Shown here piece by piece: positions 1 through 39,596 of a stretch of DNA of 39,596 nt. Numbering within the stretch: the first letter of the stretch is position 1; the number at the start of each line of letters is the position of its first letter. Both the position numbers and the translations under genes were made by a program. The notes beneath the pieces were generated by a model. The model had not been told where the DNA came from and made no database searches. It saw only the letters and a list, made by a program, of their open reading frames with translations. The DNA is from Oscillospiraceae bacterium (GTDB taxonomy: Bacteria > Bacillota > Clostridia > Oscillospirales > Oscillospiraceae), in the NCBI GenBank assembly GCA_031278515.1, contig JAITKI010000033.1, positions 1 to 39,596 of the forward strand, in the 5' to 3' direction.

Positions 1-133
1 GCTTGTCTCCGAGCGTTTCCCGCGCCGATGCCACGACGGCGCGCGTAATAAAAGAGAGTTGCTCCGGTGTGAAGCGACCGCTGAAAGTCCGTCCGTCTAT
101 GACGCCTTTTATCTTAGCAACGCGCTTCTCCAT
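1..133 (-). CDS. hypothetical protein, N-terminal fragment (gene leaves the window at position 1)
   Basis: ATG at 133-131 (minus) follows GGAAAGGAG about 11 nt upstream. It reads MEKRVAKIKGVIDGRTFSGRFTPEQLSFITRAVVASARETLGDK and stays open to position 1. It is not in the ORF track because there is no stop in the window. Confidence 0.3.
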   Translation of the reverse strand, partial: MEKRVAKIKGVIDGRTFSGRFTPEQLSFITRAVVASARETLGDK

Positions 134-174
134 CCGCCGCCATCTCCTTTCCCGCTTTTTTCGCCAGCATCGCT

Positions 175-203
175 ATCATACCATTTTTACCGTGGGGTTT
201 CAA
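175..203 (-). promoter_or_regulatory. sigma-70-like promoter for the partial gene at 1-133
   Basis: On the minus strand: TTGAAA (198-203), 17-nt spacer, TATGAT (175-180). Confidence 0.35.
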
Positions 204-486
204 CTGAAAATACCGATGTATGTTTCCGTTTCCACCGTCGGAGGTTCGTCAACGATCTCCCCGCTTTCGTTCCGGTGTATAGTCATTCGCTCCCTTATCG
301 CCATGCCCACGCCGGCCACCTCCGGCCATTCTTCGTTTAATATGCAGGCTGGGTCGTTCCATATACACGCTCCTTATTGCAGCTTTCGGCCTTTTTCCGC
401 CTCTTCCTCTTTTTTTATGCGATTGCCCTGATTTTGTCCCGGGGAGAAACGACTCTTTTCCGCCCGTTTCGCTCCCGGGCGCCGCG

Positions 487-1179
487 TCAGTCGCAGATTT
501 TTTGCGGCGTGAAATTGATGTAATCCGCCGATATCATGCGGTAGTCTATGCCGTCCACGCACCCCTGCACGGCGTAGTTGTGTCCGTACCCGTGTATGTG
601 ACCGTACCAACACCGCCTGACTCCGTGCGCGAGCATGACGTCTATGAGTTCCCTGCACCGGAGCCCGCGGAATATGGGCGGGTAGTGGAGAAAACAGAGC
701 TTCTCGGTCGCGTCTCCCGCCGCCTCAAGGGACAGATTGAGCCTGTTGGCCTCGCGGCGCACCATCATGTCGTTACGCGCCGCGTCGGCCTTGTTCTCAA
801 TAGTCCACCCGCGCGAGCCGCAAATCGCCATGTCGCCGTAATAGAAACAATTGTTGGACAGAATCTGTATGCCGGAAAGGTCGTGAAGCGCGAAAAACGC
901 GTCCATTTTCGCAATCGTAGACCACCAGTGGTCGTGGTTGCCCTTGAGCGCGATCTTTTTACCCGGCAGATTTGATATGAATCTGAAGTCGCTGACGCTC
1001 GTTTTGAGCGACGACGCCCAGGACAGGTCGCCGCACAGTACGCACACGTCGTCAGGCGTCAGCTTCTCAAACCCCGCCTTAATTCTATTTACATAGTCGT
1101 CCCATCCCTGCCCGAAGGCATCCATCGGCTTGTCGCTCTCCAGTGACAGATGCAGGTCTCCTATTACATACAGCGCCAT
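487..1179 (-). CDS. calcineurin-like metallophosphoesterase
   Basis: ORF 487-1314 trimmed to the ATG at 1179 (MALYVIGDLHLS...). Phosphoesterase motifs GDLH, GDLSW, GNHD and GHIHG are present in order. Confidence 0.8.
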   Translation of the reverse strand: MALYVIGDLHLSLESDKPMDAFGQGWDDYVNRIKAGFEKLTPDDVCVLCGDLSWASSLKTSVSDFRFISNLPGKKIALKGNHDHWWSTIAKMDAFFALHDLSGIQILSNNCFYYGDMAICGSRGWTIENKADAARNDMMVRREANRLNLSLEAAGDATEKLCFLHYPPIFRGLRCRELIDVMLAHGVRRCWYGHIHGYGHNYAVQGCVDGIDYRMISADYINFTPQKICD

Positions 1180-1334
1180 GCGGCAAATTCTTCCCTTCCT
1201 TGAGTGACGTCGCGGCTTAGCCGCGCGCGACGAATAATACGCGGCGCGCGCGCAGATAATAGCAGCGGCGCCGAGGGACGCTCCGTCCGCGGCGGAGACT
1301 CCCGATACGGGCAAAATAACATGGAGGTACTACC

Positions 1335-1589
1335 ATGAACGGCAGCAACAACAGCTACGGCAAAAACTCAAACGGCAGGACTAACGCCGGAAACGGCGGC
1401 GCCGGCAACTGCCGGAGCGACAGGAACAGCGGCGGCAAGAACACCGTCGGCAGCGGCAAGGGCAGTTCCGGAAACAGCGGGAAGAACCACGCCGAGCGCC
1501 CGTGCGGCAAGAACGCCGTCGGCGGTCAGGACGCCAAACCGGACTGCGGGCAAGCGAACTCAAGCAGCGTGAACGGACCGGCCAGGTAG
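1335..1589 (+). CDS. small Gly/Asn/Ser-rich hypothetical protein
   Basis: GGAGG at 1323-1327 lies 7 nt before ATG 1335. The 84-aa product is low-complexity with a recurring GKN motif. No family recognised; it could be a chance ORF in GC-rich DNA. Confidence 0.35.
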   Translation: MNGSNNSYGKNSNGRTNAGNGGAGNCRSDRNSGGKNTVGSGKGSSGNSGKNHAERPCGKNAVGGQDAKPDCGQANSSSVNGPAR

Positions 1590-1635
1590 CAAATCGCCGG
1601 ACGGGGCCGCCGTATCGCGCAGCTGTCTCGCGCCG

Positions 1636-2715
1636 CTACGCGGTATCGCGGCCCTCCAGGTGAAGGATTCGCCCAAAGTCCAGTATCGCGTCATTTCTGC
1701 CGTCGGAGCGGAAGTCCACGTCGTACAGGAGAGACGCCCACCGTATCACGGCGTCAAGCGTCTCCGTATTGATTCCGGCGTACTTACCGGCGCAGCTGAC
1801 CGGTACGCAGCCCGTCCTGATGTCCTCAAAGACGTAGCGCGTGTCGATGTCTGTCGGCGCGAGGACGTTTTTGTACGCGTCGGTGCCTTGAATGAGTTCG
1901 TAGAGCGTGTTCCCGCGCGAGCCGTAACAGGCGCGAAGCCAGCCGCCCGCGCCCTCCACGTCGGCCCCGAACGCGCGCGCCACCGCGACGCGCTCCGCGT
2001 CCATTTTTTCAAGTATACCCGCGACAAGCGGCGATATACCGTCGATGTAGAACAGGAAATCCTCCTTCGCCTCCACGCGCGTTATATTCATCAAAATCGG
2101 TATGGGGTGAAATATCATTCCGATGTTGGAAAACCCCGTGTGCAGGACGCTCCCGGCGGGGACAATCGAATCGAAGTATTCGGACAGCGTCCGCGCAATC
2201 TGCCGCGTCGTCCCCCCGTACCCCCTGTGCGCCGCGACCAGCACGGTGTTCTTCATCTTGTAGATTACCGGTCTGCCGATGACGGCGCTGCGGCACGTGA
2301 ACACGAAGGTGTCCGTCTCGCCCAGGGCGATGTCGGCGGCGCAGCCGTTCTCGCGCAGTGTTTTTTCAAACGCGTACGTTCCAAACGTGCGGCCCGGATT
2401 CAATATGACGCTCTGCCCGTCCGCCAGGTGGGGCGCCATAGCCGCTCCGACCACGTGGTGGTACTGCGCGGGCGTTGTGACCATGATGAGATACGCGCCG
2501 CGCACCACTTCCTCCATGTCTCGGCTTATCAGGGCGACAGACGTCGTCCCCTCGACAGCGCCGCTCAGAGTGAAGCGGTTGTCGGCGAACATATCGACGC
2601 GCTCCTGATCGCGCGCGTACAGCGCGACCTCGTGTCCTTTGAGAGAGAAGTACGCCGCCAGGGCCTGCCCTCCGTTACCCGTGCTTATGACGGCAATTTT
2701 CCGGCGCCCGCTCAT
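1636..2715 (-). CDS. NAD(P)-dependent opine (octopine/nopaline) dehydrogenase-family oxidoreductase
   Basis: ORF trimmed to ATG 2715 (MSGRRKIAVISTGNGGQALAAYF...), with an N-terminal Rossmann GxGxxG/A motif. The start overlaps the upstream stop as ATGA (2712-2715), which suggests translational coupling. Confidence 0.7.
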   Translation of the reverse strand: MSGRRKIAVISTGNGGQALAAYFSLKGHEVALYARDQERVDMFADNRFTLSGAVEGTTSVALISRDMEEVVRGAYLIMVTTPAQYHHVVGAAMAPHLADGQSVILNPGRTFGTYAFEKTLRENGCAADIALGETDTFVFTCRSAVIGRPVIYKMKNTVLVAAHRGYGGTTRQIARTLSEYFDSIVPAGSVLHTGFSNIGMIFHPIPILMNITRVEAKEDFLFYIDGISPLVAGILEKMDAERVAVARAFGADVEGAGGWLRACYGSRGNTLYELIQGTDAYKNVLAPTDIDTRYVFEDIRTGCVPVSCAGKYAGINTETLDAVIRWASLLYDVDFRSDGRNDAILDFGRILHLEGRDTA

Positions 2716-4397
2716 ATCGCGGCTCCGACTTTCGCGCCGGCGCTCCACGACGCGCGGGCCTCCCCCTCCCCGGCAAGTCTCCCGAGCCGCTCGCGCTCGC
2801 TCATGGGAGCGCCGGAATCGCCGTTCCAGGCGAGGCACTTGCCGTCTACGACGCGCGTCCGGACGGCGTCTCCGCCGCGCCGGACGATGTGGGGCGCGTC
2901 CAGTATCCCGCGCCTGACGCAGTCCTCTATGACGGCGGCGTCCCCCAACGGATCCGAACTGACGGACGCGTACTCGCCGACTATGAATCCCAGCAGATAT
3001 TCCGCCTCGCGCACGAGCTCATCGCGCCGCTCTCCCACGCGCGGGTCCGCGACGCCGGAGACATTTCCGAACAGCGTGGAGCGCACAACACCCCTCACTA
3101 TGCCGCAGCTCTCTATGACGACAGCCGGCGTCGCGGCAAACACCGCCTCGCTGTATCCGACGACATGGATTATATGCGGACGCACATTCATGGCGAGCGC
3201 CGTCGAAGCGGCGAGCTGCCCTTTCGCAACGTCCGGGTCGCCACTCAGAAACGGCAGTCCGGCGCGCACCTCGCGGTACACGCGGAAATCGCCGCCGGAG
3301 AGCGATTCCGTCATTTTTATCTGCGCCGTCACCTTGGCCAGATCCATCGCGAAGCTCAGTGAGTTGGGTATGTTAAACATATATTGCGACACATAATCGC
3401 GCGCGCCGTATTTTCTGGCGTTATACGCGCTTATATACGACATCGCGACGGAAATGACATCGTGCGCGTCGCGCAGTCCCCAGTGGTGCGGCTCATTGAC
3501 CTCGACGGGTACGTTTTTGGCGCCGTGGAACGCGATAAGGCGCTGCGCGTCCTCTATGGACTCGCGGAGCGTCCTCGCGCCGCGCCCGTCCATCTCGTTA
3601 TACCAGCACAGCGGCACGGCGCACCAGGCGTTTTGGATGGCGCCGAGCAGCATTTCCCCGAAAGGCATGACGTCCGCCGTGCCGCTGTAGCAACGCATGA
3701 GCGGAAAGTTGCCGCGCTGCGACGCCAGCTTCAGGCGCCGGAATTCTTCCTCCGTGCGCACAGGCGCGCCGCCCGCGCCCTCCAGTCGTTCGTCGCGCGA
3801 AGACGGCCTGAAAAAATACTGCTGCGTGTTCTGGTCGATGCCGAGTGAGATAACGTCGAGCGCGCGCGATTCGGCCAGTTCCTCCACCCCGCGCAGAGTG
3901 TCCTCGTAGGACGGCAGCCCGAAGTGGTGGCGCAGCAGCGGATACGGCCGCTTTTGAGCTATGCGCTCCGTCAGGCCGCGCGCGAAATACTCGGGCGAAC
4001 CGCCGCCCGGCAGCGCGCCGTGTCGCAGAAACGCTATCGAGTCGTCGATGTCGTCCGTGCCGTCGAAAATGACGTCGAAGAAACCGAGTTCCCGCACGCG
4101 TTCGGCGACGGGCGGCGTGCAGCCGAACGCCCACACCGGCTGTTTTGGGAGCGCGCGTCCCAGCTCCATCAGTTCGGACACCAGAGATAGCCCGCTGTCC
4201 GGCGTCAGCCGGTATCCGACAGAGACAATCTCCGGATCCAACTCGCGGACGCGCTCTATCACCTCCGCCGGCTTCACGGCTGGTCCCAAAAACATGACCG
4301 AGTACCCCTCGTCCCGCGCCAGGTCGAGAAAATGCACCGCCCCCGCGACATGTACGCAGTTACCCAGCGACGCCGCTATGACAAGCCCTTTAGCCAT
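2712..4397 (-). CDS. B12-binding-like (flavodoxin-fold) domain fused to a large TIM-barrel-like domain; function unknown
   Basis: ATG 4397 with GGGAGGTG 7 nt upstream. The N-terminus MAKGLVIAASLGNCVHVAGAVHFLDLARDEGYSVMFLGP resembles cobalamin-binding domains but lacks a canonical DxHxxG (it reads CVHVAG). 561 aa. Confidence 0.7.
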   Translation of the reverse strand: MAKGLVIAASLGNCVHVAGAVHFLDLARDEGYSVMFLGPAVKPAEVIERVRELDPEIVSVGYRLTPDSGLSLVSELMELGRALPKQPVWAFGCTPPVAERVRELGFFDVIFDGTDDIDDSIAFLRHGALPGGGSPEYFARGLTERIAQKRPYPLLRHHFGLPSYEDTLRGVEELAESRALDVISLGIDQNTQQYFFRPSSRDERLEGAGGAPVRTEEEFRRLKLASQRGNFPLMRCYSGTADVMPFGEMLLGAIQNAWCAVPLCWYNEMDGRGARTLRESIEDAQRLIAFHGAKNVPVEVNEPHHWGLRDAHDVISVAMSYISAYNARKYGARDYVSQYMFNIPNSLSFAMDLAKVTAQIKMTESLSGGDFRVYREVRAGLPFLSGDPDVAKGQLAASTALAMNVRPHIIHVVGYSEAVFAATPAVVIESCGIVRGVVRSTLFGNVSGVADPRVGERRDELVREAEYLLGFIVGEYASVSSDPLGDAAVIEDCVRRGILDAPHIVRRGGDAVRTRVVDGKCLAWNGDSGAPMSERERLGRLAGEGEARASWSAGAKVGAAI

Positions 4398-4474
4398 TCA
4401 AAGTCACCTCCCGGCCGCTTCGCGGCAAATATTTATTCCGGCACCCGGGGTTATACCCGGTTCGGCGTCAACCT

Positions 4475-6364
4475 TCACTTCCTCTTGAAGCCCCTGTCGA
4501 GCGCGGACGCGGAGATCTCCATCGCCACCGGCCGCCCGTGGGGGCAATAGCGCACCTCTCCGGAGAACACGCGCCCGGCCAGCGCCTCAAGCTCTCTCAT
4601 GTCGTGCCGGCGCCCCGATTTGACCGCGGCCTTGCACGCCACCGTCCGCAGCGCGGCGTCGCGCCGCGACTCCGTGTCCGCGCCGCCCCCGCTCCGCAGC
4701 TGCTCGCATATCTCCTCAAGCGCCGTCGCCGCGTCGCCGACATCGATGTCCGAGGGGATGGCGCGCGCCGCTACGGCGTTCCCGCCGAAGCTCTCAATCT
4801 CAAACCCGAGCCGCGCGAGCATCTCCGCGTTCTCCAGAAGCAGCGCCGCGTCCTGCGCGCCGTACTCGCGGATTACAGGCGACAAGAGCGCCTGCGACAT
4901 CACAACGCCGCTCTCCGCCTTGAGCCTGTCGAAGTGTACGCGCTCGTGAGCCGCGTGCTTGTCTATCAGCCACAGGGCGTCCTCGCGCTCGGCGACTATA
5001 TATGTGTTCAGCGCCTCCCCTATGACCCTGTACCCCGCGCGCCGCGCCATCCCCGGCAGCTCCGCGTCGCCGGACTCGTCCGCCGCGGGGATTCCTAACT
5101 GCTCGCCCGGACGTCCGTAAGCGCCCGTCGCTTCGTCCACAGACGCGCGCCACGCCACGCCGCCGGGCGCGGCGCCCCTCGCGCCGCCTCGCGCCGCATC
5201 CGTCTTTCTGAACTCGTCCGCCTTTACCGTCCGGAAAAACTTCTGATCCTCGCGCGGCGGCGAGGGCGTCCCGCGCGCGGCGGCGTACGGCGCGGCCGTT
5301 TCCCGCTCCTGCGGCGCGGGACGGAAGTCCGCCTCCGGGCGCGGGCGCCCCGCCACGACGGCCGCCGCGCCGCCCTCTCCGCGCTCGAGCGCGGAAAGGG
5401 CGGCGTAGTGGACGCTGTCAAACACCTGCTTTTCGTACAGGAATTTTACTTCTGTCTTTGCCGGGTGGACGTTCACATCAACGAGATGCGCGCCCATCGT
5501 TATGTACAGCACGCACGCCGGGAAGCGCCCGGTGAACAGGGAGTTGCGGTACGCCTGTTCGAGCGCCGCCTGGAGCAGCTTCGACTTGACGCAGCGTCCG
5601 TTGACGAAAAAATACTGGTGTCCGCGATTGCCGCGCGCAGCCCCGGGCGTCGAGACAAATCCGGACGTCTCGACGCCGTCTCCCGATGAGGAGCATTTCA
5701 TGAGACCGCCCGCGAACTCGCGTCCGAAAAGCGTGTACACGCACGATTCCGCCCGGCCGTCGCCCGGCGTATGGCGCTCCTCCTTGCCGTCCTTGATATA
5801 CTTGACAGATACGTCCGGGCGCCCCAGCGCGCACGAGACGACGGCGGCCGACACGCCGGCCCCCTCCGCCCTGTCTGTCTTCATGAATTTCAATCGCGCG
5901 GGGGTGTTGAAAAACAGGTCGCGCACGATGATGGTTGTACCCTCGGGGCAACCCGCGGGCGACCGCTCCCCCGCCGCGCCCGCCTCGAGCGCCAGTGAGA
6001 CGCCCTCGCCCTCTCCGCGTTGGCGCGTTGTGAGCTCCACGCGCGATACGGACGCAATCGCCGCCAGCGCCTCTCCTCTGAACCCAAGCGTGCCGATGGC
6101 CTCCAGATCCCGCTCGCTGCGAAGTTTGCTGGTCGCGTGGCGCAAAAACGCCGTCTTTACATCCTCCCCGGCTATGCCGCACCCGTCGTCGGTTACGCGT
6201 ATGTAACTCATTCCTCCGTTTTTTATCTCGACTGTCATCGCCGCGGCACCCGCGTCTATCGCGTTCTCCATCAACTCTTTAACGACTGAGGACGGCCTCT
6301 CGACGACCTCTCCCGCCGCTATAAGATCCGCGACGTGCGGGTCCAGCTCAATAATCCTTGCCAA
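4475..6364 (-). CDS. mutL: DNA mismatch repair protein MutL
   Basis: N-terminal GHKL ATPase signature MARIIELDPHVADLIAAGEVVERPSSVVKELMENAIDAGA, and a C-terminal dimerisation/endonuclease region. The start codon appears to be TTG at 6364. Confidence 0.95.
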   Translation of the reverse strand: MARIIELDPHVADLIAAGEVVERPSSVVKELMENAIDAGAAAMTVEIKNGGMSYIRVTDDGCGIAGEDVKTAFLRHATSKLRSERDLEAIGTLGFRGEALAAIASVSRVELTTRQRGEGEGVSLALEAGAAGERSPAGCPEGTTIIVRDLFFNTPARLKFMKTDRAEGAGVSAAVVSCALGRPDVSVKYIKDGKEERHTPGDGRAESCVYTLFGREFAGGLMKCSSSGDGVETSGFVSTPGAARGNRGHQYFFVNGRCVKSKLLQAALEQAYRNSLFTGRFPACVLYITMGAHLVDVNVHPAKTEVKFLYEKQVFDSVHYAALSALERGEGGAAAVVAGRPRPEADFRPAPQERETAAPYAAARGTPSPPREDQKFFRTVKADEFRKTDAARGGARGAAPGGVAWRASVDEATGAYGRPGEQLGIPAADESGDAELPGMARRAGYRVIGEALNTYIVAEREDALWLIDKHAAHERVHFDRLKAESGVVMSQALLSPVIREYGAQDAALLLENAEMLARLGFEIESFGGNAVAARAIPSDIDVGDAATALEEICEQLRSGGGADTESRRDAALRTVACKAAVKSGRRHDMRELEALAGRVFSGEVRYCPHGRPVAMEISASALDRGFKRK

Positions 6365-6403
6365 CCTCTCCCCTGCCTTTCCTGCGCGACGGATCCTAAA
6401 GTC

Positions 6404-7465
6404 TCATCTGTACATGCGCGCGAGTCCTTTTACGTTTATCGGATCGACATCCATTACGGCGATATCCCCGGCCGTACACTCGATATTGGTCACGTCCGCG
6501 AGCGTGTGCATAAGTCCCACGTCGCCGAGCACATGCGCGCGCTGACCGTTGATCTTCACGCTAAGGCGCCGCGAGCGGCGCAGCACGTCGGACAGGCGCG
6601 GTCTGCTCCTGCGGAAGCCGACGCCGAAGCCGTGGTAGTACCCCACCGACATGACCGCTATCTTGGTCGGCTTACCAAGCGTGACGCCGTGTTCGCCCCC
6701 TATGCTGTGTCCTTTTTGAAACCATCCTACTTCCTCAATGCCCGCCTCGATGAAGCCGACCTTGCCGAGGCCCGGTATCGCCTTGCCCGGCACCCGCCCG
6801 CTCAGCGCTTCCCCGACGCGCACCGCGTCCATCATTCCGAAATCGTACCGAAACAGCGCGGCGCTGTCGCAGGCGTGCGCCGGCCCCGGCTCAAAGCCCA
6901 TGTCGGTGAGCTTGTCCAGCACGCCGTTGAAGGCGTCGAGCTGCTCCAGCGTGAGCTTCCGGCTTTTCCACGACGCCGAAAACGTCGTAAACGTACCCGT
7001 CACCACAATGCTGGACAGATATTTGTATATGGACGCTATCCGCTCCGTTTCAGTGGGCATGAATCCGTAACGTCCCAGCCCCGTGTCGATTTTAATCTGC
7101 ACTTCCGCGACGGTACCCCGCAACTCGGCGATGCCGTTTATCGCAACGGCCGCGTCATATGAGCCGACTGTGCATATCACGCCGAGATCGATGAGTTTTG
7201 TCAATTCGTCCTGGTCCGCCGTACTCCTGAGCATCATCAGGCGCTCTTCGGTCATACCCTGCTTACGGAGCGCGTCGGCGTCGCCGGGGTCGGACACGGC
7301 AAAGCTGCGTATCCCCTCGTCGCGCAGGAGACGCGCCGTCTCTATGAGGCCCATCCCGTAGGCGTTCGCGCTCAAGTCGCCGTAAATCTCGACGCCGCCC
7401 GCGCGCTCTTTCGCCATCCGCAGATTGTTGCGCATGACGCGTCTGTCAATAACAAGATATTTCAT
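6404..7465 (-). CDS. alanine-racemase-fold protein lacking the PLP-binding lysine
   Basis: ORF trimmed to ATG 7465 (MKYLVIDRR...). The alanine racemase N-terminal signature reads DLSANAYGMG where Alr has VVKANAYGHG. The Ser32 codon AGC lies at 7370-7372. Confidence 0.75.
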   Translation of the reverse strand: MKYLVIDRRVMRNNLRMAKERAGGVEIYGDLSANAYGMGLIETARLLRDEGIRSFAVSDPGDADALRKQGMTEERLMMLRSTADQDELTKLIDLGVICTVGSYDAAVAINGIAELRGTVAEVQIKIDTGLGRYGFMPTETERIASIYKYLSSIVVTGTFTTFSASWKSRKLTLEQLDAFNGVLDKLTDMGFEPGPAHACDSAALFRYDFGMMDAVRVGEALSGRVPGKAIPGLGKVGFIEAGIEEVGWFQKGHSIGGEHGVTLGKPTKIAVMSVGYYHGFGVGFRRSRPRLSDVLRRSRRLSVKINGQRAHVLGDVGLMHTLADVTNIECTAGDIAVMDVDPINVKGLARMYR

Positions 7466-7555
7466 GGCCGGGCTCTGCCCCCTGTTTCCATAATTTCCCG
7501 CGATCACGCCGACTTTTTTTCGTCCGCCGGAAATGCCTCTCCGCCGGATTTCCGT

Positions 7556-7584
7556 ATTATACACGATTTTTGCGATATCGACAA
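7556..7584 (-). promoter_or_regulatory. sigma-70-like promoter (part of hairpin-promoter cassette copy 1) facing the alr-like gene
   Basis: On the minus strand: TTGTCG (7579-7584), 17-nt spacer, TATAAT (7556-7561). The -35 begins 23 nt after the hairpin. Confidence 0.45.
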
Positions 7585-7607
7585 CATGACTGTCGCCGGA
7601 CGAATTG

Positions 7608-7669
7608 CGTTTGTCACGGCCGGAGCCGTGACAAACGAGTCACGGGAGCTTGGATCTCGCCGCGCGCGG
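7608..7669 (-). repeat. hairpin repeat copy 1 (stem CGTTTGTCACGGC / GCCGTGACAAACG) plus conserved 32-nt tail
   Basis: 13-bp perfect stem 7608-7620 / 7625-7637 with loop CGGA. The tail AGTCACGGGAGCTTGGATCTCGCCGCGCGCGG (7638-7669) matches the reverse complement of 16162-16193 with 3 mismatches. Confidence 0.8.
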
Positions 7670-7709
7670 GCGTACGCGCGGTTGCGCCCCAGCGGTTGCT
7701 TTCCAGATT

Positions 7710-7738
7710 TTGACTTGCGAAAAATTTTGTGCTATTAT
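7710..7738 (+). promoter_or_regulatory. sigma-70-like promoter upstream of the MerR-family gene
   Basis: TTGACT (7710-7715), 17-nt spacer, TATTAT (7733-7738), with TG at -15/-14 (extended -10). Confidence 0.45.
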
Positions 7739-7851
7739 GTCGGTATTATCCATATAGTACATAATCGCGGCGGGTGGTGTGACGGTCCCGCTTGCCGTGG
7801 AGGAGCGCGGCGCGCCGGGCGGCCGCTCCGGGAAAGGAACTGAAACGCTCA

Positions 7852-8661
7852 ATGAATACCGAACTGCTGTCAATAAGCGAGCTCGCGAAATTTTCAAGGG
7901 TGTCGAGAACCGCGCTGATCCATTACGACAAGGTGGGTCTCGTGAAACCCATAGCCAGAGGCGACAACAACTACCGGCATTACTCGGACGAGCATATAGC
8001 GCTGGTAAACCTGGTTCGGACTCTGCAGCATCTGGGCATGTCCCTCAAGGAGATAACATTCGTGGCGCAGCATCGCACGCCGGAAAGCATTATGAAGCTC
8101 TTCAATGAGCAGATAGTGAATATAGACCGCGACATAATGTCGCTGGCCAACGCGCGCAAACTCATGGAAAACATGATAAGCGTGATAGACGACGTAATTG
8201 ACGTCGACGAGGACAAGATATATCTGGAACGGCTGCCGGAGGAGCGCATTTTTTTGGGGCCGGACAACGACTACTCAAACGGCAGAACGCTGAATACCGC
8301 GCTGCTTGATTTCTACAACTGGTGCAAGGTCTTCGACAGCAGCATGAACCTGAATTACTCCGCGTGGGGAATTTTCTCCGCGGAGAGACTCAAGCGCGGG
8401 GATTGGGTGTGGCCGGACAAATTCTATTTTAACAACCCCGACGGACCCGATATAAAGCCGGAGGGCCTGTATGCGACGGGGTATACCCGCGGCAATTACG
8501 GCGATACCGACAATCTGTACAGGCGCCTCATGGCTTTCATCGCGGAACACAAGCTGAAGCTGACAGGCCCGTCGTTTGAGACGTACCCGCTCAATGAAAT
8601 ATCAATCATGGATCCCTCGAATTACTTAATCCGCGTCTCCATCGCGGTTGAGGAGAACTGA
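7852..8661 (+). CDS. MerR-family transcriptional regulator with C-terminal effector-binding (GyrI/BmrR-like) domain
   Basis: ORF trimmed to ATG 7852. The N-terminal MerR HTH reads LSISELAKFSRVSRTALIHYDKVGLVKPIARGDNNYRHYSDEHI. Confidence 0.85.
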   Translation: MNTELLSISELAKFSRVSRTALIHYDKVGLVKPIARGDNNYRHYSDEHIALVNLVRTLQHLGMSLKEITFVAQHRTPESIMKLFNEQIVNIDRDIMSLANARKLMENMISVIDDVIDVDEDKIYLERLPEERIFLGPDNDYSNGRTLNTALLDFYNWCKVFDSSMNLNYSAWGIFSAERLKRGDWVWPDKFYFNNPDGPDIKPEGLYATGYTRGNYGDTDNLYRRLMAFIAEHKLKLTGPSFETYPLNEISIMDPSNYLIRVSIAVEEN

Positions 8662-8934
8662 TACGGGGACGCGCGCCGCGCCGGTCTCTCCCTTTTTGTA
8701 CTTCAGCCTCGTAGCCATACCGCCTCTGATATGCCGCTCCGCCTTGTTGAATTCGAGGATTTCCTTCACCTGCGTGTGCAGCGACCTGCTGATGTCCTCA
8801 AGACGGTCGGTCAGATCCTTGTGAACCGTTGATTTGCTTATGTTGAATTTCTTGGCCGCTGCGCGAACGGTAGCGCGGGTTTCGATTATGTATGCCGCCA
8901 ATTCGCAGGCGCGCCTTTCGACGTCTGTTTTCAA
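8626..8934 (-). CDS. spoIIID: stage III sporulation transcriptional regulator SpoIIID
   Basis: ACELAAYIIETRATVRAAAKKFNISKSTVHKDLTDRL...KAERHIRGGMATRLKYK matches the SpoIIID HTH and basic C-terminal region. The 3' end overlaps the MerR gene by 36 nt (convergent). Confidence 0.85.
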   Translation of the reverse strand: MKTDVERRACELAAYIIETRATVRAAAKKFNISKSTVHKDLTDRLEDISRSLHTQVKEILEFNKAERHIRGGMATRLKYKKGETGAARVPVSVLLNRDGDAD

Positions 8935-9132
8935 TCACACCACTCCCGGAACATATTGCGCGCAATGCCGTCCGCCGCTCGTTTGCCGGCGTAACAGTAG
9001 ACTATATGCCCGCAGTGGTGATAATATGAGCGCGCGTCCCCGCGTCCGCTCGTTTGTAGAGACGACTAACCCGCCCGCGCGCCGCCGCCCGCTTGACAAG
9101 GCCATCGGCGGAAGCGGAGGTTTTTTACGGCG

Positions 9133-10338
9133 CTACCCGGCCAGATGCGTCGTCTTGAATTTTCTTGGCGAAAGCCCGGTGGCTTTCTTAAAGACCTTTG
9201 TGAAATAGCTCTGATCCTTGAAACCGCACTGCGCGGCGATAAACGCGAGACTCGCCTTGTTCTCCAGCAGCATCCGCTTACTCTTCTCAATACGCACGTT
9301 CATGATGTACGACGTGACGGAGACGCCGAGTTCGTGCTTGAAAATGCTGCTGAGATACGACTTGCTCAGAAAAACTTCTTTCGCGAGCATATCGAGCGGC
9401 AGTTTTTCCGCGCAGTTGCGTTTGATATAGTTTGTGACCTTGAACACGACGTCCGAATGTTTCGCGCGCGCCAGATCGAACGCCTGCACCATGAACTGGC
9501 GGATCATGTCGGAGACGCGCAGCGCGAGGTTGTCCGAGTCCTGATATTTTTCAACCATGTGTATAAAATCTTCGGACATGCGGAACGTCTCTCCCGGATC
9601 GGCGCCCGCCTCGATGGTCGCGCGGGAGAGTATGACAAGAAGCTCCAGCAAACGCGCCCGAATCGCGTGGATATCGTAGTTGCTGTACACGTATATGTGG
9701 GCCAGCACCTCGTTTATCATCTCCATAGCGGCCGTCTTGTCGCCGCTCAGCACGGTGAAGCGCATATCTTTTTCAAAACGGAGCAGCATCTCGGCGCTCT
9801 GCGCGTCAAGCTCGGAGCGAAGGGTTTTTGTATCGTATATTTCCTGAAAAGCGTGCTCCTTGTCGAACGCCGTCGGGCGGCCCGCCCCCCTATCGGAGAT
9901 GTGGGAGGCGACAGCGCATAATATCTCGGCGATATGGCGCACTTCCTTTGTCGAAAAAGCGCTCAACTTCGACACGGTCCAGGCCATTTCGGGGGCGGGA
10001 AGGTCGTACAGCACGTCCTGCATGTCGCCCATGACAATAGGCCCGAGGGTGAGTCCTCCAATCAGCTCTCCGGTTGCGGACAGCAGCGCGGCGGCGATAA
10101 ACGTCAGGCCGAGCGGACAATAGTAGATGTACAGTCCGTCCCACCGGCGCGCCTCGCGGCAGCCGTACAGACGCGTAGTCAGCTCGTCGCCGCGTTTATA
10201 CGAGCAGTGCGCGCAAAAATTCCGCAATTCATCCTGAGGCGTCAGTGTGGGCGCGCCGTACTCCGGCACATCGACTATCTCGCAGCCGATCTCCAGAAGC
10301 GACGAGAAATGCTCCTGATATTTTCCGCATACTTCCAA
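9133..10338 (-). CDS. AraC-family transcriptional regulator with N-terminal PocR-like sensory domain
   Basis: C-terminal AraC double HTH (YIKRNCAEKLPLDMLAKEVFLSKSYLSSIFKHELG...FKDQSYFTKVFKKATGLSPRKFK). The Cys-rich N-terminal region is PocR-like. The start is non-ATG (TTG at 10338) and uncertain. Confidence 0.8.
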   Translation of the reverse strand: MEVCGKYQEHFSSLLEIGCEIVDVPEYGAPTLTPQDELRNFCAHCSYKRGDELTTRLYGCREARRWDGLYIYYCPLGLTFIAAALLSATGELIGGLTLGPIVMGDMQDVLYDLPAPEMAWTVSKLSAFSTKEVRHIAEILCAVASHISDRGAGRPTAFDKEHAFQEIYDTKTLRSELDAQSAEMLLRFEKDMRFTVLSGDKTAAMEMINEVLAHIYVYSNYDIHAIRARLLELLVILSRATIEAGADPGETFRMSEDFIHMVEKYQDSDNLALRVSDMIRQFMVQAFDLARAKHSDVVFKVTNYIKRNCAEKLPLDMLAKEVFLSKSYLSSIFKHELGVSVTSYIMNVRIEKSKRMLLENKASLAFIAAQCGFKDQSYFTKVFKKATGLSPRKFKTTHLAG

Positions 10339-10434
10339 AAGCTCCGAAGTTATGGCGCCTCACCCGCCTTTCGAATAAAATCCTTATCACGCAAAACGGT
10401 TCCAATACCTCGCGGCTCGCCGCGAGACCGTTTA

Positions 10435-11631
10435 TCATGTCAAAAAGTCCTTGAGCTTTCTGCTGCGGCTCGGGTGACGCAACTTCCGCAGCGCTTTCGC
10501 CTCGATCTGGCGTATGCGCTCGCGCGTCACTTTGAATTCGCGCCCGACCTCCTCAAGTGTGCGCGAGCGCCCGTCCTCGATGCCGAAACGGAGTCTGAGC
10601 ACTTTTTCCTCGCGCGGAGTCAGCGTCTTCAAAACCTCCGCGAGCTGTTCGCGCAGCAGCGTGAAGGAAGCGGCCTCCGCCGGCTCGGACGCGTCCTCAT
10701 CCGGAATGAAGTCCCCGAGGTGGCTGTCCTCCTCCTCGCCGATGGGCGTTTCGAGCGATACGGGTTCCTGGGCTATCTTCAGTATCTCGCGTACCTTCTC
10801 GACAGGCAGGGACATCTCCTCCGCTATCTCCTCCGGCGTCGGGTCGTGTCCGAGCTCCTGGAGCAGCTGGCGCGACACGCGCATTACCTTGTTTATCGTC
10901 TCAACCATGTGGACGGGAATGCGTATCGTGCGCGCCTGATCCGCTATCGCGCGCGTTATCGCCTGACGTATCCACCATGTGGCGTATGTCGAAAATTTGT
11001 AACCCTTCGTGTAGTCGAATTTCTCTACCGCCTTTATGAGACCGAGATTGCCCTCTTGAATCAGATCCAAAAACTGCATCCCGCGCCCGACGTACCGTTT
11101 CGCGATACTTACGACAAGCCGCAGATTAGCTTCCGCCATGCGCCTGCGGGCGTCCTTATCGCCGGTCGCCATGAGAGTCGCAAGCTCAAGCTCTTCCTCG
11201 GCGGTGAGCAGACTCACCTTGCCAATCTCCTTGAGGTACATACGCACGGGGTCGTCCACATTCAGCGTTTCGGCAAGCGCCTCCGGCTCAACCAGTTCGT
11301 CCTCCGCGACGGTCGCTATCGCCCGGAGTTCCTCCGCCTCGACCGGGGCGTCCTCCGCGTGCGCGAGTTCCAGCTCCTCCGAGTCGATCGTGTCGATATT
11401 GAGATTCTCCAGCAGATCGTAGAACCTGTCCACCTGCTCCTGTTCGAGATTCATGTCCTCCAGAACGTCCAGCAGATCCTTTGCGCTGAGACAGCCGCGC
11501 CTCTTGCCCTCCTCAATGAGCGCGCGGAGACGCTCGTCGTTGAACATGTCGCCGAGCTTATCGATCTCGTCGTCTCCGGGTACGATCTCCGCTTCCTTTG
11601 AGTAATCCATGTTTTCCTTTGAGTAATCCAT
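10435..11631 (-). CDS. rpoD: primary RNA polymerase sigma factor (RpoD/SigA)
   Basis: Regions 1.1 to 4 are recognisable ([80 protein letters not shown]). SD GGGAGGA lies 5 nt before ATG 11631; a second in-frame ATG is at 11610. Confidence 0.95.
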
Positions 11632-11635
11632 GTTT
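11594..11635. repeat. perfect 21-bp tandem duplication spanning the rpoD start codon
   Basis: TCCTTTGAGTAATCCATGTTT occurs at 11594-11614 and again at 11615-11635. It produces the N-terminus [13 protein letters not shown] and reaches the first two bases of the dnaG stop codon (11634-11636). Confidence 0.9.
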
Positions 11636-13388
11636 ATCCTCCCAACCCTTTTATGTCTTTTATACTGCTGAAGTATTCCCCTACATTCATTTCCGCTTTC
11701 GCTTTTGCTCTGAAGCTCTCCGTCCGGATTTTTTTTATGTAGTCGCGCAGCGCCTGCTGTCCGTCCGGTATCGACTCGGGTTTTTGCAGTATGGCCGATA
11801 TGCGTTCCGCCTCGGCCGGCTTGAGCGCCGCGAACAGCGCCGCGGGCGATATCTCCTTGCCCGATTCGCTCCTGGCCCTCAGAATACCGAACGCCTTCGC
11901 CAGAAAAGGCGACGAAAACTCGCTCTCGCTGAAGTTCTCCCCGCGCGCCTCGTCAATCAGCGGCGGATCTAACAGTATACACCGTACCACCCCCTCCTCG
12001 GCTATGGCGGAATACTCGTTGGCGTATCGTATGGAGCGAGCTGACGGCTGCGCCGCCTCGGCCGGCCGCGTTATCTTCCGCTCCATGCTCCGTTTCCGCC
12101 GCCACTCGTCGCGCTTTGTCAGATTGGCGAGCTCGTTTTCGACGGCGGCGACCGATACGCCGGTCTCCTCTGCCAGACGCGCGCCGTATATCTCGCGCTC
12201 CGGACGGCTCCGTATGCCGGCGAGCATCTGCGTCGCCTCCGACAAGTATCCCACCCGTCCGTCCTCCGTATTCATGTCATACTTTCTCTTTATGTCCCCC
12301 ATCTTATATACAATATGGTTTTCGCTGCGCTCGATCAGCAGCCGGAAGGCGTCGGCGCCGAACTTATTTATGTATTCGTCCGGATCCTTCGCGCCCTGCA
12401 ACCGCAGCAGCCGCACACCCATTCCCGTCTTTTCGGTGAGACGTATCGCCCGCGCGGCGGCCTTTTCACCCGCCCCGTCCGAATCGAACGCTATCACGAG
12501 CTTGTCGGCGTACCGCGCCATAAGTCTCACCTGCGTATCCGTCAGCGAGGTACCCAGCGACGCCACGGCGCAATCAAAGCCGGCCTGATGCAGCGCTACT
12601 ACGTCTATGTTCCCTTCCGTCAATATGAGCATACCGGCTTTTGATTTTTTTGCCAGATTCAGCGCAAACAGATGTCTGCTCTTGCTGAAGACCTGAGTGT
12701 CGGGCGAGTTGAGATACTTAGGTTCGCCGGCGCCGAGCATCCTCCCGGAGAAGCCTATTACGGCGCCGCGCACGTCTATGACAGGGAATACCAACCTGTT
12801 TCTGAACGTATCATAGAAGCCCCCGCTTTTCTTGTTCTCCTTGACTAGTCCGGCGTCCAGCAGTTCCTTCGCGGCGTATCCCATCGACGTCATCGCGTCG
12901 CCCAGCGAGTTCCATGAATTGGGCGCCGCGCCAAGTCCGAAACGCGTAACCATCCGCTTTGATATCCGGCGCTCGCCGATATACCGCACGGCGGCGGCGC
13001 CCTCCGGCGACGACAACACGCCGTGATAAAATCTCGCGGCGTCGCGGTTGAGGTCGAGCAGGCGCCGTCTGCTCGTGCGCGCCGTATCCTTTGTATCGGA
13101 GACTGTCAGCCCCGCGCGGCGCGCCAGAAATTCCACGGCGTCGGGGAACGTGAGATTTTCGATCTCCATGATGAAATTGACCGCGCCGCCTCCCTTGCCG
13201 CAGCCGAAGCAGTAGTACATCTGCTTGTCGGCGCTCACGGAGAACGACGGCGTCTTTTCGCTGTGGAACGGACACAGGCCGAACAGATTGCTGCCGCTGC
13301 GCTTTGACAGCTTTACATACCCGCCTACCAACTCCACAAGATCTGTTTTCTGTACGAGCTCGTCCAAAAAGCTCTCAGGAATAGCCAT
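11634..13388 (-). CDS. dnaG: DNA primase DnaG
   Basis: ORF trimmed to ATG 13388 ([12 protein letters not shown]...). Zinc-finger [29 protein letters not shown], followed by a TOPRIM region ([11 protein letters not shown]...[10 protein letters not shown]). Confidence 0.95.
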
Positions 13389-13420
13389 ACCCCACCCTTT
13401 TCCGTCCGTGCGCGCGTCCG

Positions 13421-14428
13421 CTATCTCATCTGCCACGCTTCCGGAATGAACAGTTCCCCGTACAGGAACACCGCGTATTTGTCCGTCATTCCGGAAACGT
13501 AGTCGCAAACCGCCCTGCGCGTCGAATCGGCGCGCGCTATTTCGCCGTACTCGTCCGGCAGCTCGTCGGGGCGCGTCTCAAAATAGCGAAACAGCCCGTC
13601 GAGTATCCCGAACACCTTATGTTCCTCACCCTTTGCTCTCGGGTCGCCGTACACCCGGCTGAACATGAAGCTGCGAAAGCTGTCAAATACGAAGCTGATC
13701 CGGGGACTCATGGCTATATCCCCGCGTTCGGCGCTCTCTTCTATTATGTCTTTTATTACGGTATCTATGCGTTTGCTGTAATTGTCCCCGAGCGCGCACG
13801 TGATTTCGTCCGGTATATCCGCCTCGGACAGAATTCCGGCGCGGATGGCGTCGTCCGAATCGTGATTCACATACGCTATCCTGTCGGCCAGCCGCACGGC
13901 GCGCCCCTCCGGTGTCGAGGCGGGTACGCCGCCCGTGTGGCGCGCTATTCCGTCGCGTGTCTCCTCGGTCAGATTCAACCCGCGGCCGTCCTTCTCGATG
14001 ACATCCACAACGCGCAGACTCTGCTCGTTGTGTCGGAAGCCGCCGAACGGCGCCATTATGGTGTCGAGAGCGCGCTCTCCCGCGTGTCCGAACGGCGTAT
14101 GCCCCAAATCGTGACCGAGCGCTATCGCCTCCGCCAGATCCTCGTTGAGACCCAGCGCGCGCGTTATGGCGCGCGCCACGCGCGCGACCTCGAGGGTGTG
14201 CGTAAGGCGCGTACGGTAGTGGTCGCCCTCCGGCTGCAGGAAGACCTGGGTCTTGTGCATGAGACGGCGGAACGCCTTGCTATGTATTATCCTGTCGATA
14301 TCGCGCTGAAAACACGTCCGCACCTCGCACTCCGGCTCGGGACGCTCCCTGCCACGCGACAGCGACGCAAAGGTCGCGGCCGGCGACAGGACAGAGCGCT
14401 CAACGTCCTCGCGAAGCTCTCTGATCAC
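13421..14428 (-). CDS. dGTP triphosphohydrolase-like HD-domain phosphohydrolase
   Basis: HD-domain signature RTRLTHTLEVARVARAI...ALGHDLGHTPFGHAGE. GTG start at 14428. Confidence 0.85.
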   Translation of the reverse strand: MIRELREDVERSVLSPAATFASLSRGRERPEPECEVRTCFQRDIDRIIHSKAFRRLMHKTQVFLQPEGDHYRTRLTHTLEVARVARAITRALGLNEDLAEAIALGHDLGHTPFGHAGERALDTIMAPFGGFRHNEQSLRVVDVIEKDGRGLNLTEETRDGIARHTGGVPASTPEGRAVRLADRIAYVNHDSDDAIRAGILSEADIPDEITCALGDNYSKRIDTVIKDIIEESAERGDIAMSPRISFVFDSFRSFMFSRVYGDPRAKGEEHKVFGILDGLFRYFETRPDELPDEYGEIARADSTRRAVCDYVSGMTDKYAVFLYGELFIPEAWQMR

Positions 14429-14444
14429 GGCGCAAGCTCCCTTT

Positions 14445-15581
14445 CTACATCGTCCTGAATCTGACCGGTTTCGGGCGCATCTTTATGCCCGATACGATCC
14501 CCATAGCCGCAAACGCGGTGATTATTGACGAGCCGCCATAGCTGAAAAACGGCAGCGTGAGTCCCACGACGGGCGCGAGCCCGAGACACATGCCGATATT
14601 CTCGAGCGTCTGAAATAAGATGATTGACGCGAGCCCCAGGCACACGAGCAGACCGAGCGTGTTGTTCGACTTGACGCCCACATACGCGCATCTGGCGATG
14701 ACGGCGGTCAGCAGCAGGATTATTATAAAGCATCCGATGAAGCCCAGTTCCTCCCCGGCGGCGGAGAAGATGAAATCCGTCTGCTGGTGGGGTATGATAC
14801 CCTCCTGCGTCAGTTTGCCGTTGTAGAGTCCCTGTCCGGAGAATCCCCCGGCCGCTATGGCGAGCTTGCTCTGTCCCGCCTGCCACGTGACGTCGAGACC
14901 GGTCGGATCTATGCTGGGGTCATACGGGGCGAGGATTCTCGCGCGCTGCCGCTCGTTGAGCAGATTGTTCCAGATGAACGGTCCGGACGCCGCGAGCGCG
15001 GCCGCGCCGAACAGGAACCAGCGCAGTCTGACGCCGCCCACAAACATGATGGACAGCAGAATAAACACGTACACGAGCGCCGAGCCGAGATCGTCCGACG
15101 CCAAGAGTATCAGCCCGAAGAACAGCCCGAATACCGCCACTATCTGCAGTACGGCGAGCGGTGAATTGAGCGACCGCCTCGCCTTATATTCCGCTATCAT
15201 GTGCGCTATGACGACGGTGAACGGTACCTTTACCACCTCCGCGGGCTGTACGCCTATCCCGCCGAACCGCAGCCACGCCTTGTTACCGGTGTCGCCGGCC
15301 TCTCCCCAGATAAACAGCGTGCAGATGAACGCCGCGCTGAGTATCACCAACAGCTTTGATTTATCAGCGATTATATCGATATCAATCAGCGACAGGAGGA
15401 CGTAAATCACCACGCCCATGATGAGGGCTATTATCTGGACGGTGACGATGCGGCTGCCGACGCCGTGTTCCACACTCGAAATCAGCGCTATACCGTAGAC
15501 TGTGCTCACGACGCACAGCGCCAGCAGGAACATGTCCGACTCGCGCGCGTACCGGTATACCGTCTCGAAAAACTTTCTCAC
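14445..15581 (-). CDS. FtsW/RodA/SpoVE-family peptidoglycan glycosyltransferase
   Basis: Polytopic membrane protein with the conserved C-terminal SEDS region (HTDFIFS-like QQTDFIFSAAGEELGFIG, LPFFSYGGSS). GTG start at 15581; the start is uncertain. Confidence 0.85.
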   Translation of the reverse strand: MRKFFETVYRYARESDMFLLALCVVSTVYGIALISSVEHGVGSRIVTVQIIALIMGVVIYVLLSLIDIDIIADKSKLLVILSAAFICTLFIWGEAGDTGNKAWLRFGGIGVQPAEVVKVPFTVVIAHMIAEYKARRSLNSPLAVLQIVAVFGLFFGLILLASDDLGSALVYVFILLSIMFVGGVRLRWFLFGAAALAASGPFIWNNLLNERQRARILAPYDPSIDPTGLDVTWQAGQSKLAIAAGGFSGQGLYNGKLTQEGIIPHQQTDFIFSAAGEELGFIGCFIIILLLTAVIARCAYVGVKSNNTLGLLVCLGLASIILFQTLENIGMCLGLAPVVGLTLPFFSYGGSSIITAFAAMGIVSGIKMRPKPVRFRTM

Positions 15582-15790
15582 GCCTCACCCCGGGAATACG
15601 CCCGCTCCCCGCCTCCCCGGCCGCGACCGGACGGGGGCGCGCCGCGCTCCTCAACCTCTCTCTTGCGATGTCGATTATAGTTTACCATATGATCGGCGCG
15701 GCGTCAATCGCGCGGCGCCCCGCGCCGGAGGTCTGTGTACACACGCGTCAAGGCGCCGCCGCAAGCCGCGCGCCCGCCTGAGTCGCGACA

Positions 15791-15839
15791 CGATAAAGGA
15801 GTGTCCCCGCAGCATTGTGAAATGCTGTAAGAACACTCC
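15791..15839 (-). terminator. possible terminator hairpin downstream of tRNA-Pro
   Basis: Outer stem GGAGTGT (15798-15804) / ACACTCC (15833-15839) with an inner AGCATT/AATGCT stem. It is followed on the minus strand by TTTATCG (15791-15797); the U-tract is weak. Confidence 0.35.
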
Positions 15840-15842
15840 GAT

Positions 15843-15918
15843 TGGTCGGAGTGGCGAGACTCGAACTCGCGGCATCCGGCTCCCAAAGCCGGCGCGCTAC
15901 CAACTGCGCTACACCCCG
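15843..15918 (-). tRNA. tRNA-Pro (anticodon UGG)
   Basis: The reverse complement folds as a cloverleaf: acceptor CGGGGTG/CACTCCG, D-arm GCGC-AGTTGGTA-GCGC, anticodon arm CCGGC-TTTGGGA-GCCGG, T-arm GCGAG-TTCGAGT-CTCGC, discriminator A and encoded CCA. 76 nt. Confidence 0.93.
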
Positions 15919-16024
15919 GAATCCGCATCCGGCGAGATTTTTTTGTCCGCCGCAGCACCGTCGCGGCAAGAGAGACGCCCGGGCGCGGTCCTCGCGCGCG
16001 TCCCGCAGAATATTTTCGTTTGTA

Positions 16025-16046
16025 GCAGTTTTCGCCCCTTCGTCCT
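16025..16046 (+). repeat. partial (half) copy of the hairpin repeat
   Basis: TTCGTTTGTAGCAGTTTTCGCC resembles the left arm of copy 4 (TTCGTTTGCAGCGGTTTCGCC, 28906-28926). No matching right arm follows. Confidence 0.5.
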
Positions 16047-16161
16047 TTTCGCCGCAGGCGAAAATAATTTTTGCGGAGAAGTGCGTCTCGTGCGACGATG
16101 CAAAAATTGTAATATTTCGCGTTTTCCGGGGATTTATTCCTCGGAAAACGCTCTTTGCGAG

Positions 16162-16222
16162 CCGCGCACGGCGAGATCCAATCTCCCGTGACTCGTTTGT
16201 GATGGCGAAGCCATCACAAACG
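16162..16222 (+). repeat. hairpin repeat copy 2 (tail + stem CGTTTGTGATGGC / GCCATCACAAACG)
   Basis: Tail at 16162-16193. 13-bp perfect stem 16194-16206 / 16210-16222 with loop GAA. Confidence 0.8.
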
Positions 16223-16244
16223 AAATTATTCCCGCAGGACTTTC

Positions 16245-16273
16245 TTGCGAATCCGCGCGGTTTGCCGTATAAT
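16245..16273 (+). promoter_or_regulatory. sigma-70-like promoter (cassette copy 2) upstream of dCMP deaminase
   Basis: TTGCGA (16245-16250), 17-nt spacer, TATAAT (16268-16273). The -35 starts 22 nt after the hairpin. Confidence 0.55.
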
Positions 16274-16339
16274 ACCCGATAAACCGGAAGAAAATCTCTG
16301 CGGGAGCCGCCGCAGACAGACTGAAAGGGGTCGCGGGTC

Positions 16340-16864
16340 ATGGAACGGAAAGACAAGATAAACTACTACCTAGACATAGCCGAGACTGTTCTGGAGCGCT
16401 CGACATGTCTGCGCCGGAAGTACGGCGCCATCATCGTACTTAACGACGAGATCATCTCCACGGGGTACAACGGCGCGCCGCGCGGCCGGCGCAACTGTCT
16501 CGACCTGAACTTCTGTATGCGCGACAGTCTGAACATCCCATCCGGCGAGCGCTATGAGCTTTGCCGCGCCGTACACGCGGAGGCCAACGCCATAATCTCC
16601 GCCTCGCGCCGCGACACCATAGGCGCGACGCTATACCTCGCCGGGCGCAACGGCAAGACGGGTGAACTGCTGGCCGACACGACGCCCTGCACGATGTGCC
16701 GCAGGCTTATAATCAACGCCGGCGTCTCGGACGTCGTCTGCCGCGTCGGGAAAGACGAGTACACGCGGACGACGATACGCGACTGGGTATTCAGCGACGA
16801 CTCTCTGCCGGATGCGCTGCCTCTTGACATGGAGAGTCCGGCGCGCGCCGGAGACCTTCCATAA
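16340..16864 (+). CDS. comEB: deoxycytidylate (dCMP) deaminase, ComEB-like
   Basis: Cytidine/deoxycytidylate deaminase zinc motifs HAEANAI and PCTMCRRLIINAG. 174 aa. Confidence 0.85.
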   Translation: MERKDKINYYLDIAETVLERSTCLRRKYGAIIVLNDEIISTGYNGAPRGRRNCLDLNFCMRDSLNIPSGERYELCRAVHAEANAIISASRRDTIGATLYLAGRNGKTGELLADTTPCTMCRRLIINAGVSDVVCRVGKDEYTRTTIRDWVFSDDSLPDALPLDMESPARAGDLP

Positions 16865-16866
16865 GC

Positions 16867-16896
16867 GAGCGCCCGCAGCGCGAGCTGCGGGCGCTC
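16867..16896. terminator. GC-rich hairpin between convergent comEB and rpmB (possible bidirectional terminator)
   Basis: 13-bp perfect stem GAGCGCCCGCAGC (16867-16879) / GCTGCGGGCGCTC (16884-16896) with loop GCGA. No clear U-tract on either strand. Confidence 0.45.
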
Positions 16897-16953
16897 CGAC
16901 TCCGGCCGATAATACCCCCCCGCCCGGCCCGAACGGGCGCGGCGCGGACGCAG

Positions 16954-17142
16954 TCAGACCGCGCGAGTGACCTTTCCGCTTCGCAGGCATCGCGTGCAGA
17001 CATATACGTGGCGCGGAGAACCTCCCACAATCGCCGAAACGCGCTTGACGTTCGGCTTCCACGTCCTGTTGCTGCGCCTGTGCGAGTGACTCACACGTAT
17101 GCCGAACGAAACGCTCTTATCACAAAATTGACATTTTGCCAT
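16954..17142 (-). CDS. rpmB: 50S ribosomal protein L28
   Basis: ORF trimmed to ATG 17142 (MAKCQFCDKSVSFGIRVSHSHRRSNRTWKPNVKRV...). SD AAGGAGGT at 17151-17158. Confidence 0.92.
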   Translation of the reverse strand: MAKCQFCDKSVSFGIRVSHSHRRSNRTWKPNVKRVSAIVGGSPRHVYVCTRCLRSGKVTRAV

Positions 17143-17244
17143 CCGGATACACCTCCTTAACTTACGCTTACCGCCCGGATTCAAACGCTCCGCGACGCGG
17201 CGACAATACGCGGGGCGGAGCGCCGTTTTACAACACGTCGCGGC

Positions 17245-17273
17245 ATTCTATCAGAAATGAATTCAAAAATCAA
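17245..17273 (-). promoter_or_regulatory. sigma-70-like promoter for rpmB
   Basis: On the minus strand: TTGATT (17268-17273), 17-nt spacer, TAGAAT (17245-17250). It is followed by a structured leader of about 100 nt. Confidence 0.45.
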
Positions 17274-17304
17274 GACAATTCCGCGCGTTCTGGAAAATAA
17301 ATTT

Positions 17305-18540
17305 TCATGACCCCTCGCTTTTACCGGCTTTTTCCCGCCGTTTGAGCTGCGCCCTCACCTTCACGGGCAGCCCGAACAGGTTTATAAAGCCCTCCGCCTC
17401 GCGTTGGTTATAATCGCTCTCCCCGAAAGACGCGAGCTCCTCGCTGTACAGGCTGCGCTCGCTCCAGACTCCGGCGTTTATGATGTTTCCCTTGTACAGC
17501 TTGAGCCGTACGCGGCCGTCCACCGCCTCCTGCGTCTTGTCCACGAACGCGGAAATCGCCTCGCGCGCCGGCGTGAACCACTGCCCGTTGTACACGAGTT
17601 CCGCAAACTTCAGGGCGAGAGTTTCCTTGAGGTGGGCCGTATCGCGATCGAGCGTGATTGATTCCAGAACTTCGTGCGCCCTGTACAGGATCGCGCCGCC
17701 CGGAGTCTCGTACACCCCGCGCGATTTCATGCCGACGAGACGGTTTTCGACCACGTCGTACAACCCGACGCCGTGCTTGCCGCCGAGCGCGTTCAGCCTG
17801 CGGATTATCTCTCGGGCGCTCATCTCTTCCCCGTCGATTGACGTCGGTATGCCGCGCGCGAATCCGAGTTCGACATACTCCGCTTTGTCGGGCGCGTTTT
17901 CCGGGGAGACTCCGAGTTCCAGAAAACCCGGCGCGTTGTACCTAGGTTCGCTGCCGGGGTCTTCGAGGTCAAGTCCCTCATGCGACAAGTGCCAGAGATT
18001 TTTGTCCTTTGAGTAGTTTGTCTCGCGGCTGATCTTGAGCGGGACACCACGCGACTCGGCGTAGTCTATCTCGTCCAGGCGGCTTTTCAGGGACCACTCG
18101 CGCCACGGCGCTATTATCTTCATGTCCGGGGCGAACGCCTTAATGGCAAGCTCAAAGCGCACCTGGTCGTTGCCCTTGCCCGTGCAACCGTGACAGATGG
18201 CGTCCGCGCCCTCGCGCAGCGCGATCTCCACTACGCGTTTGGCTATGACAGGACGCGCGAACGACGTACCCAGGAGATACCCCTCGTACTTCGCGCCCGC
18301 CTTCATCGTGGGTATAATGAAATCGTTTACAAATTCCTCCGTAAGATCCTCTATGTACAGCTTTGACGCGCCCGTCTTTATCGCCTTTTCCTCCAGGCCG
18401 TCGAGCTCCGAGCCCTGCCCGACGTCCGCTGAGACCGCGACGACCTCGCAGCCTCCGTAGTTCTCCTTGAGCCACGGAATGATTATTGACGTGTCGAGTC
18501 CTCCCGAGTAGGCGAGAACCACCTTTTTGATATCACCCAT
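17305..18540 (-). CDS. argG: argininosuccinate synthase
   Basis: N-terminal PP-loop [14 protein letters not shown] and full-length ArgG-like sequence (411 aa). ATG at 18540. Confidence 0.95.
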
Positions 18541-18560
18541 ATGTATAACTCCTCAATTCC

Positions 18561-19724
18561 TCACGCGTACGTGTCGTAGATATTCCCGAGTAGCCGCTCC
18601 GCAACGTCGTACGTCACATCCACGGGACAATACTCCGACAGATGATTTTCCACGACGTCCCGCGCCAGCGCCGTCGTTTCCGCGCGCGAAATGCCGAGAG
18701 CGGCCAGCGATTTCATGTCCATCTCACGCATCATGCCGCGCAGCGCGTCGGCTGTGAGCTTACCGAGCGCCTCGCCCGATTCGCGGCCGGTCAGCGGCAG
18801 TTCCATCGCCCTCGCGATGACGCGCATACGCTCCGGCACCACGGGCGCGACGAGCGCCAGAGTCTCTGGGAGCGCGAGCGCGCATCCAAGTCCGTGCGGC
18901 ATGTGGAAGTGGCATGAAAACGCGTCGGAGCAGGCGTGTCCCACATGCGTGACCGGATTGTTGAACGCCAGACCGGCCCAATTCGCGGCGAGTGACATTT
19001 CGCTGCGCGCTTCAATGTTATACGGCCGGAAGTATGCCTCTCGCAAGTTGCGGGTCACTTTGCGTATGGCCGCCTCGCCGAACAGATCGGAGTGGTAATT
19101 CCACGCCCGGACAGTCATCGCCTCGGCGGCGTGAGAGAACGCGTCGAGTCCCGTGTTTACCGTTTCGTATTTTGGCAGCGTGACCGTGAGTTCCGGATCG
19201 ACGATGGCGAGCGTCGTGTTTACAAACGCGCTCCATTTGACGTTCAGCTCGGGGCGCGAAATAATCGCCACAGTCGTACATTCGCTGCCCGTTCCCGCCG
19301 TGGTGGGTACGAGAATAACAGGCGTCTTTGTATCGACAAACGGCGGCGTCTGCAATATGTACCGGCGTACAGGACCGGGGTCGTGCATATATATTGCCGC
19401 CGCCTTGGCGGTATCCATCGACGATCCGCCGCCGACTCCCACGAGGCAGTCGCAGCCCTCGCGCACGGCGAGCTCTCCGGCTTCGTCCACAATGGCGTCG
19501 GACGGATCCGACACGACGCGCCCGTACGCGACGTAACCGACGCCGGCCAACGCCAGCGCGTCTATTGCCTTTCCGGCGATTCCGGCGTCCTCTATGCCTC
19601 GATCGAAGATAACAAGCGCCTTTTTGCGCCCCATCTCCCGCACCTGTTCACCCAGCGCCGCGATGGCGCCGCAGCCGAAAATAATGGGAGCGGGCTGGGA
19701 AAAAGCGGGTCTGTATTCGGCCAT
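18561..19724 (-). CDS. iron-containing (group III) alcohol dehydrogenase
   Basis: ORF trimmed to ATG 19724 (MAEYRPAF...), with SD GAGGAGGG 8 nt upstream. Fe-ADH motif GVGGGSSMDTAKA and downstream His cluster. Confidence 0.85.
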   Translation of the reverse strand: MAEYRPAFSQPAPIIFGCGAIAALGEQVREMGRKKALVIFDRGIEDAGIAGKAIDALALAGVGYVAYGRVVSDPSDAIVDEAGELAVREGCDCLVGVGGGSSMDTAKAAAIYMHDPGPVRRYILQTPPFVDTKTPVILVPTTAGTGSECTTVAIISRPELNVKWSAFVNTTLAIVDPELTVTLPKYETVNTGLDAFSHAAEAMTVRAWNYHSDLFGEAAIRKVTRNLREAYFRPYNIEARSEMSLAANWAGLAFNNPVTHVGHACSDAFSCHFHMPHGLGCALALPETLALVAPVVPERMRVIARAMELPLTGRESGEALGKLTADALRGMMREMDMKSLAALGISRAETTALARDVVENHLSEYCPVDVTYDVAERLLGNIYDTYA

Positions 19725-19738
19725 TTCACGCGCCCTCC

Positions 19739-20008
19739 TCAAACTAAAATATCCGAATATTCGGAATGCTTCTCAAACCAGCCGCGCGCGTACGAACACG
19801 ACGCGGTCGCGCTCCTGCCGTCCTCACGCAGCGCGGCCGCGACGCGCTCCATGAGCTCCGCCGCGACACCCCTGCCGCGCAGCGCGTCGTCCACGAATGT
19901 GCGGTCGATATCTACCACACCGTCGGCGACGTCCGGAAATGTGACCTCCGCCAGCTTCCGGCCGTCCTCCGTATACACTACTCGATTTCGCTCCGTCTTG
20001 TAAGGCAT
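19739..20008 (-). CDS. small GNAT-family N-acetyltransferase (YjdJ-like, about 89 aa)
   Basis: ORF trimmed to ATG 20008 (MPYKTERNRVVYTEDG...). The C-terminal RGRGVAAELMERV...ARGWFEKHSEYSDILV is typical of the short GNAT family. A TATAAT at 20105-20110 (minus) suggests its own promoter. Confidence 0.7.
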   Translation of the reverse strand: MPYKTERNRVVYTEDGRKLAEVTFPDVADGVVDIDRTFVDDALRGRGVAAELMERVAAALREDGRSATASCSYARGWFEKHSEYSDILV

Positions 20009-20105
20009 ATTGCGTGCCGCCCCCTCACAATTATCGTACTCACCGGACGCGCGGGACAAGCGAACGGAAATCCAAAGGTTTGGACACGTTCGACCTCTTG
20101 CCCGA

Positions 20106-21797
20106 TTATACACCCGGCGCTCCCGAAATACAACTATCCGGCGCTCTCGTGTCCGGCCCGGCGCGGGCGCGAGCCAAGAGCAGCATACACCGATAATAGT
20201 CGCGCTCGCCGTCCGCGGCGCTCTCGATGAGCGCGCGGCAGCGCTCGGGCGGTCGCAGGTAATCCGAGCGCAGCGCGCCTCGCGCCAAAAGGCGTTCGGC
20301 GTACCGCGCCTGGCGCGCGTCGGCGCCCTGTCGGCGGAGAGTTTGGAGCACACGCTCCGACAGCGCCTCGTATTCCGGATTGTAAAACCGGCCGTCTTTC
20401 GCGTCGTACCTAAGTCCCCGCGCGCGGATCTGGACGGCGCCGCCGCGCGCCTCGGCCGGCCATCTCCCGCCCGGCGGCGCGTCGGGTTCCGGAAGCGCGT
20501 CGGGACTCTCCGACGTACCGGATACGTATATGTAGTATATATTCTTTATCTCGCGGTCTCCGCCGCGCCGCAGCACGCGTCCTATACGCTGTATGCGCTG
20601 ACGCGCGCCCGTGCCGGCGGAAAGTATTATTCCAACGTCCGTATCCGGTACGTTCAGCCCCTCGTCAAGCGCCCGGCAGCACACTATGACGGGGCGCTCG
20701 CCGTCCCTGTAACGCTCCAGCGCGCGCGCCTTTTCCGCGGCGTCCATGTTGCTGTGATAGCGGCATATCTTGCCGGGATACAAGGCGTCGAGTTCGCCGT
20801 ACACGAAATCGACGGTTTCTATGCGCTCGGCAAAAACTATTATGCGGCCGTCGGTTATGAGTTCTTTTACAAGCTCGACCGCGCAATCGGCGCGCGCGCG
20901 GGCCAGGTGTAGAATCTCCTTGCGGCGTATATACAGCAGCGCCAGTTGACGCGCGAGCTCGCCGGTCTTGTCAGCGCGGCCTTGCAATTGCCGCACGCCC
21001 TGTATAAAGGCGGCGCCGCGCTCGCCATTCAGCCGCGGGACGATCTTTACCAACCGCGCGCGCGTTATCGCTATCCTGTCCGTATACGAATCGTAATCCG
21101 CGCGCTCCTCGGGGGAAAAATCGACGGCTACGCTGAACACCGCGCAGCCGGAGGTCACGCTGTCGGCGGCCGCCTCCGATATGCCATATCTGAAAATCAC
21201 GCCGCCCAGCGCGGGCGCGACGGCCGTATCAAAGCCGTCGCACTCCGGCGTCGCCGACAGCCCCAGCGCGAAGTAGCGCTCCCGCGGTACGCGCGTGAGA
21301 AAATCGAAAACGCGCGCGTTGACGGCGCTCCCGAAATGGTGGCACTCATCGCATATGAGCAGTACGGAGCGTCCCGCGTCCGTATCGCGGAGTATATGAC
21401 GCGACACGCAAAAGCGCGCGGTATTGAGTACGTATATCACAAACGGTTTTTCCGGGGACTCCTTGACCGCTCCGCAATAGAGACCGATATCCCCGCGCGA
21501 AACGCCCAGGAAACGCACGATATCCGCCCGCCACTGGTGGGCGAGAAATACCTTCGGCACTACTATCCTCACGCGCAGCGACGTCTTGTCGCGCGTCTTC
21601 GCGAGCCGCTCGATCGCGGCCAGCGCCAGCAATGTCTTTCCCGCCCCCGTGGCGACGCCGGCGACGCCCTTGCACCCGTTTTCGAACCAGCGCGCGAGAC
21701 ACTCGTCCTGCCACGCGTACAGCGTCACGCCGCGCAAAGAATACACGTCCGGAAGCCCCTCCCCTCGTATGCGTTTGCAAACACGCAACGGTTGCAA
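20106..21797 (-). CDS. SF2 helicase (ResIII/DEAD-like core) with Arg-rich C-terminal extension
   Basis: Motif I GVATGAGKT, motif II DECHH, motif III SAT, motif VI QRIGRVLRRG. The last ~120 aa form an Arg/Ala-rich tail with no recognisable domain. The start is ambiguous: TTG at 21797, or GTG at 21746 with GGAGGGG about 10 nt upstream. Confidence 0.85.
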   Translation of the reverse strand: MQPLRVCKRIRGEGLPDVYSLRGVTLYAWQDECLARWFENGCKGVAGVATGAGKTLLALAAIERLAKTRDKTSLRVRIVVPKVFLAHQWRADIVRFLGVSRGDIGLYCGAVKESPEKPFVIYVLNTARFCVSRHILRDTDAGRSVLLICDECHHFGSAVNARVFDFLTRVPRERYFALGLSATPECDGFDTAVAPALGGVIFRYGISEAAADSVTSGCAVFSVAVDFSPEERADYDSYTDRIAITRARLVKIVPRLNGERGAAFIQGVRQLQGRADKTGELARQLALLYIRRKEILHLARARADCAVELVKELITDGRIIVFAERIETVDFVYGELDALYPGKICRYHSNMDAAEKARALERYRDGERPVIVCCRALDEGLNVPDTDVGIILSAGTGARQRIQRIGRVLRRGGDREIKNIYYIYVSGTSESPDALPEPDAPPGGRWPAEARGGAVQIRARGLRYDAKDGRFYNPEYEALSERVLQTLRRQGADARQARYAERLLARGALRSDYLRPPERCRALIESAADGERDYYRCMLLLARARAGPDTRAPDSCISGAPGV

Positions 21798-21815
21798 ACG
21801 CGTTTATCCCTGAAA

Positions 21816-21860
21816 AATCATTTCGTTTGTGATGGCGAAGCCATCACAAACGAAATGATT
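21816..21860 (+). repeat. hairpin repeat copy 3: 45-nt perfect palindrome
   Basis: AATCATTTCGTTTGTGATGGC (21816-21836), loop GAA, GCCATCACAAACGAAATGATT (21840-21860). The 21-bp perfect stem lies between the divergent helicase and the three-gene operon. Confidence 0.9.
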
Positions 21861-21875
21861 CCCGAAAATTTATCC

Positions 21876-21905
21876 TTGACAGCCGCTCGCGCGGGGCGAT
21901 ATAAT
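21876..21905 (+). promoter_or_regulatory. consensus sigma-70 promoter (cassette copy 3) for the three-gene operon
   Basis: TTGACA (21876-21881), 18-nt spacer, TATAAT (21900-21905). The -35 starts 23 nt after ACAAACG. The operon ATG is at 21981. Confidence 0.6.
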
Positions 21906-21980
21906 TGCGGGAAATGTCTGAATATCCGGAGCTACACCTAATTATACGGCGTAACGCTGAATTATGAAAGAGGTTTTTTT

Positions 21981-22772
21981 ATGATCTATGAAGCGTTTTA
22001 CGACGACATCCTTTCCGTCGCGGAGGAACTGAAGGAACAATTGTCGTCCCAGCAAAAGCTTGTCAAGCGTCTGATGAAGTGTGTGGGAAACGGCGACCTG
22101 AAAGCCGCCGCGCGCGAACTCCCCGCCGCGAACGCGGCCGCCGACGTCTGCGCCCGTTCGATAGCCTCGATTACCGAAAAAATCGAGGCGGCCGACATGT
22201 TCGCCTATCTCCGGTCGGGGGACTTCGCGCGGCAGCTTGTCAACATGTGCCGCGAGTACGGAATTGACATCAAAGGCGAGGGAAATTCCTATGAGGTCTT
22301 CCCGTACCGCCTGAAAATCGATCCGCAGAACGCGGAGCTTCAAATCAACGGCAAAAAAGCGCTTGGTCTGCGTCCGCGCGCCGTGGTTGAGGACCTGCAA
22401 AAGAAGCGCGCGCACCTCCTGTCCGCCTCGTTCAACCCCGCGCAGTACGCCGCCGAGCTGTCGTCGGCCTATGATCTCGCGCTTCTCGCCGCGTCCAAGG
22501 GCAAAGCGTACGCGCCCGACGCCGACGTGCATCTCACCACGCTCCACAGGTATTTGACGCCGATGCGCCGTTTTCGGCGCGACTACGACCCGCAGAGCTT
22601 CGCGTTCGACATCGCCCGGCTGTACGACGCGGAGACGGACGCGCCCGTGGTAATCGGCGACGGTCGCCGCGTACATTTCGGGCCGGGCCGCGATAACAGC
22701 AAAGCGATACGCATCCTCGACGCGCTCGGGAGCGAGCGGTTCTTGTCAACCGTCCGGTTTTACAGGCCGTAA
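21981..22772 (+). CDS. hypothetical protein (operon gene A), no family recognised
   Basis: ATG 21981 with GAAAGAGG about 7 nt upstream. 263 aa with a predicted helical N-terminus (LSVAEELKEQLSSQQKLVKRLMK). The stop lies 3 nt before the gene B ATG. Confidence 0.75.
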   Translation: MIYEAFYDDILSVAEELKEQLSSQQKLVKRLMKCVGNGDLKAAARELPAANAAADVCARSIASITEKIEAADMFAYLRSGDFARQLVNMCREYGIDIKGEGNSYEVFPYRLKIDPQNAELQINGKKALGLRPRAVVEDLQKKRAHLLSASFNPAQYAAELSSAYDLALLAASKGKAYAPDADVHLTTLHRYLTPMRRFRRDYDPQSFAFDIARLYDAETDAPVVIGDGRRVHFGPGRDNSKAIRILDALGSERFLSTVRFYRP

Positions 22773-22775
22773 CTC

Positions 22776-23825
22776 ATGAGTACGACCGTGATTTCCGGAA
22801 TTTCCGATTCCGGGGAACCTGTCCGCATGACAGAGGGCCAGATGCCCGCCGACGTCGGTTTTATCACCGATTTTTGGCGGGAGCAATATCTGGAGCCGTA
22901 TATAACGCTGGGCGGGAGCAAGATAAAGTTCGTAGTCGGGAGCCCGGGCAGCGGCAAGAGCGGCTGTCTGCGCCGGTTCGCGTCGGACGCCGCGGCCCTC
23001 GGGTGCAAAACGGCGTCGCTCTCGGCAAAAAGCGTCTGGCTCAACGACTTTAAGGAGATATACGCCGCCGTGTTCGGCGCCGTGGATTTTCAGGGCTGTT
23101 TGATGAATTGCGCGCGCAAAATTGTGTCCGAGATGGGTCGGGACTACGACGAGATACCGGACGGCATCAGCTTCGCCGACTATCTGGCGTATCTCGGGAT
23201 GCTCGACCCTGTCACGCGTCTTGAACTGCGCGCCCAGATCAATTCGATGTTTTTCAAAAATCCGCGTATGGACAAGAACTTTGCCGTCTGCGCCGCCATG
23301 CTGACGGGCGGCATTCTGGGACATCCCACACTGGAGCAGTCGTCCCGCGAATTGCTGTGGTCGTGGCTCAAAGCCGAAAAGGGCGTGCGCGCGCCGACAA
23401 TCCGCAAGCTGGGGCTGGCGCCGTACAAAATAAGCAAGCACAACGCGCGCCACATGCTGAGATCGCTCATTGAGGTCGTCCGCCTCGCCGGGTACACGGC
23501 CCTCGTCGTCGGCGTCGACGATTTGGAGATCCTGACGGAGACGTCGTCGCTCGAGGAGATACGCTATACAAAGATGCGCCGCGAGGACGCCTACGAGAGC
23601 ATAAGAGAGCTTATCGACAGCATAGACACCCTGGATTATGTGATGTTTGTGTTCGCGTTCGGACGGGAGCTTCTCGACGACGAGGTCTGCGGCTTCAAAT
23701 CGTATCAGGCGCTTTGGATGCGGATACAAAACGAAATTACGGGCGGCAAGTTCAACAGGTTTTCGGATATCATTGACATGGATCGCCTCAGAGCGCCCGG
23801 CAGTCAGGAGACTTCACATGAATAG
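22776..23825 (+). CDS. P-loop ATPase, BrxD/DUF2791-like (operon gene B)
   Basis: Walker A GSPGSGKS (22938-22961) and Walker B-like ALVVGVDDLE. The context YLEPYITLGGSKIKFVVG resembles the BREX BrxC/BrxD ATP-binding family as I remember it. Confidence 0.75.
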   Translation: MSTTVISGISDSGEPVRMTEGQMPADVGFITDFWREQYLEPYITLGGSKIKFVVGSPGSGKSGCLRRFASDAAALGCKTASLSAKSVWLNDFKEIYAAVFGAVDFQGCLMNCARKIVSEMGRDYDEIPDGISFADYLAYLGMLDPVTRLELRAQINSMFFKNPRMDKNFAVCAAMLTGGILGHPTLEQSSRELLWSWLKAEKGVRAPTIRKLGLAPYKISKHNARHMLRSLIEVVRLAGYTALVVGVDDLEILTETSSLEEIRYTKMRREDAYESIRELIDSIDTLDYVMFVFAFGRELLDDEVCGFKSYQALWMRIQNEITGGKFNRFSDIIDMDRLRAPGSQETSHE

Positions 23826-25032
23826 AACGGACAGCTATAGTGCCAGAAATATTATAGAGGCGCTGCGCTCCGGCGTGTCCTCCCGCGAAGTGGGCTGCTG
23901 CTTCTCATCGGCGCGGCCCGGACTCACGCGCGAGATCCACAACGCGCTCACCGGCGTGGCGGAGGGCGGCGAGTCCGGCGGACGCATAATTACCGGGAAG
24001 TACGGCGAGGGCAAGACGCACCTGCTCAATACCGTATTCAACATGGCGCACGAGCGGAATATGGCGGTCAGCGCCGTTACGCTCAGCAAGGAAAGTCCGC
24101 TGTCGAATCTCGGCGTGCTGTATCCCAAGGTTCTGCAAGAGACGTATCTGCCCGGAAAAGTTCAGCCGGGTATTTCGGATATATTCGAAAGACTGTCGGC
24201 CGGAAGCCCCGCCGCGGCCGCTCTGCTGGAATACTGCCTTACGAAGCTTGAGTGCAACAAACTCTACTATGTGCTGAAATCTTACCTCGGAACGCAGAGC
24301 GATGAGGAAAAATACATGCTTTTAGGCGATATCGAGGGCGATTTTATGGCGAACGCGACGGTCAAACAGATCTACAAGCGCATCTACGGCGAGACGGTTG
24401 TATTCAACACCCCGTTCTCAAAAACGCGCCACGTGACCGACTATTTCGCGTTTGTGTCGCGTCTGTTTTTATCCGCGGGATACGACGGCTGGGTCATCCT
24501 CTTCGACGAGGCCGAGCTGATAGGGCGCATGAGCAAAAAAGCGCGGCAGTCCGCTTACGCCAATATGGCGGCGCTGCTGCGCCCGGACGCCATTGACCGC
24601 GCGTACTGCCTGTTTGCGTTCAACTCCTCGTACGTACCCGACGTCATAGAGTCGAAGCACGAGTACGCTATCGTTGAGGAGTCGCCGCTGCTCTCGCAGG
24701 AGCGCAAGAAGATTATATCCGGGGTATTGTCCGAAATCGCCTCCGCCGCGCAGCTTGTGCCGCTGGGCAAGGGGGAGATTCTTGAGATTCTGGAGAAAAT
24801 ACGCGACTATCACGGCCGGGCTTACGGATGGAGTCCAAAGCCCGACGCCGCGGACATCCTGGCGTTCACCGAAAAGCACGGCTACCTGCTCAGGACGCGC
24901 ATACGCACCGCCGTGGAACTGCTCGATCAATACTACCAGTACGGTTCAGCCGACGAGATAAGCGTGGGCGAGCTGGGACAGATGGAGTTCGATGAGGACG
25001 GCGATCCGCCGTCGCTCGACGCGTTTGTATAA
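23818..25032 (+). CDS. P-loop ATPase, BrxD/DUF2791-like (operon gene C)
   Basis: ORF 23647-25032 trimmed to ATG 23818 (GGAG 8 nt upstream), which overlaps the end of gene B by 8 nt. The N-terminus ARNIIEALRSGVSSREV is followed by Walker A GKYGEGKT (23995-24018) and Walker B VILFDEAE. Confidence 0.8.
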   Translation: MNRTDSYSARNIIEALRSGVSSREVGCCFSSARPGLTREIHNALTGVAEGGESGGRIITGKYGEGKTHLLNTVFNMAHERNMAVSAVTLSKESPLSNLGVLYPKVLQETYLPGKVQPGISDIFERLSAGSPAAAALLEYCLTKLECNKLYYVLKSYLGTQSDEEKYMLLGDIEGDFMANATVKQIYKRIYGETVVFNTPFSKTRHVTDYFAFVSRLFLSAGYDGWVILFDEAELIGRMSKKARQSAYANMAALLRPDAIDRAYCLFAFNSSYVPDVIESKHEYAIVEESPLLSQERKKIISGVLSEIASAAQLVPLGKGEILEILEKIRDYHGRAYGWSPKPDAADILAFTEKHGYLLRTRIRTAVELLDQYYQYGSADEISVGELGQMEFDEDGDPPSLDAFV

Positions 25033-25095
25033 TCGGCCGCGTTTTACCGCCGCCGCGCCGTTTCGCTCCGGGGCGACAAAGTCAAAGCAGCGCGA

Positions 25096-28000
25096 CTATA
25101 TGCTCCTCGCCTCACGCAGCGCGGCATACAGCGCGGCGACGTCGATAGGTTTTGTCAGATGCTTCTCCATCCCCAGCGTCAGACAGCGCTCGCGCTCCTC
25201 CGGGAAGGCGTGCGCCGTCAGGGCGTATATCGGAATATCCGCGTATTCAGGCGTGTTTTTTATTATCCCGGTCGCCTCGTAGCCGTCCATCACCGGCATC
25301 TGCAGATCCATCAGTATGAGATCGAACGGCGGTTTTTCACGACCCGCCGCCGCCTCTCCGAGTATGCGCAGCGCCTCTTTCCCGTTTTCCACCGCCGTGA
25401 CCTCGACGCCCGCGGCCGACAGCACCTCCGTGACGATCATCGAGTTGATGTCGTTGTCCTCCGCGAGCAGCACGCGCATACCGCGAAGCGCCGCGTTTTC
25501 GCCGCTCACCTCGACCGGCTGCGGGACGGGGGGCGGTGTCTCCGGCGTCTGCGCGCGCAGCGGGAACGCGCAGTGGAACGAGAATACCGTACCCATGCCC
25601 GGTTGGCTGGATACGGAAATTTCCCCGCCCATCAGTTCCACCATCTGCTTTGTGATAGTCAGCCCGATGCCCGCGCCGCCGTACCGGCGGGCGGCGGAGT
25701 TGTCGGCTTGGTTGAATACGGCGAAAATGCCGTCGAGCTGTTCCTTGTCCATGCCTATACCGGTGTCCTCCACCGCGAAGAACGCCGTCACGCTGTCCTC
25801 CGCGCGCTTCATTACGGCCGCGCGCACCGTCACGACGCCTTTTTCCGTAAATTTATAGGCGTTTTCGATGAGATTTATGAATATCTGCTGCAGTCTCAGC
25901 GGGTCGCCGACGACGGTCTCCGGCAGCAACGGGTCTATCTCAAACCGAAGGGCGACGCCGCTCTTCGGCGTCTGGTCGCGGAAGAACACCTCCAGATCAC
26001 CGAGCAGACGCCGCAGCTCAAACGGCGTTTGCTCCAGTCTCATGCCGCCGGAGTCGGCCTTTGAGAAATCGAGCATGTCGTTTACAAGCCCGAGAAGCGT
26101 CGAGGCCGCGCGCCCCATCTTCTCCGCGTAGCCGCGCTGCTTTTCGTTCATAGGCGTGGCCATAAGCAGTTTTGTGAGACCGATTACCGCGTTAAGCGGC
26201 GTGCGGATCTCATGGCTGATATTTGCCAGGAACGACCGTTTCGCCTTGTTCGCCTCCATCGCCGCCAGCGTTGCGCCCTTCAGTTCGAGCAGCGTCCGCA
26301 CGCGCGCCACGAGTTCGTTCTTGTCAAACGGCTTTTGTATGTAGTCGTTCGCCCCGGATTGGAAACCCAGCACGACGTCCTGTATCCTGTTTTTTGCCGT
26401 CAGCATAATGATCGGCAGGTCAAACAGCGAATACTTCTCTCTCAACTGGCTGCAGACGTCATAGCCCGACTTTTTCGGCATCATCACGTCCAAAAGCACA
26501 AGATCGAATTCGCCGCCGCTCTCTATCATGTCGATGGCCTCCTGGCCTCCGTATGCTTTCGAGACGCCGTAGCCGCGCATTGTGAGGATGTTTGAGAGCA
26601 CCTGAATATTGACGGGCTCATCGTCCACAACGAGTATCCTGTATCCTCCCTGCGGCGCCGACTGCGGCGCCGTCTCGGACGGTGAGGATTCCGCCGCGAA
26701 GTTTTCGATATCAATGACGGAGCGCAGCTGCTCGCTCACCTCCGCCGCGCCCTCTCCCTTCGCGTCGTCGGCGCGCGGCAGGGTGAATGTAAATCTGGAA
26801 CCCTTCCCGAGCCTTGACTCGACGCCTATAGTCCCGCCGTGCAGTTCCACGATCTTTTTGGTGATAGATAATCCGAGCCCCGTGCCGCCGTACTCCCGCT
26901 CGGTTGAGCCGTCGCCCTGCTCAAACGATTCGAATATGCCGTCAAACTTATCCCCGGCGATGCCTATACCCGTATCGGATACGGATATGGCGGCCATTCC
27001 GTCGACAATGCCGGCGCTCACGGTCACGCTCCCTTTCTCGGTGAATTTGATCGCGTTGCCGACGAGATTGTAGAGTATCTGCTGAATCCTGTTTTCATCC
27101 GCATTCACCGCGGTAAACGAAGCGTCCACCTCGTTTACCAGTTTGAGATCCTTCCCCTTGGCAAGCGGCCTTGACAGCGCGATGACCGTATCGACCGCGG
27201 TTTTGAGATCGACCGGTTTCAGTTGAAGCTCTATCTCTTTGTTCTTGAGTTTTGTGAAATCCAGGATGTCGTTCACCAAATTAGAGAGGCGCTTACCGCT
27301 GTTGGCGACGAGCGCGAGGTTGTATTTCTGCTCGTCCGTCAGCGCGCCCGCCGCGCCGTCGATCATCGACTCCACGATTCCTATTATTCCGGTAATCGGC
27401 GTTCTGAGCTCATGCGACGTGTTTGCCAGAAACTCATCCTTAAGCTCGTTGAGCTTATTCAAATAGGTGTTTTTTTCCTCAAGCGTCTGCGCGTATCCGC
27501 GCAGTTTTGTTATGAGACGGTTTATTTCGCCGGCCATAAACGCGAACGCCCCGGACAGCGCGCCTATTTCGTCATTGCTCCGGAATACGGGCGCTTCGAC
27601 GTCGAAACGGCCCTCCCCCAGCAGCTTTGCCGTATCGGACAGTATGAGAATCGGCCGCGTTATACTGCGCGCTATTATATAGAGCACGACGGCTATGACG
27701 CATATGGCTATCAGCGATACGGCCAGGACGTAGTTACGGATACCGTTCGCGTTATCCAGTATTTTCGTCATGGGGATACTGACCGCCACCGACCACGGAT
27801 TCGTCACCTCGCTGAACCGGATCGGAGCGTACACCGTGTAGTAGTCCTCGCCGCTGAATATGTAAGTCTCTCCGTTTTTTATGGCCGCTTTCGCTTCACC
27901 GGCGTACGACGCCCGCGCGAGATCGTCAGCGAGATCCCCGCCCAGCCGCGGCGTCTCCGGATGCGCGACGACGACGCCCGCGTTCGAAAATATCTCCGTG

Positions 28001-28680
28001 TATCCGCCCTGCTCATGCGGATTGACCTTTGAGATCATCTCCTGCAGCTTATCGAGCACAATGTCCGACGAGATGATCCCGATAAACCCGTCTTTGTGTA
28101 TTATGGGAAATACAAAGCTGGCAAGCATAACGGTATTGCCCTGTACGTCATATGGGTACGGGTCTGTAATATACTCACAGCGCCCCGCCTTGGGCTCGAT
28201 ATACCAGTCGGAGATGTCGATGTCGTACAGCGGCTGCACCTCAATGTTGCCGTCGAGCTTATTCCAGTAAGGCGCGTATCGGCCCGTCTCGTCATACTCC
28301 GGCCCCATGCCGGCGTAGAAGTCGTCCAGCCCGTCCAGCGCGTCGGGGTCGTAGGCTATGCAAAACGCGGTTATGTACTCTTTTTCGGCGAGTGTGTTTC
28401 GCAGGATGTCGTTCATCATGTCCCTGTCGGTGAGTTCGTGATCCTTGAGCGTCTCAAACACCGTCGAAAGCGTCTCGGAGGTGATTCGCGCGCCCTGAAT
28501 TTCCGCCAATATCTCGTTTTTATACTTGTCCGCCGTCTCCTGCGCGAGACTGAAGGCGTCTTTTTTTGCCATTTCATACGACTTGCCCGAAACGATGACG
28601 GTGAGCGCGGAAAAAGCTACGATGACGACGAGCGCGACCGAGAAAAATATTTTTGCCCTGAGACTGAGATTTCCAAACAT
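25096..28680 (-). CDS. hybrid sensor histidine kinase with two kinase cores and two receiver domains
   Basis: Order: TM, Cache-like periplasmic region, TM, HAMP, H-box 1 SHELRTP (His codon 27412-27414), HATPase (DTGIGI...GGTGLGLSI), REC (ILVVDDEP...LLDVMMP), H-box 2 SHEIRTP (His codon 26212-26214), HATPase (DTGIGM...GGAGIGLTI), REC (VLLAEDND...LMDLQMP). ATG 28680 with a GAGGAG SD. Confidence 0.9.
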
Positions 28681-28760
28681 AAAAACTCCTCAATATTCCG
28701 TGGTTACGGCGCCCGAGCGCGTCCTTGATTTCTCGCCGCGCGGCGCCCTGCTATCGTGTA

Positions 28761-28790
28761 AGTATATCACACAACATCCCGTATACGCAA
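28761..28790 (-). promoter_or_regulatory. sigma-70-like promoter for the sensor kinase
   Basis: On the minus strand: TTGCGT (28785-28790), 18-nt spacer, TATACT (28761-28766). Confidence 0.4.
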
Positions 28791-28899
28791 GATATATTGC
28801 ACGAATGGCGGAATTTGTCGTAATTTGTAGGAATTGTAACAACCCTGCGCCGCTCCAAACCCGCGCGATTCGCCGCACCCTCCCCGGTGAGTTAATCAG

Positions 28900-28944
28900 A
28901 ATCAATTCGTTTGCAGCGGTTTCGCCATCACAAACGAATTGATT
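28900..28944 (+). repeat. hairpin repeat copy 4 (degenerate upper stem)
   Basis: AATCAATTCGTTTG (28900-28913) pairs perfectly with CAAACGAATTGATT (28931-28944). The inner 17 nt CAGCGGTTTCGCCATCA keep the right upper arm GCCATCA but not the left one. Confidence 0.75.
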
Positions 28945-28959
28945 CAAATTTCTGTATAC

Positions 28960-30871
28960 AACCTAAAACCCTGATAATAGTTACTCAAAACGCTATTGCC
29001 TGATGATGCCGAGCCTTGATAGGAATAAACGGTCGCGTTTAATTGTTTCTGTTTGCCATCTACATTTGCTCATGTTCGTGTAGACCGTTGTTTCTTCGAT
29101 GCAGTCAAACCAAGCAAACAACCGCTCAATCGACATGCTGTTTAACCAGTTGAGAAGCGCCTTTTCTTCCTTCAAATTTTGCTCGGTGTCATGTAACGGA
29201 TCGCCGTTTTTTATAGCAAGAGTCTTTTTTAAATTCGAGATTGCCTGATGCAGATATTCATGGTAACAAAGCGCGACGAACTGGCAAAAAAACCGGCCGC
29301 TCAGACTATCCGGATACCATACCCTTGTTCGATTGCCGTCGACATATTGCTTATCCATGCGGAAGTGTTCCTCTATCTTTTCCCTCCGTCGGTACTTCCG
29401 CAACGCATCCCAGACATCCAGCGGCGCATTGGAAACAAGGATAAAACAACCTGCAAAACGGGTCGCATCCTGAAATGCCTCCTCATTGTATGTGATAGAT
29501 AAACCGCCTCTGGTGTTTCTGATCATGAGATATTTGTCTGCAATTCGTCGCTCACCTTCAGATATTGGTTGTACTTCGGCTTTCAGATGTTCTTGGACTT
29601 TTCTGATATCATCAGCCAGGGAGGCCGTATCGCATTCGGCCTTGGCAGCGTTTCTGTACAAGTAAAGATATATCCGATGTTCTTCTGTTACCACATCCCC
29701 TTTCGAGATGTTACTGCGGCTGCGCTCTCTGACCCGCCGGAAATTATGTTGGGTCGCGATTGCCATTCCGTACACGCTCGGGTCAAAAGGACAGTGGTTG
29801 GACAACTGACTGATAGAATTCAATATCCCATCGAACTCAGACTTAATCCATGAAGCATTCAGCTTTCCAGCGACTAAAAACTTAATATGGCTGCGTATGA
29901 GTGTCAGCATATTGTCTTCGGAATAGAATCCTGCATCCATTACAAACATTGGCTTTTCCATACCGAAGACGGAGAGTTGCTTGCTGGCGTTGATAATAGA
30001 AATGACATCTGGTATATTTCCCGGTTGTCTCGCGTAAGCAATCGGCTGTCCTGTTTCCAAGCAATACTGCGTTAAAAGTTTCACGCTCTTTAGTCCGTCA
30101 TCGCTTTTATTATAGCCGTATCTTGCTTCGATCTGGTTCTCTGAATACGACGAGACGGTAGTTGAGTCAAATGCGATGGAAGACTTGGATGGCACACGGT
30201 CAGCTCTCGCACGGAAGAATTTCTGTTGCATGTCGGCATCCGTGCCGATCGCTTTCATCAAGGCATAACATCCGTCTTGAGATATGCCGTCCCGATAGGG
30301 GATATCGTGGTTTATCTGCCATTCTTCGATATAAGGGATGGTCTTGCCTGGGTTCGCATTCCAGTAGCGGGCAATTGAAAGAATTTTCTCGGCGGTCGTG
30401 CGATCGGTAGCGTGGAGAAGATCCTGATCAATGCCGGATTCGCGGCCAATCCATTCCAGGATGCAAGCAACGCCAATCCTCTTGCTTGATGCCAATTTCG
30501 GTACGGATGCTTTTGCCCTGCGGGGTCTCGTTGAAACCATTTCTGTCTTTCCAGCCGGAATTTTACCAACCAAATGACTGCTTATAACTTCATTGAAGCG
30601 TTTTTCGGGGTTGTATTTGGTCGTTCTCTCATAAATGTAAATATCTCCATTGCCGCGTTTGACATTGACTTGCCCGGTTTTTGGCTCTAACGAAGCTTTT
30701 TTTGGCATGATGTCCCTCCTGATTTGAGTTACTATATTATATAATAGTTACTCGAATAAATCAAGAGGGAAAATACCGTTAAATGCCGAAAATAAACCAT
30801 ATTTACTGACTAATGAAGTTGAAATATCCTTTGAGGTCGTTTTTGAGTGAGCATTGTCAGGGTTTTAGGTT
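28960..30871 (-). mobile_element. insertion sequence, IS4 superfamily (IS1634-like), about 1.9 kb
   Basis: Imperfect terminal inverted repeats: AACCTAAAACCCTGATAATAGTTACTCAAAACG (28960-28992) versus the reverse complement of 30838-30871, AACCTAAAACCCTGACAATGCTCACTCAAAAACG (first 15 nt identical). One transposase gene. Visibly more AT-rich than the flanks. No target-site duplication found. Confidence 0.85.
28993..30708 (-). CDS. DDE transposase (IS4/IS1634-like)
   Basis: ATG 30708 with an AGGAGGG SD. DDE candidates FDSTTVSSYS and VMDAGFYSEDN, plus the YREK-type signature YRRREKIEEHFRMDK. 571 aa. Confidence 0.85.
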   Translation of the reverse strand: MPKKASLEPKTGQVNVKRGNGDIYIYERTTKYNPEKRFNEVISSHLVGKIPAGKTEMVSTRPRRAKASVPKLASSKRIGVACILEWIGRESGIDQDLLHATDRTTAEKILSIARYWNANPGKTIPYIEEWQINHDIPYRDGISQDGCYALMKAIGTDADMQQKFFRARADRVPSKSSIAFDSTTVSSYSENQIEARYGYNKSDDGLKSVKLLTQYCLETGQPIAYARQPGNIPDVISIINASKQLSVFGMEKPMFVMDAGFYSEDNMLTLIRSHIKFLVAGKLNASWIKSEFDGILNSISQLSNHCPFDPSVYGMAIATQHNFRRVRERSRSNISKGDVVTEEHRIYLYLYRNAAKAECDTASLADDIRKVQEHLKAEVQPISEGERRIADKYLMIRNTRGGLSITYNEEAFQDATRFAGCFILVSNAPLDVWDALRKYRRREKIEEHFRMDKQYVDGNRTRVWYPDSLSGRFFCQFVALCYHEYLHQAISNLKKTLAIKNGDPLHDTEQNLKEEKALLNWLNSMSIERLFAWFDCIEETTVYTNMSKCRWQTETIKRDRLFLSRLGIIRQ

Positions 30872-32568
30872 TGAACGCCTACAATAGCGGCGGGTATCAG
30901 GGTGTCATAAATATCAGTAACGCGGCCAGTTCCGATCCGGCTACTAAAGCCGCGAGGAACGAGGCGTTAGTTAATCTCAATGCCGCGCGAAACGCGAAAC
31001 TCGCGGGTTCCGCGTCGCCTATCACGTGGGTTGGCGACGATGGGAAGACGTACACGGCTGAATCATACATGCTTAGTAATATCGGCGGAAGTTACGCTCC
31101 CGGTGGCGCGAGTTATTCGCCGACTTCGACGTTTACGAGTAATCTGCCCGCCGGCTTTGATAGCTCGGCGGGTTTGCAGAGTTCCGGCGCGTCGTCGCTG
31201 TCGTCGTCTCAATCGTCTCCGTACACGTATTCGGACGCTATCACGTATTACAGCAATAACGCAAACCAAAGCCAGATAGATAGTTTGAGGAGCGCTATTA
31301 ACAACTACAGGAGTTTTACGAGTACGCCGCAGCCGACGTGGGACGATGTGTACAAGGACGCGTACAACGCGGCGTTGAACGAGGTGCTTGGGCGGCAGGA
31401 GTTCAGTTATGATTTGAATACCGATCCGAATTATCAGGCGTACGCGCAGCAATATCTTATGGAGGGCGATAGGGCGACGCAGAATACTATAGCGCAGATG
31501 GCGGCGCTTTCGGGCGGTATGCCGTCGTCGGCGGCGGCCACGGCGGGCCAGCAGGCGGGCGATTACTACGCGGCGCAGCTCAGCGCCAAGGTTCCGGAGT
31601 TATACCAGCAAGCATATCAGCGGTATGTCGATGAGTTCAATATGGATCGTTCGGCGCTTGGCGATGTGTATAACGCGCGTAATTTCGATTACGGCATATA
31701 TCGCGACGATGTTGGCGATTATCAGGCGAACAGGGATTTTGACTACTCCGATTATCTCAATCAGTACGATATGCTTCAAAATTCGCTCAACAACTATGTC
31801 AACGCCGATGAGACGGCGTACGGCAGGTCACGCGACGCGATAGCGGACGCGCGGTACACCGATGAGACGGCGTACAACAGGGAGCGCGACGCGATAGCGG
31901 ACGCGCTGTACGCCGACGAGACGGCGTACAGCAGGTCACGCGACGCTTTAGGCGATACTCGGTATGAGACGGAGTACGCCGACGCGTTAAAGCAGCAGGA
32001 TTACGAGAATATGACGCAGGCGCAAAAGGACGCCTTTAACAGTGCGTGGGCGATGTTTGAGGCCGGTGTCATTAACGACAATGTGGCAAAGGCTTTAGGG
32101 TACGCGACGACGGCGCAGTTGCAGGCGGCGTATGACGCGGCTGTCAAGGCGGCAAAGTCGAGCGGTACGGGTACGGGTTCCGAAAAGGAGAGCGCGGACG
32201 TTTATGTCGAGGGGCGGGGGCCTGTGACGGCGGAGCAGCTTGCGTTAGGGTTGAAGAATGGCACTGTCAAGCAGGGTACGCGCAACGGGACGACGTATTA
32301 TTACGCGAGCGATGGGATTACGCCGATATCGCTGCCCGGCAGTTCCAGTTTCTACGGCGTGCCTGTGAACGAGCAGTACAAAATTATAGAGTCAACATAC
32401 GGTAAAGTTGTGCTTGACGCGATGCAAGCTGTCGGCAGGGTCATTAGCGGTACGAATGTTTCGGATAAGGTGAAGCAGCAGAGGGCCGAGGAGGCGTTGG
32501 CAAATTACGATCTGTCCGCCGAGGAGTATGCCGGTATACTCCAGGCGTATGGTCTTTCGTATAAGTAG
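30847..32568 (+). CDS. repeat-containing hypothetical protein (phage/ICE-like), 5' end probably displaced by the IS
   Basis: The frame has high third-position GC from the first base outside the IS (30872). The track's GTG start at 30847 lies inside the IS inverted repeat, so the native start is probably missing. The product is Ser/Ala/Tyr/Asp/Asn-rich with three 18-aa tandem repeats. Confidence 0.55.
   Translation: MSIVRVLGLNAYNSGGYQGVINISNAASSDPATKAARNEALVNLNAARNAKLAGSASPITWVGDDGKTYTAESYMLSNIGGSYAPGGASYSPTSTFTSNLPAGFDSSAGLQSSGASSLSSSQSSPYTYSDAITYYSNNANQSQIDSLRSAINNYRSFTSTPQPTWDDVYKDAYNAALNEVLGRQEFSYDLNTDPNYQAYAQQYLMEGDRATQNTIAQMAALSGGMPSSAAATAGQQAGDYYAAQLSAKVPELYQQAYQRYVDEFNMDRSALGDVYNARNFDYGIYRDDVGDYQANRDFDYSDYLNQYDMLQNSLNNYVNADETAYGRSRDAIADARYTDETAYNRERDAIADALYADETAYSRSRDALGDTRYETEYADALKQQDYENMTQAQKDAFNSAWAMFEAGVINDNVAKALGYATTAQLQAAYDAAVKAAKSSGTGTGSEKESADVYVEGRGPVTAEQLALGLKNGTVKQGTRNGTTYYYASDGITPISLPGSSSFYGVPVNEQYKIIESTYGKVVLDAMQAVGRVISGTNVSDKVKQQRAEEALANYDLSAEEYAGILQAYGLSYK
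31807..31968 (+). repeat. 3 x 54-bp in-frame tandem repeat
   Basis: Units at 31807-31860, 31861-31914 and 31915-31968 encode DETAYGRSRDAIADARYT / DETAYNRERDAIADALYA / DETAYSRSRDALGDTRYE. A partial fourth unit (TEYA) follows. Confidence 0.85.
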
Positions 32569-32588
32569 GGGCAAGGAGGTGCCGAGAA

Positions 32589-35500
32589 GTGGCTACCGCA
32601 ATTGACAGGATAATATCGTTGCGCGCGCGGAAAGCGTCGTCTGTGGGCGCGACTTCCGAGGCGGGCGCCGCGTGGGAGACGTCCGACGGGCGTGTGATTT
32701 CCGCGCCTACGCGCACACTTGCGCGGATTAAGGCGTTGCGGGAGTCCGGTACGGCGCGGTCGGCGGATGAGATTTTGCGCGAGGTACGCGAAGAGCAGGA
32801 GGCGGAGCGGACGGAGGCGGCGCGGGCGGCTGTTGAGGCGGCTGTGAAGGCGCGTAACGCGTCGCCGCTCGAGTCGTGGCTGCCGCGCGCTTCGACCGAC
32901 GAGGTCGCGCGGTACCATGAGCAGAAGCAGGAGCAAATTGACAAACTCCAATTCGCCGAGGCGGGTTTGCCGTTTCCGACGGGCGCTGACGCTGTGCGGG
33001 ATTACGCGGATTCTGAGTGGTCTGTGCTGCGTGAACGCGGCGCGGCGCGGAAGTACAACGCGAATCGCGCGGAGTACGATAAGTTGGCGGCTTTGCCCGC
33101 GACTCCGGCAAACGCCGCCAAGATGGCGCTTCTCAACGCGGATATGGAGGGGTATATCCGCTACGGGGATAATAAGAACGAGTATACCGAGCGGAAGAGC
33201 GCGTATGATAAGGGTTTGGATGATACGCGCGCCAGACTTGCGGAGTTGAAGGATACTGATTGGCAGGAATATGAGCGGCTGCTTAGAGAGACAAAGGAAA
33301 AGACGCCGCGGTACAACGCCGAGAAACAGTCGCTGGATGAGTTTTCATCTTCCCGGCAGAAGTCGGAGCGCGCGGCATACGCGGAGGCTTTGAAGATTGA
33401 GGATGAGCAATATCGTTTGAGGGCCGATTCCGGCTCAAAGGCGTACAAGAGTACCGTAAAGCTCGGGCAGGCGGAGGCGGAGCGTATCGCGGGTTTTACG
33501 GCAGACGAGACTACGGCGGCGACGGGAGATAAGTCGTCGCCTTTGACGTATACACAGCAACGTATCGTAAACAGAATCGTTCATGGGGCTTCCGCCGCTA
33601 AGCCTGTGTCGTACGAGCCCGGGTACGTCGATGTTACGGGTAAGGATTATTATGGGAAGTACGATTATCTGTCCGATAATGAGAAGACTGATTTCTATTA
33701 TTATCTCGGCAAGGGCGATACAGATGGCGCGTTTCGGTATCTCGGTATGCTCGGGACGACGCTCGAGGCGCGTGAGACGGGGAAGTACAAGGAGGATTTG
33801 AGCGCGGCGGCGAAGGAGGATCCCGCGGGGGGCGCGTTTTTGCAGTTTATGGCGAATTTCGCAACGCCGGGTGATTTGCTTGCTATGGGCGGCGAGGCGT
33901 TGGCGAACGCTGTCAGGGGCGACGCCAAGTACGAACCGGCGCGCCCGTCGAGTTCCGCGTATAGGGCGTCACAGAGTGTGTCGGCGCTGGGGCAGGGCGT
34001 CGAGGCGCGTATAAGGGAGGGTCTTGACGATACTAAGCCTGTGTTTCTCGGTATGACAATGGCGGATTTGGCGGGTCAGGGGTATCAGCTCGCGCAGTCT
34101 ATTGCGCAGTCCGGCGCGAATATGGCGCTGTTTGGGCCGGCGAGCATTTACGTGATGGGCGCTCAGGCGGCGGGTAACGCGGCGTACAACGCGGCGGAGC
34201 GCGGGTTGGCTCCGGATCAGGCGTTTTTGCTCGGACTCGGGAGCGGCGTCGTTGAGGCTGTCACGGAGAAGGTGTCTGTCGATCGTTTCTTCAAGCTGTT
34301 GGAGCAGGGTAAAAAGTTGAGCGCGAAACAGATGCTTTTGCAGATTGCGCAGCAAATGGTGGCGGAGGGCAGTGAGGAGGTCGTCGCTGAAGAGCTTAAC
34401 AATTTGGTCGATATTTTTGTTGCGGGCGACGCTTCGGAGTACGCGCGTTACAAGGCCGGGCTTGTCGAGAGCGGTATGAGCGAGTCCGAGGCGGAGAAGT
34501 CGGCTATGCTGCAATACTTCGTAAAGAACGCGGCGGTGGCCGGTATTGGGGGCGCTGTTTCCGGCGGTTTGTTCGGCGGCGCGGGCGCTGTGGGGAATAA
34601 CGCGCGAGTCGCCGCCTATGAGCGCGCCGTACAGGGCGCACAGGCTGCGCAGGGTGGTATAGTGCCGCAGGGTGGTACAGTGCCGCAGGGGCGGGAAAAT
34701 TCGCTTCCCGCGGCGATACAGGGCGATACGGCGCGGGGTAACGCGGCGAGGCCGGATGTGGCCGGTCTGATTCAGTCCGGGCCGAATCTGAGCAGACAGG
34801 AGGCTGCGGCTGCCGCGCTTGCGTCGGGCGATACTGATGTCAACGCAATCTTTCCGGCGGCGCGGAACGCCGGTTACAATCAGGGCGAGAGAGAGGGCGC
34901 GGCTGCGGATGGCGTGACTGCGGACGGCGATGTCTCAAATTTGTCGAGTCCGTGGGATTTGACGGCTGCCGATGTGACGGAACTTTTCGACGCTTACGAG
35001 GTTGCGCGGGAGGATAGGCCGGACGCGCAGAGGGCTGCGGATATTATCAACAAGGTGCAGCTGGGCGAGCAGTTGGGCGAGGCCGAGGTGATGCTGCTCG
35101 TCGAGTATCCGGAGTTTGCGTCTATCGCGGCGGAGTATGAGAGTTCAGAGCTTGGCGGGCGCGGTTTGGCGGATAGTGCGGCGCGGCAGGGCGACGCGGG
35201 ACAGGTTGTGACGGCGCGGGACAGTACGGGACAGGTCAATACGCAATCGGCGGCTCAGGCGGGTCAGGCGCAAGGCGCGTCGGTTTCCGGTGTAATCGGA
35301 CTAAATGGGGAGGTTTCAGGTAATGGCGAACAGGGCGGAGCGCAACAGCGAGGCGAGATACTTGATAGAGGATACGGACGGGTTTCTGATGAGTCTGACG
35401 GAGTCGCAGTTGAAAATGTATCGGGAGAACAAGGGCAAGACTATCCTGCCGAGGTCAGACGAGCGGCAGATAATAGACGAAATCTTTTACCAAATCAGGG

Positions 35501-38500
35501 GGCGTTATCCCCAAGGGTAAGTCCGGAGTCTCTCGGTATTACGGGCGGTTTCGGATACGGGTCGCTGCTGGAGCTGCCTAAATCCGTTTGGGACGAGGGT
35601 TTGAGCGCGTCGGCAAACGAGGTGAGACGGACTACGGGCGGCAATGTGCGGTTCGTGCTGGGTAAAATTCAGGTGCGGGGCGCGGGCAGTACTCGCGGTG
35701 TTCTGCTCGCCAATGGCGATATGGTTGTTCAGGCGGACGATTTGGGCGCGACGGCGGAGCAGGTTACGCGTCATGAGTTGTTTCACGCTTTGAATAAGGC
35801 CTCCGGTTCCGTATTGGTCGAGGCTATACGCGCCGAAATCAACAGGATGTTTCCTGATGATTCGTCGCTCCGGGGCGCTATTGAGACGTACTATAAGCAT
35901 TACATGAAGGCGCTCGCGGGTCATGGGTTGGCTCGCGAGCAGATTGAGTCGTATATCCTGGAGGAGATTTTCGCGGACGCTTACGCGGGTATAAACGCGT
36001 TCGGCGTCGATACGTCGCGTTGGTCTGAGATCTCCGCGCGATACGCCAACGCTGCCGCCGACCGGGCGGCCTCGGCGCGGTCGCAGACGGAGGCCGCTAC
36101 CGCCAGAACTACCGGGCCGCCGGATGTGACGCGGTTCAGCGTCAATCCGGATTTCGCGCAGGAAATTGATGAGTGGGACGGACGAGCGAACACGACATTT
36201 ACTGTCGGGAGTACTTCTGACGCGCTTAAAAGTATAGGTGTCGCCGACCGCGGTATAGTCTGGCATGGGCAAAAAATCGCGGAGATATTGCGCAAGCACG
36301 ACGGAATGAGCCGCGATATTATCAAGCAAGTGCCGAATATGCTTGAACGTCCTGTAGTCGTCGTAAAGTCGCGCAACAGCGACAGTCGTATTGTTATTTT
36401 CGGAGAAGTATACGACCGCAAGGGAAGCCCTGTTACTGCCATACTGGAGCTTATGCCGACTTCGCGCGGCGGCGAGCTGCTTGATATGAATGTCGTCGTC
36501 AGCGCTTACGGTAAGGACTCAAACGCGGCGTCTTTCATAAGAAACAGCGATCTCTTGTATCTTGATCCGGATAAAAATAGAACCGAAGCTTGGTTGAGCG
36601 CCGTTGGGCTCCAATTGCCCTCAGTTGCGTTCAACAAGTTCGGCTCTGTGGGGTCTGTGTCGTATATTGACGGTAAAGTCAAAATTGACGGCGTCCCCTT
36701 TACACGTAATATACCCGATTCCAAGGCAAAAAGCAATAGGAATTCCGCAAATAATCAAAGTCAGTCGGATAGTACAACAAAAGTTGAAGATTTTACAAAA
36801 GATGATATCACGCCGGAGGCTATCGAGAGCAATCGGGACGCGCTGCAAAAGTATTCCATAGCGTTCCACGGTTCGCCTTACAGCTTCGATGAGTTCCTGC
36901 TTGACCATATCGGTTCCGGTGAGGGCGCTCAGGCGCACGGCTGGGGGCTGTACTTTGCGGCGGACGAAAAGCTTGCCGCGAAGTACAAGGACGTGTTGAG
37001 CGAGAGGCGGCGCAACAAGTTCATTGTTGACGGTAAGCAGTTTACCGGCGTACAGCTGTACGATGAGTTCGCCGTTGACAGTCCTGAATACATAGGCTCT
37101 CACGCGCTCAAGGACGCGAACGGCGACGTTTCCGGGGCTGTGAAGTTTCTGCGTGGCGTTATCGCCGATTTGGAGCGAAACGAGCCTGTCGCGCCTGCGT
37201 CAGTGTACAGGAACGCCACTGTGGAGGCGGCGAACGAGGCGATTGCGGCGATTTCAGACGGACGCGTGTCATACGACTCGACGCCTGCTCCCGGCGCGCT
37301 GTACACCGTGGATATTCCGGACGAGGATGTCATGCTCCGGGAGGATGGGACGCTTTGGGATCAGCCGGATTTCATACAAGACTTGCTTGAAGAGGAGTTC
37401 GACGAGGCTTCTTACATCGATAACGCCACGGGGCGCGATGTGTATTTGCGGCTTTCCGACGAGTACGGGAAGCGCGGGGCGTCGGAGTGGCTTAACGAGC
37501 GCGGCATAAAGGGTATTGTGTACGGCGGTCGGCGCGACGGTAAGGCTTATGTGGTGTTCGATGACAAGGCGATTAAGATTCTTGATAAGGCGGCGGAGGT
37601 CGTCTCCGGGGGCGCGGAGCAGAGGTTTAGTATCGGAGAGGCCGAGGACGGTACGCGGTTCGTCGAGGTGGATACGGATCAGCATTTGTTTGACGGCGCG
37701 GCAATAAGTGATTACCCGAAAATTGCAAGGCGGTACATACGGGCGAGGTTTCGGGGTATCCCGCTTCAAGTTGGTACAAACGGAACCGCTCGTGTCTCAA
37801 ACCGTTCCGCCGGAGAATACGCGCATAGCGCGCGACCGTATAAAGCGCGCGCGGCAACGGAACTTGACAATTTATTAAAAGTATCCAAATACTCACATTC
37901 CGCGCCGGACGAAAGCGGACGGAAATTTGCTTCGGACGGCTGGGAGTACCGGGCTGTAAAATTCCGAGTTGACGGCGTAATGTTTGAAGGGCTGATAAAC
38001 ATCGCAAAATCTCCGAATGGCGCGCTTTTCTACGATATGACAAACATAGAGCCTTCCGCCCTAAACGGTCAGACGAAAAACTCGTCCTCCGCCTCCCTGA
38101 TGGCGAAAAGCTCTGTTGCCAATAATATATCCAACTCCGGCGCAAAAAGCAATAGGAATTCCGCAAAAAATCAAAGTCAGTCGGATAGTACAATAAAAGT
38201 TGAAGATTTTACAAAATTCAGTCTGTCGGAGCCGATTGAGGCGACGCGTGACCTAATCGCGGTACATAACCTGTCCGTTGGGCAGTTGAATGAGAGTATT
38301 CGGCTGGGCGGCTTCGCTATGCCGAGCATAGCCGTAACGACGTCGGAGATGGAACACGACAGATACGGTGATGTTACGGTGCTGTTCGGCAGGGATACGA
38401 TAGACCCCAAGCGGAGCCGGAACAACAGGGTGTACAGCGGGGACGCGTGGACGCCGAGTTTTCCGGAGACGGGGTATAAGGCGAATTCGGCTGTTGTGAG

Positions 38501-39596
38501 AAACGCGCGGAGTATCCGCAATCGGCTCCTGGAAAAGTATGGGCTGGCTTACGGGGATTTACCGGTGTTTGACGCGAGCGAAGTTGAAAGCGACCTGCGG
38601 CGGTCAAACGGCAATTTGTCCGAATTCTATGCGCATAGCAATAAAATGAGATTGATGTACGCGCTCGACAAGGGCCTTGCCCAACCGATATACAAGGCAA
38701 AAGATTACGGCGTGGCTGTTCCCGTGGAGTTCTTTCCCGCGTTGGTTGAAGCGGTCGGAGAGGCGCGTATAACAGAGGCGGCGTCCGGTTCTTCCGATTT
38801 GACGCGGGCGCTTGCGCCTGTTATTACGGAGACGGTAAACGCGTTGTCGCGGGATGAGTACGGCGCGGAGTTGTTCAAAAAAGAAATACCGTTCAGTCAA
38901 TTAGACCATGTTGTGGACGGTCTTGCTAAATACATCCGCAATGGTTCGGAGCGGGAGCTTGATGTCTACGCGACTCGCGACGCCGTTGACGCCGCGATGA
39001 AGGACGACGGCGGGTATACCCGGTGGCTTGACGGGCTGTTCGACGGCATTGTTGAAAAGCGCGGCATACGCAACAGCAAGGACTTCTTTACCAACTCCGG
39101 TAACAGGCGCGGTTTTGAGGCGCTGTACGACGAGATAACGCTTGACAACATTTTGAAGGCGATGCGGAAAGAAATGCCCAAGGGGGGCGGCTCTTGGCTC
39201 GGGACAAACGGCGTTCGCGCCTCGGCGTCGCGCGAGTTTAAGAGCGTCGATGAGATACGCGGCGCTGCGGGACAGCTTAGGCGGTTAAGCGAAGCGGAAT
39301 ACAGCGCGGCGAAGGACGCGGTCGATGGGCGTATAATGGGCGTAATAAATGAGATGGTCGGCGAAAGCGAAAGTTTCAGCGCGACGGACGCCGCCGCCGA
39401 AGTTCTTACCGGCGCTGTCGCCCGGAGCGTTGAACCCGGCGCGATATATAACTATGTGAGGCGCGAGTGGGGCGAGAGCTTTACGCCGGAGCTTGCGCGG
39501 GAGTTGTCCGAAGCGGCAAAAGAGGCGCGGGAGCTTCCGACCGAGTACTTTGAGGCGAAGCCGAGGCGCATAGTGGGCTTTGACGAGGTTCGCGCG
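32589..39596 (+). CDS. giant multi-module (polyvalent-type) protein, partial; at least 2336 codons with a zincin HExxH module
   Basis: My manual translation found no stop in the frame with codon starts at multiples of 3, from the TAA at 32562-32564 to the window end. SD AAGGAGG (32573-32579) lies 9 nt before GTG 32589. It is missing from the ORF track because there is no stop in the window. HELFH is at 35772-35786. Several conserved-looking modules are separated by low-complexity linkers. See the finding on the frame anomaly at 35290-35520. Confidence 0.75.
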   Translation, partial: MATAIDRIISLRARKASSVGATSEAGAAWETSDGRVISAPTRTLARIKALRESGTARSADEILREVREEQEAERTEAARAAVEAAVKARNASPLESWLPRASTDEVARYHEQKQEQIDKLQFAEAGLPFPTGADAVRDYADSEWSVLRERGAARKYNANRAEYDKLAALPATPANAAKMALLNADMEGYIRYGDNKNEYTERKSAYDKGLDDTRARLAELKDTDWQEYERLLRETKEKTPRYNAEKQSLDEFSSSRQKSERAAYAEALKIEDEQYRLRADSGSKAYKSTVKLGQAEAERIAGFTADETTAATGDKSSPLTYTQQRIVNRIVHGASAAKPVSYEPGYVDVTGKDYYGKYDYLSDNEKTDFYYYLGKGDTDGAFRYLGMLGTTLEARETGKYKEDLSAAAKEDPAGGAFLQFMANFATPGDLLAMGGEALANAVRGDAKYEPARPSSSAYRASQSVSALGQGVEARIREGLDDTKPVFLGMTMADLAGQGYQLAQSIAQSGANMALFGPASIYVMGAQAAGNAAYNAAERGLAPDQAFLLGLGSGVVEAVTEKVSVDRFFKLLEQGKKLSAKQMLLQIAQQMVAEGSEEVVAEELNNLVDIFVAGDASEYARYKAGLVESGMSESEAEKSAMLQYFVKNAAVAGIGGAVSGGLFGGAGAVGNNARVAAYERAVQGAQAAQGGIVPQGGTVPQGRENSLPAAIQGDTARGNAARPDVAGLIQSGPNLSRQEAAAAALASGDTDVNAIFPAARNAGYNQGEREGAAADGVTADGDVSNLSSPWDLTAADVTELFDAYEVAREDRPDAQRAADIINKVQLGEQLGEAEVMLLVEYPEFASIAAEYESSELGGRGLADSAARQGDAGQVVTARDSTGQVNTQSAAQAGQAQGASVSGVIGLNGEVSGNGEQGGAQQRGEILDRGYGRVSDESDGVAVENVSGEQGQDYPAEVRRAADNRRNLLPNQGALSPRVSPESLGITGGFGYGSLLELPKSVWDEGLSASANEVRRTTGGNVRFVLGKIQVRGAGSTRGVLLANGDMVVQADDLGATAEQVTRHELFHALNKASGSVLVEAIRAEINRMFPDDSSLRGAIETYYKHYMKALAGHGLAREQIESYILEEIFADAYAGINAFGVDTSRWSEISARYANAAADRAASARSQTEAATARTTGPPDVTRFSVNPDFAQEIDEWDGRANTTFTVGSTSDALKSIGVADRGIVWHGQKIAEILRKHDGMSRDIIKQVPNMLERPVVVVKSRNSDSRIVIFGEVYDRKGSPVTAILELMPTSRGGELLDMNVVVSAYGKDSNAASFIRNSDLLYLDPDKNRTEAWLSAVGLQLPSVAFNKFGSVGSVSYIDGKVKIDGVPFTRNIPDSKAKSNRNSANNQSQSDSTTKVEDFTKDDITPEAIESNRDALQKYSIAFHGSPYSFDEFLLDHIGSGEGAQAHGWGLYFAADEKLAAKYKDVLSERRRNKFIVDGKQFTGVQLYDEFAVDSPEYIGSHALKDANGDVSGAVKFLRGVIADLERNEPVAPASVYRNATVEAANEAIAAISDGRVSYDSTPAPGALYTVDIPDEDVMLREDGTLWDQPDFIQDLLEEEFDEASYIDNATGRDVYLRLSDEYGKRGASEWLNERGIKGIVYGGRRDGKAYVVFDDKAIKILDKAAEVVSGGAEQRFSIGEAEDGTRFVEVDTDQHLFDGAAISDYPKIARRYIRARFRGIPLQVGTNGTARVSNRSAGEYAHSARPYKARAATELDNLLKVSKYSHSAPDESGRKFASDGWEYRAVKFRVDGVMFEGLINIAKSPNGALFYDMTNIEPSALNGQTKNSSSASLMAKSSVANNISNSGAKSNRNSAKNQSQSDSTIKVEDFTKFSLSEPIEATRDLIAVHNLSVGQLNESIRLGGFAMPSIAVTTSEMEHDRYGDVTVLFGRDTIDPKRSRNNRVYSGDAWTPSFPETGYKANSAVVRNARSIRNRLLEKYGLAYGDLPVFDASEVESDLRRSNGNLSEFYAHSNKMRLMYALDKGLAQPIYKAKDYGVAVPVEFFPALVEAVGEARITEAASGSSDLTRALAPVITETVNALSRDEYGAELFKKEIPFSQLDHVVDGLAKYIRNGSERELDVYATRDAVDAAMKDDGGYTRWLDGLFDGIVEKRGIRNSKDFFTNSGNRRGFEALYDEITLDNILKAMRKEMPKGGGSWLGTNGVRASASREFKSVDEIRGAAGQLRRLSEAEYSAAKDAVDGRIMGVINEMVGESESFSATDAAAEVLTGAVARSVEPGAIYNYVRREWGESFTPELARELSEAAKEARELPTEYFEAKPRRIVGFDEVRA
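35323..35520 (+). CDS. 65-aa ORF in an alternative frame inside the giant ORF
   Basis: GGGGAGG (35307-35313) lies 9 nt before ATG 35323. It reads MANRAERNSEARYLIEDTDGFLMSLTESQLKMYRENKGKTILPRSDERQIIDEIFYQIRGRYPQG and is bounded by TAA at 35302-35304 and 35518-35520. By hand count about 74% of its codons end in G/C, against about 37% for the giant-ORF frame over the same stretch. Confidence 0.45.
   Translation: MANRAERNSEARYLIEDTDGFLMSLTESQLKMYRENKGKTILPRSDERQIIDEIFYQIRGRYPQG
36726..36800 (+). repeat. 75-bp dispersed direct repeat, copy 1 (linker inside the giant ORF)
   Basis: GCAAAAAGCAATAGGAATTCCGCAAATAATCAAAGTCAGTCGGATAGTACAACAAAAGTTGAAGATTTTACAAAA is 73/75 identical to 38142-38216. It encodes AKSNRNSANNQSQSDSTTKVEDFTK. 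Confidence 0.9.
38142..38216 (+). repeat. 75-bp dispersed direct repeat, copy 2
   Basis: Same sequence as 36726-36800 with 2 substitutions. It encodes AKSNRNSAKNQSQSDSTIKVEDFTK. Both copies are AT-rich compared with the surrounding ORF. Confidence 0.9.

Follow-up and report, generated by a model that had tools for sequence, protein, structure and literature searches.

The stretch of DNA analysed here, a 39,596-nucleotide contig from an Oscillospiraceae bacterium (assembly GCA_031278515.1, contig JAITKI010000033.1) referred to below as the window, contains four copies of a small hairpin-forming repeat, all of which sit in spacers between outward-pointing flanking genes. Copy 1 lies between the alanine racemase gene alr on the minus strand and the gene for a MerR-type regulator on the plus strand, copy 2 between tRNA-Pro (minus) and the dCMP deaminase gene comEB (plus), copy 3 between a helicase gene (minus) and a BrxC/D-like operon (plus), and copy 4 between a hybrid histidine kinase gene (minus) and an insertion sequence (IS). 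Recurrence of the hairpins had been claimed in a first-pass annotation of the window, and all of them are present in the sequence: the pattern CGTTTG-N10–30-CAAACG matches six times, against 0.04 matches expected. Four of the matches are the copies first described (7608–7637, 16194–16222, 21824–21852 and 28908–28936) and a fifth, at 21772–21800, is a decayed relative. Folded as single strands, the hairpins reach −16 to −20 kcal/mol (z = −7 to −10.6), and the degenerate hairpin of copy 4 reaches −11 kcal/mol (z = −4.8). The annotation had also reported paired changes in the stems, a linker of 22–23 nt between hairpin and −35 box, and a 32-nt tail shared by copies 1 and 2. All three are found: in the upper stem, copy 1 pairs CACGGC with GCCGTG, and copies 2 and 3 pair GATGGC with GCCATC, the linkers of copies 1, 2 and 3 measure 23, 22 and 23 nt, and the tail lies at 7638–7669 (plus strand) and 16162–16193 (minus strand), with 0 occurrences expected by chance. 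The original observation is real, and it was understated.

The repeat units start with GAATAATTTCGTTTG and finish with CAAACGAAATGATTC, forming inverted terminal repeats; the left repeat reads GAATAATTTCGTTTG(T)CAC, has its complement at the right and is degenerate in many copies. Units occur in discrete sizes of 47, 95, 223–225 and 329–340 nt, the larger forms holding a structured internal module between the left repeat and a complete terminal hairpin. The tail, first taken for a distal extension of the copies, is present but is really part of the body of the full-length element, since extension of the flanks shows that tail and hairpin make up the right third of a conserved unit approximately 224 nt long. 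A profile built from the copies sorts the family into full, long, 95-nt, short and solo forms. Window copy 2 is among the full copies; the long copies (L005a, L020a and L020b) carry an extra module of 110–125 nt at a single internal site; the 95-nt form is found on L110; the short forms, which start near the internal hairpin P5 and several of which lack the left repeat, include window copy 1 and those on L007, L021 and L028; and the 47-nt solo palindromes include window copies 3 and 4, L001a and L001b. The solo palindrome is perfect because the unit is a pair of terminal repeats whose inner ends are fused, and stem changes are probably compensatory because both arms copy one repeat and are kept paired. 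Frame-shifting indels between copies leave no conserved open reading frame, and the element is non-coding. A small peptide starting from AAGGAG-N8-GTG in the centre of the element was considered and rejected, as its frame is not conserved.

Copy 2 is a full-length 224-nt element on the plus strand (16008–16231; profile match), flanked by the 5-bp target-site duplication CCGCA at 16003–16007 and again at 16232–16236. From left to right it comprises the left terminal repeat (16008–16029); a terminator-like hairpin, P1 (16046–16064), followed by TAATTTTTGC; a long-range pairing of AATTTTTGC (16066–16074) with GCAAAAATT (16100–16108); a variable hairpin, P4 (16119–16151); a small hairpin, P5 (16161–16172); the tail (16162–16193); the terminal hairpin, P6 (16193–16223); and the right tip AAATTATTC (16223–16231). 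The sequence reported as a separate half copy exists, but it is no unit of its own: the stretch at 16016–16046 is the left terminal repeat of copy 2. Beyond the element comes first the right duplication and then, after 8 nt, the −35 box of the predicted comEB promoter, TTGCGA-17-TATAAT (16245–16273, plus strand).

Copy 1 is a short form on the minus strand (7599–7669; nhmmer match to profile positions 156–220), consisting of the P5 region, the tail and the 13-bp terminal hairpin P6 (7608–7637). It has a degenerate right tip, CAATTCGTC, and lacks the left terminal repeat. The predicted promoter of the alanine racemase gene (assigned by Pfam Ala_racemase), TTGTCG-17-TATAAT, runs from 7584 to 7556 on the minus strand, its −35 box starting 23 nt past the hairpin foot, a distance made up of the 9-nt tip, a 5-mer and 9 nt. 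Copy 3 (21815–21861) is a 47-nt solo unit with its two terminal repeats back to back, a perfect palindrome of 18–21 bp flanked by CTGAA (21810–21814) and CCGAA (21862–21866); 9 nt past the duplication lies the predicted promoter TTGACA-18-TATAAT (21876–21905, plus strand) of the operon that starts at 21981 on the plus strand. A decayed micro-form at 21762–21809 (plus strand; E = 6e-8 in nhmmer), found with a more sensitive unit profile, consists of CCCTCGTATG, a hairpin CGTTTGCAA...TTGCAAACG and CGTTTATCC. The complement of this micro-form overlaps the ribosome-binding site of the minus-strand helicase gene. Copy 4, described at first as cut by the IS, is a complete 47-nt unit (28899–28945), and the IS begins 14 nt past its end. 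Its left arm is like the left end of a full-length copy (TTCGTTTGCAGCGGTTTCGCC) and its right arm is the normal right repeat; from this sequence it is best read as an internal-deletion derivative in which the left end of a full copy has been joined directly to the right repeat.

The first-pass annotation had suggested a search for copies in related genomes, a check for insertion polymorphism and a test of covariation. At least five related Oscillospiraceae genomes of an uncultured clade carry dispersed copies of the family. With the strict hairpin pattern and one genome per species, copies are found in at least four Oscillospiraceae metagenome-assembled genomes (MAGs) among the matches listed, and Nc350_bin193 alone contains at least 14 copies, spread over 13 contigs. 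The related material consists of fragmented MAGs, with the isolate labels Nc350, Nm470, Gx481 and Pcl387, and of contigs from metagenomes; approximately 35 copies were examined in all, mostly on MAG contigs, and the copy numbers are lower bounds. Pattern matches in Faecalibacterium, Oxalobacter and proteobacteria were set aside as a different hairpin with a 32-nt span. Viral contigs gave no match to the element, and a search against Rfam 15 at the gathering score returned only tRNA-Pro, with nothing credible on the element at E values up to 10. Mosaic arrangements with other repeats occur. Copies 2 and 3 mark the ends of the Logan contig L029, one case in which the repeats break an assembly.

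Evidence of mobility comes from the flanks. Duplications were scored outside the G...C boundaries of units with both ends, some boundaries and duplications being read first by eye and then by script. Perfect 5-bp flanking repeats are present in four of 13 such units (CCGCA at copy 2, ATGTG on L112, TTTGC at L001a and CGCGA at L001b), and the flanks of window copy 3, L110 and L006 match at four of five positions. A match at four or more positions is found in 7/13 units (P ~ 4e-10), compared with 7/260 at control offsets; the remaining six units have no recognizable duplication. Orthologous sites with and without the element, located on syntenic contigs of related Oscillospiraceae through homologues of the dCMP deaminase, tell the same story. 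The tRNA-Pro/comEB spacer holds the 224-nt copy in the window, a 95-nt copy on L110, where P5, tail and hairpin follow directly on the left repeat, only an 18-nt remnant, GAATAAATTTGTTTTTCC, on L111, and no trace of an element on L112, L113 and L114. Between the stop codon of an Fe-ADH gene and the start of argG, a unit of approximately 55 nt is present in L111 alone, where the ADH frame is approximately seven codons longer; the spacer is 20 nt long in the window and on L110. A metagenome search with argG yielded only relatives of at most 78% identity, without the element. At the rpmB promoter, L112 has a full copy and L111 a solo copy.

The upper stem of the L110 copy, AAGCGC/GCGCTT, is wholly different and yet retains pairing. 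Compensatory evolution in situ at comEB was considered as its source and dropped, because the window and L110 copies differ both in their flanking 5-mers and in their stem subfamilies; the two may be independent insertions into the same spacer. The elements decay by internal deletion. New copies adjoin old ones in some places, copy 3 abutting the micro-form and a full copy on L112 lying 5 nt from a solo copy.

Taken together, the hairpins are probably the inverted-repeat core of a family of small, non-coding mobile elements of the MITE type that insert upstream of host promoters. Published criteria for MITEs are a length typically below 500 bp, absence of a transposase gene, terminal inverted repeats (TIRs), direct repeats in younger copies, multiple dispersed intergenic copies, stable stem-loops and a related autonomous IS or transposase that could act in trans (PMC10969869). 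All size classes found here are shorter than 500 nt and lack an ORF, and terminal inverted repeats, flanking duplications and dispersed copies with presence/absence variation are all observed. Like the prokaryotic MITEs Chunjie, MITEAba12, QMITE and RUP (PMC10969869), the family has no ORF, TIRs of 15–22 nt, many intergenic copies, a size series produced by internal deletion, stable folding and nesting with small repeats. It differs from them in that its smallest member is two ends joined, no related autonomous IS was found, the distance to the −35 box is fixed in one orientation and the interior is more conserved than the ends. The MITE-like family is genuine and previously undescribed.

A DDE-type cut-and-paste transposase that binds the GAATAATTTCGTTTGTCAC ends would mobilize the elements in trans. 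Neither the window nor approximately 194 kb of related contigs yielded a transposase whose ends match. As a possible partner enzyme, Pfam searches of 30 window ORFs detected only an IS4-like DDE transposase with unrelated ends, and the inverted repeats of the only IS in the window (28960–30871) are unrelated to the element. An all-against-all comparison of the ORFs around copies revealed no recurrent partner gene.

The first-pass annotation had likened the repeat to REP and Correia elements; its identification as a miniature mobile element stands, on the strength of the terminal repeats, 5-bp duplications, dispersal and presence/absence variation, but membership in either group does not. HUH transposition is not known to make a target duplication, and the 5-bp duplications observed here speak against mobility of the IS200–IS605 type. 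A repeat of the REP/REPIN type, moved as single-stranded DNA by a Y1 HUH enzyme (RAYT or IS200-like), would account for the stability of the hairpin, for its compensatory changes and G.T pairs of the sort reported in REPs (PMC3733652), for the conserved unpaired CGTA(A/T)CT 5′ of the hairpin in oriented copies, for copies directly after stop codons and for mosaic arrangements with other repeats. The published REPs, however, are palindromes of 20–40 nt whose stems measure 6–9 bp (one family reaches up to 12–13 bp) and which carry, at one end, a GTAG or CGTC tag that does not pair (PMC3733652). Here neither tag is found: oriented copies have CGTA(A/T)CT 5′ of a 13–14-bp stem and the symmetric tips of solo copies read AAT(N)ATT, the termini being A/T-rich. 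A motif screen of 194 kb, weak in itself and covering a few per cent of each genome, likewise detected no HUH/Y1-like ORF and no RAYT. Single-stranded transposition of this kind is very unlikely to be the source of the family, despite its likeness to REPs, BIMEs and REPINs in consisting of dispersed extragenic hairpins with compensatory stems and G.T pairs, some of them after stop codons, and to BIMEs in forming mosaic composites with an inverted degenerate hairpin copy as the other end; its stems (13–21 bp overall), A/T-rich tips and 5-bp duplications set it apart.

The resemblance to the Correia elements of Neisseria lies in small inverted-repeat elements that are mostly found just upstream of genes and affect or accompany promoters, and in the coexistence of long forms with short ones, an internal deletion making the difference. 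Correia elements duplicate TA. The duplication of the present family is variable and 5 bp long, there is no sequence similarity, and the host belongs to another phylum. Correia elements also bring −35/−10 boxes of their own, together with an IHF site; in the present family the promoter is external to the element.

This last point decides against a mobile promoter cassette in which hairpin, linker, −35 and −10 boxes move together and bring an outward promoter, as first proposed. The same architecture recurs at three window loci and at many loci in other genomes, and Correia elements do carry promoters (PMC10969869). The −35 and −10 boxes are nevertheless not parts of the repeat: homology between copies ends 9–12 nt past the hairpin, and copies 2 and 3 share 98% identity across 42 nt and no similarity past that point. 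The promoter is host-owned because the target duplication separates the −35 box from the element, no sigma70-like promoter is predicted inside the element by a scan, and the element-free tRNA-Pro/comEB spacers of the three contigs L112, L113 and L114 retain TTGnnn-17-TATAAT. All promoters discussed here are consensus predictions, with conservation support at two loci (comEB and rpmB). An internal extended −10 or sigma54 promoter was also looked for; inspection by eye gave no more than weak partial matches, and the scan gave none. The adjacent −35/−10 boxes are host promoters and not element-borne, and delivery of an outward promoter by the element is extremely improbable.

The elements nevertheless stand in a fixed relation to these host promoters. 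In 12 of 18 promoter-facing ends the distance from the hairpin foot to the −35 box is 21–23 nt (P ~ 3e-12 against a uniform distribution over 0–60 nt), a distance made up of the 9-nt tip, the 5 bp of the duplication and another 7–9 bases; the duplicated 5-mer accordingly lies 7–9 bp upstream of the −35 box in 12/18 promoter-facing ends. All four copies with perfect duplications are phased, with the −35 box at duplication + 8 or 9 nt, and at the ends of L020b and L025, which are without a usable −10 box, a TTG hexamer still lies at duplication + 8 or 9 nt. The promoter always faces the hairpin end and, in oriented copies, never the left end (0/9). Symmetric ends do not predict such a fixed orientation toward promoters. 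Six right ends lie 3–11 nt past the stop codon of an opposite-strand gene or a tRNA 3′ end, and some of the copies next to stop codons are situated inside operon junctions. The genes downstream are functionally unrelated and include alr, comEB, rpmB, rimP-nusA, glycyl-radical enzymes, an MFS transporter and V-ATPase.

Such a fixed distance could also indicate an operator, as the palindrome TTCGTTTGT-N13-ACAAACGAA, centred near −73, might bind a global activator or repressor. The constant 21–23 nt to the −35 box would suit this, as would outer half-sites that are nearly invariant beside a variable inner stem, and mobile repeats are known to carry protein-binding sites, e.g. for IHF (PMC10969869). 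Yet the inner stem retains its pairing, which a dimeric DNA binder would not need, copies also occur 3–11 nt past stop codons, in operon junctions and by a tRNA 3′ end, the downstream genes share no function, and equivalent promoters, as predicted, occur in relatives without the element. Judged from the sequence, an operator is an unlikely explanation, although service as a structured operator may be a secondary role of the mobile element. Boxes resembling those of CRP, Fur, Zur and LexA were considered; their spacings do not fit.

For the MITE-type element favoured here, the phase may arise in either of two ways. By target choice, a −35 hexamer TTGnCA would mimic the TTGTCA of the terminal repeat; TTGTCA lies 12 nt from the tip of the element, and the −35 hexamer lies 12–14 nt from the junction. 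Transposases of the IS30/IS911 type show IR-targeted insertion, beside sequences that resemble their own ends. The position of copy 3 against the micro-form, that of the full copy on L112 beside a solo copy, and the likeness of the −35 box to the terminal-repeat TTGTCA at a matching distance, recall such targeting, purely by analogy and with a spacing that fits approximately. By selection, insertions might be retained where the A/T-rich tip AAATGATT falls at about −57 to −49, reportedly the position of the distal UP-element subsite in the work of Estrem et al. (1998/1999), whose subsite concept is cited in PMC4390567. A shallow literature search found no precedent for transposons targeting the region upstream of the −35 box.

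The interior of the element is itself highly structured. A chain of helices is predicted by RNAalifold from ten long copies, and in dedicated alignments three of the stems covary, on one strand only: in P4 100% of cells are paired and 11 of 14 pairs show changes on both sides (covariation score 0.85, compared with 0.24 in shuffles), in the terminal hairpin P6 98.8% of cells are paired with changes on both sides in 6/14 pairs, and in P5 the values are 89.8% and 2/4. Nine independent non-Watson–Crick pairs occur in intact helices, and all are G.T on the forward strand, i.e. the strand reading toward the promoter, with 0 A.C (two-sided sign test, ~0.004); this pattern points to a functional form that is single-stranded. 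Copy 2 folds far better than its shuffles on both strands (forward z = −7.0, reverse z = −6.5). An intrinsic (rho-independent) terminator consists of a G+C-rich hairpin and a T-run after it. Only the internal hairpin P1 (16046–16064), with its T-run, qualifies as terminator-like, and it is the single such hairpin of the forward strand, the reverse strand having none; according to RNAalifold the T-run can alternatively pair with GCAAAAATT 30 nt downstream. P6 is not a canonical intrinsic terminator: on one strand AAATGATTC comes after it and on the other AGTTACG, and a scan around copy 1 gave 0 terminator-like sites.

Conservation within Nc350_bin193 runs in the same direction. Pairwise identity between copies is 96% in the centre, 100% in the P4 loop and in the linker and 98% in the P6 arms, compared with 77% in the P4 stems, 67% in the left repeat, 42% in the P6 loop and 40% in the right tip. 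The interior is better conserved than the termini, whereas active selfish copies would be expected to show the reverse. It is possible, though doubtful, that the family is a domesticated structured module, the interior of the long forms, approximately 170 nt, being a functional single-stranded molecule (either an RNA transcribed toward the promoter or one DNA strand) that the host keeps upstream of promoters. Such a module, e.g. a terminator or insulator combined with a UP-like tip, is compatible with a mobile origin. The conserved centre between termini of 40–67% identity, the covariation of P4, P5 and P6, the nine forward-strand G.T pairs, the T-run hairpin confined to the forward strand, the fixed orientation relative to promoters and the forward-strand folding all fit this possibility. 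Against it stand the absence of a predicted internal promoter that would drive an RNA and of an Rfam family, and the finding that the reverse strand folds nearly as well. Moreover, template-switch correction of palindromes, an alternative to selection for paired stems, can keep perfect palindromes paired without selection, a strand-biased C-to-T mutation could yield the excess of G.T pairs, and the interior is dispensable, as 47- and 95-nt forms occur at the same kind of site. Interior conservation, one-strand G.T pairs and fixed orientation are unexpected of a purely selfish MITE and may reflect a domesticated single-stranded function.

The combination of promoter-phased, oriented insertion with a conserved structured interior is unusual. 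Two non-exclusive readings of this combination are offered tentatively: oriented insertion 7–9 bp upstream of the −35 box by a machinery that recognizes sigma70 promoters, and a previously undescribed, strand-specific domesticated module of approximately 170 nt, either structured RNA or single-stranded DNA. Under the first, the machinery may take the −35 hexamer for the TTGTCA core of the element's own end; under the second, at least ten copies per genome would serve as a promoter-upstream insulator or terminator with a UP-like tip.

These observations bear on how such genomes are read, because repeats of this kind break assemblies, give rise to spurious ORFs and may pass for operators or promoter cassettes. 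If the elements recurrently land in a single phase upstream of the −35 box, they would represent a natural promoter-targeting insertion system. The conserved interior, structured on one strand, hints at a function beyond selfish spread, and for uncultured gut Clostridia the family could offer a natural experiment on how promoters are rewired.

The ribosomal protein L28 gene (62 aa, minus strand, window 16957–17142), which is absent from the window's ORF list owing to its 80-aa cut-off, has the promoter TTGATT-17-TAGAAT. Upstream of this promoter, AAAATAAATTTTCATGA (17294–17310) appears to be a vestige of a solo unit, the 47-nt form of the MITE-like hairpin element. At the same position of the L28 promoter, two syntenic contigs of related Oscillospiraceae carry an intact solo unit (L111) and a full copy (L112), respectively. 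Full copies are also found in one metagenome-assembled genome at two paralogous genes for glycyl-radical (PFL-like) enzymes (L006 4880–7393 and L020 3970–6414), in both cases phased upstream of the promoter, and an additional inverted copy directly follows the stop codon of the L020 gene. At further element-adjoining promoters, the predicted −10 boxes are overlapped by a palindromic repeat, GATA(G/T)AATATCCGC...GCGGATATT(C/A)TATC (L021 about 2070–2105; L027 about 6130–6170), which occurs again farther along L027. Just upstream of the tRNA-Pro gene of L111 lie two tandem copies of a unit of ~110 nt (2335–2560; …GCCAGGTGGCGCGTCAGGTCGG…AAAATGAATGGACAGCCGAAGCTGTCCATTC).

Within the window, region 20111–25032 contains a ResIII/DEAD helicase gene on the minus strand, divergent from an operon that encodes a 263-aa protein of unknown function and two BrxC/BrxD-like ATPase ORFs. 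The helicase and operon together may constitute a defence locus; the solo copy at 21815–21861 (copy 3) adjoins its promoter. An independent assembly of this stretch of sequence, the Logan contig L029 (5626 nt), breaks within this copy and within the full copy at 16008–16231, and the element repeats therefore fragment short-read assemblies.

The 47-nt copy at 28899–28945 is followed by an insertion sequence (28960–30871) that begins after exactly 14 nt, where a −35 hexamer would be expected to start. It encodes a DDE_Tnp_1 transposase of 571 aa (minus strand, 28993–30708) and has imperfect inverted ends of 31 nt (87% complementary); it has no clean target duplication. The G+C content falls to ~45% within the insertion sequence, and the GC skew changes sign from ~31 kb onwards. 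In the plus-strand region 30847–36400 the skew is strongly positive and the coding sequence is repetitive, with three tandem units of 54 nt (31802–31963) and scattered repeats of 28–30 nt; the ORFs tested from this region gave no Pfam match. A 94-nt direct repeat follows in two copies (36707–36800 and 38123–38216; 91% identical, 1.4 kb apart), and the short ORFs around it likewise had no Pfam match.

Among the contigs around hairpin matches, those of Faecalibacterium and Oxalobacter (L009, L013, L014, L017–L019, L024 and L026) carry a different conserved 32-nt hairpin, CGTTTGTCGCGGCCTGCGGGCCGCGACAAACG, which among the matches listed occurs in several Faecalibacterium genomes, each time beside a GGCCA(A/T)A... 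motif. In its flanks this hairpin is unrelated to the window element family. A second repeat of ~110–125 nt with hairpins of its own (L005 2572–2684; L020 3634–3763 and 6544–6666; L025 6391–6560; L007 about 330–400) sits in the long copies of the family (~335 nt), where it is inserted at one fixed point within the small central hairpin. It is also found reversed, adjoining truncated left ends of the element, and looks like an independent small element nested in the long copies.

Follow-up and report, generated by a model that had tools for sequence, protein, structure and literature searches.

A candidate defence cassette with two BrxC/BrxD-type ATPases and a PbeA/XPB-like helicase in an Oscillospiraceae genome

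Background

Several described systems combine an ATPase with a helicase. The Shango system consists of the TerB protein SngA, the DUF2791-type ATPase SngB, and the helicase SngC. PbeABCD is a system that is centred on a CxC ABC ATPase and is coupled to DNA phosphorothioation. It has been reported to halt viral replication with no degradation of DNA (PMC6459918). The BREX protein BrxD and the helicase BrxHI form a tightly linked pair, for which helicase loading has been proposed (PMC12839542). Embedding of genes in known defence systems has served as a predictor of new ones, and seven of nine defences predicted in this way were validated (bioRxiv 10.1101/2024.01.29.577857).

Here we describe a locus of an Oscillospiraceae bacterium in which the gene of an SF2 helicase is divergent from three genes, designated A, B, and C. 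It lies in a stretch of 39,596 nucleotides, called “the window” below. An earlier interpretation made from the letters of this DNA (the sequence-only reading) regarded the locus as a defence-like variant of Shango with a duplicated ATPase.

Results

Organization of the locus

Re-analysis of the open reading frames bore out the four genes, their spacing, and the motifs quoted in the sequence-only reading (Table 1). The gap between A and B is 3 nt. B and C overlap by 8 nt, with an AGGAG Shine-Dalgarno sequence 7 nt upstream of the ATG of C. The predicted promoters in the spacer between the helicase gene and A are back-to-back and divergent; they are pattern matches only, from a consensus scan that gave 7 sites versus 1.7 expected in the shuffled region.

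Table 1. Features of the locus (positions in the window)
Feature	Position	Strand	Description
Helicase ORF	20106-21797	-	563 aa, TTG start
Predicted sigma-70-like promoter for A-B-C	21876-21905	+	TTGACA-18-TATAAT, 12/12 consensus matches
Predicted sigma-70-like promoter for helicase	21968-21941	-	TTCATA-16-TATAAT, 10/12 consensus matches
Protein A ORF	21981-22772	+	263 aa
Protein B ORF	22776-23825	+	349 aa
Protein C ORF	23818-25032	+	404 aa; ATG at 23818 within a longer ORF from 23647

The genes are flanked by GNAT, Fe-ADH, and argG genes on one side and by a hybrid sensor kinase gene on the other. Past the sensor kinase gene there is a complete IS with inverted repeats at 28960-28990 and 30841-30871, followed by a giant ORF of the phage/ICE “polyvalent” type, in which MuF_C and PBECR5 domains occur. 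Within the window, the IS and the polyvalent-protein gene are 4-8 kb from the cassette.

ATPases B and C

Both B and C match the Pfam family PF10923 (BrxC/BrxD), with 73.2 bits (E 2.5e-20) and 89.7 bits (E 2.5e-25), respectively, which is above the gathering cut-off of 22.2 bits. The best match of each protein both in PADLOC and in NCBIfam is BrxD. In PADLOC, which was used without a curated cut-off, BrxD gives 49 bits for B and 52 bits for C; the scores of SngB are lower (36.5 and 46.7 bits). The NCBIfam equivalog of BREX type 2 BrxD (NF033438) gives 48.6 and 52.2 bits, not reaching its cut-off of 350. The assignment of both proteins to the BrxD/DUF2791-type ATPases, already made in the sequence-only reading, is thus upheld by the PF10923 scores and the PADLOC matches to BrxD and SngB.

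B carries the motifs GSPGSGKS (K61) and VVGVDD (D248-D249), and C carries GKYGEGKT (K66) and ILFDEAE (D230-E231). In C, both Walker A (GEGKT, K66) and the DE of Walker B (230-231) are canonical and do not vary across distant clades. Residues 9-25 of C are ARNIIEALRSGVSSREV, about 45 aa ahead of the P-loop. The N-terminal part of C bears the motif E-x-LRSG-x3-R; further features are a conserved LLRTRIR segment and an acidic tail at the C-terminus. According to a comparison of 72 orthologues, Walker B of B has the form D-D/N-x-E, in which the catalytic Glu is missing. The P-loop is intact in B of the window and is gone from B of two other loci (L088 and L171). B of the window is a short form lacking a C-terminal tail of about 57 aa. 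The short form recurs in L006, L008, L083, and L088, and therefore B of the window is not a pseudogene.

An hhalign comparison of B with C gave 77% probability at 18% identity. BLAST showed B-to-B and C-to-C orthology across clades, and in L082 the two are fused into a single 752-aa protein. B and C are ancient paralogues. Weak profile matches link C to DnaI (E 0.02) and Hda, which are helicase loaders, and also to DnaA/Hda models.

Helicase

The motifs of the helicase are GVATGAGKT (K54), DECHH (150-154), SAT, and QRIGRVLRRG, and it has Pfam ResIII and Helicase_C matches. The PADLOC PbeA model aligns with it at profile positions 250-635 of 672 with 185 bits, and its identity to the corresponding half of PbeA from locus L170 (a genuine PbeA, see below) is 29%. 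A sequence search against PDB found archaeal XPB (2fwr, E 9e-25) and XPBII (5tnu), the alignment spanning both RecA-like domains of XPB and the thumb-like insert. The alignment to 2fwr begins at XPB residue 83, and the N-terminal damage-recognition domain of XPB is absent from the helicase. The RED motif of XPB is not kept, with “PECDG” of the helicase opposite “FEREDG” of XPB, and the NCBIfam XPB model gives 64 bits versus a cut-off of 610.

The HKD/PLD nuclease domain is absent as well: the core begins at about residue 24, leaving no room for it. At the other end, some 130 additional residues (430-563) form a C-terminal tail. The best 25 PADLOC matches of the helicase are to models of PbeA, Cas3, DpdE, BrxH, and restriction enzymes; SngC is not among them, down to E 0.0025, and BrxHI models give only 18-24 bits. 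On these comparisons, the protein is a predicted XPB/Rad25-like SF2 helicase or translocase, nearest to the helicase half of PbeA.

Protein A

No match of protein A was found in Pfam, PADLOC (E <= 0.1), NCBIfam, or PHROG. Among 51 diverse members of its family there is no consistent weak Pfam match and no TerB-family signal at E <= 1. In the structure check proposed in the sequence-only reading, the AlphaFold2 model is confident (pLDDT 89.7 overall and 88.0 in the C-terminal domain), but Foldseek found no neighbour below E 0.04 in PDB or BFVD. The model consists of an N-terminal antiparallel helical hairpin (residues ~3-70) and an alpha/beta domain with many conserved Arg and aromatic residues. 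The family includes 668 cluster representatives, nearly all of them stand-alone proteins of about 260 aa, and no conserved catalytic constellation is seen across the superfamily. Protein A represents an uncharacterised family and is the signature gene product of the cassette.

Distribution and conservation

We define the cassette as an A-family gene followed by orthologous PF10923 genes B and C in one operon, and this is the arrangement in the window. There are 304 matches among 185,579 species-representative genomes (~0.16%), patchily distributed over at least four phyla and located at different chromosomal sites. In the best 80 of these 304 loci, A-B-C is complete wherever the DNA reaches far enough. 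The helicase gene adjoins A in 73 of the 75 assessable loci among them, so that the synteny of the four genes expected in the sequence-only reading extends across genomes. The order A, then B, then C is the same in the window, the 80 genome loci, metagenome loci, and nine distant loci. The 80 loci share no fifth conserved gene, their flanks vary, and integrase, relaxase, partition, or other mobile-element genes are not conserved with the cassette.

Pairwise identities of the four proteins correlate (r = 0.89-0.95), and in a Mantel test of A against the helicase 0 of 999 permutations were as high as the observed value. Copies of A from Synergistaceae are 62-63% identical to A of the window and those from Lachnospiraceae only ~42%, which suggests horizontal transfer. 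Since the cassette has no match among PLSDB plasmids, INPHARED phages, or IMG/VR contigs, only its phylogenetic patchiness points to mobility.

The nine distant loci, in which orthologues carry the PF10923 annotation, differ in their contexts. A-B-C is situated within a CRISPR-Cas locus (L088), next to type I CRISPR-Cas (L087), next to a BrxC/PglY-like gene and methyltransferase genes (L086), between HmaB with HEC-01A and HmaC (L172), or 1 nt ahead of a complete set of PbeABCD genes (L170), whose full-length PbeA scores 777 bits over profile positions 6-668. In L169 it is alone in purely housekeeping surroundings. The helicase partner in the distant loci is of the SNF2 type, a complete PbeABCD system, or none. 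Thus the conserved core of the cassette is A-B-C, and the helicase partner is exchangeable between clades. In the clade of the window, the core is paired with a predicted nuclease-free, PbeA/XPB-like SF2 translocase.

The distant relatives located within or next to other defence systems (CRISPR-Cas, BREX-like, Hma, and Pbe) agree with the expectation that the genes map to defence islands. Such enrichment is weak in the clade to which the window belongs: immediate neighbours are mostly housekeeping genes, and among 130 neighbours there are only scattered defence matches and heterogeneous Pfam families.

Comparison with described systems

Like Shango, the cassette is a compact operon that has no nuclease and in which a PF10923-type ATPase goes together with an SF2 helicase and a small partner that is not an enzyme. 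It differs in that A gives no TerB, TerB_N, or TerB_C signal, in having two ancient ATPase paralogues instead of one, and in its PbeA/XPB-like helicase, which the core lacks in several clades. We rejected membership in Shango, as A gives no TerB match (Pfam and PADLOC, E <= 0.1) and SngC is not among the best 25 PADLOC matches of the helicase. The idea of a Shango variant with a swapped TerB partner is not supported in that form: the helicase is XPB/PbeA-like and has no SngC model among those 25 matches, BrxD outscores SngB for both B and C, their duplication is ancient and orthologous across clades and not a recent doubling of a Shango ATPase, and around the A-B-C core the helicase is PbeA-like, SNF2-like, or absent depending on the clade.

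With type 2 BREX (Pgl) the cassette shares a stand-alone ORC/Cdc6-type BrxD ATPase paired with an SF2 helicase, but this helicase is not Lhr/Ski2-like as BrxHI is, and A is an additional component. The sequence-only reading was right that the locus is not BREX: its neighbours, listed above, include no BREX genes, and membership was rejected as PglZ, PglX/BrxX or PAPS reductase, BrxC/PglY, and PglW are all missing at the window locus.

The helicase half of PbeA is the closest counterpart of the window's helicase, which lacks the HKD nuclease domain. PbeB, PbeC (CxC ABC ATPase), PbeD (DndE-like), and dnd genes are neither found in the window nor conserved among the 80 loci. PbeABCD membership was rejected because the HKD-helicase fusion is missing and PbeC and PbeD are not adjacent. 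The two RecA-like domains and the thumb-like insert of archaeal XPB (Rad25) align with the helicase; membership was rejected because the damage-recognition domain and the RED motif are missing. Compared with XPB-Bax1, the cassette additionally lacks the Bax1 nuclease and has the extra C-terminal tail of the helicase.

Discussion

We hold, with moderate confidence, that the locus is probably an entire defence-type cassette, acting against phages or plasmids, which is horizontally mobile and is missing from the catalogues searched. The defence phenotype is one that we infer from context: such a role is backed by the distant relatives found within or next to the genes of other defence systems (CRISPR-Cas, BREX-like, Hma, and Pbe). 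No homologue with an assigned function was found, and the computational analysis gave none of the results that the sequence-only reading had named as evidence against itself, such as failure of B and C to match BrxC/BrxD-type profiles or loss of synteny.

The same contexts would also suit an accessory sensor or regulator that plugs into CRISPR-Cas, BREX, Hma, and Pbe, the window's clade having kept a PbeA-derived helicase as the only partner. The triad lies within or beside CRISPR-Cas, BREX-like, Hma, and complete PbeABCD loci, its helicase partner is variable or absent, and it has no effector domain. We nevertheless regard this explanation as unlikely. In some 300 genomes the four genes occur by themselves, in unrelated and mostly housekeeping contexts and with no other conserved neighbour, the L169 locus has A-B-C alone among housekeeping genes, and embedded genes have generally proved to be independent systems (bioRxiv 10.1101/2024.01.29.577857).

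It is improbable that the cassette serves to replicate or maintain an integrated mobile element, with initiator-type AAA+ proteins acting together with the helicase and A binding the origin. No mobile-element gene is conserved with it, there are no plasmid, phage, or viral-contig matches, several clades have no helicase, and a site inside CRISPR-Cas and Hma operons is unlike that of a replicon. These facts outweigh the attached helicase, the IS and phage/ICE polyvalent gene 4-8 kb away, and the placement of B and C in the initiator/helicase-loader AAA+ clade with weak DnaI, DnaA, and Hda matches.

Still more improbable is a housekeeping pathway of DNA repair or associated with transcription, analogous to XPB-Bax1. 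Alignment of the helicase over the whole XPB core and the mostly housekeeping neighbours in the window's clade are compatible with it, but the cassette occurs in ~0.16% of species genomes, patchily across phyla and at differing chromosomal sites, its distant members are in defence loci, and the RED motif, the damage-recognition domain, and a Bax1-like nuclease are missing. Least probable of all is that a larger system of the Pbe, BREX, or Shango kind is decaying and has left a non-functional remnant, which would account for the loss of the HKD nuclease of PbeA from the helicase and, in B, of the catalytic Glu and (in the window) the C-terminal tail, but the four ORFs are intact, motifs are kept across dozens of divergent orthologues with 31-67% pairwise identity, and the same “losses” are fixed in entire clades, in keeping with purifying selection on a stable architecture.

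A defence cassette of the kind that we favour may work as follows. B and C would assemble into a hetero-oligomeric AAA+ complex of the ORC/Cdc6/DnaC (initiator/helicase-loader) kind, with C as the ATP-hydrolysing subunit and B as a nucleotide-binding regulatory or structural subunit. ORC/Cdc6, DnaC/DnaI, and DnaA/Hda belong to the same AAA+ clade, and in them heteromeric active and degenerate subunits load a helicase. However, the sequence similarity is marginal (E 0.02 at best), the partner in the cassette is an SF2 translocase and not a hexameric replicative helicase, and the cassette is sporadic in distribution and linked to defence loci. The cassette has no recognisable effector (nuclease, protease, or NADase) that would stop an infection, which speaks against a defence role, above all for the helicase-less versions. 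Protein A may use its coiled-coil hairpin and basic alpha/beta domain to serve as an adaptor or sensor. The trigger would be recognition of the invader by its DNA, a replication intermediate, or one of its proteins. The complex would then load or activate the helicase on the invader DNA, and translocation would block replication or propagation of the invader with no cleavage by the proteins of the cassette.

Conservation and hosts of the cassette

The SF2 helicase gene and the divergent A-B-C operon form a genuine, conserved and unnamed cassette, which is best read as a defence module that pairs a BrxD-type ATPase with a helicase and has A as its novel signature protein. When one genome per species was scanned with a pattern, 304 matches were obtained, i.e., about 0.16% of species genomes. 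Synteny was counted in the best 80 of these 304 loci. B follows A in 79 of the 80 and is itself followed by C in 75; the remaining contigs end too early. The helicase adjoins A in 73 loci (divergent in 71, co-directional in two; 2.7–3.2 kb are inserted between the two genes in 2 of the 73), and in five of the remaining seven the available upstream DNA is shorter than 0.7 kb. With these five set aside, the helicase is present in 73 of 75 assessable loci, and the four genes do co-occur, which the sequence-only reading had proposed to check. Clustering of all ORFs flanking the best 80 loci revealed no fifth conserved gene; the next commonest cluster, with members in 17 loci, contains generic ABC ATPases whose position varies. 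Compared pairwise between loci, the identities of the four proteins correlate (r = 0.89–0.95 for 59 loci), and none of 999 permutations in a Mantel test of A against the helicase reached the observed value.

The hosts include Lachnospiraceae, Oscillospiraceae, Desulfitobacteriaceae, Syntrophomonadaceae, Synergistaceae, Coriobacteriales and Spirochaetales. The A proteins of termite-gut Synergistaceae are closer to that of the window (62–63% identity) than those of Lachnospiraceae (about 42%), and these sequence identities argue for a spread of the cassette by horizontal transfer within a habitat. A metagenome scan with the C-family alignment returned mostly the window's own clade. Six loci of this clade (L001, L068, L107, L110, L134 and L153) have no helicase within flanks of 3–10 kb. 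In L001 the place upstream of A is taken by a PDDEXK_2 transposase-like gene.

Gene organization and other features of the window

Positions of the genes and other features are collected in the table. The ATG at 23818 is the biologically sensible start of C because it is aligned with the N-termini of orthologues and preceded by an AGGAG Shine-Dalgarno sequence. The gap between A and B is 3 nt and the overlap between B and C is 8 nt, which agrees with the earlier reading, and all motifs quoted there were found in the four proteins.

Features of the window
Feature	Position	Strand	Remarks
tRNA gene	15846-15918	-	sole Rfam match at gathering threshold in the window
Palindrome copy	16193-16223		intergenic, identical core
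Helicase	20106-21797	-	563 aa, TTG start (ORF listing)
Palindrome	21816-21860		45 nt, perfect; in helicase 5' leader
A	21981-22772	+	263 aa (ORF listing)
B	22776-23825	+	349 aa (ORF listing)
C	ORF 23647-25032, start 23818	+	404 aa
Acidic tail of C	24985-25032		'(S)LDxF'-like end
Palindrome copy	28899-28945		intergenic, degenerate core
IS element	28960-30871		complete
IS inverted repeats	28960-28990 and 30841-30871		31 nt, 87% complementary
DDE_Tnp_1 transposase	28993-30708	-	571 aa
ORF directly after IS	30847-32568	+	573 aa, no Pfam match
Tandem repeat	31805-31946		54 nt, 2.6 copies, within the 573-aa ORF
Giant ORF	32589-39596	+	>2336 aa, runs past the window end

Back-to-back sigma-70-like promoters are predicted in the spacer between the helicase and A, with a perfect TTGACA-18-TATAAT towards A. 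Between these promoters and the helicase start lies the palindrome AATCATTTCGTTTGTGATGGC-GAA-GCCATCACAAACGAAATGATT, for which no occurrences are expected by chance. A role as a system-specific operator was rejected, since the core recurs in one further intergenic region and, in degenerate form, in another. Because of this recurrence within the window we regard the palindrome as a REP-like genomic repeat; the copy in the leader may affect helicase expression.

G+C drops to about 0.46 across the IS element. The giant ORF encodes MuF_C (residues 1231–1331) and PBECR5 nuclease (1875–2122) domains, a HExxH-like 'HELFH' motif and two copies of a ~30-aa internal repeat ('SKAKSNRNSA.NQSQSDST.KVEDFTK'). 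Such an ORF is of the phage/ICE 'polyvalent protein' type, which marks the right end of the window as mobile-element DNA.

The ATPases B and C

The earlier assignment of B and C to DUF2791/BrxD-like proteins is supported by profile search: they score 73 and 90 bits, respectively, against PF10923 (BrxC/BrxD), above the Pfam threshold of 22.2. For both, PADLOC ranks the BrxD model first and that of the Shango ATPase SngB second. Their scores against the NCBIfam BrxD equivalog are about 50 bits, far under the cut-off of 350, so B and C belong to the superfamily yet are not BrxD itself. Judging by hhalign (77% probability, 18% identity), they are distant paralogues. BLAST shows B-to-B and C-to-C orthology throughout the distant loci, i.e., the remote A-B-C relatives, and the duplication is therefore ancient.

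Walker A (GEGKT) and Walker B (DE) of C are invariant in all clades. The Walker B DE is replaced by D-[D/N]-x-E in B, whose P-loop is wholly lost in the distant loci L088 and L171. We rejected the possibility that B is a truncated pseudogene, the same short form being found in four other loci (L006, L008, L083 and L088). The two proteins are naturally fused in L082, where residues 2–303 of the product are B-like and 345–593 are C-like. The degenerate motifs of B, the invariant motifs of C and the fusion suggest a heteromeric AAA+ assembly. By analogy with ORC/Cdc6 and clamp/helicase loaders, this suggests one catalytic and one regulatory subunit. The C profile has marginal matches to the helicase loader DnaI and to Hda/DnaA. 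A kinship with DS-41 (DefensePredictor) was considered and dropped: the match has 15 bits and covers the P-loop only, and the paper contains no matching architecture.

In the helicase-linked clade the acidic tail of C ends in similar tips (EFDEDGDPPSLDAFV in the window, ...SSLDPFIQ in L001, ...PSIEDF in L015). They resemble the C-terminal tip of SSB and could, speculatively, be a docking motif for the helicase.

Protein A

No match to A was found in Pfam, PADLOC, NCBIfam or PHROGs, and none of the models in PADLOC-DB v2.0.0, which covers the HEC and PDC candidates, represents it. Its 124 close relatives, of ~260 aa, are all 'hypothetical'. A profile search of 1.84 billion cluster representatives gave 668 A-family members, nearly all stand-alone. 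Among 51 diverse members there are neither recurrent weak Pfam matches nor a TerB signal, which is also absent from A. The profile of A gave only coiled-coil noise against PDB sequences. The AlphaFold2 model is confident (pLDDT 89.7; 88.0 for the C-terminal domain predicted alone) and has a helical hairpin at the N-terminus with an alpha/beta domain after it. Foldseek searches of PDB and BFVD with the full model and the C-terminal domain gave nothing below E 0.04, and a match to MutH has a probability of just 0.06–0.07. Thus A, called unassignable in the sequence-only reading, still has no significant structural neighbour in these databases.

Conservation in the A superfamily is chiefly aromatic/hydrophobic, with a few Arg residues, and there is no conserved acidic/Lys/His catalytic constellation. 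For this reason we take A for an adaptor, a sensor or a nucleic-acid-binding protein and not for an enzyme; lacking also profile and structural matches, it was rejected as a TerB-like protein or nuclease. A 646-aa 'fusion' match of the A profile (P0186, L085:3030-4970; E 5e-39, residues 491–618) was dropped as well. Its annotation is rhamnosidase, the surrounding genes are for glycan metabolism and include neither B nor C, and a chimera from assembly or gene calling is the probable explanation.

The helicase

The helicase has the Pfam domains ResIII and Helicase_C. Its best PADLOC match is PbeA, an HKD nuclease fused to an SF2 helicase (PMC10853773). The match covers the helicase half only (profile positions 250–635 of 672), the nuclease part being absent. 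PDB sequence search aligns the protein over the entire core of archaeal XPB/Rad25 (2fwr, E 9e-25; XPBII 5tnu). It has neither the XPB N-terminal damage-recognition domain nor the RED motif, and carries an extra C-terminal tail of ~130 aa. For PbeABCD, the closest relative of the helicase with experimental data, a halt of viral DNA replication that involves no DNA degradation was reported (PMC6459918), a claim that has been questioned (PMC10853773). The cassette differs from Pbe in having no HKD domain and no PbeB, PbeC or PbeD genes. Neither a nuclease nor any other effector domain could be recognised in the cassette.

Distant loci and defence context

Nine distant contexts were read out of the 668 A-family members.

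Gene composition and neighbours of the distant A-B-C loci
Locus	Composition	Neighbours
L083/L084	A-B-C, convergent bare SNF2-type helicase	PIN, TatD
L171	A-B-C, co-directional bare SNF2-type helicase	Uma2 nucleases, DUF4011 helicase
L082	A, B-C fusion (752 aa), 183-aa protein (no PADLOC match), SNF2-type helicase; region 10005-12818	HicB
L170	A-B-C, 1 nt later complete PbeABCD	integrase, another SNF2 protein
L086	A-B-C, no helicase	BrxC/PglY-like gene, methyltransferases
L087	A-B-C, no helicase	beside type I CRISPR-Cas
L088	A-B-C, no helicase	within CRISPR-Cas locus, between effector and adaptation genes
L172	A-B-C, no helicase	between HmaB + HEC-01A and HmaC
L169	A-B-C, no helicase	housekeeping genes

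The SNF2-type helicases of the distant loci are unrelated to that of the window; on these sequences, A-B-C is the core and the helicase is exchangeable. The PbeABCD-like genes of L170 (12351-16980) encode PbeA (777 bits), a 61-aa protein, PbeC (690 bits) and a DndE-like DNA_S_mod_dnd_assoc_4 protein. This PbeA is 29% identical to the window helicase, and such a junction of A-B-C with PbeABCD may be the evolutionary source of the HKD-less PbeA-like helicase.

The suggested location in defence islands holds for distant loci in or beside CRISPR-Cas, BREX-like, Hma and Pbe genes, but the link with defence is weaker in the window's own clade. The genes immediately adjacent to the cassette in that clade are varied, most of them metabolic or regulatory (191 Pfam families among 130 proteins), with only scattered defence matches (DpdF, AbiE, DrmC, PsyrT and PDC-S04). 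The embedding of genes in multi-gene defence systems has served well for predicting new defences: 7 of 9 such candidates were validated (bioRxiv 10.1101/2024.01.29.577857).

Discussion

Full-text literature searches found no description of the cassette. It is not a BREX locus, as was recognized from the sequence: PglZ, PglX and BrxC are absent, and B and C are under the BrxD equivalog cut-off. The further suggestion of a Shango-type variant is not sustained. A has no TerB signal, there are two ATPases of ancient duplication instead of one, and SngC is not among the helicase's 25 best PADLOC matches (down to E 0.0025). The closest parallels to its proposed mode of action are the BrxD-BrxHI and SngB-SngC pairs. 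BrxD, classed among the ORC/Cdc6-type AAA+ proteins, forms a tight pair with the BrxHI helicase, whose loader it is proposed to be (PMC12839542).

We consider it fairly probable that the cassette is a defence-type system, counting in the rival possibility that A-B-C is an accessory module for other defence systems. An accessory role agrees with the embedding in defence loci but is ill-suited to the roughly 300 stand-alone cassettes. Against a mobile-element replication module stand the lack of cassette matches on plasmids, phages and viral contigs and the lack of mobile-element genes conserved with the cassette. A housekeeping repair pathway fits poorly with carriage by only about 0.16% of species genomes and with the loss of the XPB hallmarks. 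A decaying remnant is contradicted by the intactness of every ORF and by motifs conserved in dozens of divergent orthologues.

To the observed gene content, motifs, B-C fusion and genomic context, the defence reading adds a complex of A-B-C with the helicase, a trigger and a defence phenotype, all of which we infer. A-B-C would recognise invader DNA or an invader cue and then load or activate the translocase, which would block invader replication. Our confidence in this specific loading mechanism is lower than in the defence assignment. More broadly, and only as a tentative proposal that we think rather unlikely to hold in full, A-B-C would be the core of a self-sufficient nuclease-free immune module (~670 clusters, several phyla). 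An A-guided loader-like AAA+ assembly, with active C and degenerate B, would recognise invader DNA, deploy a paired SF2 translocase and abort invader replication. The translocase would be PbeA/XPB-like, SNF2-like or borrowed from a host system (Cas3, HmaA). If true, such a module would provide a mechanistic model for the unexplained BrxD-BrxHI and SngB-SngC pairs.

How a BrxD-type ATPase works with a helicase is unsolved in type 2 BREX and Shango, and the cassette is a minimal version of that partnership. Its active/degenerate ATPase split, B-C fusion, interchangeable helicases and freedom from nucleases make it a tractable system in which to study immunity of the 'ATPase loads translocase' kind. 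It also joins the candidate systems that lie within CRISPR-Cas, Hma, BREX and Pbe loci. Among the many new defence candidates, this one is distinguished by being a minimal nuclease-free model and by its orphan protein family, as A defines a sizeable family without annotation or structural neighbour. Gut and anaerobic Bacillota, Synergistota and Spirochaetota are poorly covered by E. coli-centred screens, and the cassette, if validated, would extend the defence catalogues for these bacteria.

Follow-up and report, generated by a model that had tools for sequence, protein, structure and literature searches.

The closest described counterparts of the repeat reported here are the MITEs of prokaryotes, among them MITEAba12, Chunjie, RUP and QMITE, which are small and non-coding, carry TIRs and short target-site duplications (TSDs), are dispersed as intergenic copies, come in several length classes with common ends, and spread in lineage-restricted bursts (PMC10969869). 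A 2024 review of MITEs covers promoters located inside the elements, sites for IHF and effects at the level of RNA, and describes no MITE that sits at a fixed distance from a promoter (PMC10969869). The Correia elements of Neisseria (CREE/NEMIS) are likewise abundant, approximately 100-150 bp in length and situated just upstream of genes, where they influence transcription and can give rise to RNA hairpins; their promoter hexamers lie inside the element and TA is the duplicated target (PMC10969869). Highly repeated extragenic palindromes are also characteristic of the REP/REPIN sequences and their RAYT proteins, but REPs have neither TIRs nor TSDs and rely on a Y1 transposase. Finally, a number of mobile elements find a safe haven next to a transcription signal, including class C group II introns that insert behind terminators, IS1397 and ISKpn1 that insert into REPs, and Ty3 and the Dictyostelium element TRE5 that insert at Pol III promoters. 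None of these elements is known to target sigma-70 promoters of bacteria at their upstream edge, and a literature search returned no precedent for a mobile element that inserts at a constant distance from the promoters of its host.

The family that we describe here shares with the prokaryotic MITEs each of the features listed above, and differs in having no known parent IS and in inserting at a fixed 14 nt from host -35 hexamers. Unlike the situation in Correia elements, the promoter associated with this family lies outside the element and past the TSD, is unique to each site, and is present in relatives that have no element. In contrast to REP/REPIN sequences it possesses both TIRs and TSDs, and no associated RAYT was found. 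Like the safe-haven elements, it keeps a constant distance from a generic type of transcription signal and is not tied to any one locus, an arrangement that avoids gene disruption.

The DNA analyzed (hereafter the window) consists of the 39,596 nt of contig JAITKI010000033.1 from an Oscillospiraceae bacterium, whose own genome (G000) is a 2.0-Mb draft in 161 contigs. The minus strand of the window encodes an SF2 helicase (20106-21746) with ResIII and Helicase_C domains, the 546-aa product of which is PbeA-like in PADLOC. Divergent from this gene on the plus strand is gene A (21981-22772), which encodes a 263-aa protein of no Pfam family and is the first gene of an operon with two BrxD/SngB-like ATPase genes that lie downstream on the same strand. 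We place the start of the helicase at the GTG at 21746 and not at the TTG at 21797, because the former is preceded by the SD sequence GGAGGGG, gives an N-terminus that aligns with the homologue in locus L011, and is the start selected by an independent gene call. Therefore, the intergenic region extends from 21747 to 21980.

Within this interval the sequence-only reading had described a perfect palindrome at 21816-21860, and the two arms (21816-21836 and 21840-21860) are indeed 21 nt each and 100% complementary around a 3-nt GAA spacer. By our own estimate (39,596 x 4^-21), such a repeat would be expected by chance in 39.6 kb with a frequency of about 1e-8. The promoter proposed for gene A, TTGACA-18 nt-TATAAT at 21876-21905 on the plus strand, is also present and agrees with the consensus at 12 of 12 positions. 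Given its predicted transcription start at ~21912, the palindrome centre at 21838 is consistent with the distance of about 74 nt that had been put forward. A TATAAT is found on the minus strand at 21941-21946, as had been noted, and forms part of a probable helicase promoter located inside the gene A leader (21941-21968; TTCATA at 21968-21963, 16 nt, TATAAT at 21946-21941; 10/12), with a predicted start at ~21934. Two promoter-like sites occur in the region versus 0.3 expected from shuffled sequences. What requires correction is the spacing: the palindrome had been placed 23 nt from the promoter, a value obtained only by counting from the core ACAAACG, whereas 15 nt separate the palindrome end at 21860 from the start of the -35 hexamer at 21876, and the gap is 14 nt when measured from 21861, the true end of the element described below. 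The segment between the element and the helicase SD (21771-21805) contains the word TTGCAAAC twice, together with two short dyads, GCGTTTGCAAAC and AAACGCGTTT.

The palindrome is one of a great many. Searching the 2.0-Mb genome with the 21-nt arm at up to 3 mismatches returned 147 forward and 151 reverse matches, compared to none for the reversed control, and alignment of their contexts indicated that most of the apparently single arms are the ends of a longer conserved element. All size classes of this element are bounded at both ends by the 15-nt TIR GAATNNTTTCGTTTG, and the 490 TIR matches in the genome correspond to ~245 elements. Pairing of TIRs revealed classes of 47/48 bp (n = 43), 119 bp (n = 5), ~224 bp (n = 55), ~250 bp (n = 22) and ~329 bp (n = 11). 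The consensus of the long form is 224 nt with its TIRs, the family is characterized by a subterminal hairpin, and 278 such hairpins are found in the genome. A perfect 5-bp TSD flanks 39 of 141 elements and a perfect 6-bp TSD a further 8, compared to 1 of 141 in a shifted control. Median identity among the 47-mers is 91.5%. Two main stem types, TGATGGC/GCCATCA and TCACGGC/GCCGTGA, are two compensatory pair changes apart; hairpins of the second type are asymmetric, with a C.A mismatch on one strand (TCACGGC/GCCGTAA) and a G.T(U) wobble on the other (TTACGGC/GCCGTGA), and full pairing is therefore achieved on one strand only. Submission of the locus region and of a long-form copy to Rfam gave sub-threshold chance matches or none. 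In 92 of the 161 contigs a contig end lies within 300 nt of a family TIR, indicating that the family fragments the assembly and that its copy number is underestimated. Breaks in the MAG assembly are due mainly to this repeat.

At the helicase/gene A locus, the element is a 47-bp short-form copy (21815-21861; AAATCATTTCGTTTGTGATGGC-GAA-GCCATCACAAACGAAATGATTC) that holds both 21-nt arms, is 98% identical to other 47-bp copies, and has the terminal repeats AAATCATTTCGTTTG and CAAACGAAATGATTC. To its left is the TSD copy CTGAA (21810-21814) and to its right CCGAA (21862-21866), identical at 4 of 5 positions. Removal in silico of the element and one copy of the TSD reduces the intergenic region from 234 nt to 182 nt, and an empty site would read ...tttatccCTGAA joined directly to aatttatccTTGACA. 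Three more copies are located in the window. A 224-bp long-form copy at 16008-16231 has the perfect TSD CCGCA/CCGCA and an outward promoter, TTGCGA-17-TATAAT, that begins 13 nt past its end. A truncated long-form copy at 7598-7670 has the variant stem GTCACGGC/GCCGTGAC, and its outward promoter, TTGTCG-17-TATAAT (7584-7556, minus strand), begins 14 nt past its end. The third is a 47-bp short-form copy at 28899-28945, and exactly 14 nt past its end begins an unrelated IS4/IS5-like element (IRs 28960-28990 and 30841-30871), at the point where the -35 hexamer of this copy would start.

An independent assembly of the locus is available from Logan for run SRR14710901. It contains an identical helicase and an identical gene A on two contigs, both of which break inside the hairpin. 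When these contigs (L097 1-30 and L099 1-25) were compared with 21836-21866 of the window, the helicase-side arm proved to be of type 1, as in the window, with an identical flank. In contrast, the gene A-side arm is of type 2 (C-CCCG-GCCGTGACAAACGAAATGATTC; stem GCCGTGAC, loop CCCG) and is joined to an identical flank. The mismatch in arm type between the assemblies reflects either a strain-level allele difference or assembly ambiguity at the insertion site.

Both congeners contain dozens of copies at 72-86% identity, as revealed by a similarity search; an exact-word search had missed these diverged copies and had suggested a species-specific burst. No family copy was detected in 119 other genera of the host family, and the element was absent from PLSDB plasmids, INPHARED phages and JGI metagenome contigs. 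Judged by these searches, the MITE-like family is confined to the host genus. We also looked for a parent element. The assembly (89% complete, 161 contigs) yielded no autonomous element or transposase with family TIRs, nor any long multi-copy segment that starts at a TIR. The DDE transposase encoded in the window (28993-30708) is ruled out as the parent, as its IS has unrelated 31-nt IRs, and pairs of TIRs located 1.5-3.9 kb apart are ruled out as autonomous elements given that ordinary host genes lie between them. Neither the window copy nor any other copy yielded an empty site, and therefore the case for mobility is made by the TSDs, the copy number and the size classes. Taken together, the elements are 47-329 bp in length and non-coding, with TIRs, a TSD of constant length and many dispersed copies, and the family has the structure by which prokaryotic MITEs are defined, save for a parent IS and an empty site, neither of which was found.

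In order to determine what the locus looks like elsewhere, we collected relatives of gene A. A search of 200 genomes of the host family gave no match, as did gene A used as a single-protein query against genome contigs. An alignment query against genome contigs yielded 282 gene A relatives among its matches; 80 loci were kept and gave, with the window, 81 control regions. Homologues are found in many Bacillota, in Synergistaceae, in Coriobacteriales and in others, and a divergent helicase homologue lies upstream of gene A in 70 of the 80 kept loci. Among the 81 control regions a long inverted repeat is a feature of the window only, with arms of 21 nt, whereas the runner-up has 13 nt and the most frequent arm length is 5-6 nt, and the 13-nt-arm repeats of other loci sit at unrelated positions. 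In the seven closest loci (L011, L017-L021 and L025), gene A is preceded by TTGACA-N17/18-TAAAxT and a palindrome is lacking, indicating that the promoter is ancestral and that the element inserted next to it. The leader between promoter and ATG of one gene A homologue (L098 185-265, 66% identity) contains tandem units of ~11-12 nt (catcgaaagtg / catcggaagta).

The minus-strand promoter is conserved as well. The window and all seven closest loci (8/8) have a perfect minus-strand TATAAT at a distance of 36-48 nt from the ATG of gene A, mostly with a TTCAxx -35 hexamer at 16-18 nt and often with a TGn extension, and on account of this conservation it is likely the helicase promoter. A helicase 5' UTR of ~188 nt (21747-21934, minus strand) is predicted on this basis, and the earlier suggestion that the palindrome would fold as a hairpin in that leader gains support. 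In the eight closest loci the gene A and helicase promoters are arranged face-to-face, such that the predicted transcripts overlap by ~20 nt. This conserved arrangement suggests that mutual transcriptional interference may be the real control logic of the system.

Given these data, we take the palindrome, with a probability of about 0.88, for a non-autonomous transposable element of 47 bp that inserted with a 5-bp TSD 14 nt upstream of the pre-existing -35 hexamer of gene A. One point against this conclusion is that the TSD of the window copy is not perfect. Its consequences for the helicase/gene A locus are presumably incidental to the insertion of a mobile element.

The distance of 14 nt is not peculiar to the window copy. 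Outward from the TIR, 87 of 264 ends have a TTG at offset 14, versus a background of ~5 per offset. For 62 of the 264 ends a strict promoter begins at that offset and for another 10 at offset 15, with no other offset exceeding 4. Likewise, the gap between TIR and TTGAC is 14 nt in 73 cases and 15 nt in 12, and no enrichment of such gaps was seen one or two helical turns further out. Ends with and without the hairpin are alike in promoter spacing. The flanking promoters are site-specific sequence outside the element and past the TSD. A -10-like hexamer follows ~69% of the element flanks with a TTG at offset 14 or 15 (72 strict promoters among ~104 ends), compared to 7.9% of TTGAC genome-wide and 40% of those outside long ORFs, the last figure depending on a crude mask because long ORFs in some frame cover 96% of this G+C-rich genome. 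Viewed from the side of the promoters, a family TIR lies 13-15 nt upstream of 19% of consensus-like promoters genome-wide that match at 10/12 positions, 32% of those at 11/12 and 30% of those at 12/12. The repeat effectively marks strong promoters in its host. In the two congeners, where gaps of 6-24 nt were allowed, 16 of the 26 matches have a gap of 14 nt.

Of 127 elements, 18 have a TTG at the expected offset from both ends, 66 from one end and 43 from neither; approximately 20 with both would be expected under independence. A simple model of one promoter per insertion does not predict such independence of the two ends, and the signal at both ends hints at either a palindromic target with two half-sites or a preference for divergent promoters. 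Association with promoters is the same in young copies, those with a perfect TSD, as in old copies with a decayed TSD (40% versus 45% of ends, p = 0.52), which argues that the association was set at insertion and was not accumulated by selection. A promoter next to tRNA genes provides an orthologous pair. In the window (16008-16273) it is flanked at an offset of 13 nt by the 224-bp element with TSD CCGCA, whereas in G002 (C80; L013 2200-2400, minus strand) the same promoter is flanked at an offset of 14 nt by a ~112-bp member with a different stem and the TSD (C/A)AACG. This promoter looks like a hot spot that was struck independently in two species. The spacing data favour choice of the target site at integration over random insertion followed by selection, and over a promoter carried by the element. 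It is important to point out that survivorship inflates the association with promoters, as intergenic insertions alone persist, and the elements with no correctly spaced TTG at either end count against promoter targeting.

Several other explanations of the palindrome were weighed against insertion of a mobile element. The sequence-only reading raised the possibility of a control element acting on both sides of the system, in effect the site of a dimeric regulator that coordinates the helicase gene with the gene A operon. Such a role would suit a perfect dyad that lies between divergent genes, within the predicted leader of the helicase, with its centre ~74 nt ahead of where gene A transcription is predicted to begin. 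That proposal had to be given up: the arm is present ~300 times in the genome and not at one or a few sites, it belongs to an element with TIRs and TSDs, none of the 80 other homologous control regions has it, and the seven closest of them keep both promoters, the locus contains no regulator gene, and the repeat family is restricted to a genus whereas the system spans several phyla. We consider a dedicated operator highly improbable. Scarcely credible is a REP/REPIN-type element mobilized by a RAYT (Y1) transposase, despite the abundance of this intergenic, hairpin-forming repeat and the presence of one Y1_Tnp gene in the genome, because TIRs and 5-bp TSDs are not products of Y1 transposition and the sole Y1 gene (C126:13152-13514) is IS200-like and lies between unrelated hairpins with no adjoining family copy.

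Two further alternatives accept the repeat for what it is and assign it a function. An RNA-level element, namely an attenuator, terminator or processing site selected at this locus, could reside in the helicase leader, within which the palindrome is predicted to fall. Its RNA folds into a stem of 22-24 bp at -32 to -34 kcal/mol, the whole predicted UTR has a z of -4.3, the hairpin is followed on the minus strand by UUUUUC, and a perfect duplex of such length is of the size cleaved by RNase III. However, a scan of 21500-22300 returned 0 terminator-like sites, the U run belongs to the flank of the window copy and not to the family, the consensus of which has no T run after the hairpin and does not qualify as an intrinsic terminator, the helicase leaders of relatives have no such hairpin, and the same element is found at more than 200 unrelated places. 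Selection for such a function here is therefore quite unlikely. Alternatively, an element of mobile origin may have been kept as a UP-element-like or factor-binding site that modulates gene A as part of a genome-wide regulon. The TIR positioned 13-15 nt upstream of 30-32% of the best consensus promoters and the two compensatory stem changes between subfamilies fit with this idea, as does the TIR end AAATTATTC, which would lie at ~-59 to -51 and so would overlap the distal UP-element subsite of E. coli, reportedly described by Estrem and colleagues in 1998. Against it are the lack of secondary peaks at helical repeats, the equal association of young and old copies, the third or so of elements (43/127) without an adjacent TTG at the expected offset, the gene A promoters of relatives that do without the element, and an identity between copies that is far above what is usual for factor sites. 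We regard exaptation of this kind as unlikely. The window element, then, is not a REP/REPIN, a Correia-type element, a terminator or a system-specific operator.

Returning to insertion of a mobile element as the preferred reading, a mechanism can be proposed. A DDE-type transposase supplied in trans would cut the two strands with a 5-bp stagger, 9 bp ahead of the -35 hexamer. This putative enzyme may read the -35 region alone or by way of promoter-bound RNA polymerase, possibly through two half-sites. The point of insertion would be a safe landing site, with the core promoter left intact. At the gene A promoter, the A/T-rich end of the TIR would displace the native sequence upstream of -50, and its UP-like position could make insertions harmless or mildly stimulatory. 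In the other direction, a hairpin of -32 kcal/mol would be added to the predicted helicase 5' UTR, where, on the basis of the folding model, an effect on the stability, processing or read-through of the helicase mRNA is possible. In its general form, the proposal is that the transposition machinery recognizes sigma-70-type promoters, as the -35 or as polymerase-bound DNA and maybe as two half-sites, and integrates, precise to the single nucleotide, 9 bp plus a 5-bp TSD upstream of the -35, such that the promoter edge serves as a generic safe haven and about a third of the host's strongest promoters, including that of a defence-like system, have become colonized. We give this proposal an even chance of being correct.

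For the helicase/gene A locus, these findings remove a tempting regulatory model and leave the conserved face-to-face promoter pair as the candidate control logic. The palindrome is a recent passenger at this locus, an ordinary copy from a MITE family that is unusual in apparently seeking out promoters. If promoter recognition is confirmed, landing at a fixed number of bases upstream of the -35 hexamer would be a mode of target choice new to bacteria. The family would then mark promoters naturally in an organism that has not been cultured, and could become a tool or model for the study of how mobile DNA and compact genomes coexist.

Follow-up and report, generated by a model that had tools for sequence, protein, structure and literature searches.

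A giant open reading frame in an Oscillospiraceae contig probably encodes a phage-type polyvalent protein

Polyvalent proteins are presumed to act before any other phage protein in a newly infected cell and, to our knowledge, almost none of them has been studied experimentally. Each carries several (2-15) distinct conflict-related domains on one large polypeptide (Iyer et al. 2017, PMC5512222). In the phage-type members a string of such domains occupies a polypeptide of more than 2000 residues, with a zincin-like metallopeptidase (MPTase) as the hub domain, MuF-C, an ADP-ribosyltransferase (ART) of the H-Y-D clade, LPD3 and PBECR domains, a neighbourhood of virion genes and a mosaic architecture (Iyer, Burroughs, Anand, de Souza & Aravind 2017, PMC5512222). 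Gp47 of the Stx phage phi24B, a short-tailed temperate phage, is a giant polyvalent protein of 2811 aa with MuF-C and LPD domains; proteomics detected it in virions, and it has been proposed as an encapsidated ejection protein (bioRxiv 10.64898/2026.04.10.717836). Very large ORFs have also been noted, and not dissected, at the genome end of the gut Clostridia prophages LM41 phi1 and phi4 of Clostridium clostridioforme, where an 8-kb 3′-terminal ORF (about 20% of the genome) shows similarity to LPD3 (PMC11318856). PHROG 22978 is a profile of 3513 positions made from giant phage proteins without annotation. Lastly, podovirus internal or ejection proteins (T7 gp14-16, N4 vRNAP and the cyanophage A4 pre-ejectosome, PDB 9k3a) are large, are encoded at a similar position after the tail genes, and wait inside the capsid until they are ejected along with the DNA.

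Here we describe a locus whose closest known counterparts these are. The window analysed is an entire contig of 39,596 nt from an Oscillospiraceae bacterium, and it ends in a single uninterrupted frame of 2336 codons in which MPTase, MuF_C, ART-PolyVal, LPD3 and PBECR5 modules are joined, as expected for the polyvalent-type protein suggested in a preliminary description of this DNA. Our reading, to which we give a probability of about 0.8, is that it represents the 5′ two-thirds of a giant phage-type polyvalent gene, carried by a temperate and probably short-tailed phage that is integrated into a genome of the Oscillospiraceae. The protein is a well-supported but ordinary addition to the class described in PMC5512222, and adds the dissected architecture of a prophage protein from an uncultured gut member of the Oscillospiraceae.

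The differences from the known systems are as follows. The exact domain order was absent from all relatives retrieved, the best of which is 36% identical over 28% of the query, while the closest N-terminal relatives reach 46-54%. Unlike the proteins as described in PMC5512222, the present one has a conserved N-module without a Pfam family; the module-initial motif and repeated linkers reported below are likewise absent from the discussion in that paper, in which the word "linker" occurs 0 times. The cargo of gp47 (LPD5, LPD1 and LPD38) and its host (E. coli) differ, and gp47 has been seen in virions, a location that is predicted for the present protein; the one match to an E. coli phage (PhiR5_2) covers the MuF_C region only, at about 30% identity. 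The position of the LM41 phi1 and phi4 ORFs agrees with that of the giant gene in four related loci (L001-L004). PHROG 22978 covers only the LPD3-PBECR5 part of our query, and relative P0003 matches it along most of its C-terminal region. Podovirus ejection proteins are not significantly similar to it in sequence or structure, the likeness is a functional analogy only, and no RNA polymerase or lytic transglycosylase domain was found in the available part of the giant protein. The features of the locus are given below.

28960-30871, minus strand: IS element bounded by 31-nt terminal inverted repeats and encoding a DDE_Tnp_1 transposase (28993-30708), lacking a target-site duplication
30872-32568, plus strand: upstream phage gene, product rich in Ala, Ser, Tyr, Gly and Asp (homology to a gene of prophage L002)
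32573-32579, plus strand: Shine-Dalgarno sequence AAGGAGG, read off the sequence
32589-39596, plus strand: giant ORF, probable phage-type polyvalent protein, 3′ end missing at the contig end
32589-33620, plus strand: charged, Ala-rich, low-complexity N-terminus, aa 1-344 (composition and comparison with relatives)
33621-34688, plus strand: conserved all-helical N-module without family assignment, aa 345-700 (alignment and AF2 model)
34689-35465, plus strand: Ala/Gly/Gln-rich linker, aa 701-959 (comparison with relatives)
35466-36131, plus strand: zincin-like metallopeptidase (MPTase), aa 960-1181 (motifs conserved in relatives)
36132-36704, plus strand: MuF_C module (PBECR-type RNase fold), aa 1182-1372, starting RFSV (Pfam)
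36707-36800, plus strand: linker repeat copy 1, 94 nt, GC 0.34, encoding …KAKSNRNSANNQSQSDSTTKVEDFTK (repeat search)
36849-37622, plus strand: ART-PolyVal ADP-ribosyltransferase module, aa 1421-1678, starting KYSI (homologues, triad and structure)
37623-38120, plus strand: putative LPD3 module, aa 1679-1844, starting RFSI (Pfam below cut-off; homology to relatives)
38123-38216, plus strand: linker repeat copy 2, 94 nt, GC 0.32, encoding …GAKSNRNSAKNQSQSDSTIKVEDFTK (repeat search)
38214-39596, plus strand: PBECR5 predicted RNase and conserved extension, aa 1876-2336, starting KFSL (Pfam and PHROG)

Re-translation from the GTG at 32589 again met no stop up to the window end, as had been claimed; the chance expectation for such an open frame, given the base composition, is about 4e-35. 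The strong Shine-Dalgarno sequence was seen where it had been reported, 9 nt ahead of the GTG. Moreover, the N-terminus MATAIDRIISLRAR is similar to the MATAAEMIARYRAQ that begins relatives P0032 and P0039, which supports this start. The preliminary description had called the ORF invisible in the ORF track. It is indeed missing from the list, but for a trivial cause, since ORFs running off a window end are left out. Its motif coordinates proved exact (HELFH at 35772-35786, SAYGKD ending at 36518, FHGSP from 36864, WEYRAVKF from 37941 and AVHNLS at 38259). Because the window is the entire contig, the stop codon of the giant ORF is not recoverable from it, and searches with the last 499 aa against genome, viral and metagenome contig collections returned no relative and no stop. 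Nor did look-ups of identical proteins give a match for the transposase, the histidine kinase or the product of the upstream gene. Relatives of the giant protein are 2400-4000 aa long. The present sequence probably lacks about 970-2100 aa, which would put the full-length protein at a probable 3300-4500 aa.

The modules are arranged as a low-complexity N-terminus, helical N-module, zincin, MuF_C, ART-PolyVal, LPD3 and PBECR5. Within the N-terminal third, aa 152-344 are common only to relative P0210 (46% identity over aa 152-688). The N-module that follows is far more widespread: an exhaustive HMMER search found it in at least 1704 representative clusters (E <= 1e-3), nearly always close to the N-terminus of proteins of 1700-4100 aa, and this helical domain of no assigned family is the common mark of such giant proteins in far more than a thousand clusters. 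Its alignment contains invariant residues (S504, G539, E556, E560 and D608), a nearly invariant EGSEE (593-597) and a Gly-zipper-like stretch (644-669). The AF2 model is all-helical and of moderate confidence (pLDDT 66). No match to the N-module was found in Pfam or, by sequence profile, in the PDB, and Foldseek with the moderate-confidence model gave no meaningful PDB match. What had been described as a Gly/Ala-rich hydrophobic segment falls within this conserved domain of ~350 aa and turned out to be only weakly hydrophobic: its one KD19 peak, at aa 648-669, reaches 1.42. A transmembrane block was rejected on this ground. In the linker that follows, only aa 789-850 are shared, again with P0210 (56% identity).

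The HExxH motif picked out by eye belongs to a conserved zincin. In the alignment with relatives both HELFH (aa 1062-1066) and EEIFAD are kept, the latter lying within EEIFADAYAG (aa 1125-1134, 35961-35990) and providing the downstream Glu as candidate third zinc ligand. The MPTase module matched neither Pfam nor, by sequence, the PDB; as no Pfam model matches, its assignment rests on motif and context, MPTase being the hub domain of polyvalent proteins (PMC5512222). Directly downstream, where a MuF-C-type domain had been suspected, Pfam MuF_C (PF18819) matches aa 1231-1331 with E = 8e-17 to 4e-18 and 61.6-66 bits, well above its gathering threshold of 27.6. H1237 and Y1307 are conserved in at least 80% and S1305 in at least 90% of sequences, and the module is 56% identical to that of P0009. 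Phage_Mu_F (PF04233) gave no match at E <= 1-5 over all 2336 aa, so that MuF_C is present alone and a MuF/SPP1 gp7 head-morphogenesis fusion, which would carry Phage_Mu_F at its N-terminus, was ruled out.

Among the profiles associated with polyvalent proteins, PBECR5 and MuF_C exceeded their Pfam cut-offs, while the matches to ART-PolyVal and LPD3 fell below. For Pfam ART-PolyVal (PF18760) the score was 18.3-25.9 bits against a cut-off of 31.2, over profile positions 9-46 of 140 only. In the AF2 model of this module (pLDDT 86) a helical insertion of ~150 aa splits the ART domain. Of its 558 homologues, most are assigned PF18760. The candidate catalytic residues are H1427, Y1455 and D1658/D1659; across 47 sequences the His and Tyr are invariant and the Asp pair is at least 90% conserved, in agreement with the H-Y-D site described by Iyer et al., in which His is on strand 1, Tyr on strand 2 and Asp on strand 5 (PMC5512222). 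Searched against BFVD, the model gave 32 significant matches, many of them viral proteins named ART-PolyVal (E down to 1.4e-17). Matches in the PDB were weak and mostly to ART domains, the best fold match being an A4 pre-ejectosome chain (PDB 9k3a, E = 0.086). By the Pfam assignment of homologues, the triad and the modelled structure, aa 1421-1678 are confirmed as an ART-PolyVal module with a predicted H-Y-D triad (Tox-ART-HYD2 clade). A non-ART "LPD23" label, taken from plasmid annotations, was rejected, as the LPD23-carrying relatives do not overlap this region and its structural matches go to ART-PolyVal.

Pfam LPD3 (PF18798) matches aa 1711-1815 with 19.1-23.4 bits, below the cut-off of 27, although positions 8-114 of the 114 in the profile are covered, and homology was found to those parts of P0002, P0060 and P0064 that have a precomputed LPD3 assignment. 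PBECR5 (PF18814) is clear (E = 7e-44, 150.9 bits against a cut-off of 25). Invariant among 21 non-redundant relatives are H1893-N1894, PSIA (1912-1915), D1952, T1955 and YFEAKP.R (2320-2327). The contig stops about 55 aa short of where the module finishes in relatives. PHROG 22978 matches aa 1742-2334 (E = 4e-100); an NCBIfam search gave no useful match.

The surroundings of the giant gene bear on both the state of this copy and the kind of element it belongs to. One conserved phage gene is left upstream, and the contig contains nothing else of the prophage, because the IS, 1.7 kb upstream of the giant gene and between a host histidine-kinase gene and the phage genes, interrupts the locus. The upstream gene contains three DETAYxRxRDA repeats (starting at 31807, 31861 and 31915), has no match in Pfam, PHROG or NCBIfam, and shows homology (39% identity over 105 aa, E = 2e-14) to the gene that directly precedes the giant one in prophage L002. 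Its 5′ end adjoins the IS, with the start of the annotated ORF inside the IS end. The inverted repeats of the IS are intact and no target-site duplication was found, so that the prophage may be a remnant or the contig chimeric. The ORF could thus have no present function, either as a decaying remnant of an IS-mediated deletion or as an assembly artefact that joins host and phage through a repeated IS, and the ten or more structural genes found upstream in relatives, none of which is present here, point the same way. However, 7 kb of intact frame with conserved catalytic residues suggests that any disruption was recent. We regard the remnant or artefact reading as a serious possibility with the odds somewhat against it, and it concerns the state of this copy, leaving the identity of the protein unaffected.

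The preliminary description had proposed that neighbouring genes could decide between phage and conjugative element, and those of relatives indicate a phage. In the loci of four relatives the giant gene closes the structural module, the order being capsid, internal virion protein (phrog_511), tail protein, tail fibre, giant gene, holin and endolysin; the phages are ~40 kb and temperate, with integrase, repressor, SSB and RusA elsewhere in the genome. A polyvalent protein of a conjugative element (ICE or plasmid), exported by a type IV secretion system (T4SS), might be considered because such proteins are known from both kinds of element, which have MPTase and ART domains in common (PMC5512222), and because the ART module has weak matches to large proteins on Pseudomonas megaplasmids. 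These plasmid matches span just 11% of the query and lie on non-mobilizable plasmids, the PHROG 22978 match speaks for a phage, and no T4SS, relaxase or ArdC-N genes were found in the window or in the four structural and lysis loci. Context largely refutes the conjugative origin, which we consider very improbable. Somewhat less remote, though still improbable, is a siphovirus tape-measure protein with acquired effector domains, acting as a tail-length ruler and not as a capsid-internal ejection protein. Great length, a largely helical N-module with a Gly-rich hydrophobic stretch, a place late in the structural module just ahead of the lysis genes, and the Peptidase_M23 domain that ends relative P0016, as in some tape-measure proteins, would all suit it. 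A tape-measure ruler spans about 0.15 nm per residue, and one of at least 3000 aa would call for a tail that exceeds that of any typical siphovirus several times over; nor would a length ruler easily tolerate globular enzymatic cassettes that vary between near-identical phages. Moreover, the query has no tape-measure match in Pfam or PHROG, and in the relatives' loci phrog_511, the tail protein and fibres directly follow the capsid gene, with no tail tube, tape-measure, tail chaperone, Dit or Tal gene recognised. This last absence is weak negative evidence for a short tail, and the phages of the relatives are apparently short-tailed.

As a phage-type polyvalent protein, the product probably travels in the virus particle and enters the cell along with the DNA, for which phi24B gp47 is a precedent. 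It would be made late, packed within the capsid and ejected with the DNA into the next host. The helical N-module, with the conserved C-terminal region seen in relatives, may serve as virion and ejection scaffold; for the N-module this is a guess from position and conservation, since no structural or functional match was obtained. The variable middle would then supply the effectors, namely two predicted RNases (MuF_C and PBECR5), the putative H-Y-D ADP-ribosyltransferase and the putative LPD3 domain, which may strike RNA and proteins of the host at an early stage of infection, either to take over the cell or to counter its defences.

Each of four cargo modules (MuF_C, ART-PolyVal, LPD3 and PBECR5) opens with the tetrapeptide [RK][FY]S[LIV]. 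All 4 occurrences coincide with a module start, 0.42 being the expected number (P = 0.004), for a motif that was defined after viewing the sequences. In 45 non-redundant relatives it occurs 76 times against 25.4 expected and stands ahead of five unrelated module types, with some occurrences inside domains. The zincin may cut the polyprotein into units, possibly at this motif. If such a processing code is real, mature effectors would be easier to predict from sequence and phage-delivered payloads easier to engineer. A broader proposal, which we put forward tentatively and consider unlikely as a whole, is that the proteins with the N-module (at least 1704 clusters) form a superfamily of encapsidated cargo trains, with the motif as zincin cleavage tag and the linkers as dedicated recombination joints. 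If true, phages would possess a programmable delivery chassis, complete with its own defined processing code, in which a zincin acting in cis frees the effectors in the host.

The AT-rich 94-nt direct repeat flanks a cassette of ART and LPD3, its two linker copies being 91% identical and 1416 nt apart. Use of the linker as a joint in other phages was sought with one 25-mer, which gave 0 matches. A 21-mer gave 3 matches and was rejected as a shared joint; all were within one unrelated 277-aa gene and are thus attributed to chance. Cargo cassettes may be swapped by recombination at such repeated AT-rich linkers, and this exchange, together with polyprotein cutting at the shared tetrapeptide, is open to direct testing. 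In the near-identical relatives P0007/P0011 and P0010/P0014, exactly one cassette is present or absent between duplicated linkers.

Translation of 32589-39596 on the plus strand gave 2336 stop-free codons, a run with a probability of about 4e-35 given the base composition, confirming the giant ORF of at least 2336 codons, open to the window end, that had been claimed in the preliminary description. It is indeed absent from the ORF track, solely because the ORF listing skips frames running off an end, and the motif coordinates reported earlier were all exact on re-checking. The end of an AAGGAGG motif lies 9 nt upstream of the GTG at 32589. This start is supported by the predicted N-terminus of the protein (MATAIDRIISLRAR), since it resembles those of the giant relatives P0032 and P0039. 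The contig recorded for the window's own protein is 39,596 bases long, so the window is the whole contig and the stop codon is not recoverable from this assembly. In 46 relatives the position aligned with the last residues before the contig end (YFEAKPRRIVGFDEVRA) is followed by 968-2136 more residues (median 1412), implying a predicted full length of about 3300-4500 aa.

Module borders, numbered from GTG 32589, were set by BLAST against 88 giant relatives (2200-3960 aa):

aa 1-344, low-complexity N-terminus, of which aa 152-344 are common to relative P0210 only
aa 345-700, conserved N-module, without family assignment
aa 701-959, linker, largely unique
aa 960-1181, zincin-like metallopeptidase (MPTase), with HELFH and EEIFADAYAG both conserved
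aa 1182-1372, MuF_C
aa 1421-1678, ART module
aa 1679-1844, LPD3
aa 1876-2336, PBECR5 and extension, cut off by the contig end

Pfam matches were found for PBECR5 (aa 1875-2122, E = 7e-44) and MuF_C (aa 1231-1331, E = 8e-17), with those for LPD3 and ART-PolyVal under their cut-offs, and PHROG 22978, a family of giant phage proteins, matches aa 1742-2334. The MuF_C (36132-36704) and LPD3 (37623-38120) modules have a GC of 0.51-0.53 and a GC3 of 0.55-0.57, below those of the neighbouring modules (0.58-0.62 and 0.66-0.72), which is consistent with their being cassettes taken up from lower-GC phages.

The ART module has 558 homologues, the majority with a precomputed PF18760 assignment. In an alignment of 47 sequences of this module H1427, the GEGAQA loop, Y1455, Y1466, Y1645 and F1657 are invariant and D1658/D1659 nearly so; the ART clade is defined by a His in strand 1, a Tyr in strand 2 and an Asp in strand 5 (Iyer et al., PMC5512222). 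The AF2 model was confident (pLDDT 86). A Foldseek search of the PDB returned non-significant matches, mostly ART catalytic domains, topped by a cyanophage pre-ejectosome chain, and BFVD returned 32 significant matches (best E = 1.4e-17), many named ART-PolyVal. We accept aa 1421-1678, on homology and predicted fold, as a divergent ART-PolyVal member carrying a helical insertion of ~150 aa. Together with the PBECR5 and MuF_C Pfam matches and the MPTase motifs, the ART-PolyVal homologues and structural matches support the original reading of a polyvalent protein.

The N-module is, judging by its alignment, a genuine domain, since S504, G539, E556, E560 and D608 are invariant and an EGSEE motif nearly so. 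An exhaustive search recovered 1704 representative clusters with this module, 819 of them at E <= 1e-10. In almost all of these the protein is 1700-4100 aa long and the module lies 100-500 aa from its N-terminus, a constant position that suggests a role in scaffolding or packaging. Its hydrophobicity is weak. Searches revealed neither a Pfam family nor, by sequence, a PDB relative, and the predicted structure, all-helical and of moderate confidence, gave no match in a fold search.

The tetrapeptide [RK][FY][SQ][LIVM], which was defined post hoc and whose enrichment statistics are indicative only, occurs four times in the 2336 aa (1182, 1421, 1679 and 1876; 0.42 expected, P = 0.004) and 76 times in 45 non-redundant relatives (25.4 expected). 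All four sites are the exact starts of cargo modules. In relatives the motif precedes MuF_C, PBECR5, LPD3, ART-PolyVal and the C-terminal region; a small number of copies are domain-internal. Moreover, a 94-nt direct repeat of 91% identity (36707-36800 and 38123-38216) flanks the ART and LPD3 block, with a GC of 0.32-0.34 compared to 0.51-0.62 for the modules. The relatives P0007 and P0011 are 99.7-99.9% identical save for one ART cassette between duplicated linkers, and P0010 and P0014 follow the same pattern. At the level of sequence, these differences demonstrate that cassettes are gained or lost at repeated linkers in nature. Autoprocessing by the MPTase was proposed by Iyer et al. (PMC5512222), who do not discuss linkers; the module-start tetrapeptide may mark processing sites, and the repeated linkers would be recombination joints.

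The C-terminal region, the part missing from the window, is of differing types among relatives, each with a single moderately hydrophobic helix (~aa 2728 in P0003, ~2013 in P0017, ~2518 in P0009, ~2791 in P0032, ~2324 in P0002 and ~3106 in P0016), with an acidic DDDKD-like motif after it in several of them. Although the first ~1700 aa are common to P0003 and P0005, the two differ in C-terminal type, and so even this region appears to be exchanged.

The loci of four relatives (L001-L004) share the gene order capsid, 'internal virion protein' (phrog_511), tail protein, collagen-like tail fibre and giant gene, succeeded by holin and endolysin or by the prophage end. An integrase, repressors, SSB and RusA are encoded elsewhere on these ~40-kb contigs. 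T4SS genes were not seen there, nor were any for a tail tube or tape measure recognised. This gene content indicates a temperate phage, probably with a short tail, and the choice between phage and ICE, for which inspection of neighbouring genes had been proposed, falls to phage given the virion and lysis genes. The giant protein is of the phage type and probably an encapsidated ejection protein. A published precedent is gp47 of phi24B, a polyvalent protein of 2811 aa that was found in virions and for which a role in ejection was proposed (bioRxiv 10.64898/2026.04.10.717836). Another is the 8-kb terminal ORF, with LPD3 similarity, of C. clostridioforme prophages (PMC11318856).

The first 28.7 kb of the window are ordinary chromosome, encoding MutL, alanine racemase, a MerR regulator, DnaG, FtsW, tRNA-Pro, a deaminase, ArgG (83% identical to that of an Oscillospiraceae MAG), Fe-ADH, a helicase, BrxD-like ATPases and a hybrid histidine kinase. 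The features from the histidine kinase up to the giant gene are:

25096-28680, minus strand, hybrid histidine kinase of 1194 aa (dCache, HAMP, and two each of HisKA, HATPase_c and receiver domains)
28960-30871, complete insertion element (IS) with a 571-aa DDE_Tnp_1 transposase and 31-nt inverted repeats
30872-32568, plus strand, upstream phage gene, with a nominal start (GTG 30847) inside the IS end

The IS has a GC of ~0.46 (window, 0.58) and occupies precisely the junction between host and phage DNA. The upstream phage gene has no family match, but is homologous to the gene that directly precedes the giant gene in prophage L002 (39% identity, E = 2e-14). Since its start lies in the IS end and it matches this counterpart, the IS marks where phage DNA starts. 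The structural genes usual upstream of the giant gene are absent from the window, and no target-site duplication was found in the IS flanks. The locus is either a prophage remnant left by IS truncation or IS-mediated rearrangement at the boundary, or an assembly join made through a repeated IS. The upstream gene product is rich in Ala, Ser, Tyr, Gly and Asp and contains three consecutive 18-aa repeats, DETAYxRxRDA(I/L)xDxxY, starting at 31807, 31861 and 31915.

Elsewhere, 1636-4397 (63% GC) contains long overlapping ORFs on both strands: 1660-3396 (+), without a Pfam or PADLOC match, 1636-2838 (-) and 2712-4397 (-). The region 20106-25032 is a possible defence island, containing a 263-aa protein without any match, a helicase that matches PADLOC PbeA in its helicase part (E = 6e-55), and a pair of neighbouring BrxD/SngB-like ATPase ORFs with predicted frames overlapping at 23647-23825.

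What the first reader, a model, noticed from the sequence alone, without database searches (positions are those of the whole stretch)
35290..35520. Coding signal flips frame for about 230 nt inside the giant ORF; a self-contained 65-aa ORF with its own SD sits there
Third-position G/C in the giant-ORF frame is high up to about 35290. It drops to about 37% (my hand count) between 35290 and 35520, then recovers right after 35520. Over the same interval the +1 frame has about 74% G/C at third positions. That frame encodes a globular-looking peptide (MANRAERNSEARYLIEDTDGFLMSLTESQLKMYRENKGKTILPRSDERQIIDEIFYQIRGRYPQG), preceded by GGGGAGG-N9-ATG and bracketed by TAA stops (35302-35304 and 35518-35520). 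The sequence GGTGTAATCGGACTAAATGGGGAGG looks like a typical stop-SD-start gene junction, except that neither TAA is in the giant frame. There are three possibilities. The element may ancestrally have held three genes that became fused in frame. A small gene may be overprinted within a linker of the giant protein. Or an indel or assembly error may be hiding the real stop of the upstream gene, though the downstream part would then lack an obvious start. I saw no canonical slippery heptamer.
Basis: seen in the sequence. Interest (0 to 1): 0.6.

Follow-up and report, generated by a model that had tools for sequence, protein, structure and literature searches.

The report
Hidden small gene inside giant phage gene
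A complete 65-codon gene with its own ribosome-binding site is written one base out of frame inside a giant phage "polyvalent" protein gene. Every related giant gene examined carries it too, so it is a real, conserved gene-within-a-gene of an undescribed protein family that annotation pipelines miss.

Summary
Giant-frame GC3 falls to 0.35 at 35290-35520. That is the minimum of the whole 2,336-codon ORF, whose mean is 0.65. The +1 frame there holds GGGGAGG-N9-ATG...TAA, a 65-codon ORF.

It is not an assembly error and not chance. More than 30 independent assemblies have the same +1 ORF at the same place, nested in an uninterrupted giant frame. They include phage genomes rated complete and 18 loci retrieved without using the small ORF. 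All 18 distinct small-ORF sequences checked have an SD 6-10 nt before the start codon.

Substitutions in the overlap follow the small frame. Giant third positions differ in 29% of codons there, against 58% in the flank (p = 2e-27).

A profile built only from the nested peptides finds 233 protein clusters. Many carry the domain in frame in ordinary 150-590-aa proteins, several of them membrane-anchored and next to prophage-type genes. No Pfam, NCBIfam or PHROG model matches.

The giant frame reads the same bases as a disordered linker plus the first helix of an HExxH (zincin-like) domain.

Most likely the small protein starts independently on the same mRNA. Its function is unknown, and a link to the HExxH module is only inferred.

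The parts
32589..39596 (+). Giant polyvalent-protein ORF, at least 2,336 codons. It is cut by the contig end. This is the host frame.
   Evidence: Open frame. Pfam matches: MuF_C at aa 1231-1331 (8e-17) and PBECR5 at aa 1875-2122 (7e-44), with weak LPD3 and ART-PolyVal. There are 212 homologues, most of 2,400-3,600 aa. The window is the whole of contig C96.
35302..35304 (+). TAA that closes the +1 frame just upstream of the small gene.
   Evidence: An upstream +1 stop is not conserved among relatives: that frame is open for 253 codons in L005.
35307..35313 (+). Shine-Dalgarno GGGGAGG, 9 nt before the ATG. In the giant frame it is read as Gly-Glu.
   Evidence: All 18 distinct relatives checked have GGAGG, AGGAG or GGAG 6-10 nt before the start codon. 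This explains the family-wide giant-frame motif N-G-G.
35323..35520 (+). Nested small gene in the +1 frame: 65 codons plus TAA. Product: MANRAERNSEARYLIEDTDGFLMSLTESQLKMYRENKGKTILPRSDERQIIDEIFYQIRGRYPQG.
   Evidence: Orthologous ORFs appear. The substitution pattern follows this frame. The profile finds 233 protein clusters. The AF2 model has a beta-hairpin at residues 12-26 and helices at 27-36 and 44-59, mean pLDDT 70.
35232..35438 (+). Giant-frame reading of the upstream part (aa 882-950): a predicted disordered linker rich in Gly, Arg, Gln, Ala and Glu.
   Evidence: In the AF2 model of giant aa 882-1188, residues 1-69 have pLDDT below 50, with 10-residue block means of 26-38. Composition.
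35448..35498 (+). Doubly structured stretch. The giant frame encodes the first helix of the HExxH domain (aa 954-970, AEVRRAADNRRNLLPNQ). The +1 frame encodes helix 2 of the small protein (residues 44-59).
   Evidence: The conserved giant motif RQN..R.LR and the small-frame motif DRIVQEIYG are the same bases.
35520..36110 (+). HExxH domain of the giant protein, directly downstream of the small gene's stop. HELFH lies at 35772-35786 and the conserved EEIFADAYAG at 35961-35990.
   Evidence: Invariant H, E, H and a later E plus ADAYAGINA in 14 sequences. pLDDT above 90, with helix, beta-strands and helices. No Pfam match and no Foldseek PDB match.

Best explanation
The 231-nt interval is a dual-coding stretch. 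A complete small gene sits in the +1 frame of the giant polyvalent-protein gene: SD at 35307-35313, ATG at 35323, TAA at 35518-35520.

Shown here:
- The small frame is the one that selection mainly preserves in this stretch.
- The giant frame stays open through it.
- The layout, including the SD, the start and the stop position just before the giant-frame motif VSSxxLG, is shared by every relative examined.
- The small protein belongs to a real, undescribed domain family that also occurs in frame in ordinary proteins.
- AF2 predicts that the giant frame reads the first two thirds of the overlap as a disordered linker and the last third as the first helix of an HExxH domain.

Inferred:
- Ribosomes start independently at the SD-ATG on the same mRNA and make a 7.7-kDa protein (beta-hairpin plus two helices). 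Ribosomes in the giant frame read straight through.
- The small gene is the older reading and the giant frame came to run through it when modules were fused.
- Because the small gene always accompanies the HExxH module, its product probably works with that module or with the polyvalent protein, for example as a partner, chaperone or regulator of processing. This last step is the weakest.
For: 1. Composition. The GC3 minimum of the whole giant ORF lies exactly here. The same dip is seen in the closest homologue.

2. Orthologous nested ORFs.
- L002, about 44% identical in the giant protein, encodes MANRAKGQEARYLIESEDGFLMSLTESQLK... with the same start and stop.
- Same-genus MAGs G113 and G203 and more distant genomes have it too.
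- So do 15 IMG/VR contigs and remote versions L015-L018.

3. Unbiased sampling. 15 of 15 viral loci fetched by the HExxH domain alone carry it, of which 13 were contigs not seen before. So do 3 of 3 homologues chosen because their giant-frame alignment started after the segment. Profile E-values range from 2e-35 to 2e-10.

4. Copy number. Twenty viral records each hold exactly one copy. Fourteen of them are at least 90% complete and three have terminal repeats.

5. Start signals. An SD plus ATG (16), GTG (1) or TTG (1) is present in all 18 distinct loci.

6. Substitution pattern in 9 non-overlapping pairs.
- In the overlap, giant positions 1/2/3 differ in 0.437/0.377/0.293 of codons.
- In the downstream flank the values are 0.428/0.354/0.576.
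- Giant position 3, overlap against flank: p = 2e-27.
- Small-frame position 3 against position 2: p = 7e-7, with the same direction in 9 of 9 pairs.

7. Independent existence of the domain.
- A profile of nested peptides only hits 233 representatives at E <= 1e-3, and 74 at E <= 1e-10, among 1.84 billion.
- Of the best 150, 66 are longer than 100 aa. They carry the domain in frame, for example P0126, P0131, P0139, P0140, P0155, P0160 and P0191.
- At these in-frame copies the other two frames are closed.
- P0160 shares features specific to the window's subfamily (NKGKTVMPRADRQAIKDEIVSRIYG, EIFYRIMGRYPDG).

8. No RNA-level alternative. Folding z-score is +1.44 and there is no credible Rfam match (one chance-level hit, E 0.83, outside the interval).
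Against: - There is no expression evidence of any kind.
- Openness of the +1 frame is not significant in any single genome. Given the giant amino-acid sequence its probability is 0.2-0.7 per locus, and other +1 open runs of 70-130 codons exist in the same genes.
- Amino-acid identity is similar in the two frames: 39% for the small frame and 35% for the giant frame.
- The giant-frame segment aligns across the family.
- The fold model is only moderate (pLDDT 70), built from 11 sequences, and has no structural neighbour.
- The function is not established. The link to the HExxH module rests on co-occurrence only. The two may simply travel together as one DNA cassette.
Confidence: 0.85

Rival explanations
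1. By-product. Only the giant frame, or a nucleotide-level element, is under selection. The +1 ORF and its apparent conservation are passive consequences.
For: The giant-frame segment aligns across more than 80 homologues with conserved motifs. The +1 frame has few possible stops given the giant amino-acid composition, so its probability of being open is 0.2-0.7 per locus. Identities in the two frames are similar.
Against: - Giant third positions are the least variable class in the overlap (0.293) but the most variable in both flanks (0.58-0.59). That is the opposite of what selection on the giant frame alone would give.
- The SD and start codon are kept in 18 of 18 loci.
- The stop position is kept.
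- The peptide family exists in frame in unrelated proteins, where the giant-type frame is closed.
- There is no RNA structure (z = +1.44) and no credible Rfam family match (one chance-level hit, E 0.83, outside the interval).
Confidence: 0.05
2. Programmed +1 ribosomal frameshift. Ribosomes translating the giant frame slip into the +1 frame near the SD-like GGGGAGG, as the internal SD does in prfB. The product would be the N-terminal ~905 aa fused to the small domain and ending at 35520, alongside the full-length protein.
For: An SD-like element inside a translated ORF is a known stimulator of +1 shifting in prfB (my own knowledge). The +1 frame is open upstream of the ATG in some relatives, for 253 codons in L005 and 22 in L027.
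Against: - No known +1 shift site (CUU UGA C, CUU AGG C and the like) and no in-frame stop or rare-codon pause lies between 35305 and 35325.
- In the window, and in L019 and L020, a +1 stop sits right at the SD, which leaves only 5-6 codons for a shift.
- The sequence between the SD and the start is not conserved, whereas a start codon at canonical spacing is.
- The two mechanisms do not exclude each other.
Confidence: 0.05
3. Artefact. An indel or misassembly in this MAG contig hides real stops, so that three separate genes look like one giant ORF with a frame flip.
For: The source is a fragmented MAG with 161 contigs, 89% complete. Read pileups could not be inspected.
Against: The same uninterrupted giant frame with the nested +1 ORF recurs in independent assemblies from JGI, ENA, Logan, NCBI and IMG/VR, including viral genomes rated complete. 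The giant frame before and after the interval is homologous in the same frame, with no shift needed. No start codon is available for a separate downstream gene.
Confidence: 0.02

Closest known systems
Rz/Rz1 embedded spanin genes of phage lambda
   Same: A complete small gene lies wholly inside a larger phage gene, on the same strand, in the +1 frame, with its own ribosome-binding site. Both products are functional.
   Different: Rz1 is an outer-membrane lipoprotein of phages of Gram-negative hosts. The peptide here has no Cys, no signal peptide and no lipobox. The host gene is a giant polyvalent protein, not a lysis gene, and the small protein belongs to a different, undescribed family.
comS nested out of frame in srfA-B of Bacillus subtilis (my own knowledge, not tested here)
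   Same: A short gene (46 codons in comS) with its own start is embedded out of frame in a giant multi-module ORF and translated from the same transcript.
   Different: comS sits in a non-ribosomal peptide synthetase gene and has a narrow taxonomic range. The gene here is conserved through a diverse phage family. It also has in-frame homologues in other proteins.
TnpV-family genes nested in the linkers of conjugative-element polyvalent ORFs
   Same: The architecture is the same: a small gene with its own SD, out of frame, where the giant polyvalent frame is a low-complexity linker.
   Different: The small protein is different. The peptides here have no Pfam match, to TnpV or any other family, at E <= 0.1-1. 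They are half the length (57-79 aa against about 118). The host genes are of phage type (MuF_C, PBECR) rather than conjugative methylase-helicase genes. Here the 3' part of the overlap also encodes a structured helix in the giant frame.
Polyvalent proteins of phages and conjugative elements (Iyer et al. 2017, PMC5512222)
   Same: The host ORF is a typical member: giant, multi-domain, with MuF_C and PBECR5 and weak sub-threshold matches to LPD3 and ART-PolyVal, plus an HExxH module. The paper proposes that such modules process the polypeptide.
   Different: In a term search of the main text, the paper has no occurrence of 'overlapping' or 'frameshift'.

Membership tests
Same-strand out-of-frame nested gene (Rz/Rz1- or comS-type architecture) | A complete ORF lies wholly inside a longer ORF, on the same strand, in another frame. 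| tested here: met
   The small ORF 35323-35520 lies in the +1 frame of 32589-39596. The layout is the same in more than 30 related loci.
Same-strand out-of-frame nested gene (Rz/Rz1- or comS-type architecture) | The nested gene has its own translation-initiation signals. | tested here: met
   GGGGAGG-N9-ATG in the window. SD plus start codon in 18 of 18 distinct loci. This is sequence-level evidence only.
Same-strand out-of-frame nested gene (Rz/Rz1- or comS-type architecture) | Purifying selection acts on the nested frame. | tested here: met
   The codon-position substitution pattern follows the small frame (p = 7e-7 and 2e-27). In-frame homologues exist elsewhere.
Same-strand out-of-frame nested gene (Rz/Rz1- or comS-type architecture) | Both products are actually made. 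| not testable with these tools
No Ribo-seq or proteomics data were available.
Spanin Rz1 (o-spanin) | Lipoprotein signal peptide with a lipobox Cys. | tested here: not met
   The 65-aa product has no Cys and no hydrophobic N-terminus.
TnpV (Pfam PF14198) | A match to the family profile. | tested here: not met
   hmmscan against Pfam reports no TnpV match for the window peptide at E <= 0.1 or for three relatives at E <= 1.
Polyvalent protein (Iyer et al. 2017) | A giant multi-domain protein combining domains typical of this class (MuF, PBECR, LPD, ART, MPTase). | tested here: met
   MuF_C 8e-17 and PBECR5 7e-44, with weak LPD3 and ART-PolyVal. phrog_22978 at 4e-100.
Zincin-like metallopeptidase of polyvalent proteins (MPTase) | HExxH in a helix, a downstream Glu-bearing helix, and a beta-sheet flanked by an N-terminal helix. 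| tested here: inconclusive
   HELFH at aa 1062-1066. H, E, H and a later E are invariant in 14 sequences. The AF2 topology fits the description in PMC5512222. There is no Pfam match at E <= 10 and no Foldseek PDB match.
Programmed ribosomal frameshift site | A conserved slippery or shift-prone site with a stimulator at the frame junction. | tested here: not met
   By inspection, no known +1 shift motif or X XXY YYZ heptamer lies in 35290-35330. Apart from the SD, the 21 nt upstream of the starts are not conserved.

The most novel reading that the evidence does not exclude
The nested protein is an obligate partner of the HExxH module that always follows it. It might be a stoichiometric inhibitor or chaperone, made from the same mRNA, that keeps the polyvalent protein's processing peptidase silent or correctly folded in the producing cell until packaging. 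The membrane-anchored proteins that carry the same domain lie next to Cro/CI-type regulators or an integrase. They could use the domain to engage incoming polyvalent proteins, which would be a form of superinfection exclusion. More generally, the disordered linkers of polyvalent genes would be preferred sites for nested genes. The TnpV cases noted elsewhere in this scan would be a second example.
Probability: 0.15. Interest if true: 0.85.

Novelty: new member of a known kind. Interest (0 to 1): 0.62.

Why it matters
Well-supported long same-strand overlapping genes are few in bacteria and their phages, and gene callers discard them by design.

In this case a hidden gene is present in every member examined of a widespread group of giant phage genes found mainly in uncultivated gut-type phages and proviruses of about 40-47 kb. 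Its product defines a protein domain family of at least 233 sequence clusters that Pfam, NCBIfam and PHROGs do not list.

The case also shows that amino-acid conservation in the annotated frame can be a shadow of a gene in another frame. That matters for domain definitions in polyvalent proteins, because the conserved motifs before the HExxH module are the small gene's SD and codons.

If the small protein proves to act on the HExxH module, it would give a way to study how these injected multi-effector proteins are processed.

Tried and rejected
- The search for related loci and the search for homologous proteins with the first two peptides (A1) found nothing. These tools need shared exact words. 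A profile search of all representatives later found 233 hits.
- A 15-sequence alignment of the giant frame was too diverse for the search for related loci.
- blastn of the region and tblastn of a nested peptide against GenBank phages gave no match. The family is known only from uncultivated sequences.
- The small protein has no match in Pfam, NCBIfam or PHROGs. The in-frame carriers had no Pfam match at E <= 1e-3, except a restriction-endonuclease (Mrr_cat) domain in P0191.
- Foldseek against PDB gave no significant match for either the small-protein model or the giant-frame model. The 'viral' library was not searched.
- The ORF-openness test (synonymous resampling of the giant codons) is not significant per locus, so I do not use it as evidence. 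The first version of that script timed out.
- Comparing amino-acid identity in the two frames does not discriminate.
- RNA structure and Rfam gave nothing.
- The G148 hit (L008) lies in what looks like a histidine kinase and is probably spurious. L007 and L014 are marginal or rearranged loci that I could not interpret.


Full report
**1. The observation**

The window is the whole of contig C96 of a fragmented MAG (2.0 Mb, 161 contigs, 89% complete). A single frame is open from GTG 32589 to the contig end, 2,336 codons.

The interval reads ...TAA(35302-35304) ATG GGGAGG TTTCAGGTA ATG(35323)... and the +1 frame then runs for 65 codons to TAA 35518-35520.

GC content at giant codon positions 1/2/3 is 0.714/0.468/0.351 in 35290-35520, against 0.614/0.460/0.655 for the whole ORF. 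In 77-codon windows this is the GC3 minimum of the whole ORF, 3.3 SD below the mean, and the only place at or below 0.40.

One qualification applies. G+C at giant position 1, which is small-frame position 3, is high in neighbouring blocks too. The specific signal is the collapse of giant-frame GC3.

**2. The host gene**

Pfam finds MuF_C (aa 1231-1331, 8e-17) and PBECR5 (aa 1875-2122, 7e-44), with weak LPD3 and ART-PolyVal. PHROGs gives phrog_22978 at 4e-100. This is a phage-type polyvalent protein in the sense of Iyer et al. 2017 (PMC5512222).

A search with aa 760-1160 found 212 homologues. Most of those listed are 2,400-3,600 aa long.

**3. Giant-frame conservation, and why it does not settle the matter**

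The closest homologue, P0003, aligns straight through the interval at 56% identity. More than 80 distant homologues align from about aa 905 onward and share motifs: NG.Q, GR, G.QAG, AEQSRAA..RQN....LR, VSS..LG.

The DNA of P0003 (locus L002) tells a different story. At the same place it has a +1 ORF encoding MANRAKGQEARYLIESEDGFLMSLTESQLKTYQANKGKTVLQRPDWPQIREEIVSRVYGPKNG. That peptide is 66% identical to the window's, with the same start, the same stop position and the same GC3 dip.

**4. How widespread the nested ORF is**

- A six-frame search of 400 genomes of the same family with the two peptides found it in two same-genus MAGs (E 2e-29 and 2e-21) and, more weakly, in other genera.
- There the giant frame is only 30-35% identical, yet the +1 frame again holds a 71-79-codon ORF with the motif E.RY.hE.EDGahhSVPEsKLe.W..AQ ... 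EQRLkDRIv.EIYGskK*.
- A scan of IMG/VR with two such peptides gave 15 viral contigs. In each, a +1 ORF (57-73 codons from its SD-linked start) is nested in a giant frame open for more than 770 to 1,070 codons.
- More remote versions form a second subfamily with ...GTYKPD.... They turned up in an order-wide search (L015-L018).

To avoid circularity I then fetched loci without using the small ORF at all.

- 15 viral loci were found through the downstream HExxH domain alone. All 15 carry a +1 ORF that matches a profile of nested peptides (E 2e-35 to 2e-10) and ends just before the giant-frame VSS..LG.
- Three homologues were picked because their giant-frame alignment began only after the segment (P0037, P0056, P0014). 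All three have it as well, with E values of 2e-14, 7e-22 and 3e-28.
- Twenty viral records of 26-47 kb each contain exactly one copy. Fourteen are at least 90% complete by CheckV and three have direct terminal repeats.

An assembly artefact in this MAG is therefore excluded.

**5. Which frame is under selection**

Three tests were uninformative or weak.

- Openness of the +1 frame is not significant per locus. Its probability is 0.2-0.7 given the giant amino-acid sequence, and other +1 runs of 70-130 codons exist in these genes.
- Amino-acid identity is similar in both frames, 39% against 35%.
- Both results are expected when two frames share the same bases.

Three tests are informative.

(a) Start signals. 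All 18 distinct loci have GGAGG, AGGAG or GGAG 6-10 nt before an ATG (16 loci), GTG (1) or TTG (1). The giant-frame motif N-G-G is this SD read in the other frame.

(b) Substitution pattern, in nine non-overlapping sequence pairs.

| Region | Giant pos. 1 | Giant pos. 2 | Giant pos. 3 |
|---|---|---|---|
| Overlap | 0.437 | 0.377 | 0.293 |
| Downstream flank | 0.428 | 0.354 | 0.576 |
| Upstream flank | 0.49 | 0.48 | 0.59 |

- The giant frame's wobble position is the most variable class outside the overlap and the least variable inside it (Fisher p = 2e-27).
- Within the overlap, the small frame's third position varies most and its second position least (p = 7e-7, same direction in 9 of 9 pairs).
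- So the coding signal flips in evolution as well as in composition.
- Small-frame third positions (0.437) are still less variable than flank wobble positions (0.576). This suggests that the giant frame also imposes some constraint.

(c) Independent existence of the domain.

- A profile built only from nested peptides (A5) was scored against 1.84 billion representative proteins. It found 233 at E <= 1e-3 and 74 at E <= 1e-10.
- Of the best 150, 84 are 100 aa or shorter. Many of these are probably nested ORFs that a gene caller picked up. P0123-P0125 are nearly or fully identical to nested peptides found here, and P0127 sits on a 621-bp contig fragment.
- The other 66 are longer proteins with the domain in frame, most often in the C-terminal third.
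- In L009, L013 (= P0191) and L035 (= P0160), the other two frames are closed at the domain.
- P0160 even shares the window subfamily's peculiarities (NKGKTVMPRADRQAIKDEIVSRIYG and EIFYRIMGRYPDG).

The small frame therefore encodes a genuine protein domain. RNA-level explanations find no support: the folding z-score is +1.44 and there is no credible Rfam match.

**6. What each frame encodes**

AF2 with the 11-sequence alignment predicts the following for the small protein: a beta-hairpin (residues 12-26), a helix (27-36) and a second helix (44-59), with mean pLDDT 70. There is no PDB neighbour and no Pfam, NCBIfam or PHROG family.

For the giant frame I modelled aa 882-1188 with 14 sequences.

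- The first 69 residues are predicted disordered, with pLDDT below 50 (10-residue block means 26-38).
- A helix at aa 954-970 lies still inside the overlap.
- It is followed by a confidently folded domain (pLDDT above 90) with the invariant HExxH (HELFH, aa 1062-1066) and a later invariant Glu in EEIxADAYAGINA.

This topology fits the description of zincin-like MPTases in PMC5512222. Neither Pfam nor Foldseek confirms it, so I call it an HExxH, probably zincin-like, domain.

About 50 nt (35448-35498) therefore encode a helix in both frames. The giant motif RQN..R.LR and the small-frame motif DRIVQEIYG are the same bases.

**7. Mechanism**

The most economical reading is independent initiation at the conserved SD-ATG on the giant gene's mRNA. 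Ribosomes in the giant frame read through.

A programmed +1 shift from the giant frame cannot be excluded, but it has no recognisable site. In the window, and in L019 and L020, it would have only 5-6 codons in which to occur. It also would not explain the conserved start codon.

On origin, the small frame has the normal codon-position signature (G+C and variability are both highest at its third position and lowest at its second) and has in-frame relatives. The giant frame reads most of the stretch as low-complexity Gly/Arg/Gln/Ala/Glu. This fits a pre-existing small gene that was read through when modules were joined, better than de novo birth inside a linker. The direction is an inference and was not tested by phylogeny.

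**8. Function**

The function is unknown.

- The nested gene accompanied the HExxH module in every one of the 18 loci sampled without reference to it. This holds across giant proteins whose other domains differ: PBECR3, PBECR5, LPD23, an ADP-ribosyltransferase-toxin domain and others. I read this as a functional link, or at least a cassette link, to that module.
- Three of the in-frame carriers lie beside Cro/CI-type HTH genes, an integrase or a ClpP-family protease gene.
- Many carriers are membrane-anchored: 25 of 60 by a crude hydrophobic-stretch count.
- The domain is therefore phage-associated in both guises.

A role as partner, chaperone or regulator of the polyvalent protein's processing module is my best guess, at perhaps 15-30%. 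It is not shown.

**9. Comparison with what is known**

The architecture is that of lambda Rz/Rz1 and of comS inside srfA-B (my own knowledge). The product fails the one spanin feature tested, a lipobox Cys. No Pfam match to TnpV or to any other family was found.

Earlier unchecked notes of this scan report TnpV genes nested in the linkers of conjugative-element polyvalent ORFs. The present case would be a second, unrelated small gene using the same kind of site, this time in phage-type polyvalent genes.

A term search of the founding paper on polyvalent proteins finds no occurrence of 'overlapping' or 'frameshift'. My literature searches found no description of this gene.

**10. Limits**

- The sequence pairs used for the substitution test were chosen not to share members, but they are not strictly independent phylogenetically.
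- The fold model is of moderate confidence.
- The function and the direction of origin are inferred.

Noticed in passing
window 36726-36800 and 38142-38216: Two near-identical linker peptides (AKSNRNSA[N/K]NQSQSDST[T/I]KVEDFTK) separate modules of the giant protein. Low giant-frame GC3 windows start nearby, at 36573 and 37986. Here position 1 is also low, so this is AT-rich linker DNA and not a frame flip. Another first-reader note covers the repeat.
   Followed up: partly
P0122 (6,660 aa): The top hit of the nested-peptide profile is a 6,660-aa protein with 20 matched stretches, the best covering only the beta-hairpin part (profile positions 14-29). It looks like a repeat protein built from a YLxExEDG-like unit. 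I did not examine it.
   Followed up: no
L035 702-1694; L051 1101-2417; L052 3499-4104: In-frame carriers of the domain (P0160, P0155, P0126) sit next to prophage-type genes: a ClpP-family protease with an integrase, an HTH_3 gene, and a divergent Cro/CI-type HTH_3 gene with a cell-wall hydrolase gene nearby. This position is typical of lysogeny or immunity modules.
   Followed up: partly
L016 (G651:C48), oriented 1083-2870 with the small ORF at 1411-1725: A much shorter host ORF (596 codons) carries the HExxH domain and a nested ORF of the second subfamily (...RDGTYQPDKAK...). The module-plus-nested-gene unit is therefore not confined to giant proteins.
   Followed up: no
L014 (G562:C2), oriented 1186-1689: A 168-codon ORF has the hairpin-helix motif at its C-terminal end after a longer, normal-looking N-terminal part. 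It overlaps a 395-codon frame. This may be a rearranged or intermediate arrangement. L007 is similarly unclear.
   Followed up: partly
L045-L049 (IMG/VR 3300045988 contigs), about 1022-1204: In this lineage the nested ORF has no ATG. It appears to start at TTG, 8 nt after AAGGAG, directly after a +1-frame TAA.
   Followed up: partly
window 35305-35307: A second in-frame ATG lies six codons upstream of the SD-linked ATG, directly after the TAA (TAAATGGGGAGG). L019 and L020 have the same TGA-ATG-GAGG arrangement. This ATG overlaps the SD and has no SD of its own, so it is probably not the start.
   Followed up: partly
window 39596 (contig end): The contig stops inside the giant ORF, so the C-terminal modules and the rest of the presumed prophage are missing. 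Upstream of the giant gene, earlier first-reader notes (unchecked) describe a sensor kinase, an IS and a defence-like cassette, so the element's edge probably lies within the window.
   Followed up: no
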